Source of the DNA: Candidatus Saccharimonadia bacterium
GTDB lineage: Bacteria; Patescibacteriota; Saccharimonadia; UBA4664
Assembly (NCBI GenBank): GCA_035479295.1
Contig: DATIIV010000012.1
Location: 65,010 to 129,009 of the forward strand
Length of the DNA stretch: 64,000 nucleotides
Reading direction: 5' to 3'
This document shows, one piece after another, positions 1-64,000 of this stretch. The stretch's first letter is position 1. Every line of letters begins with the position of its first letter. The position numbers and the translations under genes are program-made. The notes beneath the pieces were generated by a model, which had not been told where the DNA came from, made no database searches, and saw nothing but the letters and a program-made list of their open reading frames with translations.

Positions 1-177
1 AGCCACCAAAAGTTGCAACTGGGCGTACTGGCACTGTTCCCGTTTACCTGGCCGCTCTTCTATTTCTTGGTCTGGGTCGAGTACGTCGTGCTGCTCAAGA
101 GCCTGGCCATGATTCTGCGCGGCGGCGAGATCGAGTGGCAGAGCTGGGAGCGTCGCGGCGTGGAGGAGGGGGCATGA
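1..177 (+). CDS. 3' fragment of an integral membrane protein, possibly the C-terminus of a family-2 glycosyltransferase; 5' end lies outside the window
   Basis: Open frame from the window edge to TGA 175-177 (...FYFLVWVEYVVLLKSLAMILRGGEIEWQSWERRGVEEGA*). Hydrophobic helix then a W/R-rich tail. The stop overlaps the ATG at 174 of the next gene (ATGA), so translational coupling is likely. Confidence 0.4.
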   Translation, partial: SHQKLQLGVLALFPFTWPLFYFLVWVEYVVLLKSLAMILRGGEIEWQSWERRGVEEGA

Positions 178-1352
178 AACGCCACGAGATCATCATTTGC
201 TCCATCATCTTTTTGGCCTGCTCGCTGTTTGCGGCCGATACCGCCTCGGTAGGCTTGCGTGGGACGCACCTAGTTAATTTGCCCAAGCTCATTTGGGATC
301 AGCCCAAGGCCTATGCCGTCACCAGCCATTGTTCAAGTAAACCGGCCATCGCCGGCCTAGCCCAGGCCCAAGACGCCAGTCTGCGCAAGCTAGCCACCTA
401 CCAGACGGCCTGCGGCTCGTTTGCCAGCTCCACGCTGATGGTCTTTACCGACATGCCCAAGGACAGCAAAGAGGCCGTCACCATGGCCGACCAGATGGCT
501 ACCACGCTCAAGGAGTACCAAAAGTACCGTGTCACGCCGCTGGTGATCGTGGAGCCGGTGGCCAGTTGGGGGTTTGTGGACTTTAGCGACTTTCGCAGTG
601 GCCTGTACGATCCCTGGATCATGGCCTACTTTGCCGAGCTCAAGCACGACGGCATCACCGACAGTGCCATGGGTACCTGGGTGCCGTTTCCCGAGGCCAA
701 CCTGCCGTACTGGAACAGCCAGAGTGTTAAGCCCGAGGACTTTGGCTACCTCATCAACGATTACGTTGGCATGCAAAAACACTACTTTCCGGACTCCAAG
801 TCCAGCATTATGCTCAACTCGGCCACCTACAGTAGCACTGATTTTAACTGGGCCAACGGCGAATATATCAGCCTGATTCCGTACGTCAAGAATATTCAGC
901 ACGGTCTGGTCGATAGCTTTGGTCTGCAGGGCTTCCCTTGGGCGCCGCGAGCCAGTCAGAGCGGCAATGGCATCTATGACGCCGGCGAGTACCTCGATCC
1001 TAATCTAGCCAAAGAGGCGGCCGACTACCTGGGCGTCAAGCAAATCTGGCTCAACACCGGCTCGTTTGCGCGCAAGTACACTCTGGACGACAAAGACACC
1101 ATCACCGTTTCGCCGGAGAAGCGTAAAGATATCCTGGGCGGCGCCATCGACCAGGCTATCAAGCTCCAAAAGCAGGGCTACCAGGTCTCGATCAACCTGT
1201 TTGCCCAAGACAAGAGCACGGTCGACGAGGCCACCGACTGGTCCTACTGGGGTCCCGACGGCCCGCTGCACTCGCCGGCCGCCACCGTCTTTAACGAGTT
1301 TGCCACCAAGCTCAATCAGGCCAAGATCGGGCTGTGGATCTTTGATATTTAG
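174..1352 (+). CDS. Secreted glycoside-hydrolase-like protein (TIM-barrel type, family not assignable by eye)
   Basis: ATG 174 is preceded by GGAGGAGGGGGC. N-terminus MKRHEIIICSIIFLACSLFAADTAS looks like a signal peptide. Glu-containing motifs (VPFPEAN, AGEYLDPN) resemble retaining glycosidases. The ORF-track start at 135 is rejected in favour of the internal ATG with an RBS. Confidence 0.55.
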   Translation: MKRHEIIICSIIFLACSLFAADTASVGLRGTHLVNLPKLIWDQPKAYAVTSHCSSKPAIAGLAQAQDASLRKLATYQTACGSFASSTLMVFTDMPKDSKEAVTMADQMATTLKEYQKYRVTPLVIVEPVASWGFVDFSDFRSGLYDPWIMAYFAELKHDGITDSAMGTWVPFPEANLPYWNSQSVKPEDFGYLINDYVGMQKHYFPDSKSSIMLNSATYSSTDFNWANGEYISLIPYVKNIQHGLVDSFGLQGFPWAPRASQSGNGIYDAGEYLDPNLAKEAADYLGVKQIWLNTGSFARKYTLDDKDTITVSPEKRKDILGGAIDQAIKLQKQGYQVSINLFAQDKSTVDEATDWSYWGPDGPLHSPAATVFNEFATKLNQAKIGLWIFDI

Positions 1353-1391
1353 AGTCGACCGGCAAAAGCTCTAGCCAAGGCCCAGGTTTTG

Positions 1392-1400
1392 TGCTATAAA
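1392..1400 (+). promoter_or_regulatory. Candidate extended -10 (TGcTATAAA) for the tRNA pair
   Basis: TGCTATAAA lies about 29 nt upstream of the tRNA-Arg 5' end. The same TGcTATAmT motif precedes two leaderless genes elsewhere in the window. The -35 is weak. Confidence 0.3.
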
Positions 1401-1428
1401 AGTTAGAGCCCGAGCCGCACCTCCACGG

Positions 1429-1501
1429 GCGCTCGTAGCTCAGTGGATAGAGCACTTGGCTTCGGACCAAGGTGTCGGGGGTTCGAGTCCCTCCGAGCGC
1501 A
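1429..1501 (+). tRNA. tRNA-Arg(TCG): tRNA-Arg (anticodon TCG)
   Basis: Manual cloverleaf of 73 nt. Acceptor GCGCTCG/CGAGCGC, D-stem GCTC/GAGC, anticodon stem CTTGG/CCAAG with loop CTTCGGA (U33, anticodon TCG), T-arm GGGGG-TTCGAGT-CCCTC, discriminator A. CCA is encoded at 1502-1504. Confidence 0.9.
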
Positions 1502-1537
1502 CCAGGTATCATTTACAATTATTCGTTCCGCACACGC

Positions 1538-1611
1538 GGGCCATTAGCTCAGTTGGTTAGAGCAGGAGACTCTTAATCTCCGTGTCCAGGGTTCGAGTCC
1601 CTGATGGCCCT
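1538..1611 (+). tRNA. tRNA-Lys(CTT): tRNA-Lys (anticodon CTT)
   Basis: Cloverleaf of 74 nt. Acceptor GGGCCAT/ATGGCCC, D-stem GCTC/GAGC, anticodon stem GGAGA/TCTCC with loop CTCTTAA (anticodon CTT), T-arm CAGGG-TTCGAGT-CCCTG, discriminator T. CCA is encoded at 1612-1614. Confidence 0.9.
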
Positions 1612-1624
1612 CCAGGAATTATAT

Positions 1625-1650
1625 AAAAACGACTGCAAGGTCGTTTTTTT
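1625..1650 (+). terminator. Rho-independent terminator after the tRNA pair
   Basis: AAAAACGAC-TGCAAG-GTCGT hairpin followed by a T7 run at 1644-1650. Confidence 0.7.
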
Positions 1651-1664
1651 GTTAGGATGGAACT

Positions 1665-1934
1665 ATGTGTAGAAATATCAAACAGCTTTATAATTTTGAA
1701 CCGCACGCTACAAGCGACGAAGTACGAGCCGCGGCCACGCAGTTTGTTAGAAAGATCTCGGGCTTTCAAAAGCCGTCGGCCGCTAACGAGGCCGTCTTTA
1801 ATCGTGCCATCGATGACATCGCTCATGTTAGCCACCATCTTCTCGAAGAGCTTGTAACTCAAGCTGCGCCTCGCAACCGGGAGGTTGAGGCGGCCAAGGC
1901 TCGAGCTCGCTCTGCTCAGCGTTTTGGCACGTAA
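1665..1934 (+). CDS. Small conserved hypothetical protein (N-terminal MCRNI..., reminiscent of the DUF2277 family)
   Basis: 89-aa ORF with AGGATGG 8 nt upstream of the ATG. Family assignment is from memory of the MCRNI N-terminus and is unverified. Confidence 0.5.
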   Translation: MCRNIKQLYNFEPHATSDEVRAAATQFVRKISGFQKPSAANEAVFNRAIDDIAHVSHHLLEELVTQAAPRNREVEAAKARARSAQRFGT

Positions 1935-2016
1935 TCTTGGGCGATATAGGAAGCCTCGTCTGTGGCCGTCGCTGGGCTATGACGGCGAGGTGGCGTAGTG
2001 CAGTAGCGCGCCCGAT

Positions 2017-2538
2017 TTATGGCCTGGTGCCGCTTAGCTGAGATACCCTTACGGCGCCAGAGGTGCCGTTGTGGAGTGCCAGGGCGATGCCATTGTCCTC
2101 GCACTTCACCTGGACTGCTCCGCCGTAGGCGATCGTGGCGATAACGGTGCCGCCGGTGTAGGCTGCCGTGTAATTTTGGTAGTATGGTGTGCCGGTGGAC
2201 AGGGCGCCATAGGCCGTAATATAGCCACTGCAGCCGGAGGCATCAACGGCTGTGATATTAGGCGTGCTCGGTCTGGGGGTCGGCGTGGCCGCAGCCGGCT
2301 TTGGCGTGGGAGTGGGCTGCGAAGCGGCCGGCGTGGGCGTGGGTGTCGCCGTAGCAGCTGGCGAGGATTGAGTCGGTTTCTTGTTACTCGTCTGACCGCT
2401 TGTCACAGCCACCGCATTTTTCTTTTGAGACTGAGCGACCTGAAAGGCCACAATTACCACGCCGCTTATGGCTACAACCAGGAGAATGATGAGTAACGTA
2501 CCAAAACCGGATTGATTGCTTCTGAGAGTCTTCGGCAT
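2017..2538 (-). CDS. Membrane-anchored secreted protein with a Pro/Thr/Ala-rich linker and a Cys-containing C-terminal domain
   Basis: RBS AAGGAAAG precedes the ATG at 2538. N-terminal hydrophobic helix (GTLLIILLVVAISGVVIVAF), then a low-complexity PTPTP linker, then a globular tail with 2 Cys. An AT-rich promoter region lies upstream (2540-2600). Confidence 0.6.
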   Translation of the reverse strand: MPKTLRSNQSGFGTLLIILLVVAISGVVIVAFQVAQSQKKNAVAVTSGQTSNKKPTQSSPAATATPTPTPAASQPTPTPKPAAATPTPRPSTPNITAVDASGCSGYITAYGALSTGTPYYQNYTAAYTGGTVIATIAYGGAVQVKCEDNGIALALHNGTSGAVRVSQLSGTRP

Positions 2539-2880
2539 GCTTTCCTTATAATATGCTTATGCTAGTATTGGCTATAGCAAAAAGTGGCACCAAATACACT
2601 TTAGAAATGATGATGAGCAGCGGTGTCGTTATCTCTCGGCGATTTACGGCACCGCGGGTAAGACAATGATCGGCAGGGGTAGGCGGCGCCCACCCCTGCC
2701 GGCGGTACTTAAGCGTAGCACTCGGCTGCGCCAACGATGCGAATCGGCCTAAGGCTGATGCTCTGCCTAGGTATATCGACTTCCTGAACCAGTGACGCTT
2801 TCAGCGGCAGGCGGCCAATAGTGAGGTGTGGCTGGAAATCTAGCGCGTAGCTTAGGCCATTGCTCTGCGCTATAAACCTT

Positions 2881-3354
2881 TCAGGCATCATTGATGCCGC
2901 ATTGACGCAGGGCTTCTTTTAGTGCTCCGAGCATTGGCGTAAGGACGTTTAGCCACTCGGGGCAGAGAGCAAGGGCGAGCGCAAATGCCGGCTCCGGACT
3001 TGTGCCATATGGTTTGGCCGCGACGGTTGTCGTGGTAACCGACCGCAAGTTGCCACCTAGTGCGGCTGCGAAGACCGGCTGAAGCGCTAGCTGTAGTTGT
3101 TGCATGGAGAGCTTTGTGGCACTGGTATGACCCAGGTAGTCTCTAACCTCCTCAAGGAGCTCATCGGGGCGACCGATGTGCAAGAGCGTCACATGCAGGC
3201 GGCTTGCTTTTACTGGAGTGAGTGGCAGCCCACTGTCGATAAGCCAAGTCTGGACTGTCCTGATTGTCGGTAGGCTGGCTCGGTGAATGGGGTGCTCCAC
3301 TCTCACGTGGCTTGTTCGGTCTGGCCGAAATCGGTCAGGCATGAAGCTCAGCAT
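2881..3354 (-). CDS. Hypothetical protein (possible 2H-phosphoesterase-like H-x-T motifs; weak)
   Basis: 157-aa ORF containing HVRV and HVTLLH motifs. No other support. Confidence 0.35.
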   Translation of the reverse strand: MLSFMPDRFRPDRTSHVRVEHPIHRASLPTIRTVQTWLIDSGLPLTPVKASRLHVTLLHIGRPDELLEEVRDYLGHTSATKLSMQQLQLALQPVFAAALGGNLRSVTTTTVAAKPYGTSPEPAFALALALCPEWLNVLTPMLGALKEALRQCGINDA

Positions 3355-3611
3355 ATGTGGTCCTTTGATGGTGGGCTTAAAAGCGCATGGATACTGTAAT
3401 GCAGGGCAACAGCCAAGTAAATATCGACGAAAGAAGACTTCTCTAACGATGCTGATTATTAGAATAAACGTTACTACGACACGCGGACTTGCTCATCCAC
3501 CACGAAATACAGGTTGAGAGGGTACCCCATAGATCGCATCACTACCGCCGGCGCCAGCTACGGCGACGAGTTCATCGTCTGGGCCGCGCAGGTCCTTCCG
3601 CGCGGTATAGA

Positions 3612-3619
3612 TGTATAAT
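3612..3619 (+). promoter_or_regulatory. Candidate -10 (TGTATAAT) for the VOC/UvrA-like operon
   Basis: TGTATAAT lies 21 nt upstream of the ATG at 3640, with the RBS AAGGAG in between. Confidence 0.35.
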
Positions 3620-3639
3620 GAAGCCAAAGGAGCAGATTT

Positions 3640-4068
3640 ATGAGCAAAACGAACCCGGTCGTACATTTTGAGATGGGCTACAAGGACCAGGCCCGCATGG
3701 TGAAGTTTTATGAGACGGTCTTTGGCTGGACGACCAATGTGATGGGGCCGGACATGGGCAACTACGTGGTGGCCCATACCACCGAGACCGACGAGAACGG
3801 CATGATTCAGACCAAGGGCGCCATCAACGGCGGCTTCTACCAAAAGACCGACGACCCGCTGAGCCAGGCACCGTCGGTGGTAGTGTCGGTAGAGGACATT
3901 CACGCTGCGATGAAGGCGGTGGAGGAGGCCGGCGGTAAGATTCTAGGCGGCATGAACGCGCAGGGCGAGCACACCCTGGAGCCGCAGATGATTCCGGGCG
4001 TTGGGCTGTGGATCTCGGTTATGGACACCGAGGACAATCGGTTCTCCCTGCTGCAAGCCAAGTCGTAG
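3640..4068 (+). CDS. VOC-family (glyoxalase/bleomycin-resistance fold) protein
   Basis: RBS AAGGAG. 142 aa of small beta-alpha-beta-beta-beta type (VHFEMGYKDQARMVKFYETVFGW...). The stop is 3 nt before the next ATG. Confidence 0.75.
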   Translation: MSKTNPVVHFEMGYKDQARMVKFYETVFGWTTNVMGPDMGNYVVAHTTETDENGMIQTKGAINGGFYQKTDDPLSQAPSVVVSVEDIHAAMKAVEEAGGKILGGMNAQGEHTLEPQMIPGVGLWISVMDTEDNRFSLLQAKS

Positions 4069-4071
4069 CCT

Positions 4072-6300
4072 ATGCCAGAATATATCGAAATCCGAGGTGC
4101 CCGCGAAAACAACCTTAAGAACGTGTCGGTGCGCATTCCCAAGCGCCAGATCACGGTCTTTACCGGTGTGTCCGGCTCGGGTAAGTCGTCGCTGGTGTTT
4201 GATACCGTGGCGGCCGAGGCGCAGCGGTTGCTGAACGAGAACTTCAGTATGTTTGTGCGCAATTTTTTGCCGCACCTCACGCAGCCCGAGGCCGACGAGA
4301 TCAAGAATTTGAGCATGGCGGTGATCGTGGATCAGAAGCGGCTGGGTGGTGGCTCGCACTCCACCGTGGGCACGGTCACGGATATCGCGACGGCGCTGCG
4401 GCTGCTATTTTCGCGCGTGGGTAAGCCCTACATTGGCTATGCCAACCTATTTTCTTTTAACGATCCGGCCGGCATGTGCCCGGCTTGCAACGGTATGGGC
4501 CAGATGATGGCCCTGGACCGTGAGCTGGCGCTTGATACCTCTAAATCCATCGATGACGGCGCCATCAGGTTGCCGGGCTACGATGGGGGTAATGTGTGGA
4601 CCTACGGCGCCATGAAAGCCGCAGGCGTGGACACTACTAAAAAGCTCAAAGACTTCACAGCCGCCGAGATGGAAGAATTCCTGCACGGCGAGCCCCGCAA
4701 GGTCAAGGTTAACGGCATCAACCTCACCTATGAGGGTCTGGAAGGGGTCTTTACTAAAAAATACATTTTGCGCGACCTCAAAACTATGTCCGAGCGCACG
4801 CAGAAGCAGTTTGGGCCGTTCATTACCATGGGTGCCTGTAATCTCTGCCGCGGCGGGCGCCTCAGCCAAAAAGCCCTGTCAGTCAAAGTCGGCGGTCACA
4901 ATATCGCTGAGCTGGCTGCCATGCAGGTGGATGCGCTACTGGAGGTCATCAAATCGATTAAGGCGCCCGAGGCTCAGGCTATTGTGACCACGGTGCACAA
5001 CCGGCTGAGCAACCTCGTCGATATCGGTCTGGGCTACCTCAGTCTTGACCGCACCACCGATACGCTGTCGGGTGGCGAGTCGCAGCGGGTCAAGATGGTG
5101 AAGCATCTCAACGGCTCCCTGGTCGACGTCATGTACATCTTCGACGAGCCGAGTGTGGGCCTGCATCCGCGCGACGTGCATCGCCTCAACGAGCTGCTGG
5201 CCAAGCTGCGCGACGCCGGCAACACCGTCATCGTGGTGGAGCACGACCCCGACGTCATTCAGGCCGCCGACCACATCGTCGACGTCGGCCCGAAAGCCGG
5301 CAGCCAGGGCGGGGAAGTCGTGTTTGAGGGCAGCTACCACGACCTGCTCAAGGCCGATACCCTGACGGCGCGCCACCTGGGCGACCAATCGCCCATTAAG
5401 GCCACCTTCCGTCAATCCACCGGCCAGCTCGAGATCCGCGACGCCCACGCCAACAACCTGCGTCATCTCAACGTCGACATCCCCACCGGCGTCTTCACCG
5501 TCATCACCGGTGTGGCCGGCTCGGGCAAGAGCTCGCTCATCAACCAGGTATTTCTGCGCCAGCACCCCGAGGCCATCGTGGTCGACCAATCGCCCATCGG
5601 CGTCTCCACCCGCTCCAATCCGGCCACCTACACCGGCATCATGGACGTCATCCGCAAAGCCTTTGCTACGGCCAATAAGGCTGATATCGCGCTCTTTAGC
5701 TTCAATTCCAAAGGCGCCTGCGACAATTGCAAAGGCGCCGGCTTCGTCACCACCGACCTGGCCTTTCTCGACGACGCCAAACTGCCCTGCGACGTCTGCG
5801 AGGGCAAGCGCTTCAAGGCCGAGGTGCTTGAGTATAAATATCAGGGTAAGAATATCACCGAAGTGCTCGATCTCACGGTGGCCCAGGCCAACGAGTTCTT
5901 CGACCTCAAGGAAATCGCCCAAAAGCTCCAGGCCCTCAGCGACGTCGGCCTCGACTACCTGTCGCTCGGCCAACCCTTGAGCTCGCTGTCCGGCGGCGAA
6001 TGCCAGCGCCTCAAGCTGGCCTCCGAACTCCACAAACAAGGCAGCATCTACGTGCTCGACGAGCCCACTACCGGCCTGCATATGTCTGACATCGCGCGCC
6101 TCCACACCATCATCGACCGCCTCGTCGACGCTGGCAACACGGTCATCACCATCGAGCACAACCAAGAAGTCATCCGCCGCGCCGATCACATCATCGACCT
6201 CGGCCCCGAAGGCGGCAACGCCGGCGGCCAGATCATGTTTGAGGGCACGCCCGCGGAGTTGGTGAAGAGCAAGGCGGCGCTGATAGGGCGCTATCTGTGA
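4072..6300 (+). CDS. UvrA-like ABC ATPase, class II (short UvrA paralog lacking the UvrB-binding and insertion domains)
   Basis: 742 aa, against about 940 for canonical UvrA. Two ABC modules with Walker A ([20 protein letters not shown]), signature ([16 protein letters not shown]) and Walker B (IFDEPS, VLDEPT). Zinc-finger Cys pairs are present (CPACNG, CNLCRGG, CDNCKG, CDVCEG). Confidence 0.9.
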
Positions 6301-6409
6301 TCCATCTAAGATGGACCGAAAGAAGGTTCCCCATTCTAGCCAACCCCCTTACGCTTATTGACGGGCTCGCTTAATGCAGCTACTCTTAAACTAAGAAAAG
6401 GTTTGGGGG

Positions 6410-6643
6410 ATGGCAAAAAAGACTAGTTTTAAGTTTCAACTCCGTGATGTTCTTATGGCTGTCGTGCTCATTGCCCTCGCTGTTACTAACTTTGTCTGGT
6501 ACCAGACCACTCAAGGCCTGTCTATTAGCGCGGAAAATGCCGTTAAAGGCTGGGTATACTCGGAGACGCAGATCTCTAAATTAAAGCTCTGCATCGACCA
6601 GGGCACCAAGCCCTGCGATATATCGACTACGACCCAGCCGTAG
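6410..6643 (+). CDS. Small membrane protein, hypothetical
   Basis: 77-aa ORF with one TM helix (LMAVVLIALAVTNFVW) and AAAAGG upstream. Confidence 0.4.
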   Translation: MAKKTSFKFQLRDVLMAVVLIALAVTNFVWYQTTQGLSISAENAVKGWVYSETQISKLKLCIDQGTKPCDISTTTQP

Positions 6644-6690
6644 AGAGCCAGGCCGCAAAAAAAAGGCCGATGGACCTTACGGGATGAGAC

Positions 6691-8667
6691 TTACTCATCC
6701 CTCATATCGCTAATCGGACTGCGCCGCACGTTACGCAGGAGCGGCGGCAGGATGGCCACGAGGCTAATGCCGATGATGCTAGCCACGAGCCAGATGAGCT
6801 GGGCGGGGTCGAAGCCGATAAAGCTAAAGCTTTGACCGCGGTCGAACACGCCGAACGTCACCTTGGCGTAGTCGGTTACTTGAGCACTGTAGAGGGCCTG
6901 CACGGTAAACGCAATGCCAAGCCCCAAAATCAAACTGAAGGCGACAATCCGGGCCGCCACAATCAGGCTGTAGAGCAAATATACCGCCATGATGTCGCGC
7001 CGCTTGGCGCCAATAGCTCGGAACACGGCGGTTTCGCGGCGGCTATCGATGATGACTCGCGCCATGGTGGCCCAAATGATGATGCCGGCAATGAGAATGG
7101 CAAACGGCAGGGCGGTGCGCAGGGCTTTGGTTACGGTGGTGTCGATGTCGTCGGCCAGCAGGTAGTTGGATCCGTAGGGCTCGAGGGTGAAGGGCTTGCC
7201 GCAGGAGTTGGTGTCGGGCGGGCAGCCTTGCTGGTGAATAAACGACCGAGCCGCGCCCACCGAGGGGAAGCTCACAATAGCCTCGCCGATGCCGGCAGCG
7301 GTAAGCGTACTGGAGCTGAATTTGCTGGAAGCGAGCAGCACATCTTTGTGCTGGGCTGCCGCGGGGAGTTGGCCAAATAGCTGTTGCGGTATCATGGCGC
7401 CAGCGCCGTACTGCGCCCCCAGCAGCGACGACATGAAGTTGGGCAGGCTCGTTAAGGCATTGGTCTGCGGCGACACCGGCATAACGCCCACAATCATAAA
7501 GGTGAGCAGCTGGTGCTGGGGTGCCTCATAGGCGCCTAGGGCTTGGCTTAGCGCTATCTGGTCCTGCGCCGCCTTTTTCTCATCGGCCGAGCGCTTATCT
7601 TGTTTAACGGTGATATCGCCGCACGGTGCGGTGGGCGGGCTGTAGCTAAGGGCCGGAGGCACGTAGGTTTTATCGTCTTTGTGCTCGGCGGCTGCAGCTG
7701 CTGCTTGGCTCATAGTGGTGAGCTCGCTAATTTCGGCCTCGTTACGGTAGCAAGCGGTGTAGGTGGTGCCATTGAGCTTCTGCTGGAGTGCCTTCATCCA
7801 GGCAATCTGTTGGCTGGCCGAGACTGGTGGCTGCGAGATATTGTAAGACTGACCAAACAAAGTCATGGCTTCGGTCGTCGTAATCACGACGGGAATAGCG
7901 GCCAGGTTAGCTCGACGCTTATCGTTGACCGGCAGAATAAACCGTTTAATGAGGGCATCATCCACCAGCGAGTAAGACGAATTACGCACGCTGGCCGTGA
8001 GGTAGCCGTAGGTGGTTTGATCGGAGCCTTGCGGCCGGGCATTCGGCCCAAGCTTGCTTAAGTCTTCTTTGCCCCCGGCGAGGTAGCTGGTGTTGGCATA
8101 GTTGAGCGCGACGCTCTGGTTTTGGTGAAAAGCGGTGGCTCCATAGGGCGCGGCCGCGGTCTTTAAGTCCGCCAGTTTATTTTTGGCGGTGGCCACATAT
8201 TCGGTTTGGAGTTTCTGAGTGTAGAGCGGATAAACTGGTGAGTCAAAGTTAATGCGCACGCGCCGATCGGCCGGCACCGACGCCTCGGCATAAGGATTAG
8301 GCAGAAGAATCGGCGCTACACTCTGGGGGTCAAATGAGAGCTTAAGCTTCTTGGCCAGATCCTTTTGCTGGGAGATGTAAGTGGCTTGTAGAGTGGTTAA
8401 AGTGGCGATAGTAGCGGCCGACGGGCCGCCTGAGCTAAAGCCAAACACCTCGGGCGGAATGATAGGCTGAGACTTGACTAAGTATTGGCCATCTAGAGCG
8501 GTACGGGTGTAGGCGTGGGCGCTTTTGGAGATGCCGGTGGCCAGCAGGCCCGCCGCGCACAGAATACCAAACGACAGCCCCGATACCACAATGGTAATGG
8601 CGAGCATTATCCGCTTGGTGTGAAGCTTGGCCCGGGCCAGAGTGATCGTGTCGCGCAGGCTGATCAT
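6691..8667 (-). CDS. MacB/FtsX-type ABC transporter permease with a large extracytoplasmic domain
   Basis: 658 aa. N-terminal TM helix, large periplasmic region, C-terminal FtsX-like 3-TM bundle. Overlaps the upstream ATPase gene by 4 nt. Confidence 0.85.
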   Translation of the reverse strand: MISLRDTITLARAKLHTKRIMLAITIVVSGLSFGILCAAGLLATGISKSAHAYTRTALDGQYLVKSQPIIPPEVFGFSSGGPSAATIATLTTLQATYISQQKDLAKKLKLSFDPQSVAPILLPNPYAEASVPADRRVRINFDSPVYPLYTQKLQTEYVATAKNKLADLKTAAAPYGATAFHQNQSVALNYANTSYLAGGKEDLSKLGPNARPQGSDQTTYGYLTASVRNSSYSLVDDALIKRFILPVNDKRRANLAAIPVVITTTEAMTLFGQSYNISQPPVSASQQIAWMKALQQKLNGTTYTACYRNEAEISELTTMSQAAAAAAEHKDDKTYVPPALSYSPPTAPCGDITVKQDKRSADEKKAAQDQIALSQALGAYEAPQHQLLTFMIVGVMPVSPQTNALTSLPNFMSSLLGAQYGAGAMIPQQLFGQLPAAAQHKDVLLASSKFSSSTLTAAGIGEAIVSFPSVGAARSFIHQQGCPPDTNSCGKPFTLEPYGSNYLLADDIDTTVTKALRTALPFAILIAGIIIWATMARVIIDSRRETAVFRAIGAKRRDIMAVYLLYSLIVAARIVAFSLILGLGIAFTVQALYSAQVTDYAKVTFGVFDRGQSFSFIGFDPAQLIWLVASIIGISLVAILPPLLRNVRRSPISDMRDE

Positions 8668-9458
8668 ACCAGGACTCCATCGCTGAGCCGGATTTCCCGG
8701 TCGGCTTGGGCGGCAATGTCGGGGTTGTGAGTCACGATCACCACCGTGGTGCCCGCAGTGGCCCGGATATGCTTGAAGAGCTCGATGATGGCCGCGCTGT
8801 TGGTGCTATCCAAGTTGCCGGTGGGCTCGTCGGCCAGCAGGATACGGGGTTTATTAAGCAGGGCCCGGGCCACGGCCGCTCGTTGAATCTGGCCGCCCGA
8901 GAGCTGTTTGGGCAATTGCTGAGCCTGCTCCGATAACCCCACGATTTGGAGCAGCTCGCGGACTCGGGCCTGCCGGTCCGCTGGCTTAACGTGGCCAAAC
9001 ATACCCGGCACCTCCACGTTTTTGCCCAGCGGCAGAAACGGCTGCAGGTAAAAGAATTGAAACACAAAGCCAATGGTTTGATTGCGAAACTCAGCTAAAG
9101 CGGTGTCTTTGAGCCGGCTGAGGTCGTGTCCTTCAATCGTGATTTCGCCGCTGGTGGGCTTATCGAGGCCGCCCATCAGCTGCAGCAGCGTGCTTTTGCC
9201 GCTACCGCTCGCCCCGGTGAGCGCCACAAACTCACCTTCATGGATATCCAGTGACACGCCGTTGAGAGCATTCACTACTTGCTTGCCTCGCTTATATCGC
9301 TTGGCTACATCTTTTACAGACAACACCACTGGTCCGCTCGGAGCCTCCTGAGGCTTGGGCAAGGTAGCGGCTGGAGCTTGCAGTGATTGAGCCGCCAGCA
9401 CGGCATCGCCGTTAAATAACTCCAAGAAATCCCGAATTTGTTGCGGAGTGGCGGTCAT
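8664..9458 (-). CDS. ABC transporter ATP-binding protein (MacB/LolD-like)
   Basis: Walker A GASGSGKST, signature LSGGQIQR, Walker B LLADEPTGNLD, H-loop VVIVTHN. Coupled to the permease by a 4-nt overlap. Confidence 0.9.
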   Translation of the reverse strand: MTATPQQIRDFLELFNGDAVLAAQSLQAPAATLPKPQEAPSGPVVLSVKDVAKRYKRGKQVVNALNGVSLDIHEGEFVALTGASGSGKSTLLQLMGGLDKPTSGEITIEGHDLSRLKDTALAEFRNQTIGFVFQFFYLQPFLPLGKNVEVPGMFGHVKPADRQARVRELLQIVGLSEQAQQLPKQLSGGQIQRAAVARALLNKPRILLADEPTGNLDSTNSAAIIELFKHIRATAGTTVVIVTHNPDIAAQADREIRLSDGVLV

Positions 9459-9522
9459 ACCGTTAAAGCCAGTTCTTCATAGCTGGTCTTATTGTAACAA
9501 GCTTACGCTTAGTTGGCTTGGG

Positions 9523-9855
9523 TTATTTAGCTGCCTGCCGCAGTCCTAGCACGCTCCCATTGGCATCCTTAATCTGCGCGATCAGTAGGCCGCCACCCAC
9601 GTCCTTGGGCTCTTGCAGCAGGGTGGCGCCGGCGTCGATCAGGGTCTGCAGGCTGGCCTTGATGTCCTCCACCTCGGCGTAGGCGATGATGGCTTGGCCG
9701 TGCGGATCGAGGCCGATCTCGAGCTCGCCGACGCGATAGCCGACGTAGTAGGGGCTGTCGGCGTAGGGCTCGGTGCCCAAAAAGGTGGTGAAGAATGCCT
9801 TGGTAGCGGCCAGATCCTGGGCGGGGTAGACGAGTACGTTAACGTTTTGAGCCAT
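9523..9855 (-). CDS. VOC-family (glyoxalase-like) small protein
   Basis: 110-aa ORF with the typical VOC pattern. Confidence 0.75.
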   Translation of the reverse strand: MAQNVNVLVYPAQDLAATKAFFTTFLGTEPYADSPYYVGYRVGELEIGLDPHGQAIIAYAEVEDIKASLQTLIDAGATLLQEPKDVGGGLLIAQIKDANGSVLGLRQAAK

Positions 9856-9903
9856 GAGGGCCTCCTTATTACTAGTAAGTATAGCTGAGTGGGCGAGTAT
9901 TTT

Positions 9904-9912
9904 TGCTATACT
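9904..9912 (+). promoter_or_regulatory. Extended -10 TGcTATACT placed 6 nt before ATG 9919 (leaderless-type promoter)
   Basis: TGCTATACT ends 7 nt before the A of ATG 9919. This spacing fits a transcription start at or next to the start codon. The identical motif and spacing recur at 23516-23531. Confidence 0.45.
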
Positions 9913-9918
9913 TCACCC

Positions 9919-10872
9919 ATGAATCACGCACTTACCTCAAGAGACACAGTTGCGTCGGCTATTATTGACGTCAGTCTTCGCTCGGCTAGGGCCAAAAGCA
10001 TCTATATATTTGAGCTAGGCAATCTAAATGATCTGATGCCAAAACTCGAAGCCGAGAAGATCCGCCAAGAATTTGTGCGCCACAATACACCGATAAAACA
10101 GATAACTAATCTCCGCAGATTTACGGCGTGGACCGAAAATGCCGAGCTGACGCAGCAAAACTTGGCGGTAAAGTATGTGCCGGCGGAGAATTTTGCCATT
10201 ACGAGCGAGGTTCTAATATTTGATAATACGGTAGCGGTTTATCGCTTAGAGCCGGAGCCCTTCTACTTTGAACAGGATGACAAATCTTATGCTGACATGC
10301 TGCGCAGCTTGTTTATGAACCTCTGGCAAGTCGGTGATTCGCTTTTGCTGTCAGCTGATGGCAGTACACTAACCAAGCAATACTCACCGATCTCGTACCA
10401 GTTTAAAGAATTGCCCGTCATTCTTTACCCCGCCAAAGATGACGGACAGCTTGAAAAAGCCTTTTCTCGTAGTAAAAAAGGTGGTTTAGAAAAGTATGTA
10501 AACTCTATCTTGGAAAAAGATTACACCTACTATAAGGACGCCGACGTCATCTTGGCGTACGTCTGGAATCAGGAGAGCGTCCCGTATTGCGACATCTGGA
10601 AGATCAGTCGTAATACCATCAGTGACGACTCAGGGCTGCTCTATGATGTTAGAATCTATGCCGATCATGAGGTTACGCAGGACATGGGCGTGGCGAGCGG
10701 AAACTCCTCAATCGTGCTAACTGCCGAGGAGATGCTTCTGCGAGAATTGGTTATAAAAGATGGATTATCTTTCGTTGCGGCGGCTAACAGGGAGCTGTAT
10801 CCGGCGCGATTTCCGATTGGCTATGTGCCGGATGAGAGTTTTTACCGCGTCACGACAACTCCAGCCCAATGA
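9919..10872 (+). CDS. Hypothetical protein, AT-richer than its surroundings
   Basis: The internal ATG at 9919 is chosen because the leaderless promoter geometry sits inside the longer ORF-track frame, whose GTG start is 9889. 317 aa with no recognisable motif. Confidence 0.5.
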   Translation: MNHALTSRDTVASAIIDVSLRSARAKSIYIFELGNLNDLMPKLEAEKIRQEFVRHNTPIKQITNLRRFTAWTENAELTQQNLAVKYVPAENFAITSEVLIFDNTVAVYRLEPEPFYFEQDDKSYADMLRSLFMNLWQVGDSLLLSADGSTLTKQYSPISYQFKELPVILYPAKDDGQLEKAFSRSKKGGLEKYVNSILEKDYTYYKDADVILAYVWNQESVPYCDIWKISRNTISDDSGLLYDVRIYADHEVTQDMGVASGNSSIVLTAEEMLLRELVIKDGLSFVAAANRELYPARFPIGYVPDESFYRVTTTPAQ

Positions 10873-11111
10873 ACCAAGCACACCGAGACCGAGGAGATTT
10901 TGGCCGTCTATATTCCGTTGTGCGTTACTCCTGAGCATCGCGGCCTGCGCCTACAGGTACGGCCGCTCGATATGTTTATGGAGGAGGTTGAGGTTGATGG
11001 CCAGAAGCGGCCACGATTTCGGTACATTGGGCCGGGGCTGTAGCGCTTCGTTTATGGTTGTAGACTAGGCCTGTTTGTGGTATACAGGAGGGACTCTGTT
11101 CCGCATCTCGA

Positions 11112-11348
11112 GTGAGGAGAACCATGGCACTTAGCAAGGGCGACCGTCTGACGACGGCACAGGCGCTGACTGGGAGCTTCGGCAACACTCTGGTTTCGGC
11201 GGGCGCGGAAGGCACTATCATCAACGTCTACGAAGCCCACTCCAATGACCCGCGCTACGTGGTCCAGTTTGACGCTGGACCGCTCATCAATGTCTACCAC
11301 CACGAGATCGTGTCGTCCGACACCTCCGACGACAAGGTGGCGGGATGA
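11112..11348 (+). CDS. Small hypothetical protein (78 aa)
   Basis: Strong RBS GAGGAGAAcc precedes the ATG. A hairpin terminator follows. Confidence 0.55.
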   Translation: MRRTMALSKGDRLTTAQALTGSFGNTLVSAGAEGTIINVYEAHSNDPRYVVQFDAGPLINVYHHEIVSSDTSDDKVAG

Positions 11349-11386
11349 TTGTTGGGCTGCGGTTGCAGTCGGTCTTTCGCATTCTG

Positions 11387-11427
11387 CTCCCGGACCAGGG
11401 TTATACCTGGTCCGGGAGTCTTTGCGC
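11387..11427 (+). terminator. Hairpin terminator (13-bp perfect stem CTCCCGGACCAGG / CCTGGTCCGGGAG, 6-nt loop) followed by TCTTTGCGC
   Basis: Read directly from the sequence. Lies downstream of the 11112-11348 gene. Confidence 0.5.
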
Positions 11428-11478
11428 TAGGGCCGGTAAGGTGCATGATAAAGCCCCAAAGGACTGCCGCGCTGGATC

Positions 11479-11961
11479 TTGCCCCCGGTAAATCATGTTA
11501 TACTTGCCAGCGTGTCAAATTCACCTCAATCTCAGGCGCAAGAATTGGCTGACTTGCGCAATCAGTACCTGGCCAGCATGACCACGGACGACAAGCTGGC
11601 GATTATCCGCAGGAAGCGAGCTACGATTTGGCGCATCCTGCTGATAGCGGCCGTCTTTATGGTGGCGGGCGTGTTGTTCCAGGTGTTCTACGATAGTGTG
11701 CTGGCGGCCCAGCTGCCGGATACGAAGTGGGCGCACCTGGGCGGAGCCGTGGCGTTTGGTGCCACCATTTTCCTGTGGGGCTGTCTGCCGGGCTTGATTC
11801 GGCCCGATTGGTTGGTGCGCGAAGCGGCCACCAAGGCGGTGATCGCCAAACGGCATGACCTGAAAGCGGTGCATGAGGGTCGACAGAAGCGCCTGGGCTG
11901 CCTCGTCGGCTTCCCAGTTCTATTGGTCTACGCGGTGATCATCATCCATTTCTTCTTCTAG
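11479..11961 (+). CDS. Membrane protein, hypothetical
   Basis: 160-aa ORF with at least 3 predicted TM helices. Confidence 0.5.
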   Translation: MPPVNHVILASVSNSPQSQAQELADLRNQYLASMTTDDKLAIIRRKRATIWRILLIAAVFMVAGVLFQVFYDSVLAAQLPDTKWAHLGGAVAFGATIFLWGCLPGLIRPDWLVREAATKAVIAKRHDLKAVHEGRQKRLGCLVGFPVLLVYAVIIIHFFF

Positions 11962-11983
11962 CGAGAGGAACACAATAACGTAA

Positions 11984-12019
11984 GGCCGCCCGGCAGATTG
12001 TCGGGCGGCCTCTTTGCGC
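11984..12019 (+). terminator. Hairpin terminator (GGCCGCCCG / CGGGCGGCC stem) followed by TCTTTGCGC
   Basis: Lies downstream of the 11479-11961 gene. It overlaps the ORF-track TTG start of the next gene, which argues against that start. Confidence 0.6.
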
Positions 12020-13263
12020 CGGCTACGTCTGCCGTTACACTACCCACAGTGGGCAGCCTCTTTACTCTTTTTCATAGCCTAATTTTGTCGCTACATATAG
12101 CGGCTTTTCCGGTATCGCCGTTTGTTTTTTCGACCCCGCAGGTGCCCTCGACGGCCGAGAATCCCCAGCCGCTGCGGGTGGTGACGCGCGTGATCGAGCC
12201 GTTTGTGATCGATGAGGGCAACGGTAAATATAGCGGCTACAGCATGGAGCTGCTCGACCTCATCCACCAGGAGCTCAAAGAGCCGAGCCTGCCGGCGGGG
12301 CAAGATTATGCCCTGTCGCCTCAGCAAAAAGCCGTTATTAATCTGCCCTTTGCTATCGAATCCCAGCCGGCCGCTAACGCCGAGGCGCTTGTTAAAACCG
12401 TTCAGGACAACGGCGCCGATCTCGGCATCGCCAGCATCTCCATCACGCAGGATCGCGAGGCTCGGGTCGACTTTAGCCTGCCCATGTACAGCTCGGGTTT
12501 GCAGGTGATGCAAACCACCGACAAGGCGCCCGGCCCAAACATCATGACGGCGCTCGGACATATCTTGAGCCGCCCCAAAACGCCGGCGGTTCTGTGGCTA
12601 GGATTCATCGGCATGGCGACGCTAGCCACTCTTATTTACCTGTTTGAGCAGCGTCACAGCAAGAGCTTTCTGTTTGGTGAGCCGCCGCTGGTGGGCATTG
12701 GCAACGCTTTTTGGTGGGGGCTAACCGTGTTGGTGGGCCAAGAAGAAGCGCACCCGCGGTCGAGTGTGAGTCGGCTGGCGGCTACCTTAATTATGGCTAC
12801 CGGTGTAATTGTTGTAGCGCTCTTTACGGCCTCGGTGGCCTCGGACTTAACGTTGCAGCAGCTGGACGATCCCGAGCGCGGCATCGATAGTCTAAACGGC
12901 CATGTAGTGGTGACGCTCGACGGCACAACCTCCGAATCCTACCTGGACCAGAAGCGGGTTGAGCTCAAGATTAAAGCCATCAAAACAGTTGGCACCTTGG
13001 ATGACGCCTACGCTATGCTCAAGAACGGCCAGGCCGACTCGCTGGTGTACGACGCACCTGTGTTGCAGTATTATGCTAGCCACCAGGGCCGTGGCAAGTT
13101 TACGACGGTGGGGCGGCCGTTTCACTCGGAGTATTACGGCATTGTCCTGCCTCAGGGCAGCCCCTGGCGCGAGCCGATTAGTCGAGCATTGCTGACGTTG
13201 TCCGAGGACGGCACGCTCGACCACTTGGCGCAAACGTACTTGGGCGATGCTAGCAACAATTAG
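11998..13263 (+). CDS. Bacterial ionotropic-glutamate-receptor-like channel: periplasmic solute-binding domain split by an ion-channel module (GluR0-type architecture)
   Basis: SBP lobe 1 (RVVTRVIEPFVIDEGNGKYSGYSMELLD...), then TM, pore helix and filter-like segment (GIGNAFWWGLTVLVGQEEAHP, compare iGluR FW.G...QQG.E), then TM, then SBP lobe 2 (VVVTLDGTTSESYL...). The 5' end is uncertain: the frame opens inside a terminator hairpin, and the true start is probably downstream (for example GTG 12049). Confidence 0.75.
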   Translation: MSGGLFAPATSAVTLPTVGSLFTLFHSLILSLHIAAFPVSPFVFSTPQVPSTAENPQPLRVVTRVIEPFVIDEGNGKYSGYSMELLDLIHQELKEPSLPAGQDYALSPQQKAVINLPFAIESQPAANAEALVKTVQDNGADLGIASISITQDREARVDFSLPMYSSGLQVMQTTDKAPGPNIMTALGHILSRPKTPAVLWLGFIGMATLATLIYLFEQRHSKSFLFGEPPLVGIGNAFWWGLTVLVGQEEAHPRSSVSRLAATLIMATGVIVVALFTASVASDLTLQQLDDPERGIDSLNGHVVVTLDGTTSESYLDQKRVELKIKAIKTVGTLDDAYAMLKNGQADSLVYDAPVLQYYASHQGRGKFTTVGRPFHSEYYGIVLPQGSPWREPISRALLTLSEDGTLDHLAQTYLGDASNN

Positions 13264-13286
13264 CCATAAGGAGTCTAGTCATAGCC

Positions 13287-13631
13287 ATGTCAGTGATCGA
13301 TGATTATCTACAGCAGGTGGAGCCGCCTCAACGCGCCGAGCTTGAGCGCGTGCGCCGCATCATCCAGCAGGTCGCGCCCGAGGCCGTCGAGACCATTAGC
13401 TATGCCATGCCGGCGTTTAAATATCGGGGCAAATATCTGGCGGCGTTTGCGGCCTTTAAGGACCACTTGAGTCTGTTCCCAACGGCCGAGCCGGTGGCGG
13501 CGCTGCAGACTAGGCTGGGCGACTTTGCGACCTCCAAGGGTACGATTCAATTTACGATCGATAAACCGCTGCCTGAGCCCCTGATTCGCGACCTCATGGC
13601 CCACCGCCTTCGCGCCATCGAGCAGGAGTAG
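13287..13631 (+). CDS. DUF1801 (YdhG-like) domain protein
   Basis: RBS AAGGAG. 114 aa (MSVIDDYLQQVEPPQRAELERVRRII...). Confidence 0.65.
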   Translation: MSVIDDYLQQVEPPQRAELERVRRIIQQVAPEAVETISYAMPAFKYRGKYLAAFAAFKDHLSLFPTAEPVAALQTRLGDFATSKGTIQFTIDKPLPEPLIRDLMAHRLRAIEQE

Positions 13632-13638
13632 CTGAGGT

Positions 13639-14163
13639 ATGATGAGCGCTGATCGACCCAGTCATACCCTCACCGACGACCACGGCCGCCGTATTACTAT
13701 TACCTGGATTCCGACCGATCGGCTGGAGCAGTATCGGCCGTACTTTCAGGTTTACGGCATCGTCTTTAACGCGGCCGGGCAGATCCTGCTCATCCAGGAG
13801 CACGGCGACTGGAAGATTCCTGGCGGCACGCCCGAGCCCGGCGAGACGGCCGAGCAGACGCTCTGCCGCGAGCTGCTCGAGGAGGCCGATGTGACGATTA
13901 AGCAGTGGGTGCCGGTGGGCGTGCAGCAGGTGCATTATCCGCACAATCCGCAGACGCACCAGGGCGAATTATTTTATCAGTATCGCTACGCCTGCCTGCT
14001 CGATGAGCAGTTACCCTCCACGCCCGACCCCGACGACGACGTGACGCATCCGCGGCGCTGGGTGCCGGCGGCCGAGGTGACTCGCTACGTGCAATGGGGC
14101 GAGACGGGTGCGGCACTATTCGCGGCAGCAATCGAGGTCTATCGGGCGCGATTGCAGGGTTAG
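13639..14163 (+). CDS. NUDIX hydrolase
   Basis: Nudix box GGTPEPGETAEQTLCRELLEEADV (G-x5-E-x7-REuxEExGu). Confidence 0.8.
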   Translation: MMSADRPSHTLTDDHGRRITITWIPTDRLEQYRPYFQVYGIVFNAAGQILLIQEHGDWKIPGGTPEPGETAEQTLCRELLEEADVTIKQWVPVGVQQVHYPHNPQTHQGELFYQYRYACLLDEQLPSTPDPDDDVTHPRRWVPAAEVTRYVQWGETGAALFAAAIEVYRARLQG

Positions 14164-14229
14164 CCGTCTCTTTGCTGTGGTGCCGGCGGTGGTACACTGG
14201 GGGTAATTGAGGAGTGGACGACATTAATT

Positions 14230-14637
14230 ATGGATACAGCCAAAAACCCTAAATCGCTCAAGCAACAGGCTCTCGGCCTCATCGTTGGTCTGGCTGCACA
14301 ATACCTGCTGGGCATGGCGGCTGCCATGTTTGCGCCCTTTCCCGAGGGCCAGACCGGCGATAGCCTGTGGCCGTTTGCCTGGCAGCAGCCGATTATCGCG
14401 CTGCACATCGTGTTGGGCTTGGCGCTGCTGGCGGGTGCGGTCTATCTGGTGCTGCAGGCGCGTCGCCAGCGCGTGTGGTTGGTGCCGGCTGGCACGGGTT
14501 TGGTGGCCATTGTGGTGGCTATTATGGCTGGCTCAAGCTTTATTTCCAGCCAATCCGAGGCTTATTCGTACGTGATGGCCGTTGGCTTTTTGGCCGCTAT
14601 CTTGGCCTACGCTTGGGGCCTGTATCGGGCTAAATAG
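14230..14637 (+). CDS. Membrane protein, hypothetical (4 TM)
   Basis: 135-aa hydrophobic ORF. Antisense and other-frame ORFs here are Arg/Gly-rich GC artefacts. Confidence 0.5.
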   Translation: MDTAKNPKSLKQQALGLIVGLAAQYLLGMAAAMFAPFPEGQTGDSLWPFAWQQPIIALHIVLGLALLAGAVYLVLQARRQRVWLVPAGTGLVAIVVAIMAGSSFISSQSEAYSYVMAVGFLAAILAYAWGLYRAK

Positions 14638-14707
14638 GCGACGCCCTGCAACCTTCTGTTTAGTCCGGCATTATACGAGTATAAGGTTGGCCTAACTCGA
14701 TGGTGGC

Positions 14708-15331
14708 ATGCTAAACGAACAAGAACTGATAGCCCGCGCCCAGGCCGATCCGCCGGCCTTTGGCGAACTATACGATCAGACCTATCCCAAGATCTCCAAC
14801 TACATTCTGCGCCGGGTGGGCGAGGTAGCGGTGGCTCAGGACCTGACGGCTGAGGTTTACATTAAGGCCATGCGCGGACTGCCGCGATACCAGTGGCGTG
14901 GGCTGCCGTTTACGGCTTGGCTCTATCGCATTGCGGCCAACGAGATTGCCGGCTACTTTCGGCGACAGCATCATGGCCTATTGTCGCTGGAGGCGTTGTA
15001 CGAGGAGCACCAGTTTGAGCCGGCCGCCGAGCTTGATCTGGAGCGCGAGCTGATCGAGAGGCAGCAGCAGGCCGAGCGCTACGCCGATTTCCGGCTGGTG
15101 CGCGATCTGCTGCAGCGGCTGCCGGCCAAGTACCAGGAAGTGCTGGCATTGCGCTACTTTGAACAGCAGCCGCTGGCCGATATCGTCATTATTACCGGCA
15201 AGAATCTTAATACCGTCAAGTCACTACTGATGCGTGGCCTGCAGCGCCTACGAACAGAGTATAATACCGCCAAAACTGCTACCCAGACGCAACCTCTGGC
15301 CCCGTCCCGCGTTATAGAGGCAGAGGAATAA
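14708..15331 (+). CDS. ECF-type RNA polymerase sigma-70 factor
   Basis: Region 2 (YIKAMRGLPRYQW...FTAWLYRIAANEI) and region 4 HTH (LPAKYQEVLALRYFEQQPLADIVIITGKNLNTVKSLLMRGLQRLR). Confidence 0.8.
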   Translation: MLNEQELIARAQADPPAFGELYDQTYPKISNYILRRVGEVAVAQDLTAEVYIKAMRGLPRYQWRGLPFTAWLYRIAANEIAGYFRRQHHGLLSLEALYEEHQFEPAAELDLERELIERQQQAERYADFRLVRDLLQRLPAKYQEVLALRYFEQQPLADIVIITGKNLNTVKSLLMRGLQRLRTEYNTAKTATQTQPLAPSRVIEAEE

Positions 15332-15336
15332 ATCGT

Positions 15337-15981
15337 ATGAAGAAGATATTATCCAACCCAGAGCTTACCCGGCTAACGGTGCCGACGGCGGCCATGAAGC
15401 ATCACCAAATGCATCTGAAGTATGTGCTCCTTTCCTCTGCTCAACACCAATCGACCAAACCAAACATCATTAAAACAGGATGGAACACGATCATGACCAA
15501 GAAACCACTCGTAATAGGTGGCCTCACGTTCGCTGTGGCGGCGCTAGCTCTAACGGCCGCTACCTTTATTAACCCGACTAGCTCGACGGCCTCGGCCCAG
15601 GGCGAGGCGCGCGCTAGCGTGCAGGCGCTGACTAGGCTGTCGCCAGACGACCAAGCCAAGGTAAAACAGCAGACTAGCGGCGGCATTCAGGCTGAGCTGC
15701 AAGCGGCCGAGCGGGCCCACGATGTGCAGACGTTTACGTATGACCAACTTCTGGCCCGGGATGGCGACGCCTCTGGCTTGACTCACCGTGCGGTGCCGGC
15801 TGGCTATCCCGCGCCCGATCTGCGTAGCCTTAAGTACCTGCGCTTTACCCGAACCGACGGTGGCGTGGTTACTATTGGCCTAGACGCTCAGAGCCTCCCG
15901 GTCTTTGAGTCGCTGAACGATCCAAATGCCGGTAGCGCTGATAGCGCTGTTGGCCCGAATGGTCAGGCGCCTCAGCCCTAG
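15337..15981 (+). CDS. Membrane-anchored protein immediately downstream of the ECF sigma gene (candidate anti-sigma factor)
   Basis: Gap of 5 nt. One TM helix (LVIGGLTFAVAALALTAATFI). Assignment is by genomic context only. Confidence 0.4.
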   Translation: MKKILSNPELTRLTVPTAAMKHHQMHLKYVLLSSAQHQSTKPNIIKTGWNTIMTKKPLVIGGLTFAVAALALTAATFINPTSSTASAQGEARASVQALTRLSPDDQAKVKQQTSGGIQAELQAAERAHDVQTFTYDQLLARDGDASGLTHRAVPAGYPAPDLRSLKYLRFTRTDGGVVTIGLDAQSLPVFESLNDPNAGSADSAVGPNGQAPQP

Positions 15982-16003
15982 CCAGCCACCAGCTTCGTAT
16001 AAA

Positions 16004-16028
16004 AGACCGGCCTCGGGCCGGTCTTTTG
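16004..16028 (+). terminator. Rho-independent terminator (AGACCGGCC / GGCCGGTCT, then TTTT)
   Basis: Read from the sequence after the stop at 15981. Confidence 0.6.
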
Positions 16029-16053
16029 CTGGGGGCGAAGGAGAGCAGAATTA

Positions 16054-16680
16054 TTGACTTATGTCGCTCAAAGTGTTAATGTATGTAGCGCACCCGAACA
16101 AGAGAGATTGGAGCCGACCATGTCAGGCAATGAGGCACTGCAGCTCTCGCCCGCAACCAGACAGCAGTGTGTCGACTGGTTGCGCGAGGTAGTCGAAGAG
16201 GCCATTCTGGCCTATCGTGCGACCCAGAACGTTTCCCCGAGTCTCAACCTCTATGCCCGCTGCCGGCAGACGGCGCATGACCGGGCGCATTACTACGGCC
16301 GGATCGCGCTGCTCCACCAGTTGGCCTACGGCAATCCAGCCGAAGACCTGGCCCAGCCGCTGAACCTGCGGCTGGACGGCAGGGCGCCCCGCGAAGGGGC
16401 GCCGGACCTCCAGCAGCTCGAGGTCATCGTCCGGCACTGGGGCGAGATGCCTCAGGTGACCGATGGGCAGTGGCCGTTATTCCAGCGGGCTGTGTTGGCC
16501 GCGGAGGCCAAGAAGCCTGAGGAGGTCGAAGAGCTGGTGTGCCAGGTGGCCGACGGCTCCAGCTCCGACAAGATCGCCCGCCGGGTGGCCTGCGTCTGGA
16601 GCTACACCCAGAACCTCCTGCCGTACTGGCGGGTCTGGACCAACAAGTACGGCGTGGACGCTCCGCTGCCGCGCATCTAG
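16054..16680 (+). CDS. Hypothetical protein
   Basis: 208-aa ORF. An alternative start is ATG 16120. No motif recognised. Confidence 0.4.
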   Translation: MTYVAQSVNVCSAPEQERLEPTMSGNEALQLSPATRQQCVDWLREVVEEAILAYRATQNVSPSLNLYARCRQTAHDRAHYYGRIALLHQLAYGNPAEDLAQPLNLRLDGRAPREGAPDLQQLEVIVRHWGEMPQVTDGQWPLFQRAVLAAEAKKPEEVEELVCQVADGSSSDKIARRVACVWSYTQNLLPYWRVWTNKYGVDAPLPRI

Positions 16681-16853
16681 CACCGGCCGCTGCCGGACCA
16701 TCTCCAACAATCTCTACACCGGCGTGCATCGAGGCGTTCCCGTTCGCGGGATCGCCTCTTTGCTTTGGCCGCCATTTACAATGTCGGCAAAAGGCCGTAG
16801 AGTATTCATCGCGTCACGCCAAGGAGGCGGGCGTCAACCAACCGTGTCGAACG

Positions 16854-17492
16854 ATGGGAGGGGTCGTGACCGGCCTCATGGTATTACTGATCATTGTGAA
16901 CGGCGCTATCAGCACCTTCAACGCCTGGTATGTCGGCAACGTCTGGCCTGAGCGCCAGGAGATGCCGTGGCCGTTGCGCTGGGTGGTTTATGCCAGCGTC
17001 ACCATGTCGGCCTGCGGCTTTACCTGGTGCTACCTGATGGCAGTAGGGCTGGCGACCGAAGCGCTCCGAAGCAATCAGCTGCCGGTACTGCACTATGTCA
17101 ACGACATTCCGCCGTCGGCCATCAATGCCCTGATGTCGTTGGGCTATCTGGCCATCATCCTGCCGGTGATCGGCTCGGGCCTAGTGATCACGGCACACGC
17201 CTGGTCGGTAGCCTGGCGCCGCCGTAGCTTTAGCAACGTGGCCGTAGCCGGCTGGGACAGCTTCGCCCAGATCTACAATGTGATCGAGGCGGTGGAGTTC
17301 ATTCCTGAGGCGCTCAGTTCGGTCGTCAACTTCTTTCGCAGCGACGACGAGGAAGACTGGGGCTACTGGGTGCTCGTAGCTCTGCTGGTCCTACTCATCG
17401 GGGGCGTCCTGACCACCTCGCTGATCGTCCGGCTCTCGGCGCGTGGCCACGTCAGGCGGGTCCAGGCGCGTTATCAGTCTCGATTTGCCTAA
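16854..17492 (+). CDS. Membrane protein, hypothetical
   Basis: An internal ATG of the 16539 ORF is chosen, because the upstream part overlaps the previous gene and is Arg/Pro-rich GC noise. 5-6 TM helices. Confidence 0.45.
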   Translation: MGGVVTGLMVLLIIVNGAISTFNAWYVGNVWPERQEMPWPLRWVVYASVTMSACGFTWCYLMAVGLATEALRSNQLPVLHYVNDIPPSAINALMSLGYLAIILPVIGSGLVITAHAWSVAWRRRSFSNVAVAGWDSFAQIYNVIEAVEFIPEALSSVVNFFRSDDEEDWGYWVLVALLVLLIGGVLTTSLIVRLSARGHVRRVQARYQSRFA

Positions 17493-17526
17493 GCGTTACG
17501 CCTGCTCGGCCGCAGTTGAACCAATG

Positions 17527-17567
17527 ATCCCGGTCGCCCCTTTGCTAAGTGGGGTGACCGGGATTTT
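17527..17567 (+). terminator. Rho-independent terminator (ATCCCGGTCGCCCC ... GGGGTGACCGGGAT, then TTT)
   Basis: Read from the sequence. Confidence 0.6.
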
Positions 17568-17594
17568 AGCGTTGCGGAGGGATAGCATCGCGAC

Positions 17595-17623
17595 TTGATT
17601 TATACGCAATTATATAGTATGAT
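17595..17623 (+). promoter_or_regulatory. Candidate sigma-70 promoter (TTGATT, 17-nt spacer, TATGAT)
   Basis: Upstream of the 17665 gene, which has the RBS GAGAGAGG. Confidence 0.35.
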
Positions 17624-17664
17624 ATGGCGCGGACGTTTTACGCCCCCAACTTGACAGAGAGAGG

Positions 17665-18273
17665 ATGAGCCCGATGTCCAAACGGCTCAAACTACGCCGA
17701 CGCAAGCCCAGCTCCACGCCGAGGTCCGCGTCTCGCCACCCGTTCGTACTCCGGCCCTACAAACCCACCAAGACCAAGGAACAGATCGGGGCTGAGGCCA
17801 AGGAGATAGCGGATAATAATCCCGGTCGTACCGAGCTGGCCTCGCAAGGCCTGAAGCAGCGGATGGAAGACCGGGGTCGTAGCTTTAACGCGACGCAGTT
17901 CGTCATGGGTCTGACGGCCGCGGCCGAAGTGGCGCTGTTCACGGTGTTACTTACGCTGGGTCTGACGCTCAAGCTCCAGCTGCTGGCCGCCTCGTCGATG
18001 CCGGCTCTGGTGGGGTTTATCGCCATCATGGTCGGTCTTGCGTTCAAGTGGAAGGAGATCAGCCCCAACCCCGAGCACTGCGGCAGTGAGCTGCTCAACG
18101 CCATGGGGAAGGAGGACCAGCTCGCCTGGGTCGTAGAGCAGTCTCGCCGTAGCGAGGCTCAGCGCACTGGGCTGCTCGTGATGCGCCGCTGGTTCATGCT
18201 CTCGCTCGGCTGGATCATGATCTCAGCCATCATGGCCGTTGTGGCCATCTGTCGGATCATCGCGACGATGTAG
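17665..18273 (+). CDS. Membrane protein, hypothetical
   Basis: 202 aa. Basic N-terminus, then 2 to 4 TM helices. Confidence 0.5.
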   Translation: MSPMSKRLKLRRRKPSSTPRSASRHPFVLRPYKPTKTKEQIGAEAKEIADNNPGRTELASQGLKQRMEDRGRSFNATQFVMGLTAAAEVALFTVLLTLGLTLKLQLLAASSMPALVGFIAIMVGLAFKWKEISPNPEHCGSELLNAMGKEDQLAWVVEQSRRSEAQRTGLLVMRRWFMLSLGWIMISAIMAVVAICRIIATM

Positions 18274-18382
18274 ATCGCGCCAAAACGCCCCTGGGGGCCG
18301 CTCTCGCAGCACTGACGCGGGAGCGGCCTGACCGCTGCAATTATTTGACCTTGGCTAAAATTAGGCAAAACCGCCGAAAGCG

Positions 18383-18390
18383 TGTATAAT
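18383..18390 (+). promoter_or_regulatory. Candidate -10 (TGTATAAT) giving a 5' UTR of about 115 nt for the RRM gene
   Basis: Read from the sequence. The -35 is weak. Confidence 0.3.
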
Positions 18391-18510
18391 AGCCTCAATC
18401 TAGAAACAAGCCTTGTCTTGTCGATTTCGCTGAGCCACCTCACCCGTTCGTGGCACATCTCAATCTTATTCCGGAGCATATTAAAGGAAGCTTCGGGTAA
18501 GGAGATATTT

Positions 18511-18813
18511 GTGGCAGTAAAATTATTTGTAGGCTCACTGAGCTTTAGCATCGACGACGACCAGCTCAAGGAGCTGTTTGTTCCCTTTGGTACGGTGGTG
18601 AGCGCGACCATTATCATGGACCGCGACACCAACCGTTCCAAGGGTTTTGGCTTTGTCGAGATGAGCACCGACGACGAGGCTCAGGCGGCTATTAAGTCGC
18701 TGAACGGCCAGACCGTGGGCGGCCGCGCCATCGCGGTTAACATCGCCAAGCCCAAGAAGGACTTTGGCGACCGCGGCGACCGTCCGGCCTATGGTCGCGA
18801 CCGCCGCTATTAG
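18511..18813 (+). CDS. RRM-type RNA-binding protein
   Basis: GTG start with RBS AAGGAG 7 nt upstream. RNP2 KLFVGSLSF, RNP1 KGFGFVEM, and a C-terminal RG-rich tail (GDRGDRPAYGRDRRY). The ORF-track N-terminal extension is rejected. Confidence 0.8.
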   Translation: MAVKLFVGSLSFSIDDDQLKELFVPFGTVVSATIIMDRDTNRSKGFGFVEMSTDDEAQAAIKSLNGQTVGGRAIAVNIAKPKKDFGDRGDRPAYGRDRRY

Positions 18814-18835
18814 TAGCCAGGCCGTTGAGCAACTA

Positions 18836-19147
18836 ATGCAGTTCTTTCTCCCTCACGCCGGCAGCGAGCCCGAGGTGGCCTACCAGCGCATCGTGGCGAT
18901 ACTCAAGAGCCAGTTTCGGCTGCCGATCATGGAACGCCGCATCTTTAGCCTGCGCTATACCAATAGCAAGCGGCGTTGGCGAGCCGAGGTGGGAGAGCTG
19001 GAGCAGCAAGAAGGATTGTACGAGATTTTGGCGATTTTTGAGTCCAAATCGTACATTATTTACACTCGCACCCGCGGTGGCAACGCCGGACCCATCATTA
19101 TGGTGGCCAAGGACGAGGTGACCGCGGTGGAGGAGTTTACCGACTAG
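18836..19147 (+). CDS. Hypothetical protein
   Basis: Internal ATG chosen so the gene does not overlap the RRM gene. A hairpin terminator follows. Confidence 0.4.
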   Translation: MQFFLPHAGSEPEVAYQRIVAILKSQFRLPIMERRIFSLRYTNSKRRWRAEVGELEQQEGLYEILAIFESKSYIIYTRTRGGNAGPIIMVAKDEVTAVEEFTD

Positions 19148-19170
19148 CTTGCAAGGCTGATTGTGTGCAG

Positions 19171-19198
19171 AAAATGCCGTCGAAGAGACGGCATTTTC
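19171..19198 (+). terminator. Rho-independent terminator (AAAATGCCGTC-GAAGA-GACGGCATTTT), symmetric A/T flanks
   Basis: Read from the sequence. Confidence 0.65.
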
Positions 19199-19317
19199 TG
19201 TGTGTAATCTGTTGAGCTTGGTGTGGCGGGCCGTCATGATGGGCGATGTGAGGGGCAGCCGAGAACGAGGCGGCTTCTCATGCTCCCTAACTGTCCGACC
19301 GGCCGAAAGGCGAGGCA

Positions 19318-21008
19318 TGCGTAAGCAAATCTGGATGGCTCTGGGGGTGGCAGCAGTGTTGCTACTGCCAACCTGGGCGCCGGCGGCCGCGGCGGCCGAA
19401 CCACCACCGGCTTCGTCGATCGTGTGGCACAACTGCGCGCCGCCACCACTCGACATTCCCGATGGCGGCCAGAAGTGCGGCGAGATCGATGTGCCGCTGA
19501 ACTACCAGGACCCTCGCGGGACTCACATCGAGGTAGCGGTCTCGCGCATCGCGGCGGCCAACCCAACCAAGCGGCGCGGCGTGTTGCTGGTGAATCCGGG
19601 CGGCCCCGGCGGCTCGGGCCTGGATCTGCCGCGCGAGCTGAGTCTGTTGATGGACTCAGCGGTGCTCGATGCTTACGACATCGTGGGCTTCGATCCGCGC
19701 GGAGTGGGGCAGAGTACCCCGCTCACCTGTGGACTGACGGCGCTGCAAGCCAACCAAGCGCTGCCGCCGCTGATGCAGGATCACCGCTTTAGTGCCACCG
19801 CCACCTTTGTGCACCAGGTGGCCGACCAGTGCGCGGTGGACGGCGGCCAGATCATGCCGTACATGAACACGGCTAACACGGCCCGCGACATGGACCAGAT
19901 TCGGCGAGCGCTGGGTGAGCCCAAGATTAGTTACCTGGGGTACTCGTACGGCACGTATCTGGGCATGGTGTACGCGATGCTCTTTTCGCAGCACACCGAC
20001 CGCATGGTGATCGACAGCAACGTGGATCCAGACTGGACCTGGCGGGAGCAGTTTAACCAGTGGGGTCCAGCCGGCGCCGCGCGGTTCCCGGACTTTGCCC
20101 GGTTTGCGGCTGCCAATGATGCCACCCTACATTTGGGAGCCACGCCGGCCGCGGTGACCAACAAGTACTATCAGCTGTCGAATCAGTTGGCGGCCCATCC
20201 TCTGATGCTGCCAGATGGCACTATTCTGAACGACGCCTTCTTTTGCGAAGTTGTGTTTAGCTCTCTCTACAGCGATAGCTCATTCCCGTTCCTAGCTATG
20301 CTGTGGCAGGAGCTGAGCCAGCCGGTACTGCCGGGCGGGGCGGCGATTCAGAATACGTTGGGCGGGCTCGTGGGGCCAAGGCCGCTGGCCGGTGGACCCA
20401 CTCCGCCGCTCGTGCCGGTGGACAATCCGGTGGCCTCGGGTCTGGCGGTACTATGCAACGATGTGGCTTGGCCGCGCAATACGGCTGGGCTGCCGGATCC
20501 GGCGCATAACGTCGCCAGCTACGAGTTGGACCTGGGGCTCAGCATGGCTGCTTATCCCATGTTCGGGGCGCTCGGTCGCAACATTTGGCCCTGCGCCTAC
20601 TGGAAGAGTCCGCCAGTGGAGCCGTCGGTGCAGATTTCGGGTACCGGGCCACGCAACATTCTGATGATCCAGAATGTGCGCGACCCTGCCACGGCTTACA
20701 GCGGCGCCGTGGAGGCGCGCCAACTGCTCGGCCACCGCGCCAGCCTGGTAACGGTGCAGCAGGGCGGCCACGGTGCGGCCTACCTTACGCTCAGTCAGTG
20801 CGCTAGCGATGCCGCTACGCGCTGGCTAGTCAACGGCCTGATGCCGCCACCCAGCGGCCAGACCTGTCCGCCGCCGGGGCTCACCGCCTCGCCGCACGCC
20901 GCGCTCAGCTCTGAGGCCCCCACGCGTGGTGCAGTTGGTCCTGCCGCGACCAGCGCCCGCACCACGGCCATCCGACTCATTCAGGAGGTGATGCGACCAA
21001 GGTTCTAA
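19318..21008 (+). CDS. Secreted alpha/beta-hydrolase peptidase, tripeptidyl-aminopeptidase-like (S33 family)
   Basis: Start at MRKQIW... with a signal peptide (ALGVAAVLLLPTWAPAAAAAEP). Motifs NPGGPGGSG and the nucleophile elbow GYSYGTYLG are present. Confidence 0.75.
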
Positions 21009-21043
21009 GCCAGTAGTTCAATACGCAGACAGTGCAAACACAG

Positions 21044-21079
21044 CCCTGCTGGGACTTCGGTTCCAGCAGGGTCTTTGCT
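21044..21079 (+). terminator. Hairpin terminator (CCCTGCTGG / CCAGCAGGG), then TCTTTGCTT
   Basis: Read from the sequence. Confidence 0.5.
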
Positions 21080-21252
21080 TGGCCATAGTAACAGCACCAT
21101 TCTTTTCATTTGGAAATATTGACAGCTTCTTGATAGCATTCTACGAGCCAACAAATTTTACTCAAGAACGGAGCGCAATTTTGGGAATAGTCTCCTAACA
21201 TACAACTTATGCTTATAAGTATGATGCTCCCGTACTAACCAGGAGACCGTTC

Positions 21253-22347
21253 ATGAAAAAACTGACCATAAAATTAATGCTGGCCCAGCTGCTAGCCATC
21301 GGTTCGCTGATGGTGGCCGGTCTTGGCACCGCCTCGGCCGCCACGCCCAATGCAGCGGCTGCGCTTAAGGCTACGCCCAGCGCCCCCGCGGCCGACCGCA
21401 ATGCGCTGCTCGCCCCCAGCCTAGCCAAGCCCCACGCGGTGGCCTCGCCGGCTATCACCTACACCGTGAGTCTAACTGCCAGCTCGACCTCGCTCTGGCC
21501 CACGCAGTACACCACGCTAACTGCCACCACCAACTCCAACGTCGGCCCGACGCCGTACTACCTGGAGATCTTCGACGCCAGCACCGGCGGCTCGGTGGCC
21601 ATCTGTGGCACCGGCACTACCTGTAGCGCCTCGGTAACGCAGACGGCTGCCACCACCCACTACTACCGGGCGTATGTGGCGTACTACTCGACCACCAATC
21701 CGCCGACCGGCATTCAGGCCGCCAGCGGCTACGTGGGTGTCACTTGGAAGAGCGTGGGCGTTACGCTGAGCGTTAATCCCAGCACCGTCAACGTGGGCGC
21801 CAGCAGCACGCTGAGCACCGTGACCACGGCCGACATCGGCCCCAGCCCGTTCTGGACTCAGATCTTTGACCTCAACACCGGCGCTCGTGTGGGCGTGTGT
21901 GGCTTTGGCACCACTTGCTCGGCTACGGTGAGCCAATCGGTGGCCACCACGCACAAGTTCGTGGCCTACGTGGCCAGCTACGGCACCAGCCTGCCGCTAG
22001 CTAATGTGCAAGCTACCTCGCTGGCCAACTATGTGACCTGGTCGAACGCCGGCTACCGCCTAAGCCTCACGACCACGCGCACCAGCGTTGGCCACGACAC
22101 CGTGACGGCTACGAGCAACATCAACGTTGGCCCGACGCCTTGGTACATCGAGATTTTTAACGTCAACACCGGCGCCCGCATCGCGGTCTGTGGCTTTGGT
22201 ACCACCTGCTCGGCCAATGTGGCGTTGAACTACGGTGCCAACAACTTCGTGGCCTTCACCTCGTCGTACGACACGGCGCTGCCGCCGGCCAACATCCAGG
22301 CCAGCTCCAAGGTAGTGACGGACAACTACTTCATCTTCATTCCGTAA
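21253..22347 (+). CDS. Secreted protein made of three tandem ~97-aa repeats, each with a CG(T/F)GTTCSA motif
   Basis: RBS AGGAGA. Signal peptide, then an Ala-rich spacer, then 3 repeats (PYYLEIFDAS...CGTGTTCSAS; PFWTQIFDLN...CGFGTTCSAT; PWYIEIFNVN...CGFGTTCSAN). Confidence 0.7.
   Translation: MKKLTIKLMLAQLLAIGSLMVAGLGTASAATPNAAAALKATPSAPAADRNALLAPSLAKPHAVASPAITYTVSLTASSTSLWPTQYTTLTATTNSNVGPTPYYLEIFDASTGGSVAICGTGTTCSASVTQTAATTHYYRAYVAYYSTTNPPTGIQAASGYVGVTWKSVGVTLSVNPSTVNVGASSTLSTVTTADIGPSPFWTQIFDLNTGARVGVCGFGTTCSATVSQSVATTHKFVAYVASYGTSLPLANVQATSLANYVTWSNAGYRLSLTTTRTSVGHDTVTATSNINVGPTPWYIEIFNVNTGARIAVCGFGTTCSANVALNYGANNFVAFTSSYDTALPPANIQASSKVVTDNYFIFIP
21460..22338 (+). repeat. Intragenic tandem repeat, 3 copies of about 291 nt
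   Basis: Period derived from the recurring P(Y/F/W)(Y/W)xxIF...CGxGTTCSA blocks in the translation. Confidence 0.65.
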
Positions 22348-22372
22348 GCTGATCTTGGCTTCGTAATGTAGC

Positions 22373-22406
22373 AAGGCTCCCCTGACGAGGGGAGCCTTCG
22401 CGTTTG
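22373..22406 (+). terminator. Rho-independent terminator (AAGGCTCCCCT-GACG-AGGGGAGCCTT)
   Basis: Read from the sequence. Confidence 0.6.
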
Positions 22407-22457
22407 CGTGAGGCTGAGGTGGTTGTTAGGATAGGAAGAACTAAGAGGGTCAAGGTA

Positions 22458-23480
22458 ATGCCGATAATGCCACGAGTAAGCCAAGCACACATCGGCATGG
22501 TCGATGCTGGCGGCACCCACACGCGGGTGGTGGTAGCGACCGAGTCTGGCCGCGAGGTGTACGCCGAGGTGTTTGCGAGTCATGAGTATGCCGGCCTGGA
22601 TGAGGTACTGACGACGGCGTTTGAGGCGGCGGGTGTGGTGCCGGGGCGAATGGCCTTTGGTCTGGCTGGGCCGTACAATAGTGAGCGTGGCCGGCTGCGG
22701 TTTGGTAACCGGCCCGAGTGGCCCGACTTTGATCTGGCCGCCACTGAGCAGCGCTGGGGCTGCCGCGGCCGGGTCTGCAACGATGTGGAGTTGCAGGCGG
22801 CGGCCGCGGCTGCTACGGCGCCGGAACATTTGGTTACCCTCAAGCCGGGCCGCCTCTGGCCAGCCGGTCGCACCGTGGTGCTAACGCTTAGCACCGGGCT
22901 AGGCGTGGCCTTGGCCGAGGCCGGGCACACCATCGCCACTGAGTTTGGCTCCGAGGGCGTGGTGCCGCTGACCGACGACGAGGCCGACCTTGCTCGGTTC
23001 GTGGCGGCCGACGGCGGCACACCGTATGCACCCATCGGCGGCATTCTCGATGGCGGCAGCGGTTTTGGCCGGGCGCACGCCTGGCTGCTGGCTCGCGGCG
23101 AGCACCCGGCCGCAGCTACCCGGGCCCAGCTGGACAAGCTGCGGGCGGCCGGCGCCGATCCCGGTCCCGCCATTACCGCCGCGGCCGCCCACGATCCCTT
23201 TGCCGGCCGCATTATGCGCACCATGGGCGGCTTGTACGGCACCTACCTGCGCCAGCTCATGAACGCGCTGCAGCCCACCGCCGGCCTGCACCTAGTGGGT
23301 GCCGTCAATCAAGCAGCGGCCGAGTTCTGGGCCGATCCAGCGCATTCGCCGCTCCTCGAGCGCCTAACCGACCCTCGCCTTGATTATGCCGACGAAGTAG
23401 CCGGCTTCACCCTCATCCTTAATCGTGATCCCCAATTGGCTCGCCGCGGTGGTTTGGCGCTAGCTCGGTCTATTACGTAG
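22458..23480 (+). CDS. Glucokinase-family (Glk, PF02685-like) sugar kinase
   Basis: N-terminal HIGMVDAGGTHTRV (compare Glk GDIGGTNARF), plus NDVELQAAAA and LSTGLGVAL motifs. The start is uncertain (ATG 22458 or 22467). The ORF-track start at 22404 lies inside the terminator hairpin. Confidence 0.55.
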   Translation: MPIMPRVSQAHIGMVDAGGTHTRVVVATESGREVYAEVFASHEYAGLDEVLTTAFEAAGVVPGRMAFGLAGPYNSERGRLRFGNRPEWPDFDLAATEQRWGCRGRVCNDVELQAAAAAATAPEHLVTLKPGRLWPAGRTVVLTLSTGLGVALAEAGHTIATEFGSEGVVPLTDDEADLARFVAADGGTPYAPIGGILDGGSGFGRAHAWLLARGEHPAAATRAQLDKLRAAGADPGPAITAAAAHDPFAGRIMRTMGGLYGTYLRQLMNALQPTAGLHLVGAVNQAAAEFWADPAHSPLLERLTDPRLDYADEVAGFTLILNRDPQLARRGGLALARSIT

Positions 23481-23515
23481 CTTCGGTGCGTCCGCCAAAC
23501 CACTTACGCAAGTAG

Positions 23516-23524
23516 TGCTATACT
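23516..23524 (+). promoter_or_regulatory. Extended -10 TGcTATACT placed 6 nt before ATG 23531 (leaderless-type)
   Basis: Same motif and spacing as at 9904-9919. Confidence 0.45.
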
Positions 23525-23530
23525 TTAGGC

Positions 23531-24283
23531 ATGGCCATTCCAATTCCTCTTACCGGAATCTCTCAGCTTCTCGACTGCATCTTTCTGTTTGTAGCCTGGA
23601 GTTTAGTGGGTCAGCGCCTTAAGCAGGCCGGCGACCAAGCTATCATCACGGTTGGCCATATTTACCGCTACTTTGGCTATTTTGTTCTTTTTAATATCTT
23701 CATGACACTACCATACGCGGTGCTCTACCTTCGCCCGGACTGGTTTCCGGCCGCTATGGGCTGGGGGTATGTGGTGGCTAATATATTCTTGGTTATCTCG
23801 CTCTCTCATTTGTCGCGAATGGTGGCGCAAATGGTGCCGCAGTGGAGCAGCAAAGAACCCCTCATTCATGGTCTTTGGGTGGTGATTAATGTGGTCCTGA
23901 CCGGCCTTAATGTGGTGTATGTGGCTATTCTGGCCCAGCCGGGCTACGATAACGCCAGCGGCGTGACGCGGTTCCACATCCCCGGCGGCCTGGGCGCCAC
24001 GCTGGGCATGATTAGCCTCTTGGCTTACTTGCCGGCGCTCGTGCTCTTCGTTATGAACGCCGTTAAGGGCCACGGTGATCAGCGCCGTCGATCGATCTTG
24101 CTGGCGGCCGGTATGCTGCTTATTATGGTGGTGGGGCCGCTGCACGCGGTAGCCGCTAACTGGGAGGTATTTTTGCTAGCCGACGCCCTCAATGTCGTCA
24201 GCTTGGTGCTATTAGCCGGCGGCGTGCTGTATCGTATTGGCTCCAGCCTGGCCGCTTCGCCCCAGCCGGCTTCGGTCCGCTAG
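23531..24283 (+). CDS. Polytopic membrane protein, paralog A (about 7 TM)
   Basis: 250 aa. Colinear similarity to the next gene (for example AMGWGYVVANIFL vs WMAWGYVVGHIFL, and a C-terminal YR(I/L)xxSL motif). Confidence 0.6.
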   Translation: MAIPIPLTGISQLLDCIFLFVAWSLVGQRLKQAGDQAIITVGHIYRYFGYFVLFNIFMTLPYAVLYLRPDWFPAAMGWGYVVANIFLVISLSHLSRMVAQMVPQWSSKEPLIHGLWVVINVVLTGLNVVYVAILAQPGYDNASGVTRFHIPGGLGATLGMISLLAYLPALVLFVMNAVKGHGDQRRRSILLAAGMLLIMVVGPLHAVAANWEVFLLADALNVVSLVLLAGGVLYRIGSSLAASPQPASVR

Positions 24284-24347
24284 CTTTTTCTAGCTTTGGG
24301 TCGCTTCATCCATTAGAATAAGCGTAATAAGACAGGAAAAAGGCTTC

Positions 24348-25106
24348 ATGGACATCCCATTAACCGCCATAACAACCGCCATCGGCGTCCTCGTCATGTT
24401 TGGCGCCTGGTTCTTTGTGGGGCAGCGCATGAGGCAGAGCCACGTCGCCGTTCTGCGCCCCGTGCAGCTGTTCAACCAATTCTTTTTGAGCATGGCCGTC
24501 TTCTTTACCATCATGGCCGTGCCGCATATCTGGCTGTTCATCGACCCGAGCCAGTTCCCGATCTGGATGGCCTGGGGTTATGTGGTTGGCCACATTTTCT
24601 TGTACCTGGCCTTCATTAATATCATCCGCATGACCTTTACCATCGTGCCCAAGCTGACGCCCAAGGCGCCGTTGGCCGTAGGGGCCGCTATCGTCGTTAC
24701 CGTGGCGGTCACCATCATTAATGCCGTTACTATGATCTTTGGCACGCGCCCCAGCTACGACTACGTGCAGCATGTCACCCAGTTTAACGCCTCGCCGATT
24801 GTGGGCGCTTCCATTGGGATCTTTGCGGCGCTGGCGGTCTTTCCGCCGGCCATCTTATTTATTGTTAACGCCTTTAAGGCGCAGGGCAATCGGCGGGTGC
24901 GGTCGCTCATTCTGGGCATTGGGCTCATTTTGCTTATGACGGCTGGCCCACTGCACGATGTGGCCAAGAACTGGCAGACTTACATGCTGGCTGATATCTT
25001 CTCGATCTTGAGCATCATCGTCACCGGCACCGGCGTCGTCTACCGCCTGGAGCAGAGCCTCACCGTGGAGCCGCAGCCCGTGCCCGCCCCTACAGCTGGT
25101 CGATGA
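24348..25106 (+). CDS. Polytopic membrane protein, paralog B
   Basis: RBS AGGAAAAAGG. 252 aa. A tandem duplicate of 23531-24283. Confidence 0.6.
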   Translation: MDIPLTAITTAIGVLVMFGAWFFVGQRMRQSHVAVLRPVQLFNQFFLSMAVFFTIMAVPHIWLFIDPSQFPIWMAWGYVVGHIFLYLAFINIIRMTFTIVPKLTPKAPLAVGAAIVVTVAVTIINAVTMIFGTRPSYDYVQHVTQFNASPIVGASIGIFAALAVFPPAILFIVNAFKAQGNRRVRSLILGIGLILLMTAGPLHDVAKNWQTYMLADIFSILSIIVTGTGVVYRLEQSLTVEPQPVPAPTAGR

Positions 25107-26754
25107 GCGTCGACACCTCGGCCTCGACTACCTTGGCGTGGTCGCGCTGCAGCTGGCTAAACGGTGGCACTTCTAGGTAAAAGGTCGAGCCATGGTTGAG
25201 CGTACTCTTGCACCAGACCTTGGCGTTGAGTCGCTCGGCCAGCTCGAGGCAGAGGTACAGGCCGAGGCCGGTGCCGCCGGTCTCGCGAGTCCGGTAGTCC
25301 TCTGAGCGGTAGAATTTGGTGAATAAGTGGCGCTGGTCGCTGGCCGAGATGCCGATGCCGCTATCTTGCACGGCAAAGAGTACGCCGCCGTTTTGGCTTG
25401 GTGCAGCCTTAACAATGATGCCGCCCTCCTGGGTGTACTTCATGGCGTTGGTCAGGTAGTTCTGTAGCACCTCATGAATGTGGTGCTCGGTGGAGAGTAT
25501 GGAGGGTGTGTTGGGCAGCAACACGAGCTTGAGCGACAGGTTCTTCTCCTTGGCCTGGGGCATAAAGTCGTTGACCAACTGTTCGAGCAACAGCTTGGGA
25601 TTAACTGGCCGCAGCTGAATCGGAATAGTATCGTCTTGGGCCTGCGACAGGGTGGTGAGGTCGCGCACGATGCTGCCCAAAAAGACCGTATTGCGGTGCG
25701 CCTGCTCGAGCAAGAGGGTCAGCTGTGACGATAGCTGAGGCTTGGCTAGTAGGGCCGTTGATAGTGCGGCTTCCACAATAGTGAGCGGCGTGCGCAGTTC
25801 GTGCGAGGCCACGGCGATAAACTCTTCGCGCTGCTGATCGAGCGACTTCTCCTTGGTAATATCGCGGCCCACGATAATGTAGTTGATGGCGCCGGCCGCC
25901 CCCAACCGCACAGGCGTAATACTAATATCTAGGTCGGTGATGCTGCCGTCGGGGGCCGCATAGCCCAGATCGCGGCGCTGTTGAGGATCGGTGTTGCCTT
26001 GGGCGAGCTCTACCAGGGAGACGGCCTGCTTGGAGCGGCGCTGGAGCGGCAGTACCTTGGTGAGGTCGCGGCCGCGCAGCTCACCTTTGGCGCTCACGAG
26101 CGCTTGGGCGGCTCCATTGTGCAGAATAATCCGGCCGCGGTCATCAATCATAAAGATGGCGTCGTTGAGGCTATTAACCAGATTGAGCAATCGCTCGCGC
26201 TCGGTCTGGTTGTCGCGACTCAGCGCCTCTAGCTCGTGGCGCTCTTGGCGCTCGGCCCGCGTGAGCCGCTCCACAAATACTCCAATGATCAGCAGTACGA
26301 GCAGACTAATGGCGATGGTGCGCGGTTCGCTTAAGCTTAGGGGTTTGAAGGGCGCCCACATGGCGGTCGGAATCAGGGCTAAGGCTTGGCCGGCAATAAC
26401 GCCGAGTGAGCCGCGCAGACCATACCAATACGCCGCCGAGATAATCATAAAGACCAGAAAGGCCGAGTAGGGGGTGGAGATGCTCCCCACCAGGAGCAGC
26501 AGTGCCGCCACAAACAAGTTATCGAGCACGAGCATGGTAATGCGCGACGAGAGCAGGCGCAATCGGCCAAAGTTGGGCAGATAGTGCAGCATGTTGTAGG
26601 CCGCCGACACGCACATGAGGCCGTATAAGAACAGGCTCTGGGGCTGATCTGGCGGTATCGTAATGAGCGCCGTGCCGATGGTGAGCCAACGCACCTGGCG
26701 CGTTACGCGCTCGTAGTTGGCGGCTTTGTGGAGGGCTCGACCGTGGTTGTCCAT
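25090..26754 (-). CDS. Sensor histidine kinase (multi-TM N-terminus, PAS, HisKA, HATPase_c)
   Basis: H-box FIAVASHELRTPLT, G-box GGTGLGLYLC, and a PAS-like segment LNDAIFMIDDRGRIILHN. Confidence 0.85.
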   Translation of the reverse strand: MDNHGRALHKAANYERVTRQVRWLTIGTALITIPPDQPQSLFLYGLMCVSAAYNMLHYLPNFGRLRLLSSRITMLVLDNLFVAALLLLVGSISTPYSAFLVFMIISAAYWYGLRGSLGVIAGQALALIPTAMWAPFKPLSLSEPRTIAISLLVLLIIGVFVERLTRAERQERHELEALSRDNQTERERLLNLVNSLNDAIFMIDDRGRIILHNGAAQALVSAKGELRGRDLTKVLPLQRRSKQAVSLVELAQGNTDPQQRRDLGYAAPDGSITDLDISITPVRLGAAGAINYIIVGRDITKEKSLDQQREEFIAVASHELRTPLTIVEAALSTALLAKPQLSSQLTLLLEQAHRNTVFLGSIVRDLTTLSQAQDDTIPIQLRPVNPKLLLEQLVNDFMPQAKEKNLSLKLVLLPNTPSILSTEHHIHEVLQNYLTNAMKYTQEGGIIVKAAPSQNGGVLFAVQDSGIGISASDQRHLFTKFYRSEDYRTRETGGTGLGLYLCLELAERLNAKVWCKSTLNHGSTFYLEVPPFSQLQRDHAKVVEAEVSTLIDQL

Positions 26755-26757
26755 GGG

Positions 26758-27165
26758 CTACTCAGACTCGAGCGTCGGCGCCTCTTTGGCCGGCAGGTTC
26801 AGGTGCTGGCGCAGGCGAGCCATGACATCGGCAATAACGACCTGCGACTTCACCAGATAATCGTCGGCACCCAGCTCTTTGGCCCGGGCCTGATCGTTGG
26901 CTTGACCCAGCGCCGACAGAATCACGATCTTAATGCGGCTCGTCTCGGGCGTATGGCGCAGAATATCCAGCACGTCAAAGCCGTTGAGGCGCGGCATCAT
27001 AATATCGAGCAGGATCAGATTGGGCTTAAAGTCGCGGGCAGCCTGCAGCGCCTCTTCGCCATTACTGCAATGCTTTACCTCGAAGCCCTCGGCCTCCATG
27101 CGCATTTGGTAGAGGCTGGCTAGGGTGAGGTCGTCTTCGACCAGTAGGATGCGGGGTTGACTCAT
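26758..27165 (-). CDS. Response regulator, receiver domain only (CheY-like)
   Basis: ILLVEDD, phospho-acceptor LLDIMMP, and the T/K positions are conserved. No output domain in 135 aa. Lies 3 nt upstream of the kinase gene. Confidence 0.85.
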   Translation of the reverse strand: MSQPRILLVEDDLTLASLYQMRMEAEGFEVKHCSNGEEALQAARDFKPNLILLDIMMPRLNGFDVLDILRHTPETSRIKIVILSALGQANDQARAKELGADDYLVKSQVVIADVMARLRQHLNLPAKEAPTLESE

Positions 27166-27259
27166 AGGTTCCTCTTAATCGTGGCCGGCCTCAAGCCGGT
27201 AACGCTTTCTGAAATTATTTTACCATGCCGAAGCCATGGGGCAATTGGGTGATTGGCGA

Positions 27260-29263
27260 TTATCGGAGTGAGGTTGGCGGTTTGGGTCGGCGCCATAGCC
27301 AGTGGTGCAGGGTTAGGCTGATGCCGCCGAGCAGGCCCAGGCTGAGGCCAATCAGCGAGGCGTTGACGGCCGTCTTGTTGCCCTTAAGCGGCGCAAAGAG
27401 TAGGTTGCGAATGGTCTGGAGGGGCGACAGGTTGTTCTGTACGTCGACGCGCCGGCTGGCTATTTGGGTCTGGCCGCTGGGCGTGGTGGTGACGGCCGTG
27501 ACGGTGTGCTGGCCGTTGGTGAGGTAGGTAGTGTCGAGCTGATTGCCAGTGGTAACGGGCGTGCCGTCGACTTTAATGATGGTGTGGCCGCGGCTGCCCG
27601 GCGTGCCCAGGCTGATGGTGCCGCCCACCACGGGCTGGGCACCGGCCGGAATGGGTACCGGCGTGCTGGTGCCGGGCGGCGTAATGGTAATGGGGTTGCC
27701 GCTGCCCGGCGCCGGGCTGGGCGAGGGGCTGGGGTTGGGCGGTGCCTGGGTCTGTACGGTGAGGTTGGCCCGGGCCGAGGCGTTGCCGGCGGCGTCGTAG
27801 GCCTCCACCTGAAAGGTGTAGTTGGTGGAGGCCGCCAGATTCTGGGCGAGGTAGCTGGTGCCGGCCTGGTCGGCCACGCGGCTGCCGCCCTGGTACACGC
27901 GGTAGCCGCGCACACCCACATTGTCGCTGGCGGCGTTCCAGGCCAGGCTAATCTGGGCGTTGGTAATGAGCGTGGCGCGCAGGCTGCCCGGCACCGACGG
28001 CGCCTGGGTGTCGCCGGGATTGGGCGTCGCGGTGGGCGGAGTCGTGGGCGTGGGAGTGTGGGTGGGCACCGGAGTTGGCGTGGGGGTATGAGTGGGGACG
28101 GGCGTGGGCGCTGTGGTTGGGGGAGGCGTTGGTGCGGGAGTGGTCGCGGCCAGGCTGTGGGCATAGTTCCAAATCAGCTGCCCCAGCGCATCGATGTTCG
28201 TGGGGTTGCCCGAGCTATTAACGGCCACATTGTAGAATGGCCCGCCGCCGTTCACAAACTCAAATCCGCTCAGGCCGTTGCCGTGCCAGGGCAGAATGCC
28301 CACGCCCAACCCCGGTGCCACGCTAAAGGCCGCCTGGGTGCCGGCCTGCAGCAGCGGGTTGTCGCCGGAGCTATCGCCATCGATCCAGCCGGTCTCGCCA
28401 ATCATCAGCGGCAGGTTTTGGCCGTGCATGGCCTGAATAAAGCTGCTTAGCTGGCTGCTCTTATTGGCCCAATTGCCATACACATGCACCGAGAACGCTA
28501 CATTACCGTAACTATTTTTTAACCCCGGTCCATACTGCAAAAAGGCGCTCTGACTATGCCAATCGCCGCCGTAACTCTGCTCCTGGCCGCAGTTTGAGCC
28601 ATCGTACACAATCATATTTTGGGCGCCGGTGGCTCGAATAGCACTCGAGTAATCGTTCATCATGTTGGTCCAGGTGCTGTCGGCATTGCCACTGCCAGGC
28701 TCATTATATAAGTTGAACCAGACGTAAGGATTCGTCTTGTAACGATTAGCTTTGTCGATCCACCAGGTCTTAATGGCGGCGTAGTCGGTGCCATTAACGT
28801 AACCGCAATCGGCACGGGGGTGCATGTCTATCATCACCACCATATGGCGGTTGGTGTACTCGGTGACGATGCCGTCCAGGTCGTTATTAACGCCCGAGAT
28901 GCCGGGGGTGACGCCGGCGTTGTACTGCGACGGATTCTCGGGGCCGCTGTCGAGCTCGCTGTTGAGGCGGATGATGTTCCACTTCCAGGCGGCCTGGGCC
29001 GGCCCGCTCTCGCCCAGGGTGGGGTTACCCCACACAAAGTGCGGCCCGTCCAAGTTGGTCCCCACCGGCGTAAAGACGGCGCCATTGGGGTCGATAATTT
29101 GCCAGCCGCTGAGGTGAAAAGTGCCGGCCGCGAGGCTGTGGCGCACCACGTACAGGCCCGCGACGACGGTGAGCGCCACCACCGCCGCCATGGCCACTAA
29201 GCTCCAGCGGCTGGTTAGTCGAAGACGCCCGAGAGCGATTTTGGAGCGGCGCTTACGCCTCAT
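27260..29263 (-). CDS. GH5-family glycoside hydrolase (cellulase-like), then a PT-rich linker, a fibronectin-III domain and a C-terminal TM anchor
   Basis: Start at MRRKRRSK... (29263) with a signal/TM segment. GH5 acid/base NEP (FNLYNEPG) and nucleophile (MIGETGW). PTPTP linker. FN3 (SLAWNAASDNVGVRGYRVYQ...YTFQVEAYDAAGN). C-terminal hydrophobic helix, then HHWLWRRPKPP. Confidence 0.8.
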   Translation of the reverse strand: MRRKRRSKIALGRLRLTSRWSLVAMAAVVALTVVAGLYVVRHSLAAGTFHLSGWQIIDPNGAVFTPVGTNLDGPHFVWGNPTLGESGPAQAAWKWNIIRLNSELDSGPENPSQYNAGVTPGISGVNNDLDGIVTEYTNRHMVVMIDMHPRADCGYVNGTDYAAIKTWWIDKANRYKTNPYVWFNLYNEPGSGNADSTWTNMMNDYSSAIRATGAQNMIVYDGSNCGQEQSYGGDWHSQSAFLQYGPGLKNSYGNVAFSVHVYGNWANKSSQLSSFIQAMHGQNLPLMIGETGWIDGDSSGDNPLLQAGTQAAFSVAPGLGVGILPWHGNGLSGFEFVNGGGPFYNVAVNSSGNPTNIDALGQLIWNYAHSLAATTPAPTPPPTTAPTPVPTHTPTPTPVPTHTPTPTTPPTATPNPGDTQAPSVPGSLRATLITNAQISLAWNAASDNVGVRGYRVYQGGSRVADQAGTSYLAQNLAASTNYTFQVEAYDAAGNASARANLTVQTQAPPNPSPSPSPAPGSGNPITITPPGTSTPVPIPAGAQPVVGGTISLGTPGSRGHTIIKVDGTPVTTGNQLDTTYLTNGQHTVTAVTTTPSGQTQIASRRVDVQNNLSPLQTIRNLLFAPLKGNKTAVNASLIGLSLGLLGGISLTLHHWLWRRPKPPTSLR

Positions 29264-29379
29264 TGTGGTCCCTATTAATGTGCTTATGATTATATACTGC
29301 CTGCCCAGCAGTTGACGAATGCGGTTAAATGGGGGATTATGGGCGGTGCCTTGTACCGAATGTACGGGAGTAATTAGAC

Positions 29380-30366
29380 GTGACAGCTTACGCAGAAGTG
29401 GCCGATGGCCACTGGGTCCGTCCCTCATTTAGCGCCTATGAACTTGAGGTGGCGGAGCGAATTCTAGCCGGCTATTCTCACAAGGTGTTGGCGCAGTGGC
29501 GTGCCCAATGCGTGGGCGCGGAACGAACGGATACGTCGATCACTTCGGTGCTGACTCGCTTGGGCCGGTTGGTTGCACGAGGCGATTCGATTCGCCTGAC
29601 GGTCATCATGGCGGAGCTGAGCTTAATTAAGCTGCCGAATGTGCAGCCCTGGGAAACTGATGCCTTGATGGAATCGGGCCTCAGTTTTGCCTGGGAACAG
29701 ATCCTGGAGCTGGCCATGAATGGCTGCAGCGCTCAACAGATCGCGACGAGGCTAAACCTCAGCTTCTCGCAGGTTCGAGGGCGGATCAGAATGTTACGCT
29801 ACTCCGGCGCGTTTAGGCAGTCTAGACTAATCCGACAGGTGGCAGTTTGGCTGACAACGAGATCTTTCATTCCGGACCGGCTTTCGAAGCGGCCGGTGGT
29901 TCAGGGGCCTCTGCTCTGGCATTACCTGATGGGCTACGATGAAGTGGAGACTCAGAGGCGACTTAACTGCGTCCCGTGGGTGGTGCCAACTTGGACAGCT
30001 CAAATGTTGACGCGCCTGAGAGAGACCTCGCTACTCAGAAGTTGTTTGGACGGCGTGAATAGCGGTAGGCTGCGGCTACCCTATCCACTGCGAGGATCCG
30101 TGGAGGCGCTGACTAAGCAGCCGCTTAGCTCTCGGTGCGTGGAGGAGCTGCGCGATCACGTGATGCGCGCTCGGAATATGACCCTTCAGCAGCAGGCTGC
30201 ACTACGTCAGCCTCAGCCTGATTGGCACGACATCTGTCGTGAGGTGCGCGTCGATACGCCCTGGCAGGCCCTGATGGTTGGGGCGGGTTATGTGTCTAGG
30301 CTAGATCAGTGTGGTGCTTTGGCGCCTCCGAACGCCTACAAGGGAGACGCACAGAATGGCAGCTAG
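29380..30366 (+). CDS. Protein of about 4 degenerate LuxR/GerE-type HTH repeats (no receiver or ligand-binding domain)
   Basis: GTG start with GGGAG upstream. Repeated xLSxxExxVxxLxxxGxSxxxIAxxLxLSxxTVxxHxxxIxxKLG-like blocks (for example FSAYELEVAERILAGYSHKVLAQ, FAWEQILELAMNGCSAQQIATRLNLSFSQVRGRIRML, GPLLWHYLMGY...). Confidence 0.55.
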   Translation: MTAYAEVADGHWVRPSFSAYELEVAERILAGYSHKVLAQWRAQCVGAERTDTSITSVLTRLGRLVARGDSIRLTVIMAELSLIKLPNVQPWETDALMESGLSFAWEQILELAMNGCSAQQIATRLNLSFSQVRGRIRMLRYSGAFRQSRLIRQVAVWLTTRSFIPDRLSKRPVVQGPLLWHYLMGYDEVETQRRLNCVPWVVPTWTAQMLTRLRETSLLRSCLDGVNSGRLRLPYPLRGSVEALTKQPLSSRCVEELRDHVMRARNMTLQQQAALRQPQPDWHDICREVRVDTPWQALMVGAGYVSRLDQCGALAPPNAYKGDAQNGS

Positions 30367-31258
30367 CGATCTCGCTTGGGAGAATCCCTCGGAGCGACAG
30401 ATCTGCCAGCTTGTACTGGAGGGGAACAGCATACTTGGCATTGCCGAGCAGCTGGGACTGAGCCCCGGTGGCGTCAGAAGCAAGCTCAACCGAGTTCATA
30501 CCAGAACTGGCATTCACGGCCGGTCAGCGATGATCTTAGCGCTGACCGAAGCGGGCGTTCTAACCGTGCCGATCAGCCGAGCCCAGCAGCTAAAGACCTC
30601 TCCGGCGGTAATTCAATCTGACCCTTTCTGGTTGTTGCTAGCGGAGATATCGATGCTGGACGTCAGTCTCGGCTGGCTCAACAGTGCCTCTGGTCGCTCG
30701 GTTAAGCAGATTGACAAGCTGTGTGGCCGAGTTACTCGATTAATGCATAAGGCACACCCGGGTAGGTCCGTGCTTAACCAGATGGCAATCGATCGTGCTA
30801 TCCTGGGATCGATCCAACTGCCGCAGGCATCTCAACTGCAGCTGGTTTGGGGGCCGCTGCTATGGTACCTGCTGATGGGCTATGCGCCGCAGGAAATAGC
30901 CCTTGCTCTTTGCAAGAAAGGTTGGGTGATACCGGCGAAGAGATTAGTGGATCAATGGCTGGTGCGTTTGTGGAAGCAATGCGGCAGCGCTGGTGTGGCC
31001 CCGACACTCGTGCGGCTCGTGCGGCAGCGTCAGGTGCAGCTGCCCTATGTGCTGCAGCGGGCCACTGATCGGCTGAAGTTCATGGTGCCGGATGCTGCGC
31101 TGAGCGAGCAGTTAGATCAATGTTACGATACACTGGTGCGGCGGAGTCTGCCGCTGGGCGTTAACCTTAAAGACCAGTTTGGGCTCTGCGACCGCCTGGG
31201 AGTGGCCAATCCCTGGCAGGCTATGTTGGTGGCCGCCTATTTGGGGCGGCTGCGGTAA
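30356..31258 (+). CDS. Paralogous multi-LuxR-HTH repeat protein
   Basis: ATG 30356 (MAASDLAWENPSERQICQLVLEGNSILGIAEQLGLSPGGVRSKLNRVHTRTGI, a clean LuxR-type HTH). Overlaps the upstream paralog by 11 nt. Confidence 0.6.
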   Translation: MAASDLAWENPSERQICQLVLEGNSILGIAEQLGLSPGGVRSKLNRVHTRTGIHGRSAMILALTEAGVLTVPISRAQQLKTSPAVIQSDPFWLLLAEISMLDVSLGWLNSASGRSVKQIDKLCGRVTRLMHKAHPGRSVLNQMAIDRAILGSIQLPQASQLQLVWGPLLWYLLMGYAPQEIALALCKKGWVIPAKRLVDQWLVRLWKQCGSAGVAPTLVRLVRQRQVQLPYVLQRATDRLKFMVPDAALSEQLDQCYDTLVRRSLPLGVNLKDQFGLCDRLGVANPWQAMLVAAYLGRLR

Positions 31259-31260
31259 CT

Positions 31261-31303
31261 AGGGCGGGGAGGCATTCGTGCCTCCCCGCCCTTAACCATT
31301 TTT
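31261..31303 (+). terminator. Strong rho-independent terminator (14-bp stem AGGGCGGGGAGGCA / TGCCTCCCCGCCCT with a TTCG tetraloop, then a T5 run)
   Basis: Lies between convergent genes. The U-tract is on the plus strand only. Confidence 0.75.
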
Positions 31304-31315
31304 AGGCGTCGCTTG

Positions 31316-32113
31316 CTACACCTCCACCGTCTTTATCGTCCACATATCCCAGGCCAGGCCGCGATTGCCCAGGTAGGCGAACGGCAGGTAAAAATACCCC
31401 TTATCGCCCCAACCGGTGCCCCAAGAGTTGCGGCCAATGAACTGCTGCTTGGTCTGGTCGTAGCCCACAATCAGTACGGCGTGGCCGCCCAGCAGTTTCT
31501 CGCTCTTGTGGGGCAGAGGAATGACGCCGGTCGTATTAGCGGCTGGGCTCTCAAAGCTCTCATACACTGAGATACCGGTAATGAACGGGTAGCCGCTAGC
31601 TAGGCAGGCCAGCATATCGCCGAAGGGATTGAGGTGATGGGTGACGATGCGCTGATAGGTAAGGGCTTGATTTTTTTCGGCTTCATCAAAGCACTTTTTG
31701 GTAGGCTTAACGGTAAACTTGGTAATGTCGTAAGGCCAATCCGTCTCGGGTGCGCTCCCAATCTTAACGAGAACTTTAACACCATCGCGCAGCCGGGCGC
31801 CGGCATCGCTGTTAACCGTGCCTTCCACATCGCGCTCGTTCCAGTAAATAAAAAGACGGCTCGGTGTCATAAAGGCCTTGCCCTCTTGGTGGCGGTCAAA
31901 GTCGAAAGCGGCGGCCAGCGCGTTAGCGGTGCAGCTGCCCAAGTGGCCTTGGTTGTAAATGGGCGGACATTTGTGGCGCAGATCGGCCTGGGGCGGCAGG
32001 GGAGCGGCTACTTGGGCTAGGGCGGCCGTGCCGTCAAAGATGTGGTCCCGTTGGTCGGGTAGGTCGGGTAGCCAGCCGAGGCCGTGGTTTTGAGGAGTAA
32101 CGTTGTGTGCCAT
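31316..32113 (-). CDS. Papain-like cysteine peptidase (C1 family), no signal peptide
   Basis: Catalytic Cys in QGHLGSCTANALAAAF, His in GGHAVLIVGYD, Asn in RNSWGTGWGDKGYF. 265 aa. Confidence 0.85.
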   Translation of the reverse strand: MAHNVTPQNHGLGWLPDLPDQRDHIFDGTAALAQVAAPLPPQADLRHKCPPIYNQGHLGSCTANALAAAFDFDRHQEGKAFMTPSRLFIYWNERDVEGTVNSDAGARLRDGVKVLVKIGSAPETDWPYDITKFTVKPTKKCFDEAEKNQALTYQRIVTHHLNPFGDMLACLASGYPFITGISVYESFESPAANTTGVIPLPHKSEKLLGGHAVLIVGYDQTKQQFIGRNSWGTGWGDKGYFYLPFAYLGNRGLAWDMWTIKTVEV

Positions 32114-32283
32114 AATGAGCCCTCATTTACGATGCTTGAATTATTTATTCTAGGCCTCAGCAGCGGTGGCGGGATTGGGCACATTGGCGATTAAATAGGC
32201 TTAAGCCGCCGAACAATTGGGCAAACCGGCTCTGGCGCGAGGGCGGGGTTAGGTCTAGGCTAAGGCCTAATCAAGCGACGTTT

Positions 32284-32679
32284 ATGGCATTGCGAATTCT
32301 GATTGTCGAAGATTCGGTTAGCATTCGTATGTTGTACCAGGAGGTGCTACACAAGGCGGGCTATGAGGTCGAGGTGGCGACGGACGGCCAGGTAGCCTTG
32401 AGGCTGGCTCAGGCGCAGCCGTTCGACTGTATTGTGGTTGACATGTTGATGCCAAACCTTGATGGGCTGGCCTTTCTTAAGGCCTTTGATTGTCGACGTC
32501 ATCCCAAGACGCGCGTGATCATGGCCAGCAACTTGGACGATCCGCAGAAACGCGAGCAGGCGCTGGCGCTGGGTGCGGCCGCCTACATCATCAAGGCCGA
32601 GGTGTCGTTGCCGGAGTTATTGCGCAAGATTGATCCGACGCGGCCTGCTCCCGGAGCTTCGGCCGAGGGCGTGCATTAA
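32284..32679 (+). CDS. Response regulator, receiver domain only
   Basis: ILIVEDS, VVDMLMP, K in YIIKAE. 131 aa. Confidence 0.85.
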   Translation: MALRILIVEDSVSIRMLYQEVLHKAGYEVEVATDGQVALRLAQAQPFDCIVVDMLMPNLDGLAFLKAFDCRRHPKTRVIMASNLDDPQKREQALALGAAAYIIKAEVSLPELLRKIDPTRPAPGASAEGVH

Positions 32680-32709
32680 CCTCGTCCGCATGGTAATCTG
32701 GGCGATAGA

Positions 32710-34035
32710 ATGGATGATATTCAGTCTCAGCCTATCTTTTTGATTATTGTTGGCATCTCGGGCGATTTGGCGCGTCGCAAGCTCTTGCCGGCTCTGCGCC
32801 AGATTGCGGCGGCGGGTGAGTTGCCACGCGAGTTTCGGGTTATCGGCATCACCCGCCGGCAGCTCAATGTGGCCAGCCTAACGGCCGGCGATGCCTTTTT
32901 GGCCGCGCACCTGGAGCTCTACCAAATGGATCTGGCCGAAGTCGCGGCCTACGACGGCCTTAAGCGACATCTGGCACAGCTCGAGCAGCAGTTGGGCGGC
33001 GCGGCTCAGCGGCTGTATTATCTCTCGGTGCCGCCGCAGGTGTCTGGGCCAATCGTGCAATTATTGGGCGAGTCTGGCTTAGCGGCTATGCCAGACAGTA
33101 AGTTGCTGCTCGAGAAGCCGTTTGGCACCGATCTCGCTTCGGCTGAGGACTTTATTGCCCACACCCAGCGCCACTTTACCGAGGACCAAATCTACCGCAT
33201 CGACCACTACTTGGCCAAAGAGATGGCTCAGAATCTGCTGGTATTTCGGGGCGGCAATGCGCTGTTTCGGCGCACCTGGAACCATGAGTTTATCGAGCGC
33301 ATCGAGCTGCTGGCCAGCGAAGAGATCGGCATTGAGGGTCGCTCGGCCTTTTACGAGCAGACCGGCGCGCTGCGCGATTTGGTGCAGAGCCACCTGCTGC
33401 AGCTGGCGGCTCTCACGCTCATGGAGGTCCCGCCGGCCGGCGACGAGACCCAGCTGCGGGCGGCCCGGCTCGCCGCCTTGCAGGCGCTGCAGCCGCCGGT
33501 CGATAGTACGCGGGATGTGCGCCGCGGCCAGTATATTGGCTACCGGGCCGAGGTGGCCAACCCCGCTAGTGCCACCGAGACGTTTGTATCGCTGACGCTC
33601 CGATCGCACGATCCGCGCTGGCAGGGTGTGCCCATTACGCTCACAACCGGCAAAGGCCTGGCGCGCAAAACCACCGAAATTCGAATTCATTATCGTCAGA
33701 GCGAGGCCGACGAAGCCAATGAGCTGGTGCTGCGCGTGCAGCCGCGCGAGGGCATCGAGCTTGATCTGTGGGCCAAGCGACCCGGCTACGACCATCGGCT
33801 CGAACGCGTGCCGCTCGAGTTTGCCTACAGCCGTCACTTCGACTCGCTGCCGGAGGCCTACGAGCGCGTGCTGGTCGACGCCATGCGGTCGCGCCGCAGT
33901 CTGTTTGCTTCGAGCGAGGAGGTACTGGCCTCGTGGCGCATCCTGGCGCCGGTGCAGCGGGCTTGGGGCATGAGCGATAAAGACTTAATCCTCTATCCGC
34001 TTGGCAGTGAGCCGGCCGCCGTCATTGGTCGGTAA
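32710..34035 (+). CDS. zwf: Glucose-6-phosphate 1-dehydrogenase
   Basis: N-terminal NADP site IVGISGDLARRKLLPAL, active-site IDHYLAKE, and the EKP motif (LLLEKPFG). Confidence 0.9.
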   Translation: MDDIQSQPIFLIIVGISGDLARRKLLPALRQIAAAGELPREFRVIGITRRQLNVASLTAGDAFLAAHLELYQMDLAEVAAYDGLKRHLAQLEQQLGGAAQRLYYLSVPPQVSGPIVQLLGESGLAAMPDSKLLLEKPFGTDLASAEDFIAHTQRHFTEDQIYRIDHYLAKEMAQNLLVFRGGNALFRRTWNHEFIERIELLASEEIGIEGRSAFYEQTGALRDLVQSHLLQLAALTLMEVPPAGDETQLRAARLAALQALQPPVDSTRDVRRGQYIGYRAEVANPASATETFVSLTLRSHDPRWQGVPITLTTGKGLARKTTEIRIHYRQSEADEANELVLRVQPREGIELDLWAKRPGYDHRLERVPLEFAYSRHFDSLPEAYERVLVDAMRSRRSLFASSEEVLASWRILAPVQRAWGMSDKDLILYPLGSEPAAVIGR

Positions 34036-34750
34036 TCGCTGCCATAAAGGCCGCTGCAATCGCTGCATAACCTCGCTCGTTGGGATGGAATCGGTCGGCG
34101 GCTAGCTTGCCCGTCCAGGGCAGGGCAAAGGCCGGCCCCATATCTGCTATTTTGAGTCCACGCTGCTGAGCCTGTCGATGCAGAAGCCGGCTGGCCGCTC
34201 GGTAGCGCAACACCGGTGCTAGCAGCGGCGGAATGTTAGGTCGGGCAAAGATATCGGCTACCACGGCGCCGTGTGGCAGCTGCATGAGCAAATGGTCGAG
34301 CCGCCGGAGCAGATGGCGGCGACCGCCGGGCTGAACCAAATCGTTGGAGCCGATCATAACGGTGATCAGATCGGGCCGGAGGCCCAGCTGATCCAGCACC
34401 GGCAGTTGATGATCGATCACGTCCTGAATTCGCCCACCACTAACCGATAGATTGATGAGTCGGTAGCTCCGACCGACCGCAGCTAGCCGTGCGTGGGCCT
34501 GGCCGACCCAGCCGCGGTCGTAGGCCGGGGCGCCAATGCCCTGCGACATCGAGTCGCCGAGTACCACCCACAGCCGGCCCGACCCACCAAGGGCTTGCTC
34601 ATTGGCTTGGTGCCAGGCCGCCGCATACGGCTCTGCTTGGTCTTGCACGGCTCGAAGCGACGGCCACAACTGCCGCAGTAACCGCCGTCCCAAGGCCAAG
34701 CTTGGGTGTAGGGGAGTGCGCCGCTGATAGGAGTTGGTCGCCAAAGCCAC
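34022..34750 (-). CDS. SGNH/GDSL-family hydrolase
   Basis: GDS motif VVLGDSMSQGIG. The C-terminus overlaps the zwf stop by 14 nt (convergent). Confidence 0.7.
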   Translation of the reverse strand: MALATNSYQRRTPLHPSLALGRRLLRQLWPSLRAVQDQAEPYAAAWHQANEQALGGSGRLWVVLGDSMSQGIGAPAYDRGWVGQAHARLAAVGRSYRLINLSVSGGRIQDVIDHQLPVLDQLGLRPDLITVMIGSNDLVQPGGRRHLLRRLDHLLMQLPHGAVVADIFARPNIPPLLAPVLRYRAASRLLHRQAQQRGLKIADMGPAFALPWTGKLAADRFHPNERGYAAIAAAFMAAITDQ

Positions 34751-34758
34751 GGGCCGGT

Positions 34759-36987
34759 TTAGCTCTGGGCGGCGGCGCCAGACTCAGCCGTTTTGGCTCT
34801 AGCCTTAGCTTCGGCCGCTGCTCCGTTGGGTTGCGGCAGCACAATTACCGAAGTGGTCTTAAGCGGCAGCGCGAAGCCAAAGATGCTACCCTTGCCCTCC
34901 TCGGACTTAAAAATAATCGAGCCACCTTGGTCCTCGATCACGCGCTTAGCTAGGTACAAGCCCAAGCCGGTGCCGTCCGGCCGCTCGGCCTTGGCGTTCT
35001 CGGCCCGGTAAAACTTGGAGAACAGGTGACGCTTCTCGTTCTCTGGCACGCCAATGCCGCTATCGATTACCAGCACCTCGGCAGCGCCCTCAGACTCGCG
35101 CACCTCCACCGTGACGCTGCCCTTGGGCGTGTAGTAAATGGCATTATCGATAAAATTCATAATCACCTGGCGCGTCTTGCTCTCGTCGATCGACAGCATG
35201 GGCAGCGGCTTGTCGGGCTGCTTAAAGATGAGTTCCAGCTTCTTGCGCTCGGCGCTCGGCCGCAGCTGCTGCACCTCCTGCTGGGCCAGCTCGCTCAAGT
35301 CCACCGGCTGGCGCTGAATCATAAACCGCCCCGAGCTCAGTCGCGACACATTCAGCAGATCGCTCGACATCGACACCATCCGCTCGGCCGCCTCTAGCGC
35401 GTAGTTAACATACTCGCGCTGCTTCACCGTCATGTTGGCCTGGTCGTCATCGAGCGCCATCGACAAGTAGCCGGTAATGGCGGTCAGCGGCGTGCCCAGC
35501 TGGTGCGACGCCATCGAGATGAAGTCGTCTTTGGTCTTATCCAGCACCTGCAAGTTGCGGTTGGCGGTGCGCAGTCGGTGCGTCGCATTGCGAATCCGCT
35601 CCTGCAGCGTGGCGTTAAAGTGGGCGATCTCTTCGTAGGATTTAGCGTTCTCAATCGCTACGGCTAGTTCTTTGCGGACGATATCGAGCAGCGTCAGATC
35701 CTGGCCCGAATACATTTCGCCACTCATCTTGTAGCCCAGGAAGAGATAGCCCACTAGCTCTTTCTCGGTGCTTAACCTAATAATGACGCCTAGGCCATGC
35801 TCCTCTAGGAATGATTTGGTTGCACCGGGCTCAAGCTCATCTGCTACCAAGGTGCTAGCGTTAATGTGCTCTAAATCCTTGTAGGTAAGTTTATAACGGG
35901 GCTCGTCACCAATGAATGTACGACTATAAATACTGTTGTTCTCGACAATGATGATTTGACCAGTAGCGATGCGCAATGACCAACAGAGCGTGCGCAATGA
36001 CTTCTTGAGGAGCGGTTCAAGTAAGAGCTCTGAAGTCAGAATCTCGCTTAAATCATCGAGCACGATCTGACTGTCGTAGCGATCTCGAAAGAATATGCTG
36101 TCGGTGACCTTCTCGAACAGTCGGCGTAAAGGCTGAAAGGTAATGGCTAGAAATAGCGCCAGGGCAACAAAGACACCAGTTTGGGCTAGCGGGATATTAT
36201 TCTGAAAGAGAATGTTGCTTGCCGCTAGGATGGTAATTCCATACAGGCCAATAAAAGTTGTAAGAAGCAAAAGATAGGCAACTGATCGGGCGACGGCTAG
36301 CCTGATACTAAAGAGTCGATGCTTAACGATAGCGTACGAGACCGACCCCACCAAGAAAACGGTTAGCAATGGGCCGATGCGCGATATGTCCCAGTTGCCG
36401 ACGATAGCCGGAATGACAATGTTTGTGAGCACAGCCAAGATAATAAAACCCGCTATTCCCAGCATAATAAGACGAGTTTGAGCGCGAAGCCGCAAGTCGA
36501 TTCCAGTGTTCCGGTACAGCTTCCAGAGGTAGTAGCAAGATAGTCCAAACATCACCAAGATGAAAATGGGGTAGAGAGTATAAAGGCTGCCGAGAGCAAC
36601 GTTGGTTCCTCCGTCGGGCCGCTTTGAGACGGGACCAACCACGAAATCGCTTAAAGAGAAGATGGTGCCAGCAATAATAATGACGGCACTAACAAGCTGT
36701 CTCCGCTTGCTGGCGCTTTGTTTGCCGCCAAAGTAAAACGCAAACAACGTTATGGTGGCTAACACGAGAAAACCGGCGCCAAAGTCAAGGCGAGCAAAGA
36801 ACTGATCAAGGCCAAGCGTGGGAGCTCGGTCGGTAAGATAATTGAAGATCGTCCAGGCGGTGATTGACAGGGAGATGCCAAAAAACGCCCGACTCTCGGC
36901 TCGCTGAGGGTTACGCATAAACACGAGCGAGCCGAGAGCCAAATTGCTTACTGAGGCGAGTATGAGGATGGCGAGGTCAAATATCAT
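34759..36987 (-). CDS. Sensor histidine kinase with 7TM-type N-terminal domain, GAF, HisKA, HATPase_c (paralog of 53845-56013)
   Basis: 7-8 TM helices (NLALGSLVFMRNPQRAESRAFFGISLSITAWTIFNYL...). H-box FISMASHQLGTPLT, HATPase GTGLGLYLAK. The start codon overlaps the stop of the upstream acyltransferase gene. Confidence 0.85.
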   Translation of the reverse strand: MIFDLAILILASVSNLALGSLVFMRNPQRAESRAFFGISLSITAWTIFNYLTDRAPTLGLDQFFARLDFGAGFLVLATITLFAFYFGGKQSASKRRQLVSAVIIIAGTIFSLSDFVVGPVSKRPDGGTNVALGSLYTLYPIFILVMFGLSCYYLWKLYRNTGIDLRLRAQTRLIMLGIAGFIILAVLTNIVIPAIVGNWDISRIGPLLTVFLVGSVSYAIVKHRLFSIRLAVARSVAYLLLLTTFIGLYGITILAASNILFQNNIPLAQTGVFVALALFLAITFQPLRRLFEKVTDSIFFRDRYDSQIVLDDLSEILTSELLLEPLLKKSLRTLCWSLRIATGQIIIVENNSIYSRTFIGDEPRYKLTYKDLEHINASTLVADELEPGATKSFLEEHGLGVIIRLSTEKELVGYLFLGYKMSGEMYSGQDLTLLDIVRKELAVAIENAKSYEEIAHFNATLQERIRNATHRLRTANRNLQVLDKTKDDFISMASHQLGTPLTAITGYLSMALDDDQANMTVKQREYVNYALEAAERMVSMSSDLLNVSRLSSGRFMIQRQPVDLSELAQQEVQQLRPSAERKKLELIFKQPDKPLPMLSIDESKTRQVIMNFIDNAIYYTPKGSVTVEVRESEGAAEVLVIDSGIGVPENEKRHLFSKFYRAENAKAERPDGTGLGLYLAKRVIEDQGGSIIFKSEEGKGSIFGFALPLKTTSVIVLPQPNGAAAEAKARAKTAESGAAAQS

Positions 36988-37796
36988 GCGGGCGTAGGTC
37001 CTGTAAATGCTGGAAACTTGAAGACTTCTTGAAGACCCTCGCCCCGGAACAGCCAGCCAAATCGCTTTGGGTCATTAACGCAAAGGCGCGCCATCCAGTC
37101 CTCGATATCCACCCAAACGGGCAGGCTCAGACTTGAACCAAGGTAAGGCTTCCAACCTATCCCCTCGTAGTAGCTAAAGGGTTCACCAAGTCTGCGCTTG
37201 AAGCTGTTGTGAGCGGACTCATCAACTATTGTAACCCAATAGCGAGCAGCTTGCTCTAGTGTATACTTACATGCCATGTGGTAGATCGCCTTGGCGATCC
37301 GGCCCGAGTATGCGTGGCGATGGTAGGCCGGGACTACCCCCATTGTCACCATGTCTAGCGTAGTTTTGGGGCCAAAGTCGACAGCAGCGGCTTGTAGCGC
37401 CTGAGTTAGCGGTAGGTTCCAGTACCGACCAGGCTCGCTTGACTCGATGTCGGTGAGGCTTTTAAAGCCGAGGGGCGACCGTCTGATCACTCGCAACATT
37501 CCGGCTGGTAGACCGTTTGCATGGTCGATAAGGATAAAGAATGTGCTGTAGGGATCATATGGCCCATACTCTCTCTCTAGATCCTCTGGCGTGTCCCCGT
37601 AGAAAGCGAATACGTCCGCCTCCGCCAACCGCGCGACTGGCAATGCCCAGTGCGGTGTGCCGGTTTGGGGCTCGATGCGATAGACGCCAAATGGCTGCGA
37701 TGGCGCGGCATTACCCTGGTCCATGAGGCGGCGAATCAGGTCCTTAGAGCGAATCGTCTCTTCCCACTGTTCTCGCACTAGCCCCGTAGCGACCAC
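36984..37796 (-). CDS. LuxI/FeeM-fold N-acyltransferase-like protein (autoinducer-synthase / N-acyl-amino-acid-synthase superfamily, GNAT-related); product unknown
   Basis: Motif block LEREYGPYDPYSTFFILIDHANGLPAGMLRVIRRSP parallels LasI ESDRYDALGPTHYLLALDDQGQVVGCLRLLPTT. 270 aa. 4-nt overlap with the HK gene. Paralog of 53094-53807. Confidence 0.5.
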   Translation of the reverse strand: MVATGLVREQWEETIRSKDLIRRLMDQGNAAPSQPFGVYRIEPQTGTPHWALPVARLAEADVFAFYGDTPEDLEREYGPYDPYSTFFILIDHANGLPAGMLRVIRRSPLGFKSLTDIESSEPGRYWNLPLTQALQAAAVDFGPKTTLDMVTMGVVPAYHRHAYSGRIAKAIYHMACKYTLEQAARYWVTIVDESAHNSFKRRLGEPFSYYEGIGWKPYLGSSLSLPVWVDIEDWMARLCVNDPKRFGWLFRGEGLQEVFKFPAFTGPTPA

Positions 37797-38137
37797 TAGG
37801 TCTCCTTAAACTCGATGTGTGAAGCCTTGAAATAACGCTGAGTAAACTCCACAGCGTTATTCACATTGAAAGCCTTGCAGGTATATATGTCAACGCTAAA
37901 GAAGAGGCGCGGTTGCTCCCAGGCGTATAGGTGAGCCCCCGATGTTTCCCAGTGAATCCAGCCAGCCCAGCCGTAGAGGTCTGAGCGGTGTGTCACCGGT
38001 TTGATGAGTGCTGTCATGCCTGTTACGACAGAGAGCTGTTCAAGGTAGTCTTTAATTTGGGCATCATCAATAGGTTGGGCGCAATAGCCCTCAATAATAA
38101 GCCGCTGCCGGTATATCTCCGGCGCTAGATCCCTCAC
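37796..38137 (-). CDS. S-adenosylmethionine-decarboxylase-like pyruvoyl-enzyme family protein (PF02675-like)
   Basis: RLIIEGYCAQ parallels SpeH HLVAEFYEC. HWETSGAHLYAWEQPRLFFSVDIYTCK parallels [25 protein letters not shown]. 113 aa. 1-nt overlap with the downstream gene. Confidence 0.55.
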   Translation of the reverse strand: MRDLAPEIYRQRLIIEGYCAQPIDDAQIKDYLEQLSVVTGMTALIKPVTHRSDLYGWAGWIHWETSGAHLYAWEQPRLFFSVDIYTCKAFNVNNAVEFTQRYFKASHIEFKET

Positions 38138-38215
38138 CCCATAGCTCCTTGTTCAGGCCCATCATACTCTTCTTAGGACCGCTAAGTCTACGTAAAAAGA
38201 TGAAATTAAAGCGTT

Positions 38216-38734
38216 TTACGCCGCCCCAGCTGCTCCCGGAATCTCGTCCTTGGTATAGCCCGCCAAGATGCCGCGGACGATCTCCTCGACCTGCTTGGGC
38301 TTGTGCTCGCTCTTGATGATGTAGCGGACGGCGCCGAGCTCGAGGGCGGTCTGGACGTCGCTGTTGCCGGCCAGGTTGGTGAGCACCACCACCGGAAGAT
38401 TGGCCACGGCCGGATCGGCCTTGAGCTGCTTGAGCACCTCCATGCCGTTAAGCTTGGGCATCATGATGTCGAGCAGAATGAGCGTGGGGTTAACCGAGCG
38501 TGCTTTGTCGAGGCCCTCTTGGCCGTCGGTGGCCAGTTCAACCTCGTAATTATTCGAGGCAAAGATCGTCTGATACATCCGCGAGAGTAAGGCGTCATCT
38601 TCGATGATTAGAATCTTAGGCACACTGAAAACCTCATTTACGCCCATCATACACGAGGCAAGCGAGAAGCGGAAGCCCTTAAGCATAAGCTTTATCAAAG
38701 GACAAATTTCGCGGTTGAGCCGATGGAGCGGCAA
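38216..38734 (-). CDS. Response regulator, receiver domain only
   Basis: Receiver core KILIIEDD...LLDIMMP...YIIKSE. The start is uncertain: ATG 38734 (4 nt after the upstream gene) or ATG 38650/38647. Confidence 0.75.
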   Translation of the reverse strand: MPLHRLNREICPLIKLMLKGFRFSLASCMMGVNEVFSVPKILIIEDDALLSRMYQTIFASNNYEVELATDGQEGLDKARSVNPTLILLDIMMPKLNGMEVLKQLKADPAVANLPVVVLTNLAGNSDVQTALELGAVRYIIKSEHKPKQVEEIVRGILAGYTKDEIPGAAGAA

Positions 38735-38737
38735 ATG

Positions 38738-39106
38738 TTAGGACAGGAACGTGAGCGCGCAGGCCGCAAAGATGATGGCAATATCGCGAAAGGTGATGTC
38801 GAGCGAGCCGAGGTTGACTACCATAATGGCCACGGTGGTGGCGGCCGTCACGATGGCGGCGTACTGGCCGCGCCAGCCGGTGAGCAGCCAGATGGCCAGC
38901 GCCGCCTGGAAGGCCGAGAAGCCAGCCAACAGCAGGCTAGCCGGCGCCAGGTGTCGCAGCATGAGGGGCAGGTAGCCGATCCAGTTGTTGGGGTAGAGCG
39001 TGGCGGCCACGGCGGCGTAGGCAAACACGGCTGCGAGACCCAGCCGCAGCAAAAATCGGGCTCGCAGCACCTGGCGGGCGGTGGGCAGGGGGCGTAGTTG
39101 CTTCAT
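38738..39106 (-). CDS. Small membrane protein, hypothetical (4 TM)
   Basis: 122-aa hydrophobic ORF immediately upstream of the receiver gene. Confidence 0.5.
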   Translation of the reverse strand: MKQLRPLPTARQVLRARFLLRLGLAAVFAYAAVAATLYPNNWIGYLPLMLRHLAPASLLLAGFSAFQAALAIWLLTGWRGQYAAIVTAATTVAIMVVNLGSLDITFRDIAIIFAACALTFLS

Positions 39107-39180
39107 GGCTGCATTATACTGCTTATGCTCAATAAGAGTTAGTGTTATGATGGCCGTACGGGGCTAATAAGAGGACGATT

Positions 39181-39603
39181 ATGAAGAATAAGAACGTTAT
39201 TATAACGCTCGTGGTAGCGATTATTATCGTGGTAGCGGTAGCAATTTATCTGGCTATGGCCGGAGGCAAAACCACCGGTAGCCCAATGGCTTCGGCCTCG
39301 CCGACGCCGCAAGCGGTGCCGAGTAGTCAGGCCGTGTCCACTATTAAGTACAATGTCTCGGGCGGCTTTAGTCCTAGCTCGGTCACTATTAAGTCGGGCC
39401 AGGCTATCACCTTTACGAATGATTCGGCCGACGAGATTCAGGTCGACTCCGATCCGCACCCCACGCACACCGATAATCCCGAGCTGAATGTGGGCACCAT
39501 TGCGGCTGGGCAGAGCCAGACCATTAAGCTAACCACCGCCGGCAGCTGGGGCTACCACAACCACCTCAACCCGAGCGACAAGGGGCGCGTGATCGTACAG
39601 TAG
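39181..39603 (+). CDS. Membrane-anchored cupredoxin-fold-like protein without a Cys copper ligand
   Basis: N-terminal TM, Pro/Ser linker, then a beta-rich domain (SVTIKSGQAITFTNDSADEIQVDSDPHP...WGYHNHLNP). No Cys anywhere. Confidence 0.45.
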   Translation: MKNKNVIITLVVAIIIVVAVAIYLAMAGGKTTGSPMASASPTPQAVPSSQAVSTIKYNVSGGFSPSSVTIKSGQAITFTNDSADEIQVDSDPHPTHTDNPELNVGTIAAGQSQTIKLTTAGSWGYHNHLNPSDKGRVIVQ

Positions 39604-39607
39604 GCGA

Positions 39608-39647
39608 GGCCGGCCGGGCAAGAGACGCCCGGCCGGCCATAATTTGG
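39608..39647 (+). terminator. Hairpin terminator (12-bp GGCCGGCCGGGC / GCCCGGCCGGCC), then ATAATTTGG
   Basis: Lies between convergent genes. Confidence 0.6.
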
Positions 39648-39658
39648 TGGTTACGCTT

Positions 39659-40444
39659 CTATGCCTCCACGAGCTTGATGGTCCACAGATCGGAGGTCAG
39701 CTCGCGATCGGTGAGGTAGGCGAGCGGCAGGTAAAAGTAGCCGGCGTCGCCCCAGCGCTTGCCCCACGAGTTGCGGCAGATGAAGTAGCCAGCGGCCATG
39801 TCGTAGCCCACCACCAGGATGGCGTGGCCACCCAGGAGCTCCTCGTTGGGCTTCGGCACGGGAATGACGCCGGTGCGGTTGGCCTCGTCGCTCTCAAAGC
39901 TGGCGTAGACCGCGATGCCGGCCACGAACGGGCGGCCGGCCGCCAAGCAGCTGCGCATGTTGGTGTCGTCGCTCGTTACCTTGATGCGAGCGTACGACAG
40001 CACCTGGTTGGAGAGCGCGTCAGCGTAGCACTGGGCGGACGGCTTGACGGTGAAGCGGCTGATGTCGTACAGCCACTCGCTCTCGGGCGGCACGCCCAGC
40101 TTGGCCAGAACCTTCATGCCGTCGCGAAGGTAGGCGCCGGCGTCGGTGTCGACGGTGCCCTCGCGTGCGCGCTCATTGTAGTAAATGAACAGCCGGCTCG
40201 GGCCGATGGGCTCCTGACCCTGCCGGCGACGCTCCATGTCGTAGGCCGCCGCCAGCGCGTTGGCGGTGCAGCTGCCCAGCTGGCCCTGGTCGTACACGTC
40301 CGGGCAGTCCGGGCGCAGGTCGATGCTATTGGGCAGCTGCGAGGGGCGGATGTCTAGGCCGGCGCGGTCGAACTTGTGGTCGCGGGGGTCGCGCGGATCG
40401 GGGATATTCCCGAGGCCGTGGCCGCGGGGCGTTACGAGCGCCAT
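39659..40444 (-). CDS. Papain-like cysteine peptidase (C1 family), paralog of 31316-32113
   Basis: QGQLGSCTANALAAAY, GGHAILVVGYD, RNSWGKRWGDAGYF. Roughly half of positions are identical to the other copy on reading the two side by side. No signal peptide. Confidence 0.85.
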   Translation of the reverse strand: MALVTPRGHGLGNIPDPRDPRDHKFDRAGLDIRPSQLPNSIDLRPDCPDVYDQGQLGSCTANALAAAYDMERRRQGQEPIGPSRLFIYYNERAREGTVDTDAGAYLRDGMKVLAKLGVPPESEWLYDISRFTVKPSAQCYADALSNQVLSYARIKVTSDDTNMRSCLAAGRPFVAGIAVYASFESDEANRTGVIPVPKPNEELLGGHAILVVGYDMAAGYFICRNSWGKRWGDAGYFYLPLAYLTDRELTSDLWTIKLVEA

Positions 40445-40703
40445 AGAGGCTCCTCGATGTGGGACGGATGGGTGGCGGCGCCAAGGGCACCGTGGTTGTT
40501 ACATTACGATCTTAATTATGGCTTAGGGTAGGACAATTAATGCAAAATCCACAGATCTCTACCAGCTCAAGTTTGGGCGGAATTATCTTGCGCTACTGGG
40601 GCTGCTAATGATAGGGCTCGACAGCCATAAATCGATCCGCTATAGTATCAGGCGCCTTACTTTTGGCGTGGCATTCGCGCAGCATTACCGGTATGCTACA
40701 ACC

Positions 40704-42362
40704 ATGAACATAGCGGATGAACTCAAAAAGATACTCCAAGGCGAGGTTGACGATGCGCCGGCCACACTGCAAACCTATAGCCACGATGCCAGCCTCTTTG
40801 AGGTGAAGCCTCAGGTGGTGGCCTACCCCAAGGTGGCGGCCGATGTCGAGGCGCTGGTTAAGTTTGTGGCTGAGCACAAGGCCGAGCAGCCGAATCTGTC
40901 CATTACCGCTCGCAGCGCCGGCACCGATATGAGCGGTGGCGCCATCAACGACAGCATCATCGCCGACTTTAACCGCCACTTTACGGCCATCGAGGATGTC
41001 TCGGCCGACGAAGGCCACGCGCAGCCGGGCGTATTTTACCGCGACTTCGAGAAGGCCACGCTGGCCCAGGGCGCACTCATGCCCAGCTACCCGGCGAGCC
41101 GCGAGCTCTGCACCATCGGTGGCATGGTTAATAACGACTCGGGCGGCGAGAAGTCGCTCGAGTACGGCAAGACGCAAAACTTCATCAACGAGCTTAAATT
41201 CGTCTTTGCCGACGGCAAGGAGCGAGTGGTGCGGCCGCTCAACCGTGCCGAACTCGATGCCAAGATGAAGCAAGATGACTTTGAGGGCGAGGTCTACCGC
41301 AAGACCTTCGCGCTGGTGGACGGCCACTACGACCAGCTTAAGGCCGCTAAGCCGCACGTCACCAAGAATTCCACCGGCTACCATATTTGGGACGTTTGGG
41401 ATCGCGAGACTGGCATCTTTGACCTCACCAAAGTCATCGCCGGCGCCCAGGGCACGCTCGGCTTCGTTACCGATATTAAGTTCCGGCTGGTGCCGGCCCG
41501 GCCGCACTCTGGTCTGCTGGTGATGTTCTTGCACGACATCGACCGGCTGGGCGAGATTGTGCCTAAAGTGCTTGAATACAAGCCGGCCACCTTCGAGTCG
41601 TTCGACGATGTGACGCTGTGGCTGTCGATCAAGTTTATGCCGTCGTTCCTCAAGGTGCTCGGGCCGCTGCGTTTCATTAAGCTTCTCATTAGCCTCATTC
41701 CGGATGGCTTTATGCTCCTCAATGGCGTTCCCAAGCTCATTTTAATGGTTGAGTTTAACGGCGAGACTCGCGACGAAGTGCGGACCAGGATTAAAGCCTT
41801 ACACAAAGAGCTCCATCTCAAACACAGTTACTACGAGATCACCGCCACCGAAGAAGATCCCACCGAAGAGTCGTCCGAGAAGTACTGGCTGATGCGCCGC
41901 CAGAGCTTTCAATTACTGCGCAGCAAAGTCAAAGATAAGCATACGGCGCCGTTTATCGACGACCTGGTGGTGCCGCCGGAGCACCTCACGGAGTTCTTGC
42001 CCAAGATGCGGGCCATCATTAAAAAGTACGAGCTGTTTGCCACCATCGCCGGCCACATGGGCGACGGCAACTTCCACATTATTCCGCTTATGAAGCTCGA
42101 AGATCCCAAGGAGCGGGCCAAGCTGCAGCCGGCCATGAAGGAGACCAACGAGCTGGTGCTGAGCTTTGGCGGTGTGTTAAGCGGCGAGCACAACGACGGC
42201 ATGATTCGCGGGCCGTGGCTGCAGCAGGCCTATGGCGATGAAATTTACGAGATTTTTCGCCAGACCAAAGCCATCTTTGATCCGCAGGGCATCTTTAATC
42301 CCCATAAAAAGGCTACGGCCGACTGGGATTGGAGCATGAGCCACGTGCGGCAGTCGTTTTAG
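40704..42362 (+). CDS. FAD-linked oxidase (GlcD / D-lactate-dehydrogenase-like; FAD_binding_4 plus FAD-oxidase_C)
   Basis: Start at MNIADELKK... with TATGCT 7 nt upstream, possibly leaderless. FAD-binding segment SITARSAGTDMSGGAIN and C-terminal HMGDGNFHI. Confidence 0.8.
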   Translation: MNIADELKKILQGEVDDAPATLQTYSHDASLFEVKPQVVAYPKVAADVEALVKFVAEHKAEQPNLSITARSAGTDMSGGAINDSIIADFNRHFTAIEDVSADEGHAQPGVFYRDFEKATLAQGALMPSYPASRELCTIGGMVNNDSGGEKSLEYGKTQNFINELKFVFADGKERVVRPLNRAELDAKMKQDDFEGEVYRKTFALVDGHYDQLKAAKPHVTKNSTGYHIWDVWDRETGIFDLTKVIAGAQGTLGFVTDIKFRLVPARPHSGLLVMFLHDIDRLGEIVPKVLEYKPATFESFDDVTLWLSIKFMPSFLKVLGPLRFIKLLISLIPDGFMLLNGVPKLILMVEFNGETRDEVRTRIKALHKELHLKHSYYEITATEEDPTEESSEKYWLMRRQSFQLLRSKVKDKHTAPFIDDLVVPPEHLTEFLPKMRAIIKKYELFATIAGHMGDGNFHIIPLMKLEDPKERAKLQPAMKETNELVLSFGGVLSGEHNDGMIRGPWLQQAYGDEIYEIFRQTKAIFDPQGIFNPHKKATADWDWSMSHVRQSF

Positions 42363-42373
42363 CTTAAGCTAAT

Positions 42374-42403
42374 GGGGGATCTGGAATTGGGTCCAGATCC
42401 CCC
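42374..42403. other. 12-bp perfect hairpin (GGGGGATCTGGA / TCCAGATCCCCC) between convergent genes, no U-tract
   Basis: Read from the sequence. Confidence 0.4.
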
Positions 42404-42418
42404 GGTTGGGTGAGTGGC

Positions 42419-42847
42419 TCAGGGCCATTTGGGTTTATCGTACAGCGGCAGGTCCAGCCTCACCACGTCGGCGTTGGGGTTGCGGCGGACGAAGCCAAAG
42501 CGCAGCCTTCCGGTGATCAGCCCCCGATTTGTCTGGACGGCCAAGCTGCAGCTCTGGCCACAGGTAGCGCAGTCTTGATCGGTCCGCGGGAAGTTATTCC
42601 AGAGCACACCCTCCTTGGGGCTAGGCTGAGGCGGTCGGTGGCTGAGTATTGCGGCGAGCTGGTTGAGCACAGCCTTGGCGGTGGCACATTCTGTGATGGG
42701 CTGGCCGCCGCCGCAGACGGCATAAGGGTCGCTGTTGTAGACGAGGGTAACACTGGATCCTGGTACCGATACCTCGCTCGAGTCGTTGTTCATGAGGCGG
42801 GGCTTGCCATCAATGGCGAACGTGGGGTCGGGGCCTGATTCGTCCAC
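42419..42847 (-). CDS. Hypothetical Cys-rich protein (strand assignment uncertain)
   Basis: 142-aa ORF with 7 Cys. A same-size antisense ORF exists. The minus frame is chosen because its composition is less GC-artefact-like. Confidence 0.3.
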   Translation of the reverse strand: MDESGPDPTFAIDGKPRLMNNDSSEVSVPGSSVTLVYNSDPYAVCGGGQPITECATAKAVLNQLAAILSHRPPQPSPKEGVLWNNFPRTDQDCATCGQSCSLAVQTNRGLITGRLRFGFVRRNPNADVVRLDLPLYDKPKWP

Positions 42848-43052
42848 GGGTCAGATTATACGGCCAATGGCGCCGGTTGGGTAAGAGCGAAAATATTTAT
42901 CTGTGTCATAACTAGTTGTATCCTACAACCATTTCGCTCCCGTGAAGGAGGTTGTATAGTACAACCTTTTGGCAAACTAGGCTCGATAGTCTGGCCGCCT
43001 ACGCCGCAGCAACGGTAGACGCCGCCAGCTATACCGCCTATGATGGGACGTA

Positions 43053-44252
43053 ATGACAGACGCGAAGCCTAAAACGAATGTAGTGGTGGTGGGCGGCGGC
43101 TTTGGCGGCGTGCGGGCGGCCCGAGGCCTGGCGCGGCAGCCCGGGGTGAGCGTTACGCTCATTTCGAGCCATACTCATTTTGCCTACTACCCGCAGCTCT
43201 ACCATGCGGCCACCGGCGGTGTGCGCAGCGAGGCGGCTCTGCGCCTGGGCGAACTGCTAGCTGGAGTGCCGGTGCGATTGGTGCACGACACTGCCACCAC
43301 CTTTGATCCCGAGGCGCGTACGGTCACGACGGCCAGCGGCACGGTTTATCCCTACGATGAGCTAGTATTGGCTTTGGGTAGCGTTACTAATTACTTTGGC
43401 ATCGAGGGGCTCCAAGAATTTTCGTACGATATTAAGACGATCGACGGAGCCGAGCGATTTAAGCGCCACCTGCACGATCAATTGATTGCCGAGCAACGGC
43501 CGGAGCTGCACTACGTGATCGTGGGCGGCGGCCCTACCGGCATCGAGCTGGCGGCGGCGCTCAGCCAGTATGTTGGCCAGATTGTGGCGCAGCATGGGGT
43601 GCGGCGACCCAAGTACCAGGTGGATCTGGTGGAGGGCGCGCCGCGGTTGCTGCCGCGCCTGCCCGAGGCCTTTGCCCGGCGCATTCAGCGGCAGCTGGAG
43701 CGGCTGGGCGTGCGCGTCATGACCGGCGCGGTGGTGGAGGCCGAGACGGCCGAGACGCTGCGGCTCAAGGGTCAGTCCATTACCAGCCACACCGTGGTGT
43801 GGACGGCCGGGGTGAGCAATAATCCCTTCTTTGCCGACAATGCGGCGCACTTTAATCTGGCCAAGAACCATCGAGTGGAGGTGAACGAGCAGCTGGAGGC
43901 GCGGCCGCACGTGTATGTCATTGGCGATAATGCTAACACCCAGTACGCCGGCCTGGCCCAGACGGCGCTCGACAACGCCGACTTTGTGGTGGCTGATGTG
44001 GCGCGTAAGCGACGGCGGGTGGCGCGCTCAGCCTATCGCCCCAAGGCACCGATCACGGTGATCCCGGTGGGCACCGGCTGGGCGGCGGTGCAGTGGGGCG
44101 GCCTGCAATTATTTGGCTATGTCGGCTGGATCCTGCGCCGTTTGGCCGACCTGGTCGGTTACGCCGACGTGGAGAGCTGGCCGCGAGCCCTGGGCGTGTG
44201 GCTGCGTGACGGCCGCCACGAGGATCAGTGCGCCATCTGCGACCATACCTAG
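43053..44252 (+). CDS. ndh: Type II NADH:quinone oxidoreductase (NDH-2)
   Basis: Two Rossmann GxGxxG motifs (VVVGGGFGG, VIVGGGPTGIELAAAL). 399 aa. Confidence 0.85.
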   Translation: MTDAKPKTNVVVVGGGFGGVRAARGLARQPGVSVTLISSHTHFAYYPQLYHAATGGVRSEAALRLGELLAGVPVRLVHDTATTFDPEARTVTTASGTVYPYDELVLALGSVTNYFGIEGLQEFSYDIKTIDGAERFKRHLHDQLIAEQRPELHYVIVGGGPTGIELAAALSQYVGQIVAQHGVRRPKYQVDLVEGAPRLLPRLPEAFARRIQRQLERLGVRVMTGAVVEAETAETLRLKGQSITSHTVVWTAGVSNNPFFADNAAHFNLAKNHRVEVNEQLEARPHVYVIGDNANTQYAGLAQTALDNADFVVADVARKRRRVARSAYRPKAPITVIPVGTGWAAVQWGGLQLFGYVGWILRRLADLVGYADVESWPRALGVWLRDGRHEDQCAICDHT

Positions 44253-44286
44253 GCGGGGCGACCACCCAAGAGTATAGTAATTGAGG

Positions 44287-44306
44287 CCTGCCGCCGGCAG
44301 GTTTTT
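44287..44306 (+). terminator. Rho-independent terminator (CCTGCC-GCC-GGCAGG, then T5 run)
   Basis: Lies inside the ORF-track 44281 start, which argues against that start. Confidence 0.6.
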
Positions 44307-44328
44307 CGGCTCGTCGAAAAGAGGTGGC

Positions 44329-44910
44329 ATGCAGGAGTTAGCGGTTAAGTGGCGCTGGCTATGGCGCAGCAAGGTAGCCTGGCGCGATCTGCCTTGGGCC
44401 AAGCTGGCTCGAGTTGTGGCGCAGGCCTGGTGGGACGGTCCGCGCGCCGACAGCCTCAAGGCCATCGGAGAGGCCGGCTGCGTGGCTGTGTTCTGCTCGT
44501 CGCAGCGAGCCAATCAGGGTATGGCGCAGTACATGACCCAGGCCGATCCAGACATCTTGCAGGCGCTCACCTGGTATGTGTCGCCGGAGGTGCTCTGGCT
44601 ATTTAGCCACTACGGCTCGGTTGAAGATACTGTTCCGTTGCTTGAGTCGCCCAGCCCAGGTACGCATGAGGGAACGGCCTGGGTAACCGAGCGTATGCGA
44701 GAGCAGGATGAAGTGATCGTGGCAGTAGTAGCTGCGCCGTGCCACCTGCCACGCATTCGGGCCTGTTTCGAGACGCTGGGGGTACGGGTGGTGGTGCCGC
44801 GCGGCCTACGCTCTATCGGCTGGTCCGACTACCCGCTGCACTGGCTGAAATGGCGACTGCGCGAGATCGTGGTGGTCCTGGCCTACGCTCGGCAGGGCTA
44901 CATTCGCTAG
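44329..44910 (+). CDS. Hypothetical protein
   Basis: ATG with RBS AGAGGTGG. 193 aa. Confidence 0.5.
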   Translation: MQELAVKWRWLWRSKVAWRDLPWAKLARVVAQAWWDGPRADSLKAIGEAGCVAVFCSSQRANQGMAQYMTQADPDILQALTWYVSPEVLWLFSHYGSVEDTVPLLESPSPGTHEGTAWVTERMREQDEVIVAVVAAPCHLPRIRACFETLGVRVVVPRGLRSIGWSDYPLHWLKWRLREIVVVLAYARQGYIR

Positions 44911-44919
44911 ATATTTACG

Positions 44920-44956
44920 GCAGTGGAACGGCCAGATTGCTGGGCCGTTCCACTGC
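44920..44956 (+). terminator. 14-bp perfect hairpin (GCAGTGGAACGGCC / GGCCGTTCCACTGC) with a weak U-tract
   Basis: Overlaps the ORF-track start at 44923 of the MFS gene, which argues against that start. Confidence 0.5.
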
Positions 44957-45006
44957 TTAGCTCGCTAAAGCGCGCCAAAATGCGATTAATCAGGCATAAT
45001 CATATA

Positions 45007-46242
45007 ATGAACAATCCCGCTATCTCGCGTCTCACCTGGCTCGTTTATCTACAGCAGTTCACTAGCGAGTGCATGCCGATCTACCCGTTCTACGCCATTA
45101 TGTTTGTGCAGCGTAGTGGGCTGAGTGTGGCGCAGGTGAGCGCGCTCTTTGCGATCTGGATTCTGGTGGCCCTGGTCAGCGAGATCCCGACCGGGTTGCT
45201 GGCCGATCGCTTCTCGCGGCGGTCGGTTCTAGTGGTCTCTAAATTAATGCAGGCCGCCGCCTTCTTGACCTGGTGGCTCTATCCTGGATTCACTGGTTAT
45301 GCAGTCGGTTTTGTGCTGTGGGGCGTGGGTTATGCCTTTAACTCGGGGGCGTTTCAGGCTTACGTTTACGAGGAGATGGCGGCGCTTGGGGCGATCAAGC
45401 AGTTTACCAAGGTCTTTAGCCGCTCGCAGAGTCTCGCTCTCGTAGGCATGGTAGTAGCCTACGCGGGCGCTAGCCTGGTTGGCTCGCGCAATTACGCGGT
45501 CTTGCTGATCTCGAGCCTGGTCATTAGTCTGTTGTCGGCGGCCGTGGCAGCGGCTTTTCCGGCCGAGACCAGGCGTCATACGCCCAGCGAGGCCAAGAAG
45601 CTGGCCGGCCTGCGCAGTACTCTGGCCGAGGTGGCGAGCTCACCACTGCTGCAGCGGCTGGTTATTAGTGTGGCCATCGTGGTGGCTATTGGCTCGGCGC
45701 TCGAGGAGTACGTGCCGCTGTATTACCAGACCATGGGCGCGGTCGATCGGTTTATTCCTGGGCTACTCATCATTGGTCTGGCGCTCTCGGCCTACCTGTC
45801 GTGGCGGGTCGATAAGCTGGAGCGGCTGGGTGCTCAGTGGCGGGCATTATTGGTAGTGGTAGCAGGTGCGGCCGTGCTGGTTACTAGCTATGCGGGCGGG
45901 GCACTGGCGATTATTGGTCTGTTTACCTTTATGCGCTTAATTAATGTTACGAAATTGCTTTACGAAGCGTCATTGCAGCATAGTGTGGCCGGTCCGAGCC
46001 GGGCTACGATTAGCTCACTGCCTACATTTATCGCTGAATGCTTGTCGTTGGCACTAGTGGCAGTGTATGGTTGGGCCTCGCGGTTTGGCGGTAATGTCGG
46101 CTCCATGCGAGTAATCGGCGGCATTGTGATCGGGCTGGGTGGAGTGATGGCGCTGGTGTGGTTACGGCGGAGCTTGCCTCAGCCGGGGCCAGCGGCGGCT
46201 CCTGTTGTGAGCGCCACCGATGAAATGCATGATAAGTTTTAG
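45007..46242 (+). CDS. MFS transporter
   Basis: 12-TM hydrophobic profile. Start chosen at ATG 45007 (MNNPAISRL), with a CATAAT-like -10 just upstream, possibly leaderless. ATG 44980 is an alternative. Confidence 0.6.
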   Translation: MNNPAISRLTWLVYLQQFTSECMPIYPFYAIMFVQRSGLSVAQVSALFAIWILVALVSEIPTGLLADRFSRRSVLVVSKLMQAAAFLTWWLYPGFTGYAVGFVLWGVGYAFNSGAFQAYVYEEMAALGAIKQFTKVFSRSQSLALVGMVVAYAGASLVGSRNYAVLLISSLVISLLSAAVAAAFPAETRRHTPSEAKKLAGLRSTLAEVASSPLLQRLVISVAIVVAIGSALEEYVPLYYQTMGAVDRFIPGLLIIGLALSAYLSWRVDKLERLGAQWRALLVVVAGAAVLVTSYAGGALAIIGLFTFMRLINVTKLLYEASLQHSVAGPSRATISSLPTFIAECLSLALVAVYGWASRFGGNVGSMRVIGGIVIGLGGVMALVWLRRSLPQPGPAAAPVVSATDEMHDKF

Positions 46243-46256
46243 GGTAGAATAGAGGT

Positions 46257-48107
46257 GTGTTGAAGCTAGCTTGGTCAGAGAATTATCGTCGATTAACAGG
46301 TGTGGCGCTGTATGCGCTGCTGGCCTTGGTGCTGTTTGTGGTAGGGCAGGGGGCAGCGGTTCAGGTTGTGTTGCTGGTGGGCTCACTGGTGGCGGTCAGT
46401 CCGCTCATCGTTGACATGATTAAAGAGGTTCGCGGCGGCAATTATGGCATTGATCTGCTAGCCGTAACGGCGATTCTGGCCTCGCTGGCGCTGCACGAAT
46501 TTTTGGTAGCTACGGTGATTTTGCTAATGCTGACCGGCGGTGAGGCGCTCGAGGCTTATGCGCAGGAGCACGCCAAAAAGGAATTGAGTGATCTGCTCGA
46601 TCGGGCGCCCAAGACGGCTCATCGCTACGACGGCGATGAGCTGCATGACGTGCCGGTGAACCAGGTGCGGGTGGGTGATCGGCTACTGATTAAGCCGGGC
46701 GAGACGGTGCCGGTGGACGCGGTGGTGATCGACGGCGCCTCGAGCTTTGACGAGGCGGCCATTACTGGCGAGAGCCTGCCGGTGGACAAGGCGGTGGGGC
46801 AGGACGTGGTGAGCGGGTCGGTGAATACCACTCGGCCGGTGACCGTGACGGCCAGCCACACGAGCGCCGAGAGCCAGTACCAGCAGATCGTACAGCTGGT
46901 GCGCCAGGCGGCCTCGAGCCGCAGCCCGCTGGTGCGCCTGGCCGATCGCTACAGCGTGCCGTTTACGATCATTAGCCTAGGGCTGGCGGGCGTGGCTTGG
47001 GCCTTAAGCGGCCAGGCCTTGCGGGCGCTAGAGGTGCTGGTTGTGGCGACGCCCTGCCCACTGCTGCTGGCGACGCCGGTGGCGATCGTCTCGGGCATGA
47101 GTCGGGCGGCGCGCCATGGCATTATCGTTAAGAGCGGTGCGGCGCTGGAGCAGTTGGCGCGGCTGCGGGCGGTGGCGTTTGACAAGACGGGCACATTGAC
47201 CAAGGGCGAGCCCAAAGTTGATCGAGTTAAGCCGGTGGCTGGCGGTGATGAAGCGGAGCTGCTAGCTACTCTGGCGGCGCTCGAGCAATCATCCAATCAC
47301 ATCTTGGCCCAAGCGGTGGTAGCGGCGGCTCAGGCGCGCGGCCTCAAGCTGCCAGCCAAGGTGGAGCAACTCAGGGAGGAGCCGGGCAGTGGCTTGGTGG
47401 CTACGGTGGATGGCCGCGTGGTGGTGGCCGGCCGGCCGCAGTGGCTGCAGAGCCATGGGGTAGAGTTGCCGGCCGGCCTGCCCACCGACCAGACGGTGGC
47501 GCACGTAGCCATCGCTGGCCGTTACGCCGGCTCGGTTAGCTTTGCCGACCAGGTGCGGCCGGAGACCAAGGCTACGCTGCGCGAGCTGGCCGACCTGGGC
47601 ATTCGCAAAACGCTCATGCTCACCGGCGACCAGGCCGGCGTCGCCCGGCGCATCGCTCACCAGGTCGGCCTCACCGACGTGCAGGCCGAGCTGCGGCCGG
47701 CGGCCAAACTGGCTGCCATTAAGGCGCTAGAGGCACACCACCAGCCGGCCGCCATGGTCGGCGACGGCGTCAACGACGCGCCCACCCTAGCCGCCGCCGA
47801 CGTCGGCATCGCCCTGGGTGCCCGCGGCTCCACCGCCGCCAGCGAGTCGGCCGACGTCGTCATCATGCTCGACGACCTGGCGCGCGTGCCGCTGGCCATC
47901 CACATCGCCCGCCGCGCTATCCTCATCGCCAACCAGAGTATCCTGGTCGGCATCGGCCTCAGCATTGTGCTTATGCTTATCGCCATGACCGGCGTTATCC
48001 CGCCGGTGTACGGCGCCCTGCTGCAAGAGGCGGTGGACGTGGCCGTCATCTTGAATGCGTTGCGGGCGCGGTCGGGGCGATTAGTGGGGCGAAAACAGGT
48101 CAGCTAG
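46257..48107 (+). CDS. P1B-type (CPx) cation-transporting ATPase lacking an N-terminal metal-binding domain
   Basis: GTG start with RBS AGAGGTG. Actuator TGESLPV, phosphorylation DKTGTLT, hinge GDGVNDAP, CPL (CPx) in TM6 (TPCPLLLATP). 616 aa. Confidence 0.85.
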   Translation: MLKLAWSENYRRLTGVALYALLALVLFVVGQGAAVQVVLLVGSLVAVSPLIVDMIKEVRGGNYGIDLLAVTAILASLALHEFLVATVILLMLTGGEALEAYAQEHAKKELSDLLDRAPKTAHRYDGDELHDVPVNQVRVGDRLLIKPGETVPVDAVVIDGASSFDEAAITGESLPVDKAVGQDVVSGSVNTTRPVTVTASHTSAESQYQQIVQLVRQAASSRSPLVRLADRYSVPFTIISLGLAGVAWALSGQALRALEVLVVATPCPLLLATPVAIVSGMSRAARHGIIVKSGAALEQLARLRAVAFDKTGTLTKGEPKVDRVKPVAGGDEAELLATLAALEQSSNHILAQAVVAAAQARGLKLPAKVEQLREEPGSGLVATVDGRVVVAGRPQWLQSHGVELPAGLPTDQTVAHVAIAGRYAGSVSFADQVRPETKATLRELADLGIRKTLMLTGDQAGVARRIAHQVGLTDVQAELRPAAKLAAIKALEAHHQPAAMVGDGVNDAPTLAAADVGIALGARGSTAASESADVVIMLDDLARVPLAIHIARRAILIANQSILVGIGLSIVLMLIAMTGVIPPVYGALLQEAVDVAVILNALRARSGRLVGRKQVS

Positions 48108-48268
48108 GCGTCGCGCTTCGTTAAAAACCCAGCAAGCTCTAACGTGCTCAATTATCTGTCTCCTTTGCCAATAAAATCATCATCCACAAACGCCTCAAGC
48201 CCATGATGGGTCTAGGCATATTGGCTGTGCGCTTGAGTTTAGCAAGCATAAGTACAAATTAATGGTTA

Positions 48269-48299
48269 GCGCACCGGCAGCAGATCGCCGCCGGTGCGC
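48269..48299 (-). terminator. Hairpin (GCGCACCGGC / GCCGGTGCGC) downstream of the minus-strand gene 48312-48695
   Basis: On the minus strand it is followed by an A/U-rich stretch. Confidence 0.35.
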
Positions 48300-48311
48300 G
48301 ACACCTCGGGT

Positions 48312-48695
48312 TTAGCCCAGAAGACGTTCCATCTGCGCCCGTGCCGAGTCGGACAACTTCAACTCCTCGACGACGATGTCCTCGTGGGTGGCAATCATCT
48401 CTCTGTCCGCTAGGAACTTCCCGGCGGGCCCGTGCTGATTGTGAGGGTACTCACAGGCCACGACGATGTAGTCGACACCGAAGGTCCCTACCCCTATGCG
48501 CGCCGTCATGGTGTAGACGGCGGGGCCGATGTCGACCGAGACGTAGTATCGATTGTCGTCTGTCTGGTTGTTGGGGCGCCAGGTGTAGTCGCAGAGAGCA
48601 ACCAGGCTCCCAACGCAGGGCGGCGGCAGTTGCTTCAGCCAGTCGTGCGCCAAGGGACGCGGGACGCGGGCAACGTAACCCCTGTACCTTTCCAT
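48312..48695 (-). CDS. Hypothetical protein
   Basis: 127-aa ORF with plausible composition. No motif recognised. Confidence 0.4.
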   Translation of the reverse strand: MERYRGYVARVPRPLAHDWLKQLPPPCVGSLVALCDYTWRPNNQTDDNRYYVSVDIGPAVYTMTARIGVGTFGVDYIVVACEYPHNQHGPAGKFLADREMIATHEDIVVEELKLSDSARAQMERLLG

Positions 48696-48770
48696 TGAAT
48701 CTCCAAGAAACGAACGGCTTGGTGCCAGAGAGGACGATGACAGATTCTAATAAGTCTGTCAAGAATCAAG

Positions 48771-49340
48771 CTACGACGACGCCATCACCTTGCGGCGATG
48801 TGCCGCCACTCGCTCCCGAGTTGCACAGCGGGGCGAACAATAGTTGCGGCCACCGCCCTTGCCGAGATCAATGAACGGCCGCTCACATGTGGTAGCGGCG
48901 CATATGCCGCCAGGGCTACGCTGCTTGTCTGCCAGAAGTAGGGCCAGTGCTAAAGCCGAGGATGCTGCAAACCACTCCGCCCAGGGGGCATGATCATTGC
49001 TATCCACATGCAGGTGCCAGGCAGAAGTATTGTGTGCGCTAAGTCGTGGTATCGCGGCGTACTCACTAAGAATCGCATTTAGTAGAGCTGCGATAACGCC
49101 GACATCTTGCGCAGTGAATACCGCATATAGCTTGTCTGATGCAGCTTTTAGGTCAACTAAATCGGCAGCGGCGACCTTGCTTTGCTCGCCGTAGCCCTCC
49201 AGGACTTTATTCAACTGGTCGCTCAGCGCTTGGGGATCAAGTTGCGCTTTATTTTGCAAAACAAACAAAACATCAGCCGCACGCTTTGCAGCATGCGTTG
49301 CAGAACCGAGCGGCAACATTGATGTATTTGTCTTTTCCAC
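48771..49340 (-). CDS. ABATE-domain / CGNR zinc-finger protein (putative stress-responsive regulator)
   Basis: C-terminal CERPFIDLGKGGGRNYCSPRCATRERVAAHRRK matches the zf-CGNR pattern C-x2-C-x-R-x-F-x-D-x-S-x-n-W-C-S-x2-C-G-N-R. Confidence 0.7.
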   Translation of the reverse strand: MEKTNTSMLPLGSATHAAKRAADVLFVLQNKAQLDPQALSDQLNKVLEGYGEQSKVAAADLVDLKAASDKLYAVFTAQDVGVIAALLNAILSEYAAIPRLSAHNTSAWHLHVDSNDHAPWAEWFAASSALALALLLADKQRSPGGICAATTCERPFIDLGKGGGRNYCSPRCATRERVAAHRRKVMASS

Positions 49341-49363
49341 ATGCGTAATATATCATACGTAAC

Positions 49364-50551
49364 GTGAATAATAAAGAAATACGTTACAACCTAACACGCT
49401 ACCTGTTTGGTGCGCTGCCAGCTCGGCTTGGTGACGAAATGTCTGGCCAGGCAATTTTACTTATGGGACTTGCTGCGACACAGACCGTATTCCTCGGTTC
49501 TACATTACTTGCTGGGCTAACATTTTCAGCTGCTCTTGGCGGTCCATTGCTTGGAGCTATTTTAGACCGCGCCCAACAGCCGGGCAGGGTTTTAGCCGGA
49601 GCATTGGGTCTCTATGCTGGGCTCATCGCGCTCATCGCACTTTCGCTAGGGCATGTGCCGGTATGGGCTTCCATAGTGATAGCGTTAGCAGCCGGGTTCT
49701 TTATGCCTGCCATCTCCGGCGGCTGGTCATCGCGCCTAAAGTCGTTCGTTGCCGATGAACAGATGACCCGGGCGAGCGCGATTGATGCTACAACCTTTAA
49801 CATCGCTGGTCTCGTCGGGCCGGCGCTTGCCGGGTTGGTTGCAGCGATGCTTGGCGCTCACTGGGCGATTGCCGTTTTGGTGACACTGCTGGTCGCGGCG
49901 CTGCCTATGGCATGGCTGCTGCCCAAGCGTCCCAAATCGACCAAACAGTCTCACAATACTTCATTGTGGCGAGACATGAGCGATGGATTCAAAGTAATTA
50001 TCACAAATAAGGCTCTGTTTAGGATTACGCTAACGTCCCTCATCTCGTATATGGGAATCGGCATGCTGTGGGTGATCTGTCCCTTAGTTGGCAAAGAGGT
50101 GTTTGGCAATGCCGGATATGGTGGCGTTTTGATGTCCGTACTATCCATCGGCGCGCTCGTTGCGACTGTTGCTTATGCTAAGTGGCCTATGCGTTACAGC
50201 CCAGATGCTGTCGCTTTTGGAGCCACCCTAGCATTAGGTATTGCGATGCTCGTGCTAGCATTTGCTGGCAACATCATCATTACCCTGATTGCTATGTTGA
50301 TAGCCGGGCTAGCCGACGGCCCTCAGCTTGCAGCTATCTTTGCGGTGCGGCATCGTGAAGCGCCTGAGCGCTCACGGAGCCAAGTATTTACAACGGGCGC
50401 AAGTTTGAAGATTACGATGGCTGCTCTGGGTGCGGTCTTGGCCGGGCAACTGGCTGGCATTTCGCTCTTGGTTATGGTCCTTATTGCGGCTTTCGTCCAG
50501 ATTATGGCGGCAATCTCATTCGTCCTTTCCTCGCGAAGTTCAGCTCGCTAG
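49364..50551 (+). CDS. MFS transporter
   Basis: 395 aa, 10-12 TM. Divergent from the CGNR gene. Confidence 0.75.
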   Translation: MNNKEIRYNLTRYLFGALPARLGDEMSGQAILLMGLAATQTVFLGSTLLAGLTFSAALGGPLLGAILDRAQQPGRVLAGALGLYAGLIALIALSLGHVPVWASIVIALAAGFFMPAISGGWSSRLKSFVADEQMTRASAIDATTFNIAGLVGPALAGLVAAMLGAHWAIAVLVTLLVAALPMAWLLPKRPKSTKQSHNTSLWRDMSDGFKVIITNKALFRITLTSLISYMGIGMLWVICPLVGKEVFGNAGYGGVLMSVLSIGALVATVAYAKWPMRYSPDAVAFGATLALGIAMLVLAFAGNIIITLIAMLIAGLADGPQLAAIFAVRHREAPERSRSQVFTTGASLKITMAALGAVLAGQLAGISLLVMVLIAAFVQIMAAISFVLSSRSSAR

Positions 50552-50678
50552 GATTAGTTAGCGATGTTTCGGGCTAAGCCTCGCACCATGAAGTTCAGAC
50601 ATGTCTTTACACTTGTTGCCAAATTAGCCATTCTCCCCCAAACATGCGATAATACAGCGCTATGAGCGAGCGTAATTT

Positions 50679-51461
50679 ATGACGAAATTGTTGGCTGGCA
50701 AGGATGTGGCCGGATTCATTCAGGAGCGCCACGCCCAGACGGTGCGAGGCCTTCTGGTTGCGCCCAAATTGGCGATTGTGCGCCAGGGCGCCACGCCGGC
50801 TACCGATGCCTATCTGCGCGTTAAGAAGCAGTACGGCGCCGATATCGGTGTGATGGTTGATACTTACACCGAGGCGCCGGCCGATCTGATGGCCCGCATT
50901 GCCGCGCTCAACGCCGACCCCAGCGTCACCGGTATTATCGTGCAGCTGCCGTTTGCCGATCAGCCGGACCTGGCTGAGCAAGCGCTGGCGGCGGTGGCGC
51001 CGGCCAAAGATGTGGACGGCCTGAGCCCCCACTCACCATTTGAGGCCGCCACTCCCAAGGCTATTCTGTGGCTGCTGGCGGCCTACAACGTTGACCTGAG
51101 TGGCCGCCGCATCGCCGTGGTGGGGCAGGGCCGGCTGGTCGGCGCGCCACTGGCCGACCGCCTCGACGCCAGTGGCCATGACGTGGCGCGCCTCGACGAG
51201 CACACACCCAACCTGGCCGCCGCCCTGCACGACGCCGGCGCTATTATCACCGCCACCGGCCAGCCCGGCCTCATCACCTCGGCCATGGTAGCCGACGGCG
51301 CCATCGTGGTCGACGCCGCCTCGCCCCGCAGCGACCTGGCCCGCGACCTCTTCGACCGCGCCGACCTCATCATCACGCCCAATCCCGGCGGCGTCGGCCC
51401 CATGACCGTGGCGTCATTATTCGACAATTTACTGATTGCGGCGCAGACTCGTCATCCCTAA
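50679..51461 (+). CDS. folD: Bifunctional methylenetetrahydrofolate dehydrogenase/cyclohydrolase
   Basis: GIIVQLPFADQ (compare ILVQLPLP), catalytic region DVDGLSP, Rossmann VVGQGRLVGAPL. Somewhat short at 260 aa. Confidence 0.75.
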   Translation: MTKLLAGKDVAGFIQERHAQTVRGLLVAPKLAIVRQGATPATDAYLRVKKQYGADIGVMVDTYTEAPADLMARIAALNADPSVTGIIVQLPFADQPDLAEQALAAVAPAKDVDGLSPHSPFEAATPKAILWLLAAYNVDLSGRRIAVVGQGRLVGAPLADRLDASGHDVARLDEHTPNLAAALHDAGAIITATGQPGLITSAMVADGAIVVDAASPRSDLARDLFDRADLIITPNPGGVGPMTVASLFDNLLIAAQTRHP

Positions 51462-51912
51462 GCTATCTGTCTCTAGCTAAGGCAGCGCTCATATTGTAGT
51501 ATCGTTTCGGGCCAGGACCGCTAGGTTTTGGCCGCCATCTCCTAACTTACTCAGAGATGAGGTTAGTGTGTCGCGCCCTCGTTGGCCCTGAACCGCCACC
51601 CCCGCCCGAAACAGCTCAAGACTTGGAGGTAGAACTAGAGCCGGACCCCGATACGCTCTCGGCTCTCGACGGTCTGCCGCCGGGCGATCACGTCGCCTGG
51701 CTCGATGCCCATGATCCCAACGCTAGATAGGATCGAGATGTCGCATACCAAGGCACGCGGAACGGCCAACAATCCCCGACCGGGAAGTGAGAGGGGTGTG
51801 GGCTCCAGCCAGACCTCCACCTCCACTACCTCCTCCTCGGTCACCAAATAACAAGCATTCGCCTAGCGATTCTTCTCGCTGGTTGCCCGTCGGGCCTGGT
51901 GGCTCGGCCGGT

Positions 51913-52299
51913 CTAAACCTTCTTGGCTAGTAGCGCCTTTACCCGCTCCGTCACCTCTTTGGGCGTCATCTCGGCCTTCACAATGTAGTCGTCGGCGGCC
52001 ATTTTGTAGACGCGCGTGGCCGTCTCGGTGTCGCCCATGTTGGTTAGCACGACCACTTTAGCGTCGCGCCCATTGGCCTGAGAACGCAGCTTTTGCAGCA
52101 TCTCCAAGCCATTCATATTGGGCATCATCAAATCGAGCAAAATAATATCAGGTGCAAACGACTCAATTAATTCCAGTCCACCGGCGCCATCGCCGGCCGT
52201 GGCCACCTCGTAGCCCTCATTCTCAAACTTCACCCGATACATCTGCACGATCGCCATGTCGTCCTCGATGATCGCCACTTTGACTTTTTGGTCACTCAT
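51913..52299 (-). CDS. Response regulator, receiver domain only
   Basis: VAIIEDD, LLDLMMP, YIVKAE. 128 aa. Confidence 0.85.
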   Translation of the reverse strand: MSDQKVKVAIIEDDMAIVQMYRVKFENEGYEVATAGDGAGGLELIESFAPDIILLDLMMPNMNGLEMLQKLRSQANGRDAKVVVLTNMGDTETATRVYKMAADDYIVKAEMTPKEVTERVKALLAKKV

Positions 52300-52362
52300 A
52301 TCTGTAGTTTATAACGCGATTTAACCATAAGCAATTATTTCTCAGCTAATTTGTAGCTGCTG

Positions 52363-53010
52363 CTACTCGATAGGCAGACGATAGATGCGGTTAAGAATCT
52401 GGAGAGCAGTAAGCTTCTCTGCTGCCTCCAGCGGCTTGCCCACCGTAATGGCATAAGAAGGCCATAGCCATCGGCCGCGGCACCACTCGATGTGCACTGG
52501 AATTATCTTTACTTGAGGAGTCTTGGCTAGAACTTCAATGCCGCTTCGGGGCCGAATCTTATGCGGTGTGCGCTTGCCCTCAGGAAAGATCATGATAGAT
52601 TGGTGGTGTTTCAGAAACAGCTGGGCTGCAGTGAGGCCATAAATGTAAGAGGCATTGGCGCTAGCCGGGAAAGCTCCAAACGCAAAGAGGAAGTGACGTA
52701 GGAACTTGTCGAAGAGGGCGTTATGGGCAAAAAAGCGGAGAGGTGCTAGGCCGGCAAGGATGCCTGGTGGAAGTGCGACGCAAATTATAAACGGGTCAAA
52801 CATGCTCTGGTGATTTGCTGCAACTATATAGCAATGATCAGGACTAATATCACCAGGCTGGAGGTTGACTCTAGTCCGATGCGGTAGCAAGTGGGTAATG
52901 AGGCGAATTGGCCAGTAAAGGACGCGCTGACTGAGTAAGATCACGCGAAGACGGCCAGGCGATAAAAGCGAGTCAAGGGACGCAAAAGATTTTACTTGAG
53001 TAGCCGACAT
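52363..53010 (-). CDS. Lysophospholipid acyltransferase (PlsC-like, LPLAT family)
   Basis: Motif I VAANHQSMFD (H-x4-D) and motif III FPEGKRT. Confidence 0.7.
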   Translation of the reverse strand: MSATQVKSFASLDSLLSPGRLRVILLSQRVLYWPIRLITHLLPHRTRVNLQPGDISPDHCYIVAANHQSMFDPFIICVALPPGILAGLAPLRFFAHNALFDKFLRHFLFAFGAFPASANASYIYGLTAAQLFLKHHQSIMIFPEGKRTPHKIRPRSGIEVLAKTPQVKIIPVHIEWCRGRWLWPSYAITVGKPLEAAEKLTALQILNRIYRLPIE

Positions 53011-53093
53011 CGGTAAAATTGATGATATGTAATTGCGTAATTATATAATAATATTAAAGGCAATGCAAGATGCAAAATGAGGAGTAATAGATA

Positions 53094-53807
53094 GTGACAA
53101 ACAGGCAGGAGGGGGCGGCTGAGTCGGGGAAAGGGGGACTTGGCTCGAGGCATTTGCATTTTGAGGAGCATGGACTGGTCTTTCGCGAGTTAACAGCAGA
53201 GGCCGATTTTAGGGCCGCTTATCGGCTGCGTTATAAAATCTGTGTAGAGCAGCTGCATTGGGTGCAGGGGGTTCCCGAAGAGCAGCTTGAGTACGATGAT
53301 TATGATAAGTACTCGTACCACTTTGGCTGTTTTAGGGAGAGTAAGCTTATAGGGTATATGCGTATGACGCCAGAAGATAATTCCGTGGGCACCATGAGCC
53401 GCGACCACTTTGGCCATCTCTGGCAAATTGACCCTCAGTACCCTACCCACGAAACGGCTGACCTATCCCGACTCTTGGTGGATCGGCCCTATCTGCATAA
53501 ACCCTTGCTGCTGCGGCGAATTCTGATTGGTTTATACCGACTGGCCTACGGAAGGGCAGAATTGAGTCGGCCGCGCATTCGGTATTGGTATTTTATTACC
53601 ACGGGACGCTTGCTTAAGGCTTTAAGATGGCAGTTAGGCTTACCCGTCAAAGTGTTTGGCCACGATCAGACCTCAGATGGCAAAACCACCTATGCAGTCG
53701 GCCTCGATTTACAGCGGGGTCGCCGGAGACTCGCTATCCTCGCACCTTGGCGTCTTATCTACTTTGCCAGGGCTAAGCGGCTTCAACGCGATAATGAGCG
53801 TCCATAG
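53094..53807 (+). CDS. LuxI/FeeM-fold N-acyltransferase-like protein (autoinducer-synthase superfamily), paralog of 36984-37796
   Basis: GTG start with RBS GAGGAG. AYRLRYKICVEQLHWV...EEQLEYDDYDKYSYHFGCFRESKLIGYMRMTPE...DHFGHLW aligns to LasI RAEVFRERLGW...ESDRYDALGPTHYLLALDDQGQVVGCLRLLPTT...DVFPGLL. Confidence 0.55.
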   Translation: MTNRQEGAAESGKGGLGSRHLHFEEHGLVFRELTAEADFRAAYRLRYKICVEQLHWVQGVPEEQLEYDDYDKYSYHFGCFRESKLIGYMRMTPEDNSVGTMSRDHFGHLWQIDPQYPTHETADLSRLLVDRPYLHKPLLLRRILIGLYRLAYGRAELSRPRIRYWYFITTGRLLKALRWQLGLPVKVFGHDQTSDGKTTYAVGLDLQRGRRRLAILAPWRLIYFARAKRLQRDNERP

Positions 53808-53844
53808 TATCAACTTAAGCAAAAGAGCTATAGAATAAAGATTA

Positions 53845-56013
53845 ATGGATTATCGGGCATTACTTCTATTTTTAGTAACGGCTGCGAATCTTTTCCTGGG
53901 TCTTGCCGTTTACTTTCGCAATCCTCGCAATCGCCAGTATATCTATTATTTTGCTTTTGCCTCATCGATAGCGCTCTGGACCTTAACCAACGGGCTCTAT
54001 CAGATTTTCCCGCCGCGCCTCCTTTTATCGATGGCGCTTTTGAGCTATGCCAGTGCCATCCTTATGGCCACCTTTTTCCTGCTGTTTAACCGTGAGTTTA
54101 CCAAAATTAAGCTAGGTCCTGACTGGCTGATCCTGCTTGTGGGCGGCCTAATGGCCTTAGTCGCGCTCAAACCTGGCGTACTAGCCTCCTCGATCGCTGC
54201 TGATCGCTCCATTGTTACTACTCCGGGAATCGCTGTTATGGCCATCTTGCTGGTTGGGTTTCTGTCGTGGGGCTTATTACTGTTGGTTGCATCGTTGCGC
54301 CGAGCTCGAGGCTTAGTCCGCACTCAGCTGCAGTTTATGTTGGCTGGTATGACAACTGCCGCCTTAATGGGGGTGCTATTTAACTTAGCACTACCGGTAA
54401 TGGGCCATATTTATACCTATGTTTATCTCGGCCCCGACTTCACGACTTTTTACGTCGCTGCCATTGCCTACAGCGTTATTCGGCAGCGTCTCTTTAACTT
54501 ACGGGTAGCTATTGCTCGGACGATAGCGTATCTTTTGGTCTTAACGGCTATGGCTGGCATGTACATTGCGGCTATTTTAAGTATAACTTCATACTTCTTG
54601 CCGTCGGGTCGGATCTCTGGCAGCCAAAATCTGATCTCGACCGTCGTAGCGATTGTACTGGTTTTCACCTTCCAACCCCTCCGCCGCTTCTTTGAGCGCG
54701 TTACCGACAGTGTGTTTTATCGTGATCGGTACGATTCGCAGGTGGTGTTGAATGAGTTCAGCAAGGTGCTGGTGTCGGAGCTGGATCTGGATCGGATTCT
54801 GCGCCGCAGCCTCAGTCAGCTGTGCCGCGACGTGCACATTCAGTTTGGGCAGCTGGTGATCTTTAATCAGGACCGAGTGTACCGGGTGGAGCACTTTGGG
54901 CCGCTGCCCAAGCGGCTGATGGTGGCGCCGGAGCTGCGGCGGCTGGATGAGTCGCTGCTGGTGGCCGATGAGCTTGAGGCCGGCGAGCGCAAGACCATCA
55001 TGGACGAGCACGCCGTGCGTGTATCGGTGCGGCTGGCCACCCGCGATGAGTTCGTGGGCTACCTGCTGCTGGGCGATAAGCTGTCGGGCGATATTTACTC
55101 CAACCAAGACATTGAGCTGCTGGAGATTATCGGTAAGGAGCTGGCCGTGGCGATTCTGAATGCCAAGGCCTATGCCGAGATCGAGGCTTTTAACCGCACA
55201 CTGCAGGAGCGGGTCGATCACGCCACCAATCGACTGCGCGTGGCTAACCGCCACCTCAAAGAGCTTGATAAAGCCAAAGATGAGTTTATTAGCATGGCCT
55301 CGCACCAGCTGCGCACGCCGCTCACTACCATTAAGGGCTATCTGAGCATGATGCTGGAGGGCGATGCCGGGCGTCTCACCGCCGCCCAGAAGCAGTTTGC
55401 CGGCTACGCTTTTAGCTCGTCGGAGCGCATGGTTAACCTCATCTCCGACCTGCTTAATGTAAGCCGCCTAAGTGCCGGCCGTTTTCTGATTCAAACCAAG
55501 CCCACCGATATGGTGGCGATGGTGGCCGACGAGGTGCGTCAGCTGCAGAGCCATGCCGCGGCTAAGCACATTAGCCTCATCTTTGAGCAGCCACCAGCTG
55601 ACTTTCCGCTGGTGGAGATCGATGAGAACAAGACGCGCCAAGTCATCATGAACTTTATCGACAACGCCATTTACTACACCCAGACCGGCAGCGTGCGGGT
55701 GCGGCTTACCTTGGCCGGGCCGATCGTGCGGCTCGAGGTCATCGACACTGGCATTGGCGTGCCAGCAGCCGAGAAGCGCCACCTGTTCACCAAATTTTAC
55801 CGGGCCGAGAATGCCCAGGTGGTGCGGCCAGACGGTACCGGTCTAGGTCTGTATTTGGCCAAACGAGTGGTGGAAGATCAAGATGGTACAATACTATTTA
55901 GTAGCACCGAAGGCAAGGGTTCGGTGTTTGGATTTGAGCTACCGATTAAGCCCCGCCACAAGTCGGCGCCCAAATCGGCCAACGATAAGCAGAAGGAAAA
56001 CCAGCATGGCTAA
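53845..56013 (+). CDS. Sensor histidine kinase with 7TM-type N-terminal domain, GAF, HisKA, HATPase_c (paralog of 34759-36987)
   Basis: NLFLGLAVYFRNPRNRQYIYYFAFASSIALWTLTNGL... H-box FISMASHQLRTPLT, HATPase GTGLGLYLAK. 722 aa. Confidence 0.85.
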   Translation: MDYRALLLFLVTAANLFLGLAVYFRNPRNRQYIYYFAFASSIALWTLTNGLYQIFPPRLLLSMALLSYASAILMATFFLLFNREFTKIKLGPDWLILLVGGLMALVALKPGVLASSIAADRSIVTTPGIAVMAILLVGFLSWGLLLLVASLRRARGLVRTQLQFMLAGMTTAALMGVLFNLALPVMGHIYTYVYLGPDFTTFYVAAIAYSVIRQRLFNLRVAIARTIAYLLVLTAMAGMYIAAILSITSYFLPSGRISGSQNLISTVVAIVLVFTFQPLRRFFERVTDSVFYRDRYDSQVVLNEFSKVLVSELDLDRILRRSLSQLCRDVHIQFGQLVIFNQDRVYRVEHFGPLPKRLMVAPELRRLDESLLVADELEAGERKTIMDEHAVRVSVRLATRDEFVGYLLLGDKLSGDIYSNQDIELLEIIGKELAVAILNAKAYAEIEAFNRTLQERVDHATNRLRVANRHLKELDKAKDEFISMASHQLRTPLTTIKGYLSMMLEGDAGRLTAAQKQFAGYAFSSSERMVNLISDLLNVSRLSAGRFLIQTKPTDMVAMVADEVRQLQSHAAAKHISLIFEQPPADFPLVEIDENKTRQVIMNFIDNAIYYTQTGSVRVRLTLAGPIVRLEVIDTGIGVPAAEKRHLFTKFYRAENAQVVRPDGTGLGLYLAKRVVEDQDGTILFSSTEGKGSVFGFELPIKPRHKSAPKSANDKQKENQHG

Positions 56014-56455
56014 CACTGATACCGCCCATCAACCGGCCCAGCTGGGGGCCGGCAAGATCATCTTAATCGCCGAGGACGATCCGTTTATTTCGCGCATGTA
56101 CGAGATCAAACTGCAGGGCGCTGGCTTTACGGTTATCGTTAAGAATAATGGTCGCGACGCCTTTGAGGCTATTAAGTCTGAGCATCCGAGCCTGGCCGTC
56201 CTCGACATTAATATGCCCGAGCTGAGCGGTCTTGAGGTATTATCGGCACTACAGAGCGACGGCTTTGATCTGACGACCATGCCGGTAATCGTGCTAACCA
56301 ATTCGTCGGAGCTGTCGGATCGCAAAAAGGCGCTCAGCTACGGCGCCGAGTACCTGGTAAAGGCCGAGCTCACGCCGCGCGAGGTGCTTAATATGATCGA
56401 CGCCAAGCTCGGCCTCGACCCTGGCGACAGCGAGGCTAAGCCGGCCGATGCTTAG
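56006..56455 (+). CDS. Response regulator, receiver domain only
   Basis: ATG 56006 with RBS AAGGAAAA; overlaps the HK stop by 8 nt. ILIAEDD, VLDINMP, YLVKAE. Confidence 0.8.
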   Translation: MANTDTAHQPAQLGAGKIILIAEDDPFISRMYEIKLQGAGFTVIVKNNGRDAFEAIKSEHPSLAVLDINMPELSGLEVLSALQSDGFDLTTMPVIVLTNSSELSDRKKALSYGAEYLVKAELTPREVLNMIDAKLGLDPGDSEAKPADA

Positions 56456-56627
56456 CGCACTGCTCTTGGCGGTGGTGGTCTTCGCGGCCAGTTTTGTAGC
56501 CTTAATGGCCGTCGAAAAGCTGATTCACCGCTGGACCTACAACCCCGACCGGAGTTATCGCTGGGGCGTGTGGCTGTTCTCGAGTTTATTCGCAGTTTAT
56601 GCGTTTGTGACGGCGTTAGGCCGGTAA
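56448..56627 (+). CDS. Candidate small membrane protein (59 aa) overlapping the receiver stop
   Basis: ATG overlaps the RR stop (ATGCTTAG). Sequence MLSALLLAVVVFAASFVALMAVEKLIHRWTYNPDRSYRWGVWLFSSLFAVYAFVTALGR. Not in the ORF track because it is under 60 aa. Confidence 0.3.
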   Translation: MLSALLLAVVVFAASFVALMAVEKLIHRWTYNPDRSYRWGVWLFSSLFAVYAFVTALGR

Positions 56628-56678
56628 GGTTAACTCCGTTTTATAGCTAGCAGCCTGAATCTCAAAACCCCTCGTCTC

Positions 56679-56765
56679 GGCGCTTCCTGCCTTATAGTTC
56701 TCCCGTGAGGACTGTCTGAGCAAAGCGAGTTTCCGCAACGGGAGAACTATAAGGCAGGAAGCGCC
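56679..56765. repeat. 27-bp perfect inverted repeat (GGCGCTTCCTGCCTTATAGTTCTCCCG ... CGGGAGAACTATAAGGCAGGAAGCGCC) with a 33-nt loop
   Basis: Verified base by base: arms at 56679-56705 and 56739-56765. No U-tract follows. Confidence 0.85.
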
Positions 56766-56807
56766 TGGAACTAGGCAGAAGTGGTTTGAGGCTCAGATCT
56801 AGCAGTA

Positions 56808-56842
56808 TTGACTTAAGCATACATTAAACATACAATGTATGT
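56808..56842 (+). promoter_or_regulatory. Sigma-70-like promoter (TTGACT, 17-nt spacer, TACAAT) with an overlapping palindromic operator ACATACAATGTATGT for the TA pair
   Basis: -35 at 56808-13, -10 at 56831-36, palindrome at 56828-56842. The ATG at 56846 gives a near-leaderless transcript. Confidence 0.5.
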
Positions 56843-56845
56843 ATT

Positions 56846-57130
56846 ATGAGTAATGTTCTATTAACCATCAAAACCGATCCAGATACTAAAGAGCAGCTCA
56901 AGGCCTTTGCGGCAGAGCTGGGCGTATCAAGTACGGCTTTTGTAAATATGGTTGTAAAGCAGGCGCTTCGTGATCGTCGCGTGGTGCTAAGCACCGACCT
57001 GGAGCCAACAGCCTACTTAGAAGACATCATGCGCCAGGCCGAGGCAGATTACCTGGTTGACCGCGACATCACCCACACCAAGGGGAACCGAGACACTCTA
57101 TCGCATTTAGATAGTCTTATGAGCAAGTAG
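56846..57130 (+). CDS. DinJ/RelB-family antitoxin (ribbon-helix-helix)
   Basis: MSNVLLTIKTDPDTKEQLKAFAAELGVSSTAFVNMVVKQAL. 94 aa. 1-nt gap to the toxin gene. Confidence 0.7.
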   Translation: MSNVLLTIKTDPDTKEQLKAFAAELGVSSTAFVNMVVKQALRDRRVVLSTDLEPTAYLEDIMRQAEADYLVDRDITHTKGNRDTLSHLDSLMSK

Positions 57131-57131
57131 C

Positions 57132-57392
57132 TTGAAGGTCGATTTTACTAAGTCGTTCGATAAGCAATTTACAAAGCTGACGCATAAGCGCCAAGAACAG
57201 GCCAAAGCGGCCGTCGCATTGTTTTTGCACGATGCCCTGCACCCGGTATTGCGCAATCACGCCCTAAGAGGCGAGTGGAAAGGCTACCACAGTATTAGTG
57301 CTGGTGGTGATCTACGCTTGCATTTTAAGATGGTCGACGAGAATACGGCGTTATTTGTGGCAGCAGGAAGCCATAGTCAACTTTATAAATAG
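57132..57392 (+). CDS. YafQ-family (RelE/ParE superfamily) mRNA-interferase toxin
   Basis: HALRGEWKGYHSISAGGDLRLHF and AAGSHSQLYK parallel E. coli YafQ HPLQGSWKGYRDAHVEPDWILIY / RTGTHAALFG. Confidence 0.75.
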   Translation: MKVDFTKSFDKQFTKLTHKRQEQAKAAVALFLHDALHPVLRNHALRGEWKGYHSISAGGDLRLHFKMVDENTALFVAAGSHSQLYK

Positions 57393-57419
57393 CAGGTCTA
57401 CCTTATACTTATTTAGAGC

Positions 57420-58505
57420 TTACGGCAGACTAAGCGTGTCGCGAAGGCGCCGCAAGGTGTAGGGCTGGCCGGGCAGCTGATATTGGCCTGGTGCGGTAGT
57501 AACGGCCGTAGCGTAGCCGGCCTCTTGCACGATCTGGATGGTGGTGGCGTTGTAGTTGCCGTAGGGGTAGGCAAAGTCGCGGATGGGGTGGCCGAGCTCT
57601 TGCTCGAGCTGAGTCTTGGAGTCGATAATCTCGTGGCGCTGGTCGTCGGCGCTGAGGCTCGCCAGATTGGGGTGGTCCAGGGTGTGGCCGCCAATGGTAA
57701 TGAGCCCCGAGCGATCGAGCGTACGTACCTGATCCCAGCTCAGGTAGGCGTCGCCACAGCCACCCGGCGGTTGGACGGGATCGTTGTAGCGGCGGCCCGC
57801 GCCGATACACCAATTGCTCTTAGCGCCTCCATTAATGATGTAGTAAGTGGCCCTCATATGGTGCTGCTGCAACAAGGTAAAGGCTTGCATCTGGTTGGCA
57901 AAGCCATCGTCGAAGGTTAGGACGACGGGCTTGGCCGGCAGCAAATTGTTGCCAGCCAGCGCCGCTGCCACCTGGTCGAGGCCAATGGTGGTGTAGCCGT
58001 GCTGCTCCAGGTACTCCAGCTGCTGCTCGAAGTTGGGCGGGGTATAGTGATAGAGCACGATGGGGATGAAGAGCTCGCCGGCTACCGCGGATGCAGACGA
58101 GTTCGGGATGGGCCCCTTAACGGCTTCGTTAGCGGCATCGGTGAGCCGGTTGTTCCACTGCGTGAGCGAAGCTCGTAGCGAAGCAATGGATTGCTGAGCA
58201 GCGGTAAATCGACCTTGCGCAAGGTCTAATTGAATGCTGGCCAGGGTGCTACTAAGAGTTTTGGGACTTACGAGTTCCAGATGAGCCTTGGTCTGGCGGG
58301 CCTCGAAGTCTTTGACCGCTCGAGTAGCGGCGCCGAGCGAGACCCGCAGCGCATGCGGCGCCTGTGATGGGCCGGCGACTGCATCGGGGGCGGGCAGCGT
58401 TAGCGCCACCATGGCGCCACTACCCAGCAGGGCCAACCCGACTAAGCTAAAACATATCATTTTTTTGGCCCGCCCTAAGCTAAGGCCGCGCAACGAAAAG
58501 CCCAT
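57420..58505 (-). CDS. Polysaccharide deacetylase (NodB-homology domain) with an N-terminal signal/anchor and a coiled region
   Basis: LTFDDGFANQ motif. Start at 58505 or the internal ATG 58460. Confidence 0.75.
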   Translation of the reverse strand: MGFSLRGLSLGRAKKMICFSLVGLALLGSGAMVALTLPAPDAVAGPSQAPHALRVSLGAATRAVKDFEARQTKAHLELVSPKTLSSTLASIQLDLAQGRFTAAQQSIASLRASLTQWNNRLTDAANEAVKGPIPNSSASAVAGELFIPIVLYHYTPPNFEQQLEYLEQHGYTTIGLDQVAAALAGNNLLPAKPVVLTFDDGFANQMQAFTLLQQHHMRATYYIINGGAKSNWCIGAGRRYNDPVQPPGGCGDAYLSWDQVRTLDRSGLITIGGHTLDHPNLASLSADDQRHEIIDSKTQLEQELGHPIRDFAYPYGNYNATTIQIVQEAGYATAVTTAPGQYQLPGQPYTLRRLRDTLSLP

Positions 58506-58514
58506 TGAATTCCA

Positions 58515-59069
58515 TTATAGGGCGTGCGAGCTAGGCGTGGCAACGCTTGGTGCGGTACTAATGGCCTGCAGGTGCCGCCGCCACTCCAGGTAAACCAGCC
58601 AGGCCACGATGGCGTCAAAGCCGGTTAGCAGGGCTAGCCCCAGCGAGTGGTCGTAGCCGACCCGGTAGGCCTGATAGGCAATAAAGAGCAGCAGAAAGCC
58701 AATCGCCCAAGGATACAGATGATAATGCTGGCGCAATAGCGCAATGGCCAGGCCGAGCTTTATGGCGCCGTGGCCCAGTAGGTACAGGGCCGCTAGCAGC
58801 GCAAAACCCGGCGTCAAATGATTGTCGAGCGCCGTAATAGCCTGAGCGATAAAAGCGTGGTGGTCGTCGGCCAGCTCGTAAATGGCCAGCCCAGCCCAGC
58901 CGTGCAGCTTGCTAATGGGCACGATGAGCAGAAACAGGCCACCCATCATCTCGATGAGGCCGTCGAAGCCCTTGATGGCTACCGCGATGCGGAAGAGCCA
59001 GTCGAGCACGGGTTGTGGTATCAGGCGTTTCACAGCTAATAGCTTAGCGGTTGTTGCCGGATTACTCAA
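58515..59069 (-). CDS. Membrane protein, hypothetical (DUF2127-like topology)
   Basis: 184 aa, 4-5 TM. Confidence 0.45.
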   Translation of the reverse strand: MSNPATTAKLLAVKRLIPQPVLDWLFRIAVAIKGFDGLIEMMGGLFLLIVPISKLHGWAGLAIYELADDHHAFIAQAITALDNHLTPGFALLAALYLLGHGAIKLGLAIALLRQHYHLYPWAIGFLLLFIAYQAYRVGYDHSLGLALLTGFDAIVAWLVYLEWRRHLQAISTAPSVATPSSHAL

Positions 59070-59150
59070 GGCGGAGTAGACTAGAGGGCGTCCTTTGCGA
59101 CTGCGCAGAGGGCTTTCGTTCCCTTACGTTCGCCAAAGTTGGGATGAATT

Positions 59151-59342
59151 GTGGGTTTAGGTGAGTTCATCACGGGAGCCAGAAAGGTCGTTCAGGCAGT
59201 GAACGGCGGGACTGGCGGCGGTGATGCTAAGGACGAATGTGTCGTCTGCGGCAAGCAGATTCGCAAGCACCGTAAGATGACCGGCGAAGGCCGCGTCTGC
59301 TCTGTGGCCTGCGCGCACTTTTGGGTTGAGAACATGAGCTAA
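59151..59342 (+). CDS. Candidate small zinc-ribbon protein (63 aa)
   Basis: GTG start. CVVCGKQ...CSVAC (C-x2-C...C-x3-C). Convergent with atpC. Confidence 0.3.
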   Translation: MGLGEFITGARKVVQAVNGGTGGGDAKDECVVCGKQIRKHRKMTGEGRVCSVACAHFWVENMS

Positions 59343-59450
59343 CCTTTGCCGGGCGCTTCGCCGCGCAGCCTCATAGCCGCTCGCTCCACCGGCTTCGCCC
59401 TAGTATCAGATTCTGATTCGATATTGAGGCGAGGTCGATCGAGTTCTAAG

Positions 59451-59864
59451 CTATCGACTGCGGTGGTGCCGCTTGAGCCGGGCGACGCCCAGACGGACTT
59501 CCTGGCGGTCGATGAGCTCCTCGGCGCGCTGCAGGGCGTGCTTGTCTTTGGCCTTGGCCTTGAGGTCGCGCGCCTTGGTGAGTGCGGCTTGGATCTCTGA
59601 CTCGATCAGCTCATCGGCGTGCTCGGCTTCGTCGGCCAGCAGGCGCACACGGTCGGGGTTGACCTCCAACAGGCCGCCAAAAATGGCAAACAGCTCGGCC
59701 TGGCCGTGCCGCGGGCGAATAATAACGGGGCCCGCCAGCACTATGCTGGTGAGCGGTTCGTGGTGGGGCAGCACGCCGATCTGGCCGGCGGCCGTGCGCA
59801 GACTCACCTCGGCAATCTCGCCGTGGTACTTGGCGCCGGTGAGCGTGAGTAGCTCGAACTGCAC
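59451..59864 (-). CDS. atpC: F1 ATP synthase epsilon subunit
   Basis: 137 aa: beta-sandwich N-terminus, then a C-terminal helical hairpin. Lies 1 nt downstream of atpD. Confidence 0.85.
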   Translation of the reverse strand: MQFELLTLTGAKYHGEIAEVSLRTAAGQIGVLPHHEPLTSIVLAGPVIIRPRHGQAELFAIFGGLLEVNPDRVRLLADEAEHADELIESEIQAALTKARDLKAKAKDKHALQRAEELIDRQEVRLGVARLKRHHRSR

Positions 59865-59865
59865 G

Positions 59866-62126
<2,261 letters not shown>

Positions 62127-62128
62127 GG

Positions 62129-63672
<1,544 letters not shown>

Positions 63673-63676
<4 letters not shown>

Positions 63677-64000
63677 GCGTCAACTCCTTCAACTAACTTT
63701 GCCAGCCGGTGACGTACCGTAGCGTCGAGTTCGGCGGTGGGGATTTCGAGACGGACGCCACCGATGACGGCCGGCTCCACTAAGGCCTCGAGCTCGAGCT
63801 CGCGAGCGCCGGTGGCCTGACGCAAAAACGCCTCCACGGAGCCGCGCACCGTGGTCGAGAGCGGCCGGGCCGTGGTAACGCGAGCGTAAACGTAGCCGCG
63901 CTCCGCCAGCACTTTGGCGACATCGCGGGCCAGGTAGCTAGCCTGGCGCGGCCGGCCGCAGCTCACCAACCAAGCAGCCGCCGACTGTACGGCGGCCGGC
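63673..64000 (-). CDS. atpH: F1 ATP synthase delta subunit (OSCP), 5' end outside the window
   Basis: C-terminal delta-like sequence (VTTARPLS...). The reading frame stays open to the window edge. The ORF-track start is a TTG. Confidence 0.7.

Follow-up and report, generated by a model that had tools for sequence, protein, structure and literature searches.

Two translationally coupled genes, one for a 113-aa protein with an AdoMetDC fold and one for a 270-aa GNAT with a LuxI/FeeM fold, are the conserved core of a gene cluster (cassette A) at positions 34759-38734 of the window, i.e., the whole 64-kb stretch of DNA that was analyzed, which comes from a member of the Saccharimonadia, a candidate-phylum bacterium. 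Across dozens of genomes from Saccharibacteria and Actinomycetota, this enzyme pair is found again, almost always with a membrane signalling protein encoded next to it, and is therefore a good candidate for a lipid-like signal system that is as yet undescribed. We assign a probability of roughly 40% to the reading that a decarboxylase-derived amine is N-acylated and that the adjacent membrane protein senses the product. In such a system, the 113-aa protein would be a neofunctionalised pyruvoyl-type decarboxylase making a primary amine, with an amino acid as a likelier substrate than SAM, and the GNAT would N-acylate this amine with an acyl-ACP or acyl-CoA thioester as donor, yielding a lipophilic N-acyl amine. 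The membrane signalling protein encoded beside the pair may then sense this N-acyl product. In Saccharibacteria, this role would fall to a co-transcribed multi-pass GAF histidine kinase signalling through receiver-only proteins, and in Actinomycetota to a multi-TM GGDEF-EAL enzyme setting c-di-GMP. The pairing of a decarboxylase-like with a LuxI/FeeM-fold enzyme appears to be undescribed.

Cassette A comprises four minus-strand open reading frames running in the same direction (Table 1), in agreement with the preliminary description. The stop and start overlaps that it had listed for the AdoMetDC-like, acyltransferase and kinase genes were likewise read in the sequence. The stop of the 113-aa gene and the start of the 270-aa gene (TAG/GTG, read as TAGTG) have one base in common at 37796, and the 270-aa stop overlaps the kinase start in an ATGA at 36984-36987. 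An AAGGAG lies 6-7 nt ahead of both GTG starts. The receiver gene was previously taken to start with TTG at 38734 and to belong to the module, and neither view could be upheld. Its most likely start is a GTG at 38623 (135 aa), and among the relatives the gene lies on the same strand in L001, is divergent in L048-L062, and is absent in L045. The receiver is thus a variable accessory and not part of the core. Between it and the 113-aa gene lie 78 nt, in which a promoter-like and a terminator-like site were both at chance level, and it is probably its own transcription unit. At the other end, a GDSL lipase gene that was missing from the earlier gene list starts 8 nt past the kinase stop. It was not present downstream of the kinase in the relative L001 and is possibly an operon member in the source genome only.

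Table 1. Features of cassettes A and B in the analyzed window.
Feature	Position	Strand	Profile match or remark
Cassette A			
GDSL-family lipase/acylhydrolase, downstream of the cassette	34022..34750	-	PF13472 E=3e-22
742-aa multi-pass membrane histidine kinase	34759..36987	-	HisKA_7TM 36 bits, HisKA, HATPase_c
270-aa LuxI/FeeM-fold GNAT, unnamed family, candidate N-acyltransferase	36984..37796	-	
113-aa AdoMetDC-fold protein	37796..38137	-	PF02675 AdoMet_dc 44.6 bits vs cut-off 25
Candidate cleavage site of the 113-aa pyruvoyl-decarboxylase homologue	between T65 and S66		
Receiver-only response regulator	38216..38623	-	PF00072 E=3e-24; GTG start likely
Cassette B			
PlsC-type acyltransferase, divergent, at an OlsA-like position	52363..53010	-	PF01553 E=3e-12
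237-aa PF13444/FeeM-type N-acyltransferase	53094..53807	+	PF13444 32 bits vs cut-off 22.4
722-aa 7TM histidine kinase	53845..56013	+	44% paralogue of cassette A kinase
Receiver-only response regulator	56006..56455	+	8-nt overlap with kinase stop

Of 54 loci, 42 have the 113-aa gene immediately upstream of the 270-aa gene, among them 29 of the 40 species-representative genomes, and the GNAT adjoined the small protein in all context look-ups begun from the latter (4/4). In 11 of the 40 genome loci, the GNAT had a GGDEF-EAL neighbour and the small gene was not adjacent, so the coupling is not obligatory. In P0138, the two proteins are fused within a single ORF. The arrangement recurs in more than 50 independent loci and goes far beyond chance. 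With regard to the signalling partner, an orthologous 7TM-GAF kinase is encoded directly downstream on the same strand in 12/12 low-GC Saccharibacteria-like loci, and the enzyme-kinase adjacency was seen also in L057-L062. The synthase-kinase adjacency, for which a check in relatives had been proposed, was kept throughout the Saccharibacteria-like loci examined. Actinomycetota have a GGDEF-EAL protein in place of the kinase; 31 of 36 of their loci carry a convergent gene for such a multi-TM protein downstream of the GNAT. Between the membrane domain of the kinase and that of the GGDEF-EAL protein, hhalign detected no homology (probability 0.2%), and the two therefore have no ligand-binding module in common. 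The small protein is 57-92% identical over all pairs from the two phyla, compared with 27-62% for the GNAT. A near-invariant small protein beside a diverging GNAT is consistent with a head group that stays fixed and an acyl specificity that diversifies.

The 742-aa kinase has 8-9 hydrophobic segments according to a hydropathy scan, and a Pfam search found no receiver domain in it. The GAF domain previously ascribed to this protein matched no GAF model at E<=0.1, but its full-length homologues do match, which suggests a GAF-like linker. The N-terminus showed a weak match to the LuxN model (24.3 bits vs a cut-off of 1550, E=8e-6), which falls short of homology to LuxN, AinR or CqsS; having no receiver domain, the protein is also not a hybrid kinase. 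Positions 53094-56455 had been described as a second copy of the acyltransferase-kinase pair. The kinases are paralogues with 44% identity over their full length, but the acyltransferase is not a copy: BLASTP aligned only the EYxxYD stretch of the 270-aa and 237-aa proteins (E=0.16). The sole links between the two families are an hhalign alignment (E=1.7e-5) and a weak HMM match to L056.

Cassette B is a system of another kind, of PF13444 type and with a PlsC-like gene as partner. Its 237-aa protein contains the exact ExDxYD motif and stayed below the cut-offs of PF00765 (20.9 vs 24), TIGR03694 (43.7 vs 111.95) and PF21926, while its kinase matched PrsK (TIGR02916) weakly and in the N-terminal half (26.9 vs a cut-off of 300). 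A PEP-CTERM/XrtA synthase with PrsK, as defined by TIGR03694 and TIGR02916, was hence not recovered. The enzyme-kinase pairing is kept in L054-L056, as is the PlsC-type gene beside the PF13444 gene, and the kinase-receiver arrangement is the same in L054 and L056. This conserved PlsC-type partner, next to an enzyme from OlsB's own family with a weak match to the OlsB model NF052554 (17.5 vs a cut-off of 350), is in line with an alternative in which the product of the pair is not a diffusible signal but a lipid of the membrane or envelope (an aminolipid or N-acyl amine, cf. OlsB/OlsA), and the kinase or c-di-GMP enzyme regulates or monitors envelope composition. A polysaccharide deacetylase downstream of cassette B, the GDSL acylhydrolase after cassette A, and intramembrane multi-pass sensors with little extracellular loop would also agree with it. 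We nevertheless regard an envelope lipid as unlikely, because a PlsC-type partner is missing from cassette A and from its more than 50 relatives, fast GNAT divergence beside a near-invariant partner is more typical of signal diversification, and GGDEF-EAL or kinase genes accompany the module almost universally.

The 113-aa protein matches the PF02675 profile and has the class-1b AdoMetDC fold. Its S66 aligns with the pyruvoyl Ser of the Tm enzyme (S63) and C87 with Tm C83, both invariant in 30/30 sequences, in an alignment of low hhalign confidence that has GxxG, W and D.(F/Y)TC as anchors. His62, Glu64, Thr65 and His69, which surround the predicted cleavage loop, are invariant as well. The positions of His68 and Ser55 are taken by an invariant Tyr71 and Ala58, respectively, with His69 two positions before Tyr71 on the same strand face. 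Both of the replaced residues have an important part in the self-processing of characterised enzymes, and the pyruvoyl group may therefore not form. As marks of a bona fide AdoMetDC, we took the equivalog score, a Pro that is conserved behind the Trp (HTWPE), and spermidine synthase as a partner. Here, the TIGR03330 equivalog reached 20.4 bits vs a cut-off of 75.65, the motif reads YAWEQP with the diagnostic Pro not in place, and no spermidine synthase (speE / Spermine_synth) was found in any Pfam-annotated neighbourhood of the module. The earlier designation as AdoMetDC-like is thus appropriate for profile and fold, but a true SAM decarboxylase is unlikely, and SAM is an improbable substrate since His68, Ser55 and the Pro are missing. 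The source annotations read 'S-adenosylmethionine decarboxylase'.

The 270-aa protein has the GNAT-derived alpha/beta fold common to LasI, EsaI and TofI and is FeeM-like as well. By Foldseek E-value, the generic GNATs PaiA and GCN5 came ahead of FeeM, and the lowest values include the polyamine acetyltransferases PaiA and SpeG. While the proposed LuxI/FeeM relationship holds for the fold, profile searches place the protein outside PF00765 (no match at E<=0.1), PF13444 and PF21926, and it is a separate unnamed family. No cassette A protein matched TIGR03694 or TIGR02916. From the motif formerly ascribed to it, G-M-L-R-V-I was found, but ExDxYD is absent and reads E-Y-G-P-Y-D (ExGxYD). The LuxI signature reportedly defined by Gould et al. 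in 2004 consists of R23, F27, D44, D47, R70, E101, S103 and R104 (LasI numbering). Mapped by hhalign (E=2.7e-4, probability 42%), F27, Y46, D47 (as E/D), R70 and E101 (as Asp) are kept in the 270-aa protein, and four signature residues are changed (R23->E59, D44->G78, S103->A150, R104->T151), so that the full signature was not found. The favoured reading draws on the residues kept in both proteins, the gene coupling, the signalling neighbour and, in cassette B, a second, distantly related FeeM-type enzyme paired with a paralogous kinase. Counting against it are the four changed LuxI residues, the Foldseek ranking, Tyr71 and Ala58 in the small protein, the loci where no small gene adjoins the GNAT, and the unrelated membrane domains of the two kinds of signalling protein.

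LuxI enzymes use SAM, and the 113-aa protein could be an AdoMetDC-fold subunit that does not self-process and either has SAM or a related compound as its ligand or serves the LuxI-like enzyme as activator or scaffold; the latter enzyme would then make an AHL-like or other SAM-derived product. Tyr71 and Ala58, the fusion protein P0138, and the extreme conservation of the 113-aa protein, which fits several binding partners, are compatible with this role. It is distinctly unlikely in view of the invariant Ser66 and Cys87, the invariant residues around the cleavage loop, the four LuxI signature residues lost in the GNAT, and the GNAT genes that have no small gene next to them. Non-processing AdoMetDC-fold subunits have precedents in the trypanosome prozyme and in the spermine synthase N-domain. 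Ordinary polyamine metabolism, with a true SAM decarboxylase for spermidine, a PaiA/SpeG-type polyamine N-acetyltransferase and a functionally meaningless kinase adjacency, is very improbable, because the PF02675 match, the source annotations and the Foldseek ranking of PaiA and SpeG are outweighed by the low TIGR03330 score, His68 and the Pro not being in place, the Pfam-annotated neighbourhoods without spermidine synthase genes, and a signalling-protein context kept across two phyla.

Saccharibacteria are obligate epibionts of Actinomycetota, and it is a long shot that they have one unrecognised N-acyl signal class in common with their host phylum. In that event, the near-invariant AdoMetDC-fold enzyme would provide the same head group in both phyla, the acyl chains, specific to each lineage, would be added by the rapidly diverging LuxI/FeeM-fold enzymes, and the epibiont would read the signal by its 7TM-GAF kinase and the host by its TM-GGDEF-EAL enzyme. 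If true, this would be a cross-phylum chemical language between epibiont and host, arising from new decarboxylase-plus-synthase chemistry.

Compared with known systems, the 113-aa protein resembles class 1b AdoMetDC/SpeD in its fold, its size class and the conserved pyruvoyl-mechanism residues Ser and Cys, and differs by the motif ETSGAHFYAWEQP in place of ESHxxIHTWPE, by Ala instead of Ser55, and by a GNAT partner without polyamine genes. Class 1b AdoMetDC/SpeD has neofunctionalised arginine and ornithine decarboxylase offshoots, SpeDA and SpeDC (PMC10407285), and the 113-aa protein is like these in having no spermidine synthase nearby. Unlike the LuxI AHL synthases (LasI 1ro5, TofI 3p2h, RpaI 6wn0, BjaI 5w8a), the 270-aa GNAT leaves PF00765 unmatched, is approximately 70 residues longer with additional N- and C-terminal helices, and is partnered by an AdoMetDC-fold protein rather than LuxR, in Saccharibacteria and Actinomycetota. 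FeeM/PF13444 synthases include PEP-CTERM/exosortase-associated ones found with the PrsK multi-TM GAF kinase. The 270-aa protein differs from them in lacking a PF13444, PF21926 or TIGR03694 match and in its acceptor, which is probably a decarboxylase product and not an amino acid; no exosortase context was seen. Ornithine-lipid synthesis by OlsB/OlsA is mirrored in cassette B, where a PF13444 N-acyltransferase adjoins a PlsC-type acyltransferase, but the OlsB model score is far below its cut-off, a sensor kinase accompanies each of the cassettes, and cassette A has no PlsC partner. Finally, the cassette A kinase is non-hybrid, its synthase stems from another family than those of the Vibrio pairs LuxM-LuxN, AinS-AinR and CqsA-CqsS, a second enzyme is coupled, and the Actinomycetota partner is a GGDEF-EAL protein; as in these pairs, however, a candidate synthase gene adjoins a multi-pass membrane histidine kinase, whose N-terminus weakly matches LuxN itself.

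The preliminary description of cassette A as a signal synthase coupled to a receptor kinase held as an observation once several details had been corrected, while its interpretation was supported in part. The stretch originates from a metagenome-assembled genome of Candidatus Saccharimonadia, and a check of the source taxon returned NCBI entries from this taxon that were 100% identical to the 270-aa, 113-aa and 237-aa proteins, respectively. The four co-directional minus-strand genes were confirmed together with their overlaps: the genes for the 113-aa and 270-aa proteins meet at a TAG/GTG junction with one base in common, the latter overlaps the kinase gene by ATGA, and both GTG starts are preceded at 6-7 nt by AAGGAG. 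GTG 38623 is the probable start of the receiver, which a 78-nt spacer separates from the next gene; promoter-like and terminator-like matches occur in this spacer at a chance-level frequency and were thus used only as a weak hint of a separate receiver transcription unit. Counting this receiver as part of the module did not hold up: its gene lies on the same strand as the cassette only in L001, the locus of the closest relative, is divergent in most Saccharibacteria and is missing in locus L045, and this variability shows that it is not core. The GDSL gene may belong to the same transcript as cassette A, and its product could either provide acyl groups or take them off; L001 has no GDSL gene after its kinase. 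On either side of the cassette neighbourhood lies a gene for a C1 papain-family cysteine peptidase; the two are paralogues whose N-termini resemble each other, and they may mark a segmental rearrangement.

Features of cassette A and its surroundings, in window coordinates
Feature	Position	Strand	Basis or remark
Receiver	38216-38734 as called; 38216-38623 from likely start GTG 38623	-	consecutive ORF
113-aa protein	37796-38137	-	consecutive ORF
270-aa protein	36984-37796	-	consecutive ORF
742-aa histidine kinase	34759-36987	-	HisKA_7TM, HisKA, HATPase_c matches
GDSL acylhydrolase/lipase-family gene	34022-34750	-	start 8 nt past kinase stop
C1 peptidase paralogue	31316-32113	-	
C1 peptidase paralogue	39659-40444	-	
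PAS histidine kinase and receiver pair	25090-27165	-	
Receiver-only response regulator	26758-27165		
Receiver-only response regulator	32284-32679		
Receiver-only response regulator	51913-52299		
Receiver-only response regulator	56006-56455		
~320-aa protein	29380-30366	+	
~320-aa protein	30311-31258	+	

No Pfam or NCBIfam model matched the 270-aa protein, for which a LuxI/FeeM-type fold had been proposed. Its family profile gave a weak but collinear match to four LuxI sequences (E=2.7e-4), aligned to the 237-aa protein of cassette B over 157 columns (E=1.7e-5) and weakly matched a FeeM-like paralogue in locus L056. The motif first read as ExDxYD is in fact ExGxYD. According to the profile comparison, the LuxI positions F27, Y46, D47, R70 and E101 are retained, while R23 is replaced by an invariant Glu, D44 by Gly, S103 by Ala and R104 by Thr; published SAM-carboxylate contacts in LuxI enzymes, by which the changes at R23 and R104 could be read, were not found in the literature searched. 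Only 7 relatives came from a word-indexed search. When 1.8 billion representatives were scanned in full with the HMM, 964 reached E<=1e-3 and 354 reached E<=1e-30, all of them unnamed. One member (P0117, 670 aa) carries two LuxI-like domains in tandem. At the sequence level, neither protein had a meaningful match in the PDB: the 270-aa profile, the 113-aa sequence and its profile gave a GNAT at E=0.33 and RRM matches that were spurious. The PDB relationship of both proteins came from fold comparison only. The present analysis defines a large unnamed enzyme family with a quorum-signal-synthase fold.

Over 2,500 clusters match the 113-aa protein; identity is 67-88% for the best 120 of them and 57-92% in all pairs from Saccharibacteria and Actinomycetota. 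The protein was aligned to SpeD of T. maritima, for which PDB chains confirmed both the sequence and cleavage at E62|S63. The invariant S66 corresponds to the pyruvoyl precursor S63 and the invariant C87 to C83, but Y71 stands at the position of H68, A58 at that of S55, and YAWEQP where SpeD has HTWPE. SpeD and the arginine and ornithine decarboxylases derived from it conserve S63, H68 and C83 as essential residues, and the Pro of HTWPE is a mark of true AdoMetDCs (PMC10407285). Since the equivalents of H68, S55 and this Pro are changed, the 113-aa family is a further divergent AdoMetDC offshoot, and SAM, which the preliminary description had considered, is unlikely to be its substrate. Judged from the invariant His62, Glu64, Thr65 and His69 flanking a predicted loop, the family is plausibly, though not assuredly, still a pyruvoyl enzyme.

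The two enzymes proved to be closely associated. All 7 metagenomic contigs with a 270-aa relative carry the 113-aa gene directly upstream, and in the reverse look-up from the 113-aa protein, an HMM-confirmed member of the 270-aa family followed just downstream in 4/4 cases. For the locus search, broad alignments of 55 or 7 sequences held no stretch conserved enough, and a 12-sequence subset was used instead. Scanning a single genome for each species gave 40 loci, which the search pattern (…EYGPYE) biases toward Actinomycetota: most came from Acidimicrobiia, Thermoleophilia, Microthrixaceae and other Actinomycetota MAGs, the remainder from Actinoplanes, Catenuloplanes, one Mycobacterium and two Saccharibacteria. 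Of 54 loci assessed by domain coordinates, 42 (29 of these 40 among them) have the 113-aa gene immediately 5' in the same orientation. In P0138, both proteins are fused in a clean single ORF; P0160 was rejected as a second fusion, as its junction resembles a frameshift, and reads as a frameshifted pair. The 270-aa protein diverges fast while the 113-aa protein is near-invariant, a contrast that would fit one unchanging head group combined with acyl chains that vary.

In both phyla, members of the 270-aa family nearly always have a gene for a membrane signalling protein next to them. Adjacency of synthase and kinase was retained in all 12 low-GC Saccharibacteria-like loci with enough sequence, which represent at least seven distinct arrangements and place a same-strand 720-745-aa multi-pass GAF histidine kinase downstream; L057-L062 additionally have a kinase of this type. 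In Actinomycetota, however, the next gene is convergent in 31 of 36 loci and encodes a protein of ~780-820 aa in which GGDEF and EAL domains come after 9-10 hydrophobic segments, and this neighbour also occurs at loci without the 113-aa gene. A shared sensor domain or common ligand-binding module was rejected, as hhalign found no homology between the membrane domains of the two (probability 0.2%). In locus L012, two TM-GGDEF-EAL paralogues follow the enzyme pair in tandem (6802-9135 and 9459-11801), and one Saccharibacteria-like contig carries a heliorhodopsin gene 3 kb upstream of the module (L057, 826-1956). Hydropathy places 8-9 hydrophobic segments within the first ~285 residues of the cassette A kinase, a Pfam search found no receiver domain in it, and a GAF domain is presumed from its homologues. 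At 24-27 bits, the N-termini of the kinases match the LuxN and PrsK models weakly, and these matches serve as leads only. Taken together, the results show that two functionally coupled enzymes are linked to membrane signal transducers in both phyla.

Regarding the downstream relay, the 64-kb window encodes three histidine kinases and five response regulators that consist of a receiver only, and none of its regulators was found to have a recognised DNA-binding output. Phosphorelay or outputs by protein-protein contact would fit this composition. One candidate relay partner is a pair of PAS histidine kinase and receiver genes, located 1 kb past the cassette in L001 (5433-6817) and 8 kb off in the window, with the two receivers being 78% identical. 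The adjacent, mutually similar ~320-aa proteins matched a GerE/LuxR-type helix-turn-helix at 20-22 bits, below the 23.5 cut-off, and are possible unconventional transcription factors.

As the main reading, to which we assign a probability of roughly 40%, decarboxylation by the 113-aa protein would yield an amine, the LuxI/FeeM-fold enzyme would N-acylate it, and the neighbouring membrane protein would perceive the lipophilic product. Its strongest rival, in which the enzyme pair forms a membrane aminolipid pathway, is favoured for cassette B by the PlsC partner encoded there. Cassette B had been taken for a second copy; this was accepted for its kinase, a 44% identical paralogue, but rejected for the enzyme, which is only distantly related, scoring above the PF13444 threshold and below those of the LuxI, FeeM and exosortase-associated synthase models. 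Cassette B has no AdoMetDC-like gene and is a second, related system, and its unit of PlsC-like(-), FeeM-like, 7TM kinase, receiver and polysaccharide deacetylase(-) genes is conserved in other Saccharimonadia. Most Saccharibacteria-like contigs (compared in L048-L053 and L057-L062) have the order FolD(+), RR(-), AdoMet_dc, GNAT, kinase, whereas the window has FolD and RR(-) next to cassette B, with the PlsC-like gene in the AdoMet_dc place (segment 50679-53010), which suggests replacement or relocation. In the cassette B relatives L054-L056, the PlsC-like gene is accompanied by a Methyltransf_33 (EgtD-like) gene and by a small one lacking annotation, neither of which occurs in the window, and L056 has two FeeM/PF13444-like genes in tandem (6031-6828 and 7001-7711) before the kinase. 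Alternatively, the AdoMetDC-fold protein could be a non-catalytic subunit of a SAM-using synthase. Ordinary polyamine metabolism is the least likely explanation.

A two-gene construct and candidate receptors are now defined for experiment. A signal as product would open signalling in ultra-small epibiotic bacteria, possibly with actinobacterial hosts, and a lipid would reveal a new aminolipid pathway plus its sensor. In both cases, the 113-aa protein would be another, uncharacterised AdoMetDC offshoot. To our knowledge, cell-to-cell signals in the candidate phyla radiation are essentially unknown, and exploration of LuxI-type chemistry in Actinomycetota has barely begun. Actinobacterial luxI homologues have been reported in another context (iscS, mnmA, etf), where a decarboxylase is not mentioned (PMC13136126). 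No description of the pairing turned up in the literature searched, an incomplete body that covered AdoMetDC in Saccharibacteria, PF02675 together with PF13444, the neofunctionalisation of SpeD and LuxI in actinobacteria. An N-acyl synthase next to a membrane sensor is an arrangement of a known kind, while the enzyme family and its coupling to an AdoMetDC offshoot appear undescribed.

Follow-up and report, generated by a model that had tools for sequence, protein, structure and literature searches.

Cassette B lies in a soil MAG of a Candidatus Saccharimonadia bacterium, a member of an ultra-small lineage that is probably host-dependent, within the 64-kb stretch of DNA analyzed here (the window). 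It contains a synthase-like enzyme, a lipid acyltransferase, and a membrane sensor kinase, and has the appearance of a system for making a lipid signal together with a dedicated receptor for it. The forward-strand genes code for a LuxI/NAS-superfamily N-acyltransferase of 237 aa (53094 to 53807), a polytopic sensor histidine kinase of 722 aa (53845 to 56013), a receiver-only response regulator of 149 aa (56006 to 56455), and a two-helix membrane protein of 59 aa (56448 to 56627), and the reverse-strand genes code for a PlsC-like (LPLAT family) O-acyltransferase of 215 aa (52363 to 53010) and a second receiver-only response regulator of 128 aa (51913 to 52299). All of the cassette B features named in a preliminary description of the region are present in the ORF list where it had placed them. 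These include the 37-nt gap between the acyltransferase stop and the kinase start, the 8-nt overlap of the receiver ATG (56006) with the kinase stop (56013), and the 8-nt overlap of the 59-aa ORF ATG (56448) with the receiver stop (56455); one gap and two overlaps give the cassette an operon-like layout.

The divergent transcription units are separated by an 83-bp intergenic region (53011 to 53093) that has 26.5% GC and promoter-like elements in each orientation: ATGATA and TATAAT spaced by 16 nt on the forward strand (53022 to 53049) and TTTGCA and TATTAT spaced by 17 nt on the reverse strand (53076 to 53048). The matching regions of relatives are 43 to 84 bp, AT-rich, and have recurrent CATAATG/TGnTATAAT-like strings. 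Cassette B as a whole is AT-richer than its flanks, as previously remarked, with 53.1% GC against 66.5% for folD, 64.1% for the ATP-synthase genes, and 58.8% for the whole window. The GC3 values of the PlsC-like and N-acyltransferase genes (0.53 and 0.56, respectively) are low next to those of housekeeping genes (0.79 to 0.85), which is equally compatible with low expression and with horizontal transfer. A terminator scan returned 10 sites (5.7 ± 2.2 expected), with none at the gene junctions, and an Rfam search of positions 51000 to 58600 gave no match.

The two acyltransferases

The gene for the 237-aa enzyme begins with a GTG at 53094, preceded at nine nt by a strong ribosome binding site (GAGGAG, 53079 to 53084), in agreement with the preliminary description. 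The protein matches the Acetyltransf_5 family (PF13444) at 32 bits (E 2.1e-7), above the gathering threshold of 22.4, and falls below the thresholds of Autoind_synth (PF00765; 20.9 bits, E 2.8e-4, threshold 24) and FeeM (PF21926; 17.8 bits, cut-off 27). The nearest curated model is TIGR03694, an exosortase-associated N-acyl amino acid synthase family, to which it scores 43.7 bits against a cut-off of 111.95, covering only model positions 15 to 123 of 241; this model is matched by all 65 of the sampled relatives (best E 1e-51). The AF2 model predicts a LuxI/GNAT-variant, FeeM-like acyltransferase fold, and in fold searches with it, acyl-homoserine lactone (AHL) synthases and FeeM match well above generic GNATs. 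A broad family profile also matches LasI, BjaI, TofI, EsaI, MesI, and RpaI, with E values of 5e-20 to 8e-18.

The signature residues of LasI, which from the LasI/EsaI structure papers we take to be R23, F27, W33, D44, D47, R70, E101, S103, and R104, are kept at seven of nine positions (R46, W56, D68, D71, R90, S125, and R126 in the 237-aa enzyme) and changed at two (F27 to C50 and E101 to D123). The LasI-like motif block reported earlier is present, but the assignment to the LuxI family that went with it is not supported, as the match is under the Pfam cut-off. The seven kept residues are also conserved in NAS-like relatives and so are not diagnostic of AHL chemistry. Because the PF00765 cut-off is failed and the nearest curated model is TIGR03694, an AHL appears a less likely product than an N-acyl amino acid, and with scores under the PF00765, PF21926, and TIGR03694 cut-offs, the chemistry of none of these families is confidently transferable. 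Six close homologs were identified, all of CPR/Saccharimonadia type; when GTDB genomes were scanned with a pattern from the family alignment (A1), none of the 56 matches was confirmed, and a metagenome scan with the same alignment returned no contig beyond one already known.

The PlsC-like protein matches PF01553 at 46.9 bits (E 3e-12, cut-off 23) and scores 47.6 bits to TIGR00530, under its cut-off of 103. Its translation contains the HX4D motif as H67-Q-S-M-F-D72, as well as an FPEGKRT motif. The subfamily is rare, with 18 matches at E<1e-5 among 5.8 billion proteins, and a PlsC-like gene is divergent to such cassettes in 13 to 14 of 32 close loci (L001, L014 to L017, L019, L020, L024, L025, L031, L032, L035, and L039). 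The link between this gene and the cassette, originally offered as speculation, is strengthened by this recurrence of a rare subfamily in the same divergent position. The gene is absent from L006, L008, L011, L018, L036, L082, and cassette A (see below), and is a frequent yet dispensable cassette partner. The 128-aa receiver (Response_reg, E 2e-25) has no output domain, and its gene follows the PlsC-like gene after 63 nt in the same orientation; a receiver is at the matching position in L017, L019, L020, L024, L031, and L039, and is co-oriented in L014 and L015.

The histidine kinase and its pairing with upstream enzymes

Three domains of the kinase exceed their Pfam gathering thresholds: HisKA_7TM (PF16927; 29.6 bits, threshold 28.6), HisKA (PF00512; 65.1 bits, threshold 26.9), and HATPase_c (PF02518; 83.5 bits, threshold 26.4). 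A GAF-like region is weakly detected (GAF_2, E 0.023), and relatives match GAF_2 or GAF_3. Crude hydropathy gives about eight to nine hydrophobic segments in residues 1 to 275, and the HisKA_7TM region is accompanied by two further hydrophobic segments and a conserved TFQPLRRFFERVTD motif ahead of the GAF-like region. The best match to the sensor half is the PrsK model TIGR02916 (E 1.3e-6, residues 13 to 441 against model positions 6 to 461), with a score of 27.3 bits against an equivalog cut-off of 300. The receiver that follows matches Response_reg (E 1.3e-20); of 28 close loci, 22 have a receiver gene after that of the kinase, and 14 have the 59-aa ORF after the receiver. The 59-aa protein belongs to no Pfam family; it has two hydrophobic segments and shares 47 to 71% identity with its counterparts in three other loci; 22 residues are invariant, as is the HR..PD.S..WG.WLF core (alignment A4), a conservation indicating that the ORF is a real gene.

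The order of the enzyme followed by a kinase of this family is present in all seven independent homolog contexts with downstream DNA (the window, L001, L004, L008, L011, L082, and L084), at identities from 57% down to 27%; the L006 contig ends at the N-acyltransferase gene. Among loci ascertained through the kinase (L017 to L040), a LuxI/NAS-like gene is directly upstream in 10 of 24 and missing from the other 14, and a PlsC-like gene is present in 9 of 24. The cassettes of relatives include neighboring SAM methyltransferases and a MacB-type ABC exporter, some have methyltransferase or ThiF partners and fusions, and some kinases of the family are preceded by a ThiF-family protein and a nitroreductase. 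In a second cluster of upstream proteins, considered as candidate GNATs (L016, L028, L029, L035, L037, and L049), only the L035 protein weakly matches a family, Acetyltransf_9, and the L016 and L037 proteins match no Pfam family.

Divergence of the enzyme tracks that of the kinase transmembrane (TM) region and not that of the GAF domain or the catalytic core. Pairwise N-acyltransferase identity correlates with TM-region identity at r = 0.77, compared with 0.19 for the GAF domain and 0.23 for the catalytic core, and in a partial Mantel test the observed value was reached in none of 5,000 permutations. For 29 of 34 kinases, the nearest neighbor in the TM region has the same type of upstream enzyme. 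Such a mirror-tree signal could also arise through co-inheritance or recombination of one DNA block, with no contact between ligand and receptor, because the N-acyltransferase gene lies directly next to the 5′ part of the kinase gene, which encodes the TM region.

A second such cassette, cassette A, is located on the reverse strand of the window (34759 to 37796), where the gene for a 270-aa remote GNAT/FeeM-like protein (36984 to 37796) overlaps the start of a 742-aa kinase gene (34759 to 36987); a GDSL lipase is also present. The paralogy of the two kinases is borne out (45% identity over 714 aa). Assignment of the 270-aa protein to the GNAT/FeeM-like group is supported by its match to the broad family profile (39 bits), by an hhalign probability of 83%, and by its structural model, which has its best TM-score to FeeM. 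The earlier proposal that the synthase-receptor pair is duplicated simplifies too much; the kinases are paralogs, but the synthases are remote homologs with their own orthologs: the two acyltransferases are about 21% identical (BLASTP E 0.017), with A-type orthologs in L036 and B-type orthologs in L001, L004, and L008. Because of this divergence and the separate orthologs, cassettes A and B are best described as belonging to one long-established and diversified family of cassettes and not as a recent duplication. A 265-aa protein of L004 was considered as a cassette A homolog and rejected, as it is a second B-type paralog.

Candidate roles for cassette B

The reading we favor, although we would stop a little short of calling it probable, is that cassette B belongs to a Saccharimonadia/CPR family of small-molecule synthase plus dedicated membrane sensor modules, and that an N-acyl amino-acid-type amphiphile is sensed by the adjacent kinase. 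The 237-aa enzyme would make the amphiphile, to which the PlsC-like enzyme, where present, may add or exchange a second acyl chain; in relatives, the SAM methyltransferases may modify the product and the MacB-type ABC exporter may export it. The amphiphile would then partition into the membrane and be recognized by the TM bundle of the kinase, which would phosphorylate the co-translated stand-alone receiver and perhaps also the receiver beside the PlsC-like gene. Because both receivers lack a DNA-binding domain, output is presumably by protein-protein interaction or a phosphorelay, and as neither has an output domain, they point to no particular regulatory target. The supply of an acyl donor counts against this reading, as there is no gene for an acyl carrier protein (ACP) or an acyl-CoA ligase in the examined parts of the window, tblastn of Escherichia coli AcpP against the 64-kb window gave no match, and Saccharibacteria are believed to rely on lipids from their hosts (PMC10939385).

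A rather unlikely alternative is synthesis of a structural membrane aminolipid of the OlsB/OlsA or GlsB/GlsA type, with the kinase and receivers monitoring the state of the envelope. In this scheme, a 3-hydroxy fatty acid would be N-linked to an amino acid by the GNAT and a second chain esterified by the PlsC-like enzyme, and a PF13444 N-acyltransferase with an adjoining PF01553 O-acyltransferase is the defining two-step logic of these pathways (PMC11631085). Both domains are encoded here, divergently around the common 83-bp promoter region, the PlsC-like subfamily is nearly confined to such cassettes, and the methyltransferases adjoining in relatives could modify a head group. However, the OlsB models fit poorly, with 17.5 bits for the 237-aa enzyme against the NF052554 equivalog cut-off of 350 and matches in just 9 of the 65 sampled relatives, and the N-acyltransferases of aminolipids are on a branch separate from NAS/LuxI (PMC11631085). 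The GNAT-kinase pair is also kept in the absence of the PlsC-like gene wherever downstream DNA exists, the 3-hydroxyacyl-ACP required is a product of FASII, which is thought to be absent in the lineage, and the tracking of enzyme divergence by the kinase TM region is left unaccounted for. This tracking also counts against host-lipid scavenging and sensing, which we regard as improbable and in which the PlsC-like enzyme, the GNAT, and the cassette A GDSL lipase would remodel host lipids and the kinase would detect lipids derived from the host and so report attachment. Saccharibacteria have been proposed to take lipids from their hosts (PMC10939385), and lipid-handling enzymes are beside both kinases (PF01553 in cassette B and the GDSL lipase in cassette A), with an alpha/beta hydrolase upstream of the L030 kinase, but scavenging offers no reason for tight, type-specific pairing of enzyme and TM region, and the enzymes upstream of some related kinases (the ThiF-family protein and nitroreductase) are not lipid enzymes.

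Genuine AHL quorum sensing, in which a divergent LuxI would use SAM with acyl-ACP or acyl-CoA and the polytopic kinase would serve as a LuxN-like AHL receptor, is similarly improbable. AHL synthases head both the sequence-profile and the structural matches, R46, W56, D68, D71, and R90 correspond to SAM-side residues of LasI, the close homolog P0015 exceeds the PF00765 cut-off at 33.7 bits, and such CPR proteins were filed as LuxI homologs by Bernard et al. (PMC7567580). The window enzyme itself is under that cut-off, however, and has Cys and Asp in place of F27 and E101, and the LasI-type residues are invariant in relatives that all match the NAS-type model TIGR03694 better than TraI, so they do not discriminate AHL synthases from NAS enzymes. 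Cassette B has no LuxR-type receptor, and the methyltransferase or ThiF partners and fusions of relatives are not known as features of AHL systems. The possibility that common descent alone keeps the acyltransferase and two-component genes together, without a functional connection, is already disfavored, and we consider it very improbable. The closest loci (L001, L004, and L006) have wider synteny in common, from folD to a polysaccharide deacetylase and purD, and conservation is therefore partly plain relatedness; but the pair persists at 27 to 39% identity amid unrelated flanks in L008, L011, L082, and L084, the reading frames overlap or nearly abut, and the enzyme co-diversifies with the TM region.

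Relation to known signaling and lipid systems

By profile matches, the closest likeness is to the exosortase/PEP-CTERM system, which likewise combines a LuxI-like acyltransferase (TIGR03694) with a polytopic GAF kinase (PrsK), but the cassette B matches are far under the cut-offs (43.7 versus 112 bits and 27 versus 300 bits), no exosortase or PEP-CTERM genes are among the cassette genes and scanned neighbors, and cassette B has no EPS genes. PrsR is of NtrC type, whereas the cassette B receivers stand alone, and the PEP-CTERM system is hosted by Gram-negative bacteria and cassette B by a Gram-positive-like CPR bacterium. LuxI-type AHL synthases (LasI, TofI, BjaI, RpaI, and EsaI) resemble the 237-aa enzyme in size (about 200 to 240 aa) and in the seven of nine signature residues, but are partnered with LuxR-type regulators and not with a histidine kinase. 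In LuxM/LuxN, AinS/AinR, CqsA/CqsS, and LqsA/LqsS, the synthase of a small lipophilic signal is encoded beside a polytopic kinase that binds the signal in its TM domain, and cassette B shares this logic, with no claim of homology; the synthases come from unrelated families (LuxM and CqsA are not GNATs), and these kinases are hybrid or feed the Lux/Lqs phosphorelays, whereas the cassette B partners are single-domain receivers. OlsB/OlsA and GlsB/GlsA share with cassette B the PF13444 N-acyltransferase beside a PF01553 O-acyltransferase, but the cassette B enzyme is on the NAS/LuxI side and its O-acyltransferase is dispensable across the family.

Synthase/kinase pairs of CPR bacteria were known earlier by computation only. 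Bernard et al. (2020, mSystems; PMC7567580) reported 36 LuxI homologs in CPR, 18 of which adjoin a sensory kinase, with Saccharibacteria OGL33891.1 among the pairs, and also counted PlsC-like "HdtS" homologs. The likeness to cassette B is at the level of the gene pair; that survey defined neither the family of the kinase nor its PlsC-like, receiver, and 59-aa partners, nor did it define the exchange of enzyme types or the co-diversification with the TM region. A broader proposal, which we advance tentatively and with some doubt, is that Saccharimonadia/CPR carry diversified plug-in modules of a signal synthase plus a matching transmembrane sensor, with TM bundles co-evolved with the upstream enzyme, for multi-channel lipid-based signaling. 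The enzymes would be of LuxI/NAS-like subfamilies, with or without a PlsC-like O-acyltransferase, methyltransferase, or MacB exporter, or else a ThiF-family protein and nitroreductase, and a genome can have several modules, as illustrated by the two in the window.

CPR bacteria such as Saccharibacteria live attached to other bacteria, and to our knowledge almost nothing is known of how they sense their partners or each other. If the module proposal is correct, these ultra-small episymbionts would use lipid-based self, kin, or host-attachment signaling, and the PlsC-containing versions would O-acylate a NAS-type product, which is not reported according to a 2024 aminolipid review (PMC11631085). 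Action of the PlsC-like partner on the product would also connect N-acyl amino acids, regarded as "signals," with aminolipids, regarded as "membrane lipids," two fields that are now treated as separate. If none of this is borne out, cassette B would be an ordinary two-component system beside lipid enzymes. Cassette B is a concrete and experimentally tractable candidate for a self-contained synthase-receptor pair conserved across Saccharimonadia, and the 237-aa enzyme is small, predicted to be soluble, and should be expressible in E. coli.

Organization of cassette B and its 237-aa enzyme

The elements of cassette B, checked against the ORF list and the raw sequence with domains assigned by Pfam and NCBIfam, are each present as listed in a preliminary description. 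A receiver-only gene (51913-52299, - strand) and a PF01553 (PlsC-like) acyltransferase gene (52363-53010, -), in whose product HX4D (H67-D72) is intact and FPEGKRT is also present, are leftward-transcribed, and an 83-bp divergent intergenic region (53011-53093; 26.5% GC) has promoter-like hexamers on each strand. Rightward-transcribed are the 237-aa enzyme ORF (53094-53807, +), with a GTG start and GAGGAG nine nt 5' of it; a 722-aa histidine kinase gene (53845-56013, +), which starts 37 nt past the enzyme stop; a second receiver gene (ATG at 56006, +); and a 59-aa ORF (ATG at 56448, +), the last two overlapping the kinase and receiver stops, respectively, by 8 nt each. Both receivers lack effector domains, and the 59-aa ORF codes for a conserved membrane protein. 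The region is also AT-richer than its flanks, as previously described, with 53.1% GC versus 58.8% for the window, and a GC3 of 0.53-0.56 in the two acyltransferase genes versus 0.79-0.85 in folD and the ATP-synthase genes. The database entry with 100% identity comes from a Candidatus Saccharimonadia MAG.

The PlsC/enzyme spacers of the window and of loci L014, L015, L017, L020, L024, L025, and L039 in other genomes or contigs are short and AT-rich (43-84 bp; 228 bp in L025) and have in common CATAATG/CATTATG strings, with extended -10 elements of TGnTATAAT-like sequence after them. Also in the window spacer (53011-53093) are the short direct repeats GTAATT N2 GTAATT and ATGCAA N1 ATGCAA, and these spacer elements may act as a common promoter or operator.

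[quoted passage not shown] An exhaustive profile search recovers 923 cluster representatives at E<1e-3, just 11 of them at E<1e-30. All 65 sampled relatives match TIGR03694 (best E 1e-51), 47/65 match TraI-type AHL synthases, and just 9/65 match OlsB; a profile of these relatives matches every solved AHL synthase (E 5e-20 to 8e-18) and does not match FeeM. The enzyme keeps LasI residues R23, W33, D44, D47, R70, S103, and R104, with F27 replaced by Cys and E101 by Asp, but these LasI-type residues are equally conserved among NAS-like relatives and so do not distinguish an AHL from an N-acyl amino acid as product. From the sub-cut-off scores, the matches of the relatives, and the residue pattern, the enzyme is assigned by sequence to the LuxI/NAS superfamily, closest to its NAS side, as a certified member of no curated family. 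Among its relatives, P0040 is a FeeM-like acyltransferase fused to a ThiF adenylyltransferase domain, and the close homolog P0015 scores above the Autoind_synth cut-off and has a C-terminal AMPK1_CBM carbohydrate-binding module.

Conservation of the neighborhood and possible enzyme-sensor coupling

The kinase family lies immediately 3' of the enzyme in each of the seven independent contexts where DNA continues downstream (the window, L001, L004, L008, L011, L082, and L084), at identities from 57% down to 27%. A kinase-sensor survey covered 65 GTDB loci, and profiles made for this analysis were used to examine 32 non-redundant loci in which the kinase is close (400 bits or more) and no less than 1 kb of DNA is available upstream. 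A LuxI/NAS-like gene is directly upstream of the kinase in 18/32 of these and the PlsC-like gene is divergent in 13/32 (14/32 with L004, where an insertion moves it 4 kb off); a receiver is downstream of the kinase in 22 of 28 close loci, and the 59-aa ORF is present in 14 of 28. Among kinase-ascertained loci, which are unbiased as to the enzyme (n=24), the LuxI-like gene is present in 10 and the PlsC-like gene in 9. The PlsC-like gene belongs to a rare subfamily (18 matches), with homologs in L014, L015, and L016 that are transcribed divergently from a short enzyme gene, after which come the kinase, a receiver, and the 59-aa ORF.

Other genes are variable. Class-I SAM methyltransferase genes are found between the enzyme and kinase genes in L014, L015, L020, and L024, and in L019 immediately upstream of the enzyme; in L032 one is probably fused to the enzyme. 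An EgtD-like SAM methyltransferase (Methyltransf_33) is coded beyond the PlsC-like gene in L001 (interval 5977-7209) and L004 (2807-4036), and a MacB-type exporter (MacB_PCD/FtsX permease plus ABC ATPase) directly 5' of the enzyme gene in L004 (interval 4993-7828) and L082 (4033-5840). The core is thus enzyme, kinase, and receiver, with the PlsC-like gene and second receiver a frequent accessory arm.

The L001 and L004 intervals also code for a 117-120-aa protein of no known family, both genes being flanked by the PlsC-like gene on one side and the upstream receiver gene on the other; the window has neither, and the corresponding gap is 63 nt. L004 has a second enzyme paralog (7031-7828; 35% identical). 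The MacB-type pairs of L004 and L082 are candidate exporters of the enzyme product, and a similar FtsX/ABC pair is located in the window at 6691-9458, remote from cassette B. In another branch of the kinase family (L021-L023, L026, L027, L054, L056, L059, L066, L070, and L071), the kinase is preceded by three co-oriented genes, ∼3.5 kb upstream, coding for a ∼500-aa protein without a Pfam match and ThiF-family and nitroreductase-family proteins (domains scanned in L021 and L026). The three genes recall the azole-forming machinery of RiPP pathways, but no YcaO domain was detected in L021 or L026. Carriers of this CPR-type kinase family include MAGs titled 'uncultured Gammaproteobacteria', 'Pseudomonadales', or 'Nanoarchaeia' (L029, L048, L050, L053, L057-L059, L062, L063, L066, L067, and L075), which could be mislabelled bins or reflect transfer.

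Pairwise identities at a coarse level for 17 enzyme/kinase pairs support the enzyme-kinase co-evolution raised in the preliminary description: enzyme identity correlates with that of the kinase TM region (r = 0.77), with no such correlation for GAF (0.19) or for the catalytic core (0.23). With the core controlled, the partial Mantel value is also 0.77, with 0/5000 permutations as high, the permutations ignoring phylogeny. For 29 of 34 typed kinases, the TM nearest neighbor has the same upstream-enzyme type, and when core divergence is similar, kinases of one type share 35.5% TM identity versus 27.4% between types, with GAF identity equal. The enzyme gene directly adjoins the end of the kinase gene that codes for the TM region, so the correlation could in part reflect recombination or inheritance as a block. 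The basic observation of LuxI-homolog/kinase pairing is not new, as 36 LuxI homologs were reported in CPR, 18 adjoining a sensory kinase and Saccharibacteria included (Bernard et al. 2020, PMC7567580); new here is computational evidence for enzyme-sensor coupling.

Comparison with cassette A

The synthase-receptor pair was previously described as duplicated. Pairwise alignment with cassette A (34759-37796, -) shows that the kinases are indeed paralogous, with 45% full-length identity that is very uneven (TM region, 24%; linker plus GAF, 51%; catalytic core, 61%), but the enzymes share only 21% identity (E 0.017) and form separate subfamilies with their own orthologs (an A-type ortholog is in L036), so that this is not a simple duplication. 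The 270-aa cassette A protein has no Pfam match of its own; hhalign of small families of the two enzymes (83% probability, E 8.5e-6), a 39-bit score with the broad enzyme-family profile, and a predicted GNAT model (pLDDT 84.7) with best TM-scores to FeeM place it in the same superfamily. Both are thus LuxI/FeeM-fold proteins, as first proposed, of different subfamilies. A GDSL lipase/acylhydrolase gene (34022-34750), 8 nt past the cassette A kinase and at the position of the receiver in cassette B, is another lipid-handling gene tied to this kinase family.

Candidate functions and downstream features

Cassette B is of a known kind that joins an acyl-signal synthase to a cognate membrane kinase, with each functional step an inference. 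LuxM/LuxN and CqsA/CqsS quorum sensing, with a synthase and a polytopic kinase, has similar logic. The closest curated matches of the enzyme and of the kinase sensor half are the NAS and PrsK (TIGR02916), respectively, of PEP-CTERM/exosortase systems (NAS literature: PMC11072679 and PMC7293339), but each match scores far under its cut-off and exosortase genes are absent from the cassette and the neighbors scanned; judged from these matches, the relation is resemblance, not membership. The most likely reading, held tentatively, is that the enzyme product is an amphiphile of the N-acyl amino-acid type, which the PlsC-like enzyme may acylate further and the adjacent kinase would sense via its TM bundle, then phosphorylating the stand-alone receivers. 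As to an acyl donor, no ACP was found within the 64-kb window, and the lineage is proposed to be host-lipid dependent (PMC10939385).

A structural aminolipid pathway would fit the pairing of PF13444 with PF01553, the hallmark of OlsB/OlsA-type synthesis (PMC11631085), but the enzyme falls outside the OlsB branch and cassettes can dispense with the PlsC-like gene, and we consider this pathway unlikely. True AHL signaling, on which the LasI-type residues are neutral, and host-lipid sensing are both improbable, and mere synteny of the genes is more improbable still.

Past the 59-aa ORF, the spacer at 56628-56845 contains an inverted repeat with perfect 28-bp arms (56679-56706 and 56738-56765) within a longer palindrome, which as RNA folds at -98.8 kcal/mol (z = -9.2), occurs once in the window, and has no T-tract and no Rfam match. 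It is located exactly at the site of a toxin-antitoxin pair (56846-57392), composed of a YafQ/ParE-type toxin (57132-57392; PF15738, E 4e-10) and a 94-aa upstream partner, between cassette B and a polysaccharide deacetylase gene. The pair looks like an insertion, as it is absent from the syntenic L001 and L004. The polysaccharide deacetylase (57420-58505) and a DUF2127 membrane protein (58515-59069) are coded by adjacent separate genes in the window, and are fused in a single 537-aa product in L015 (32-1645).
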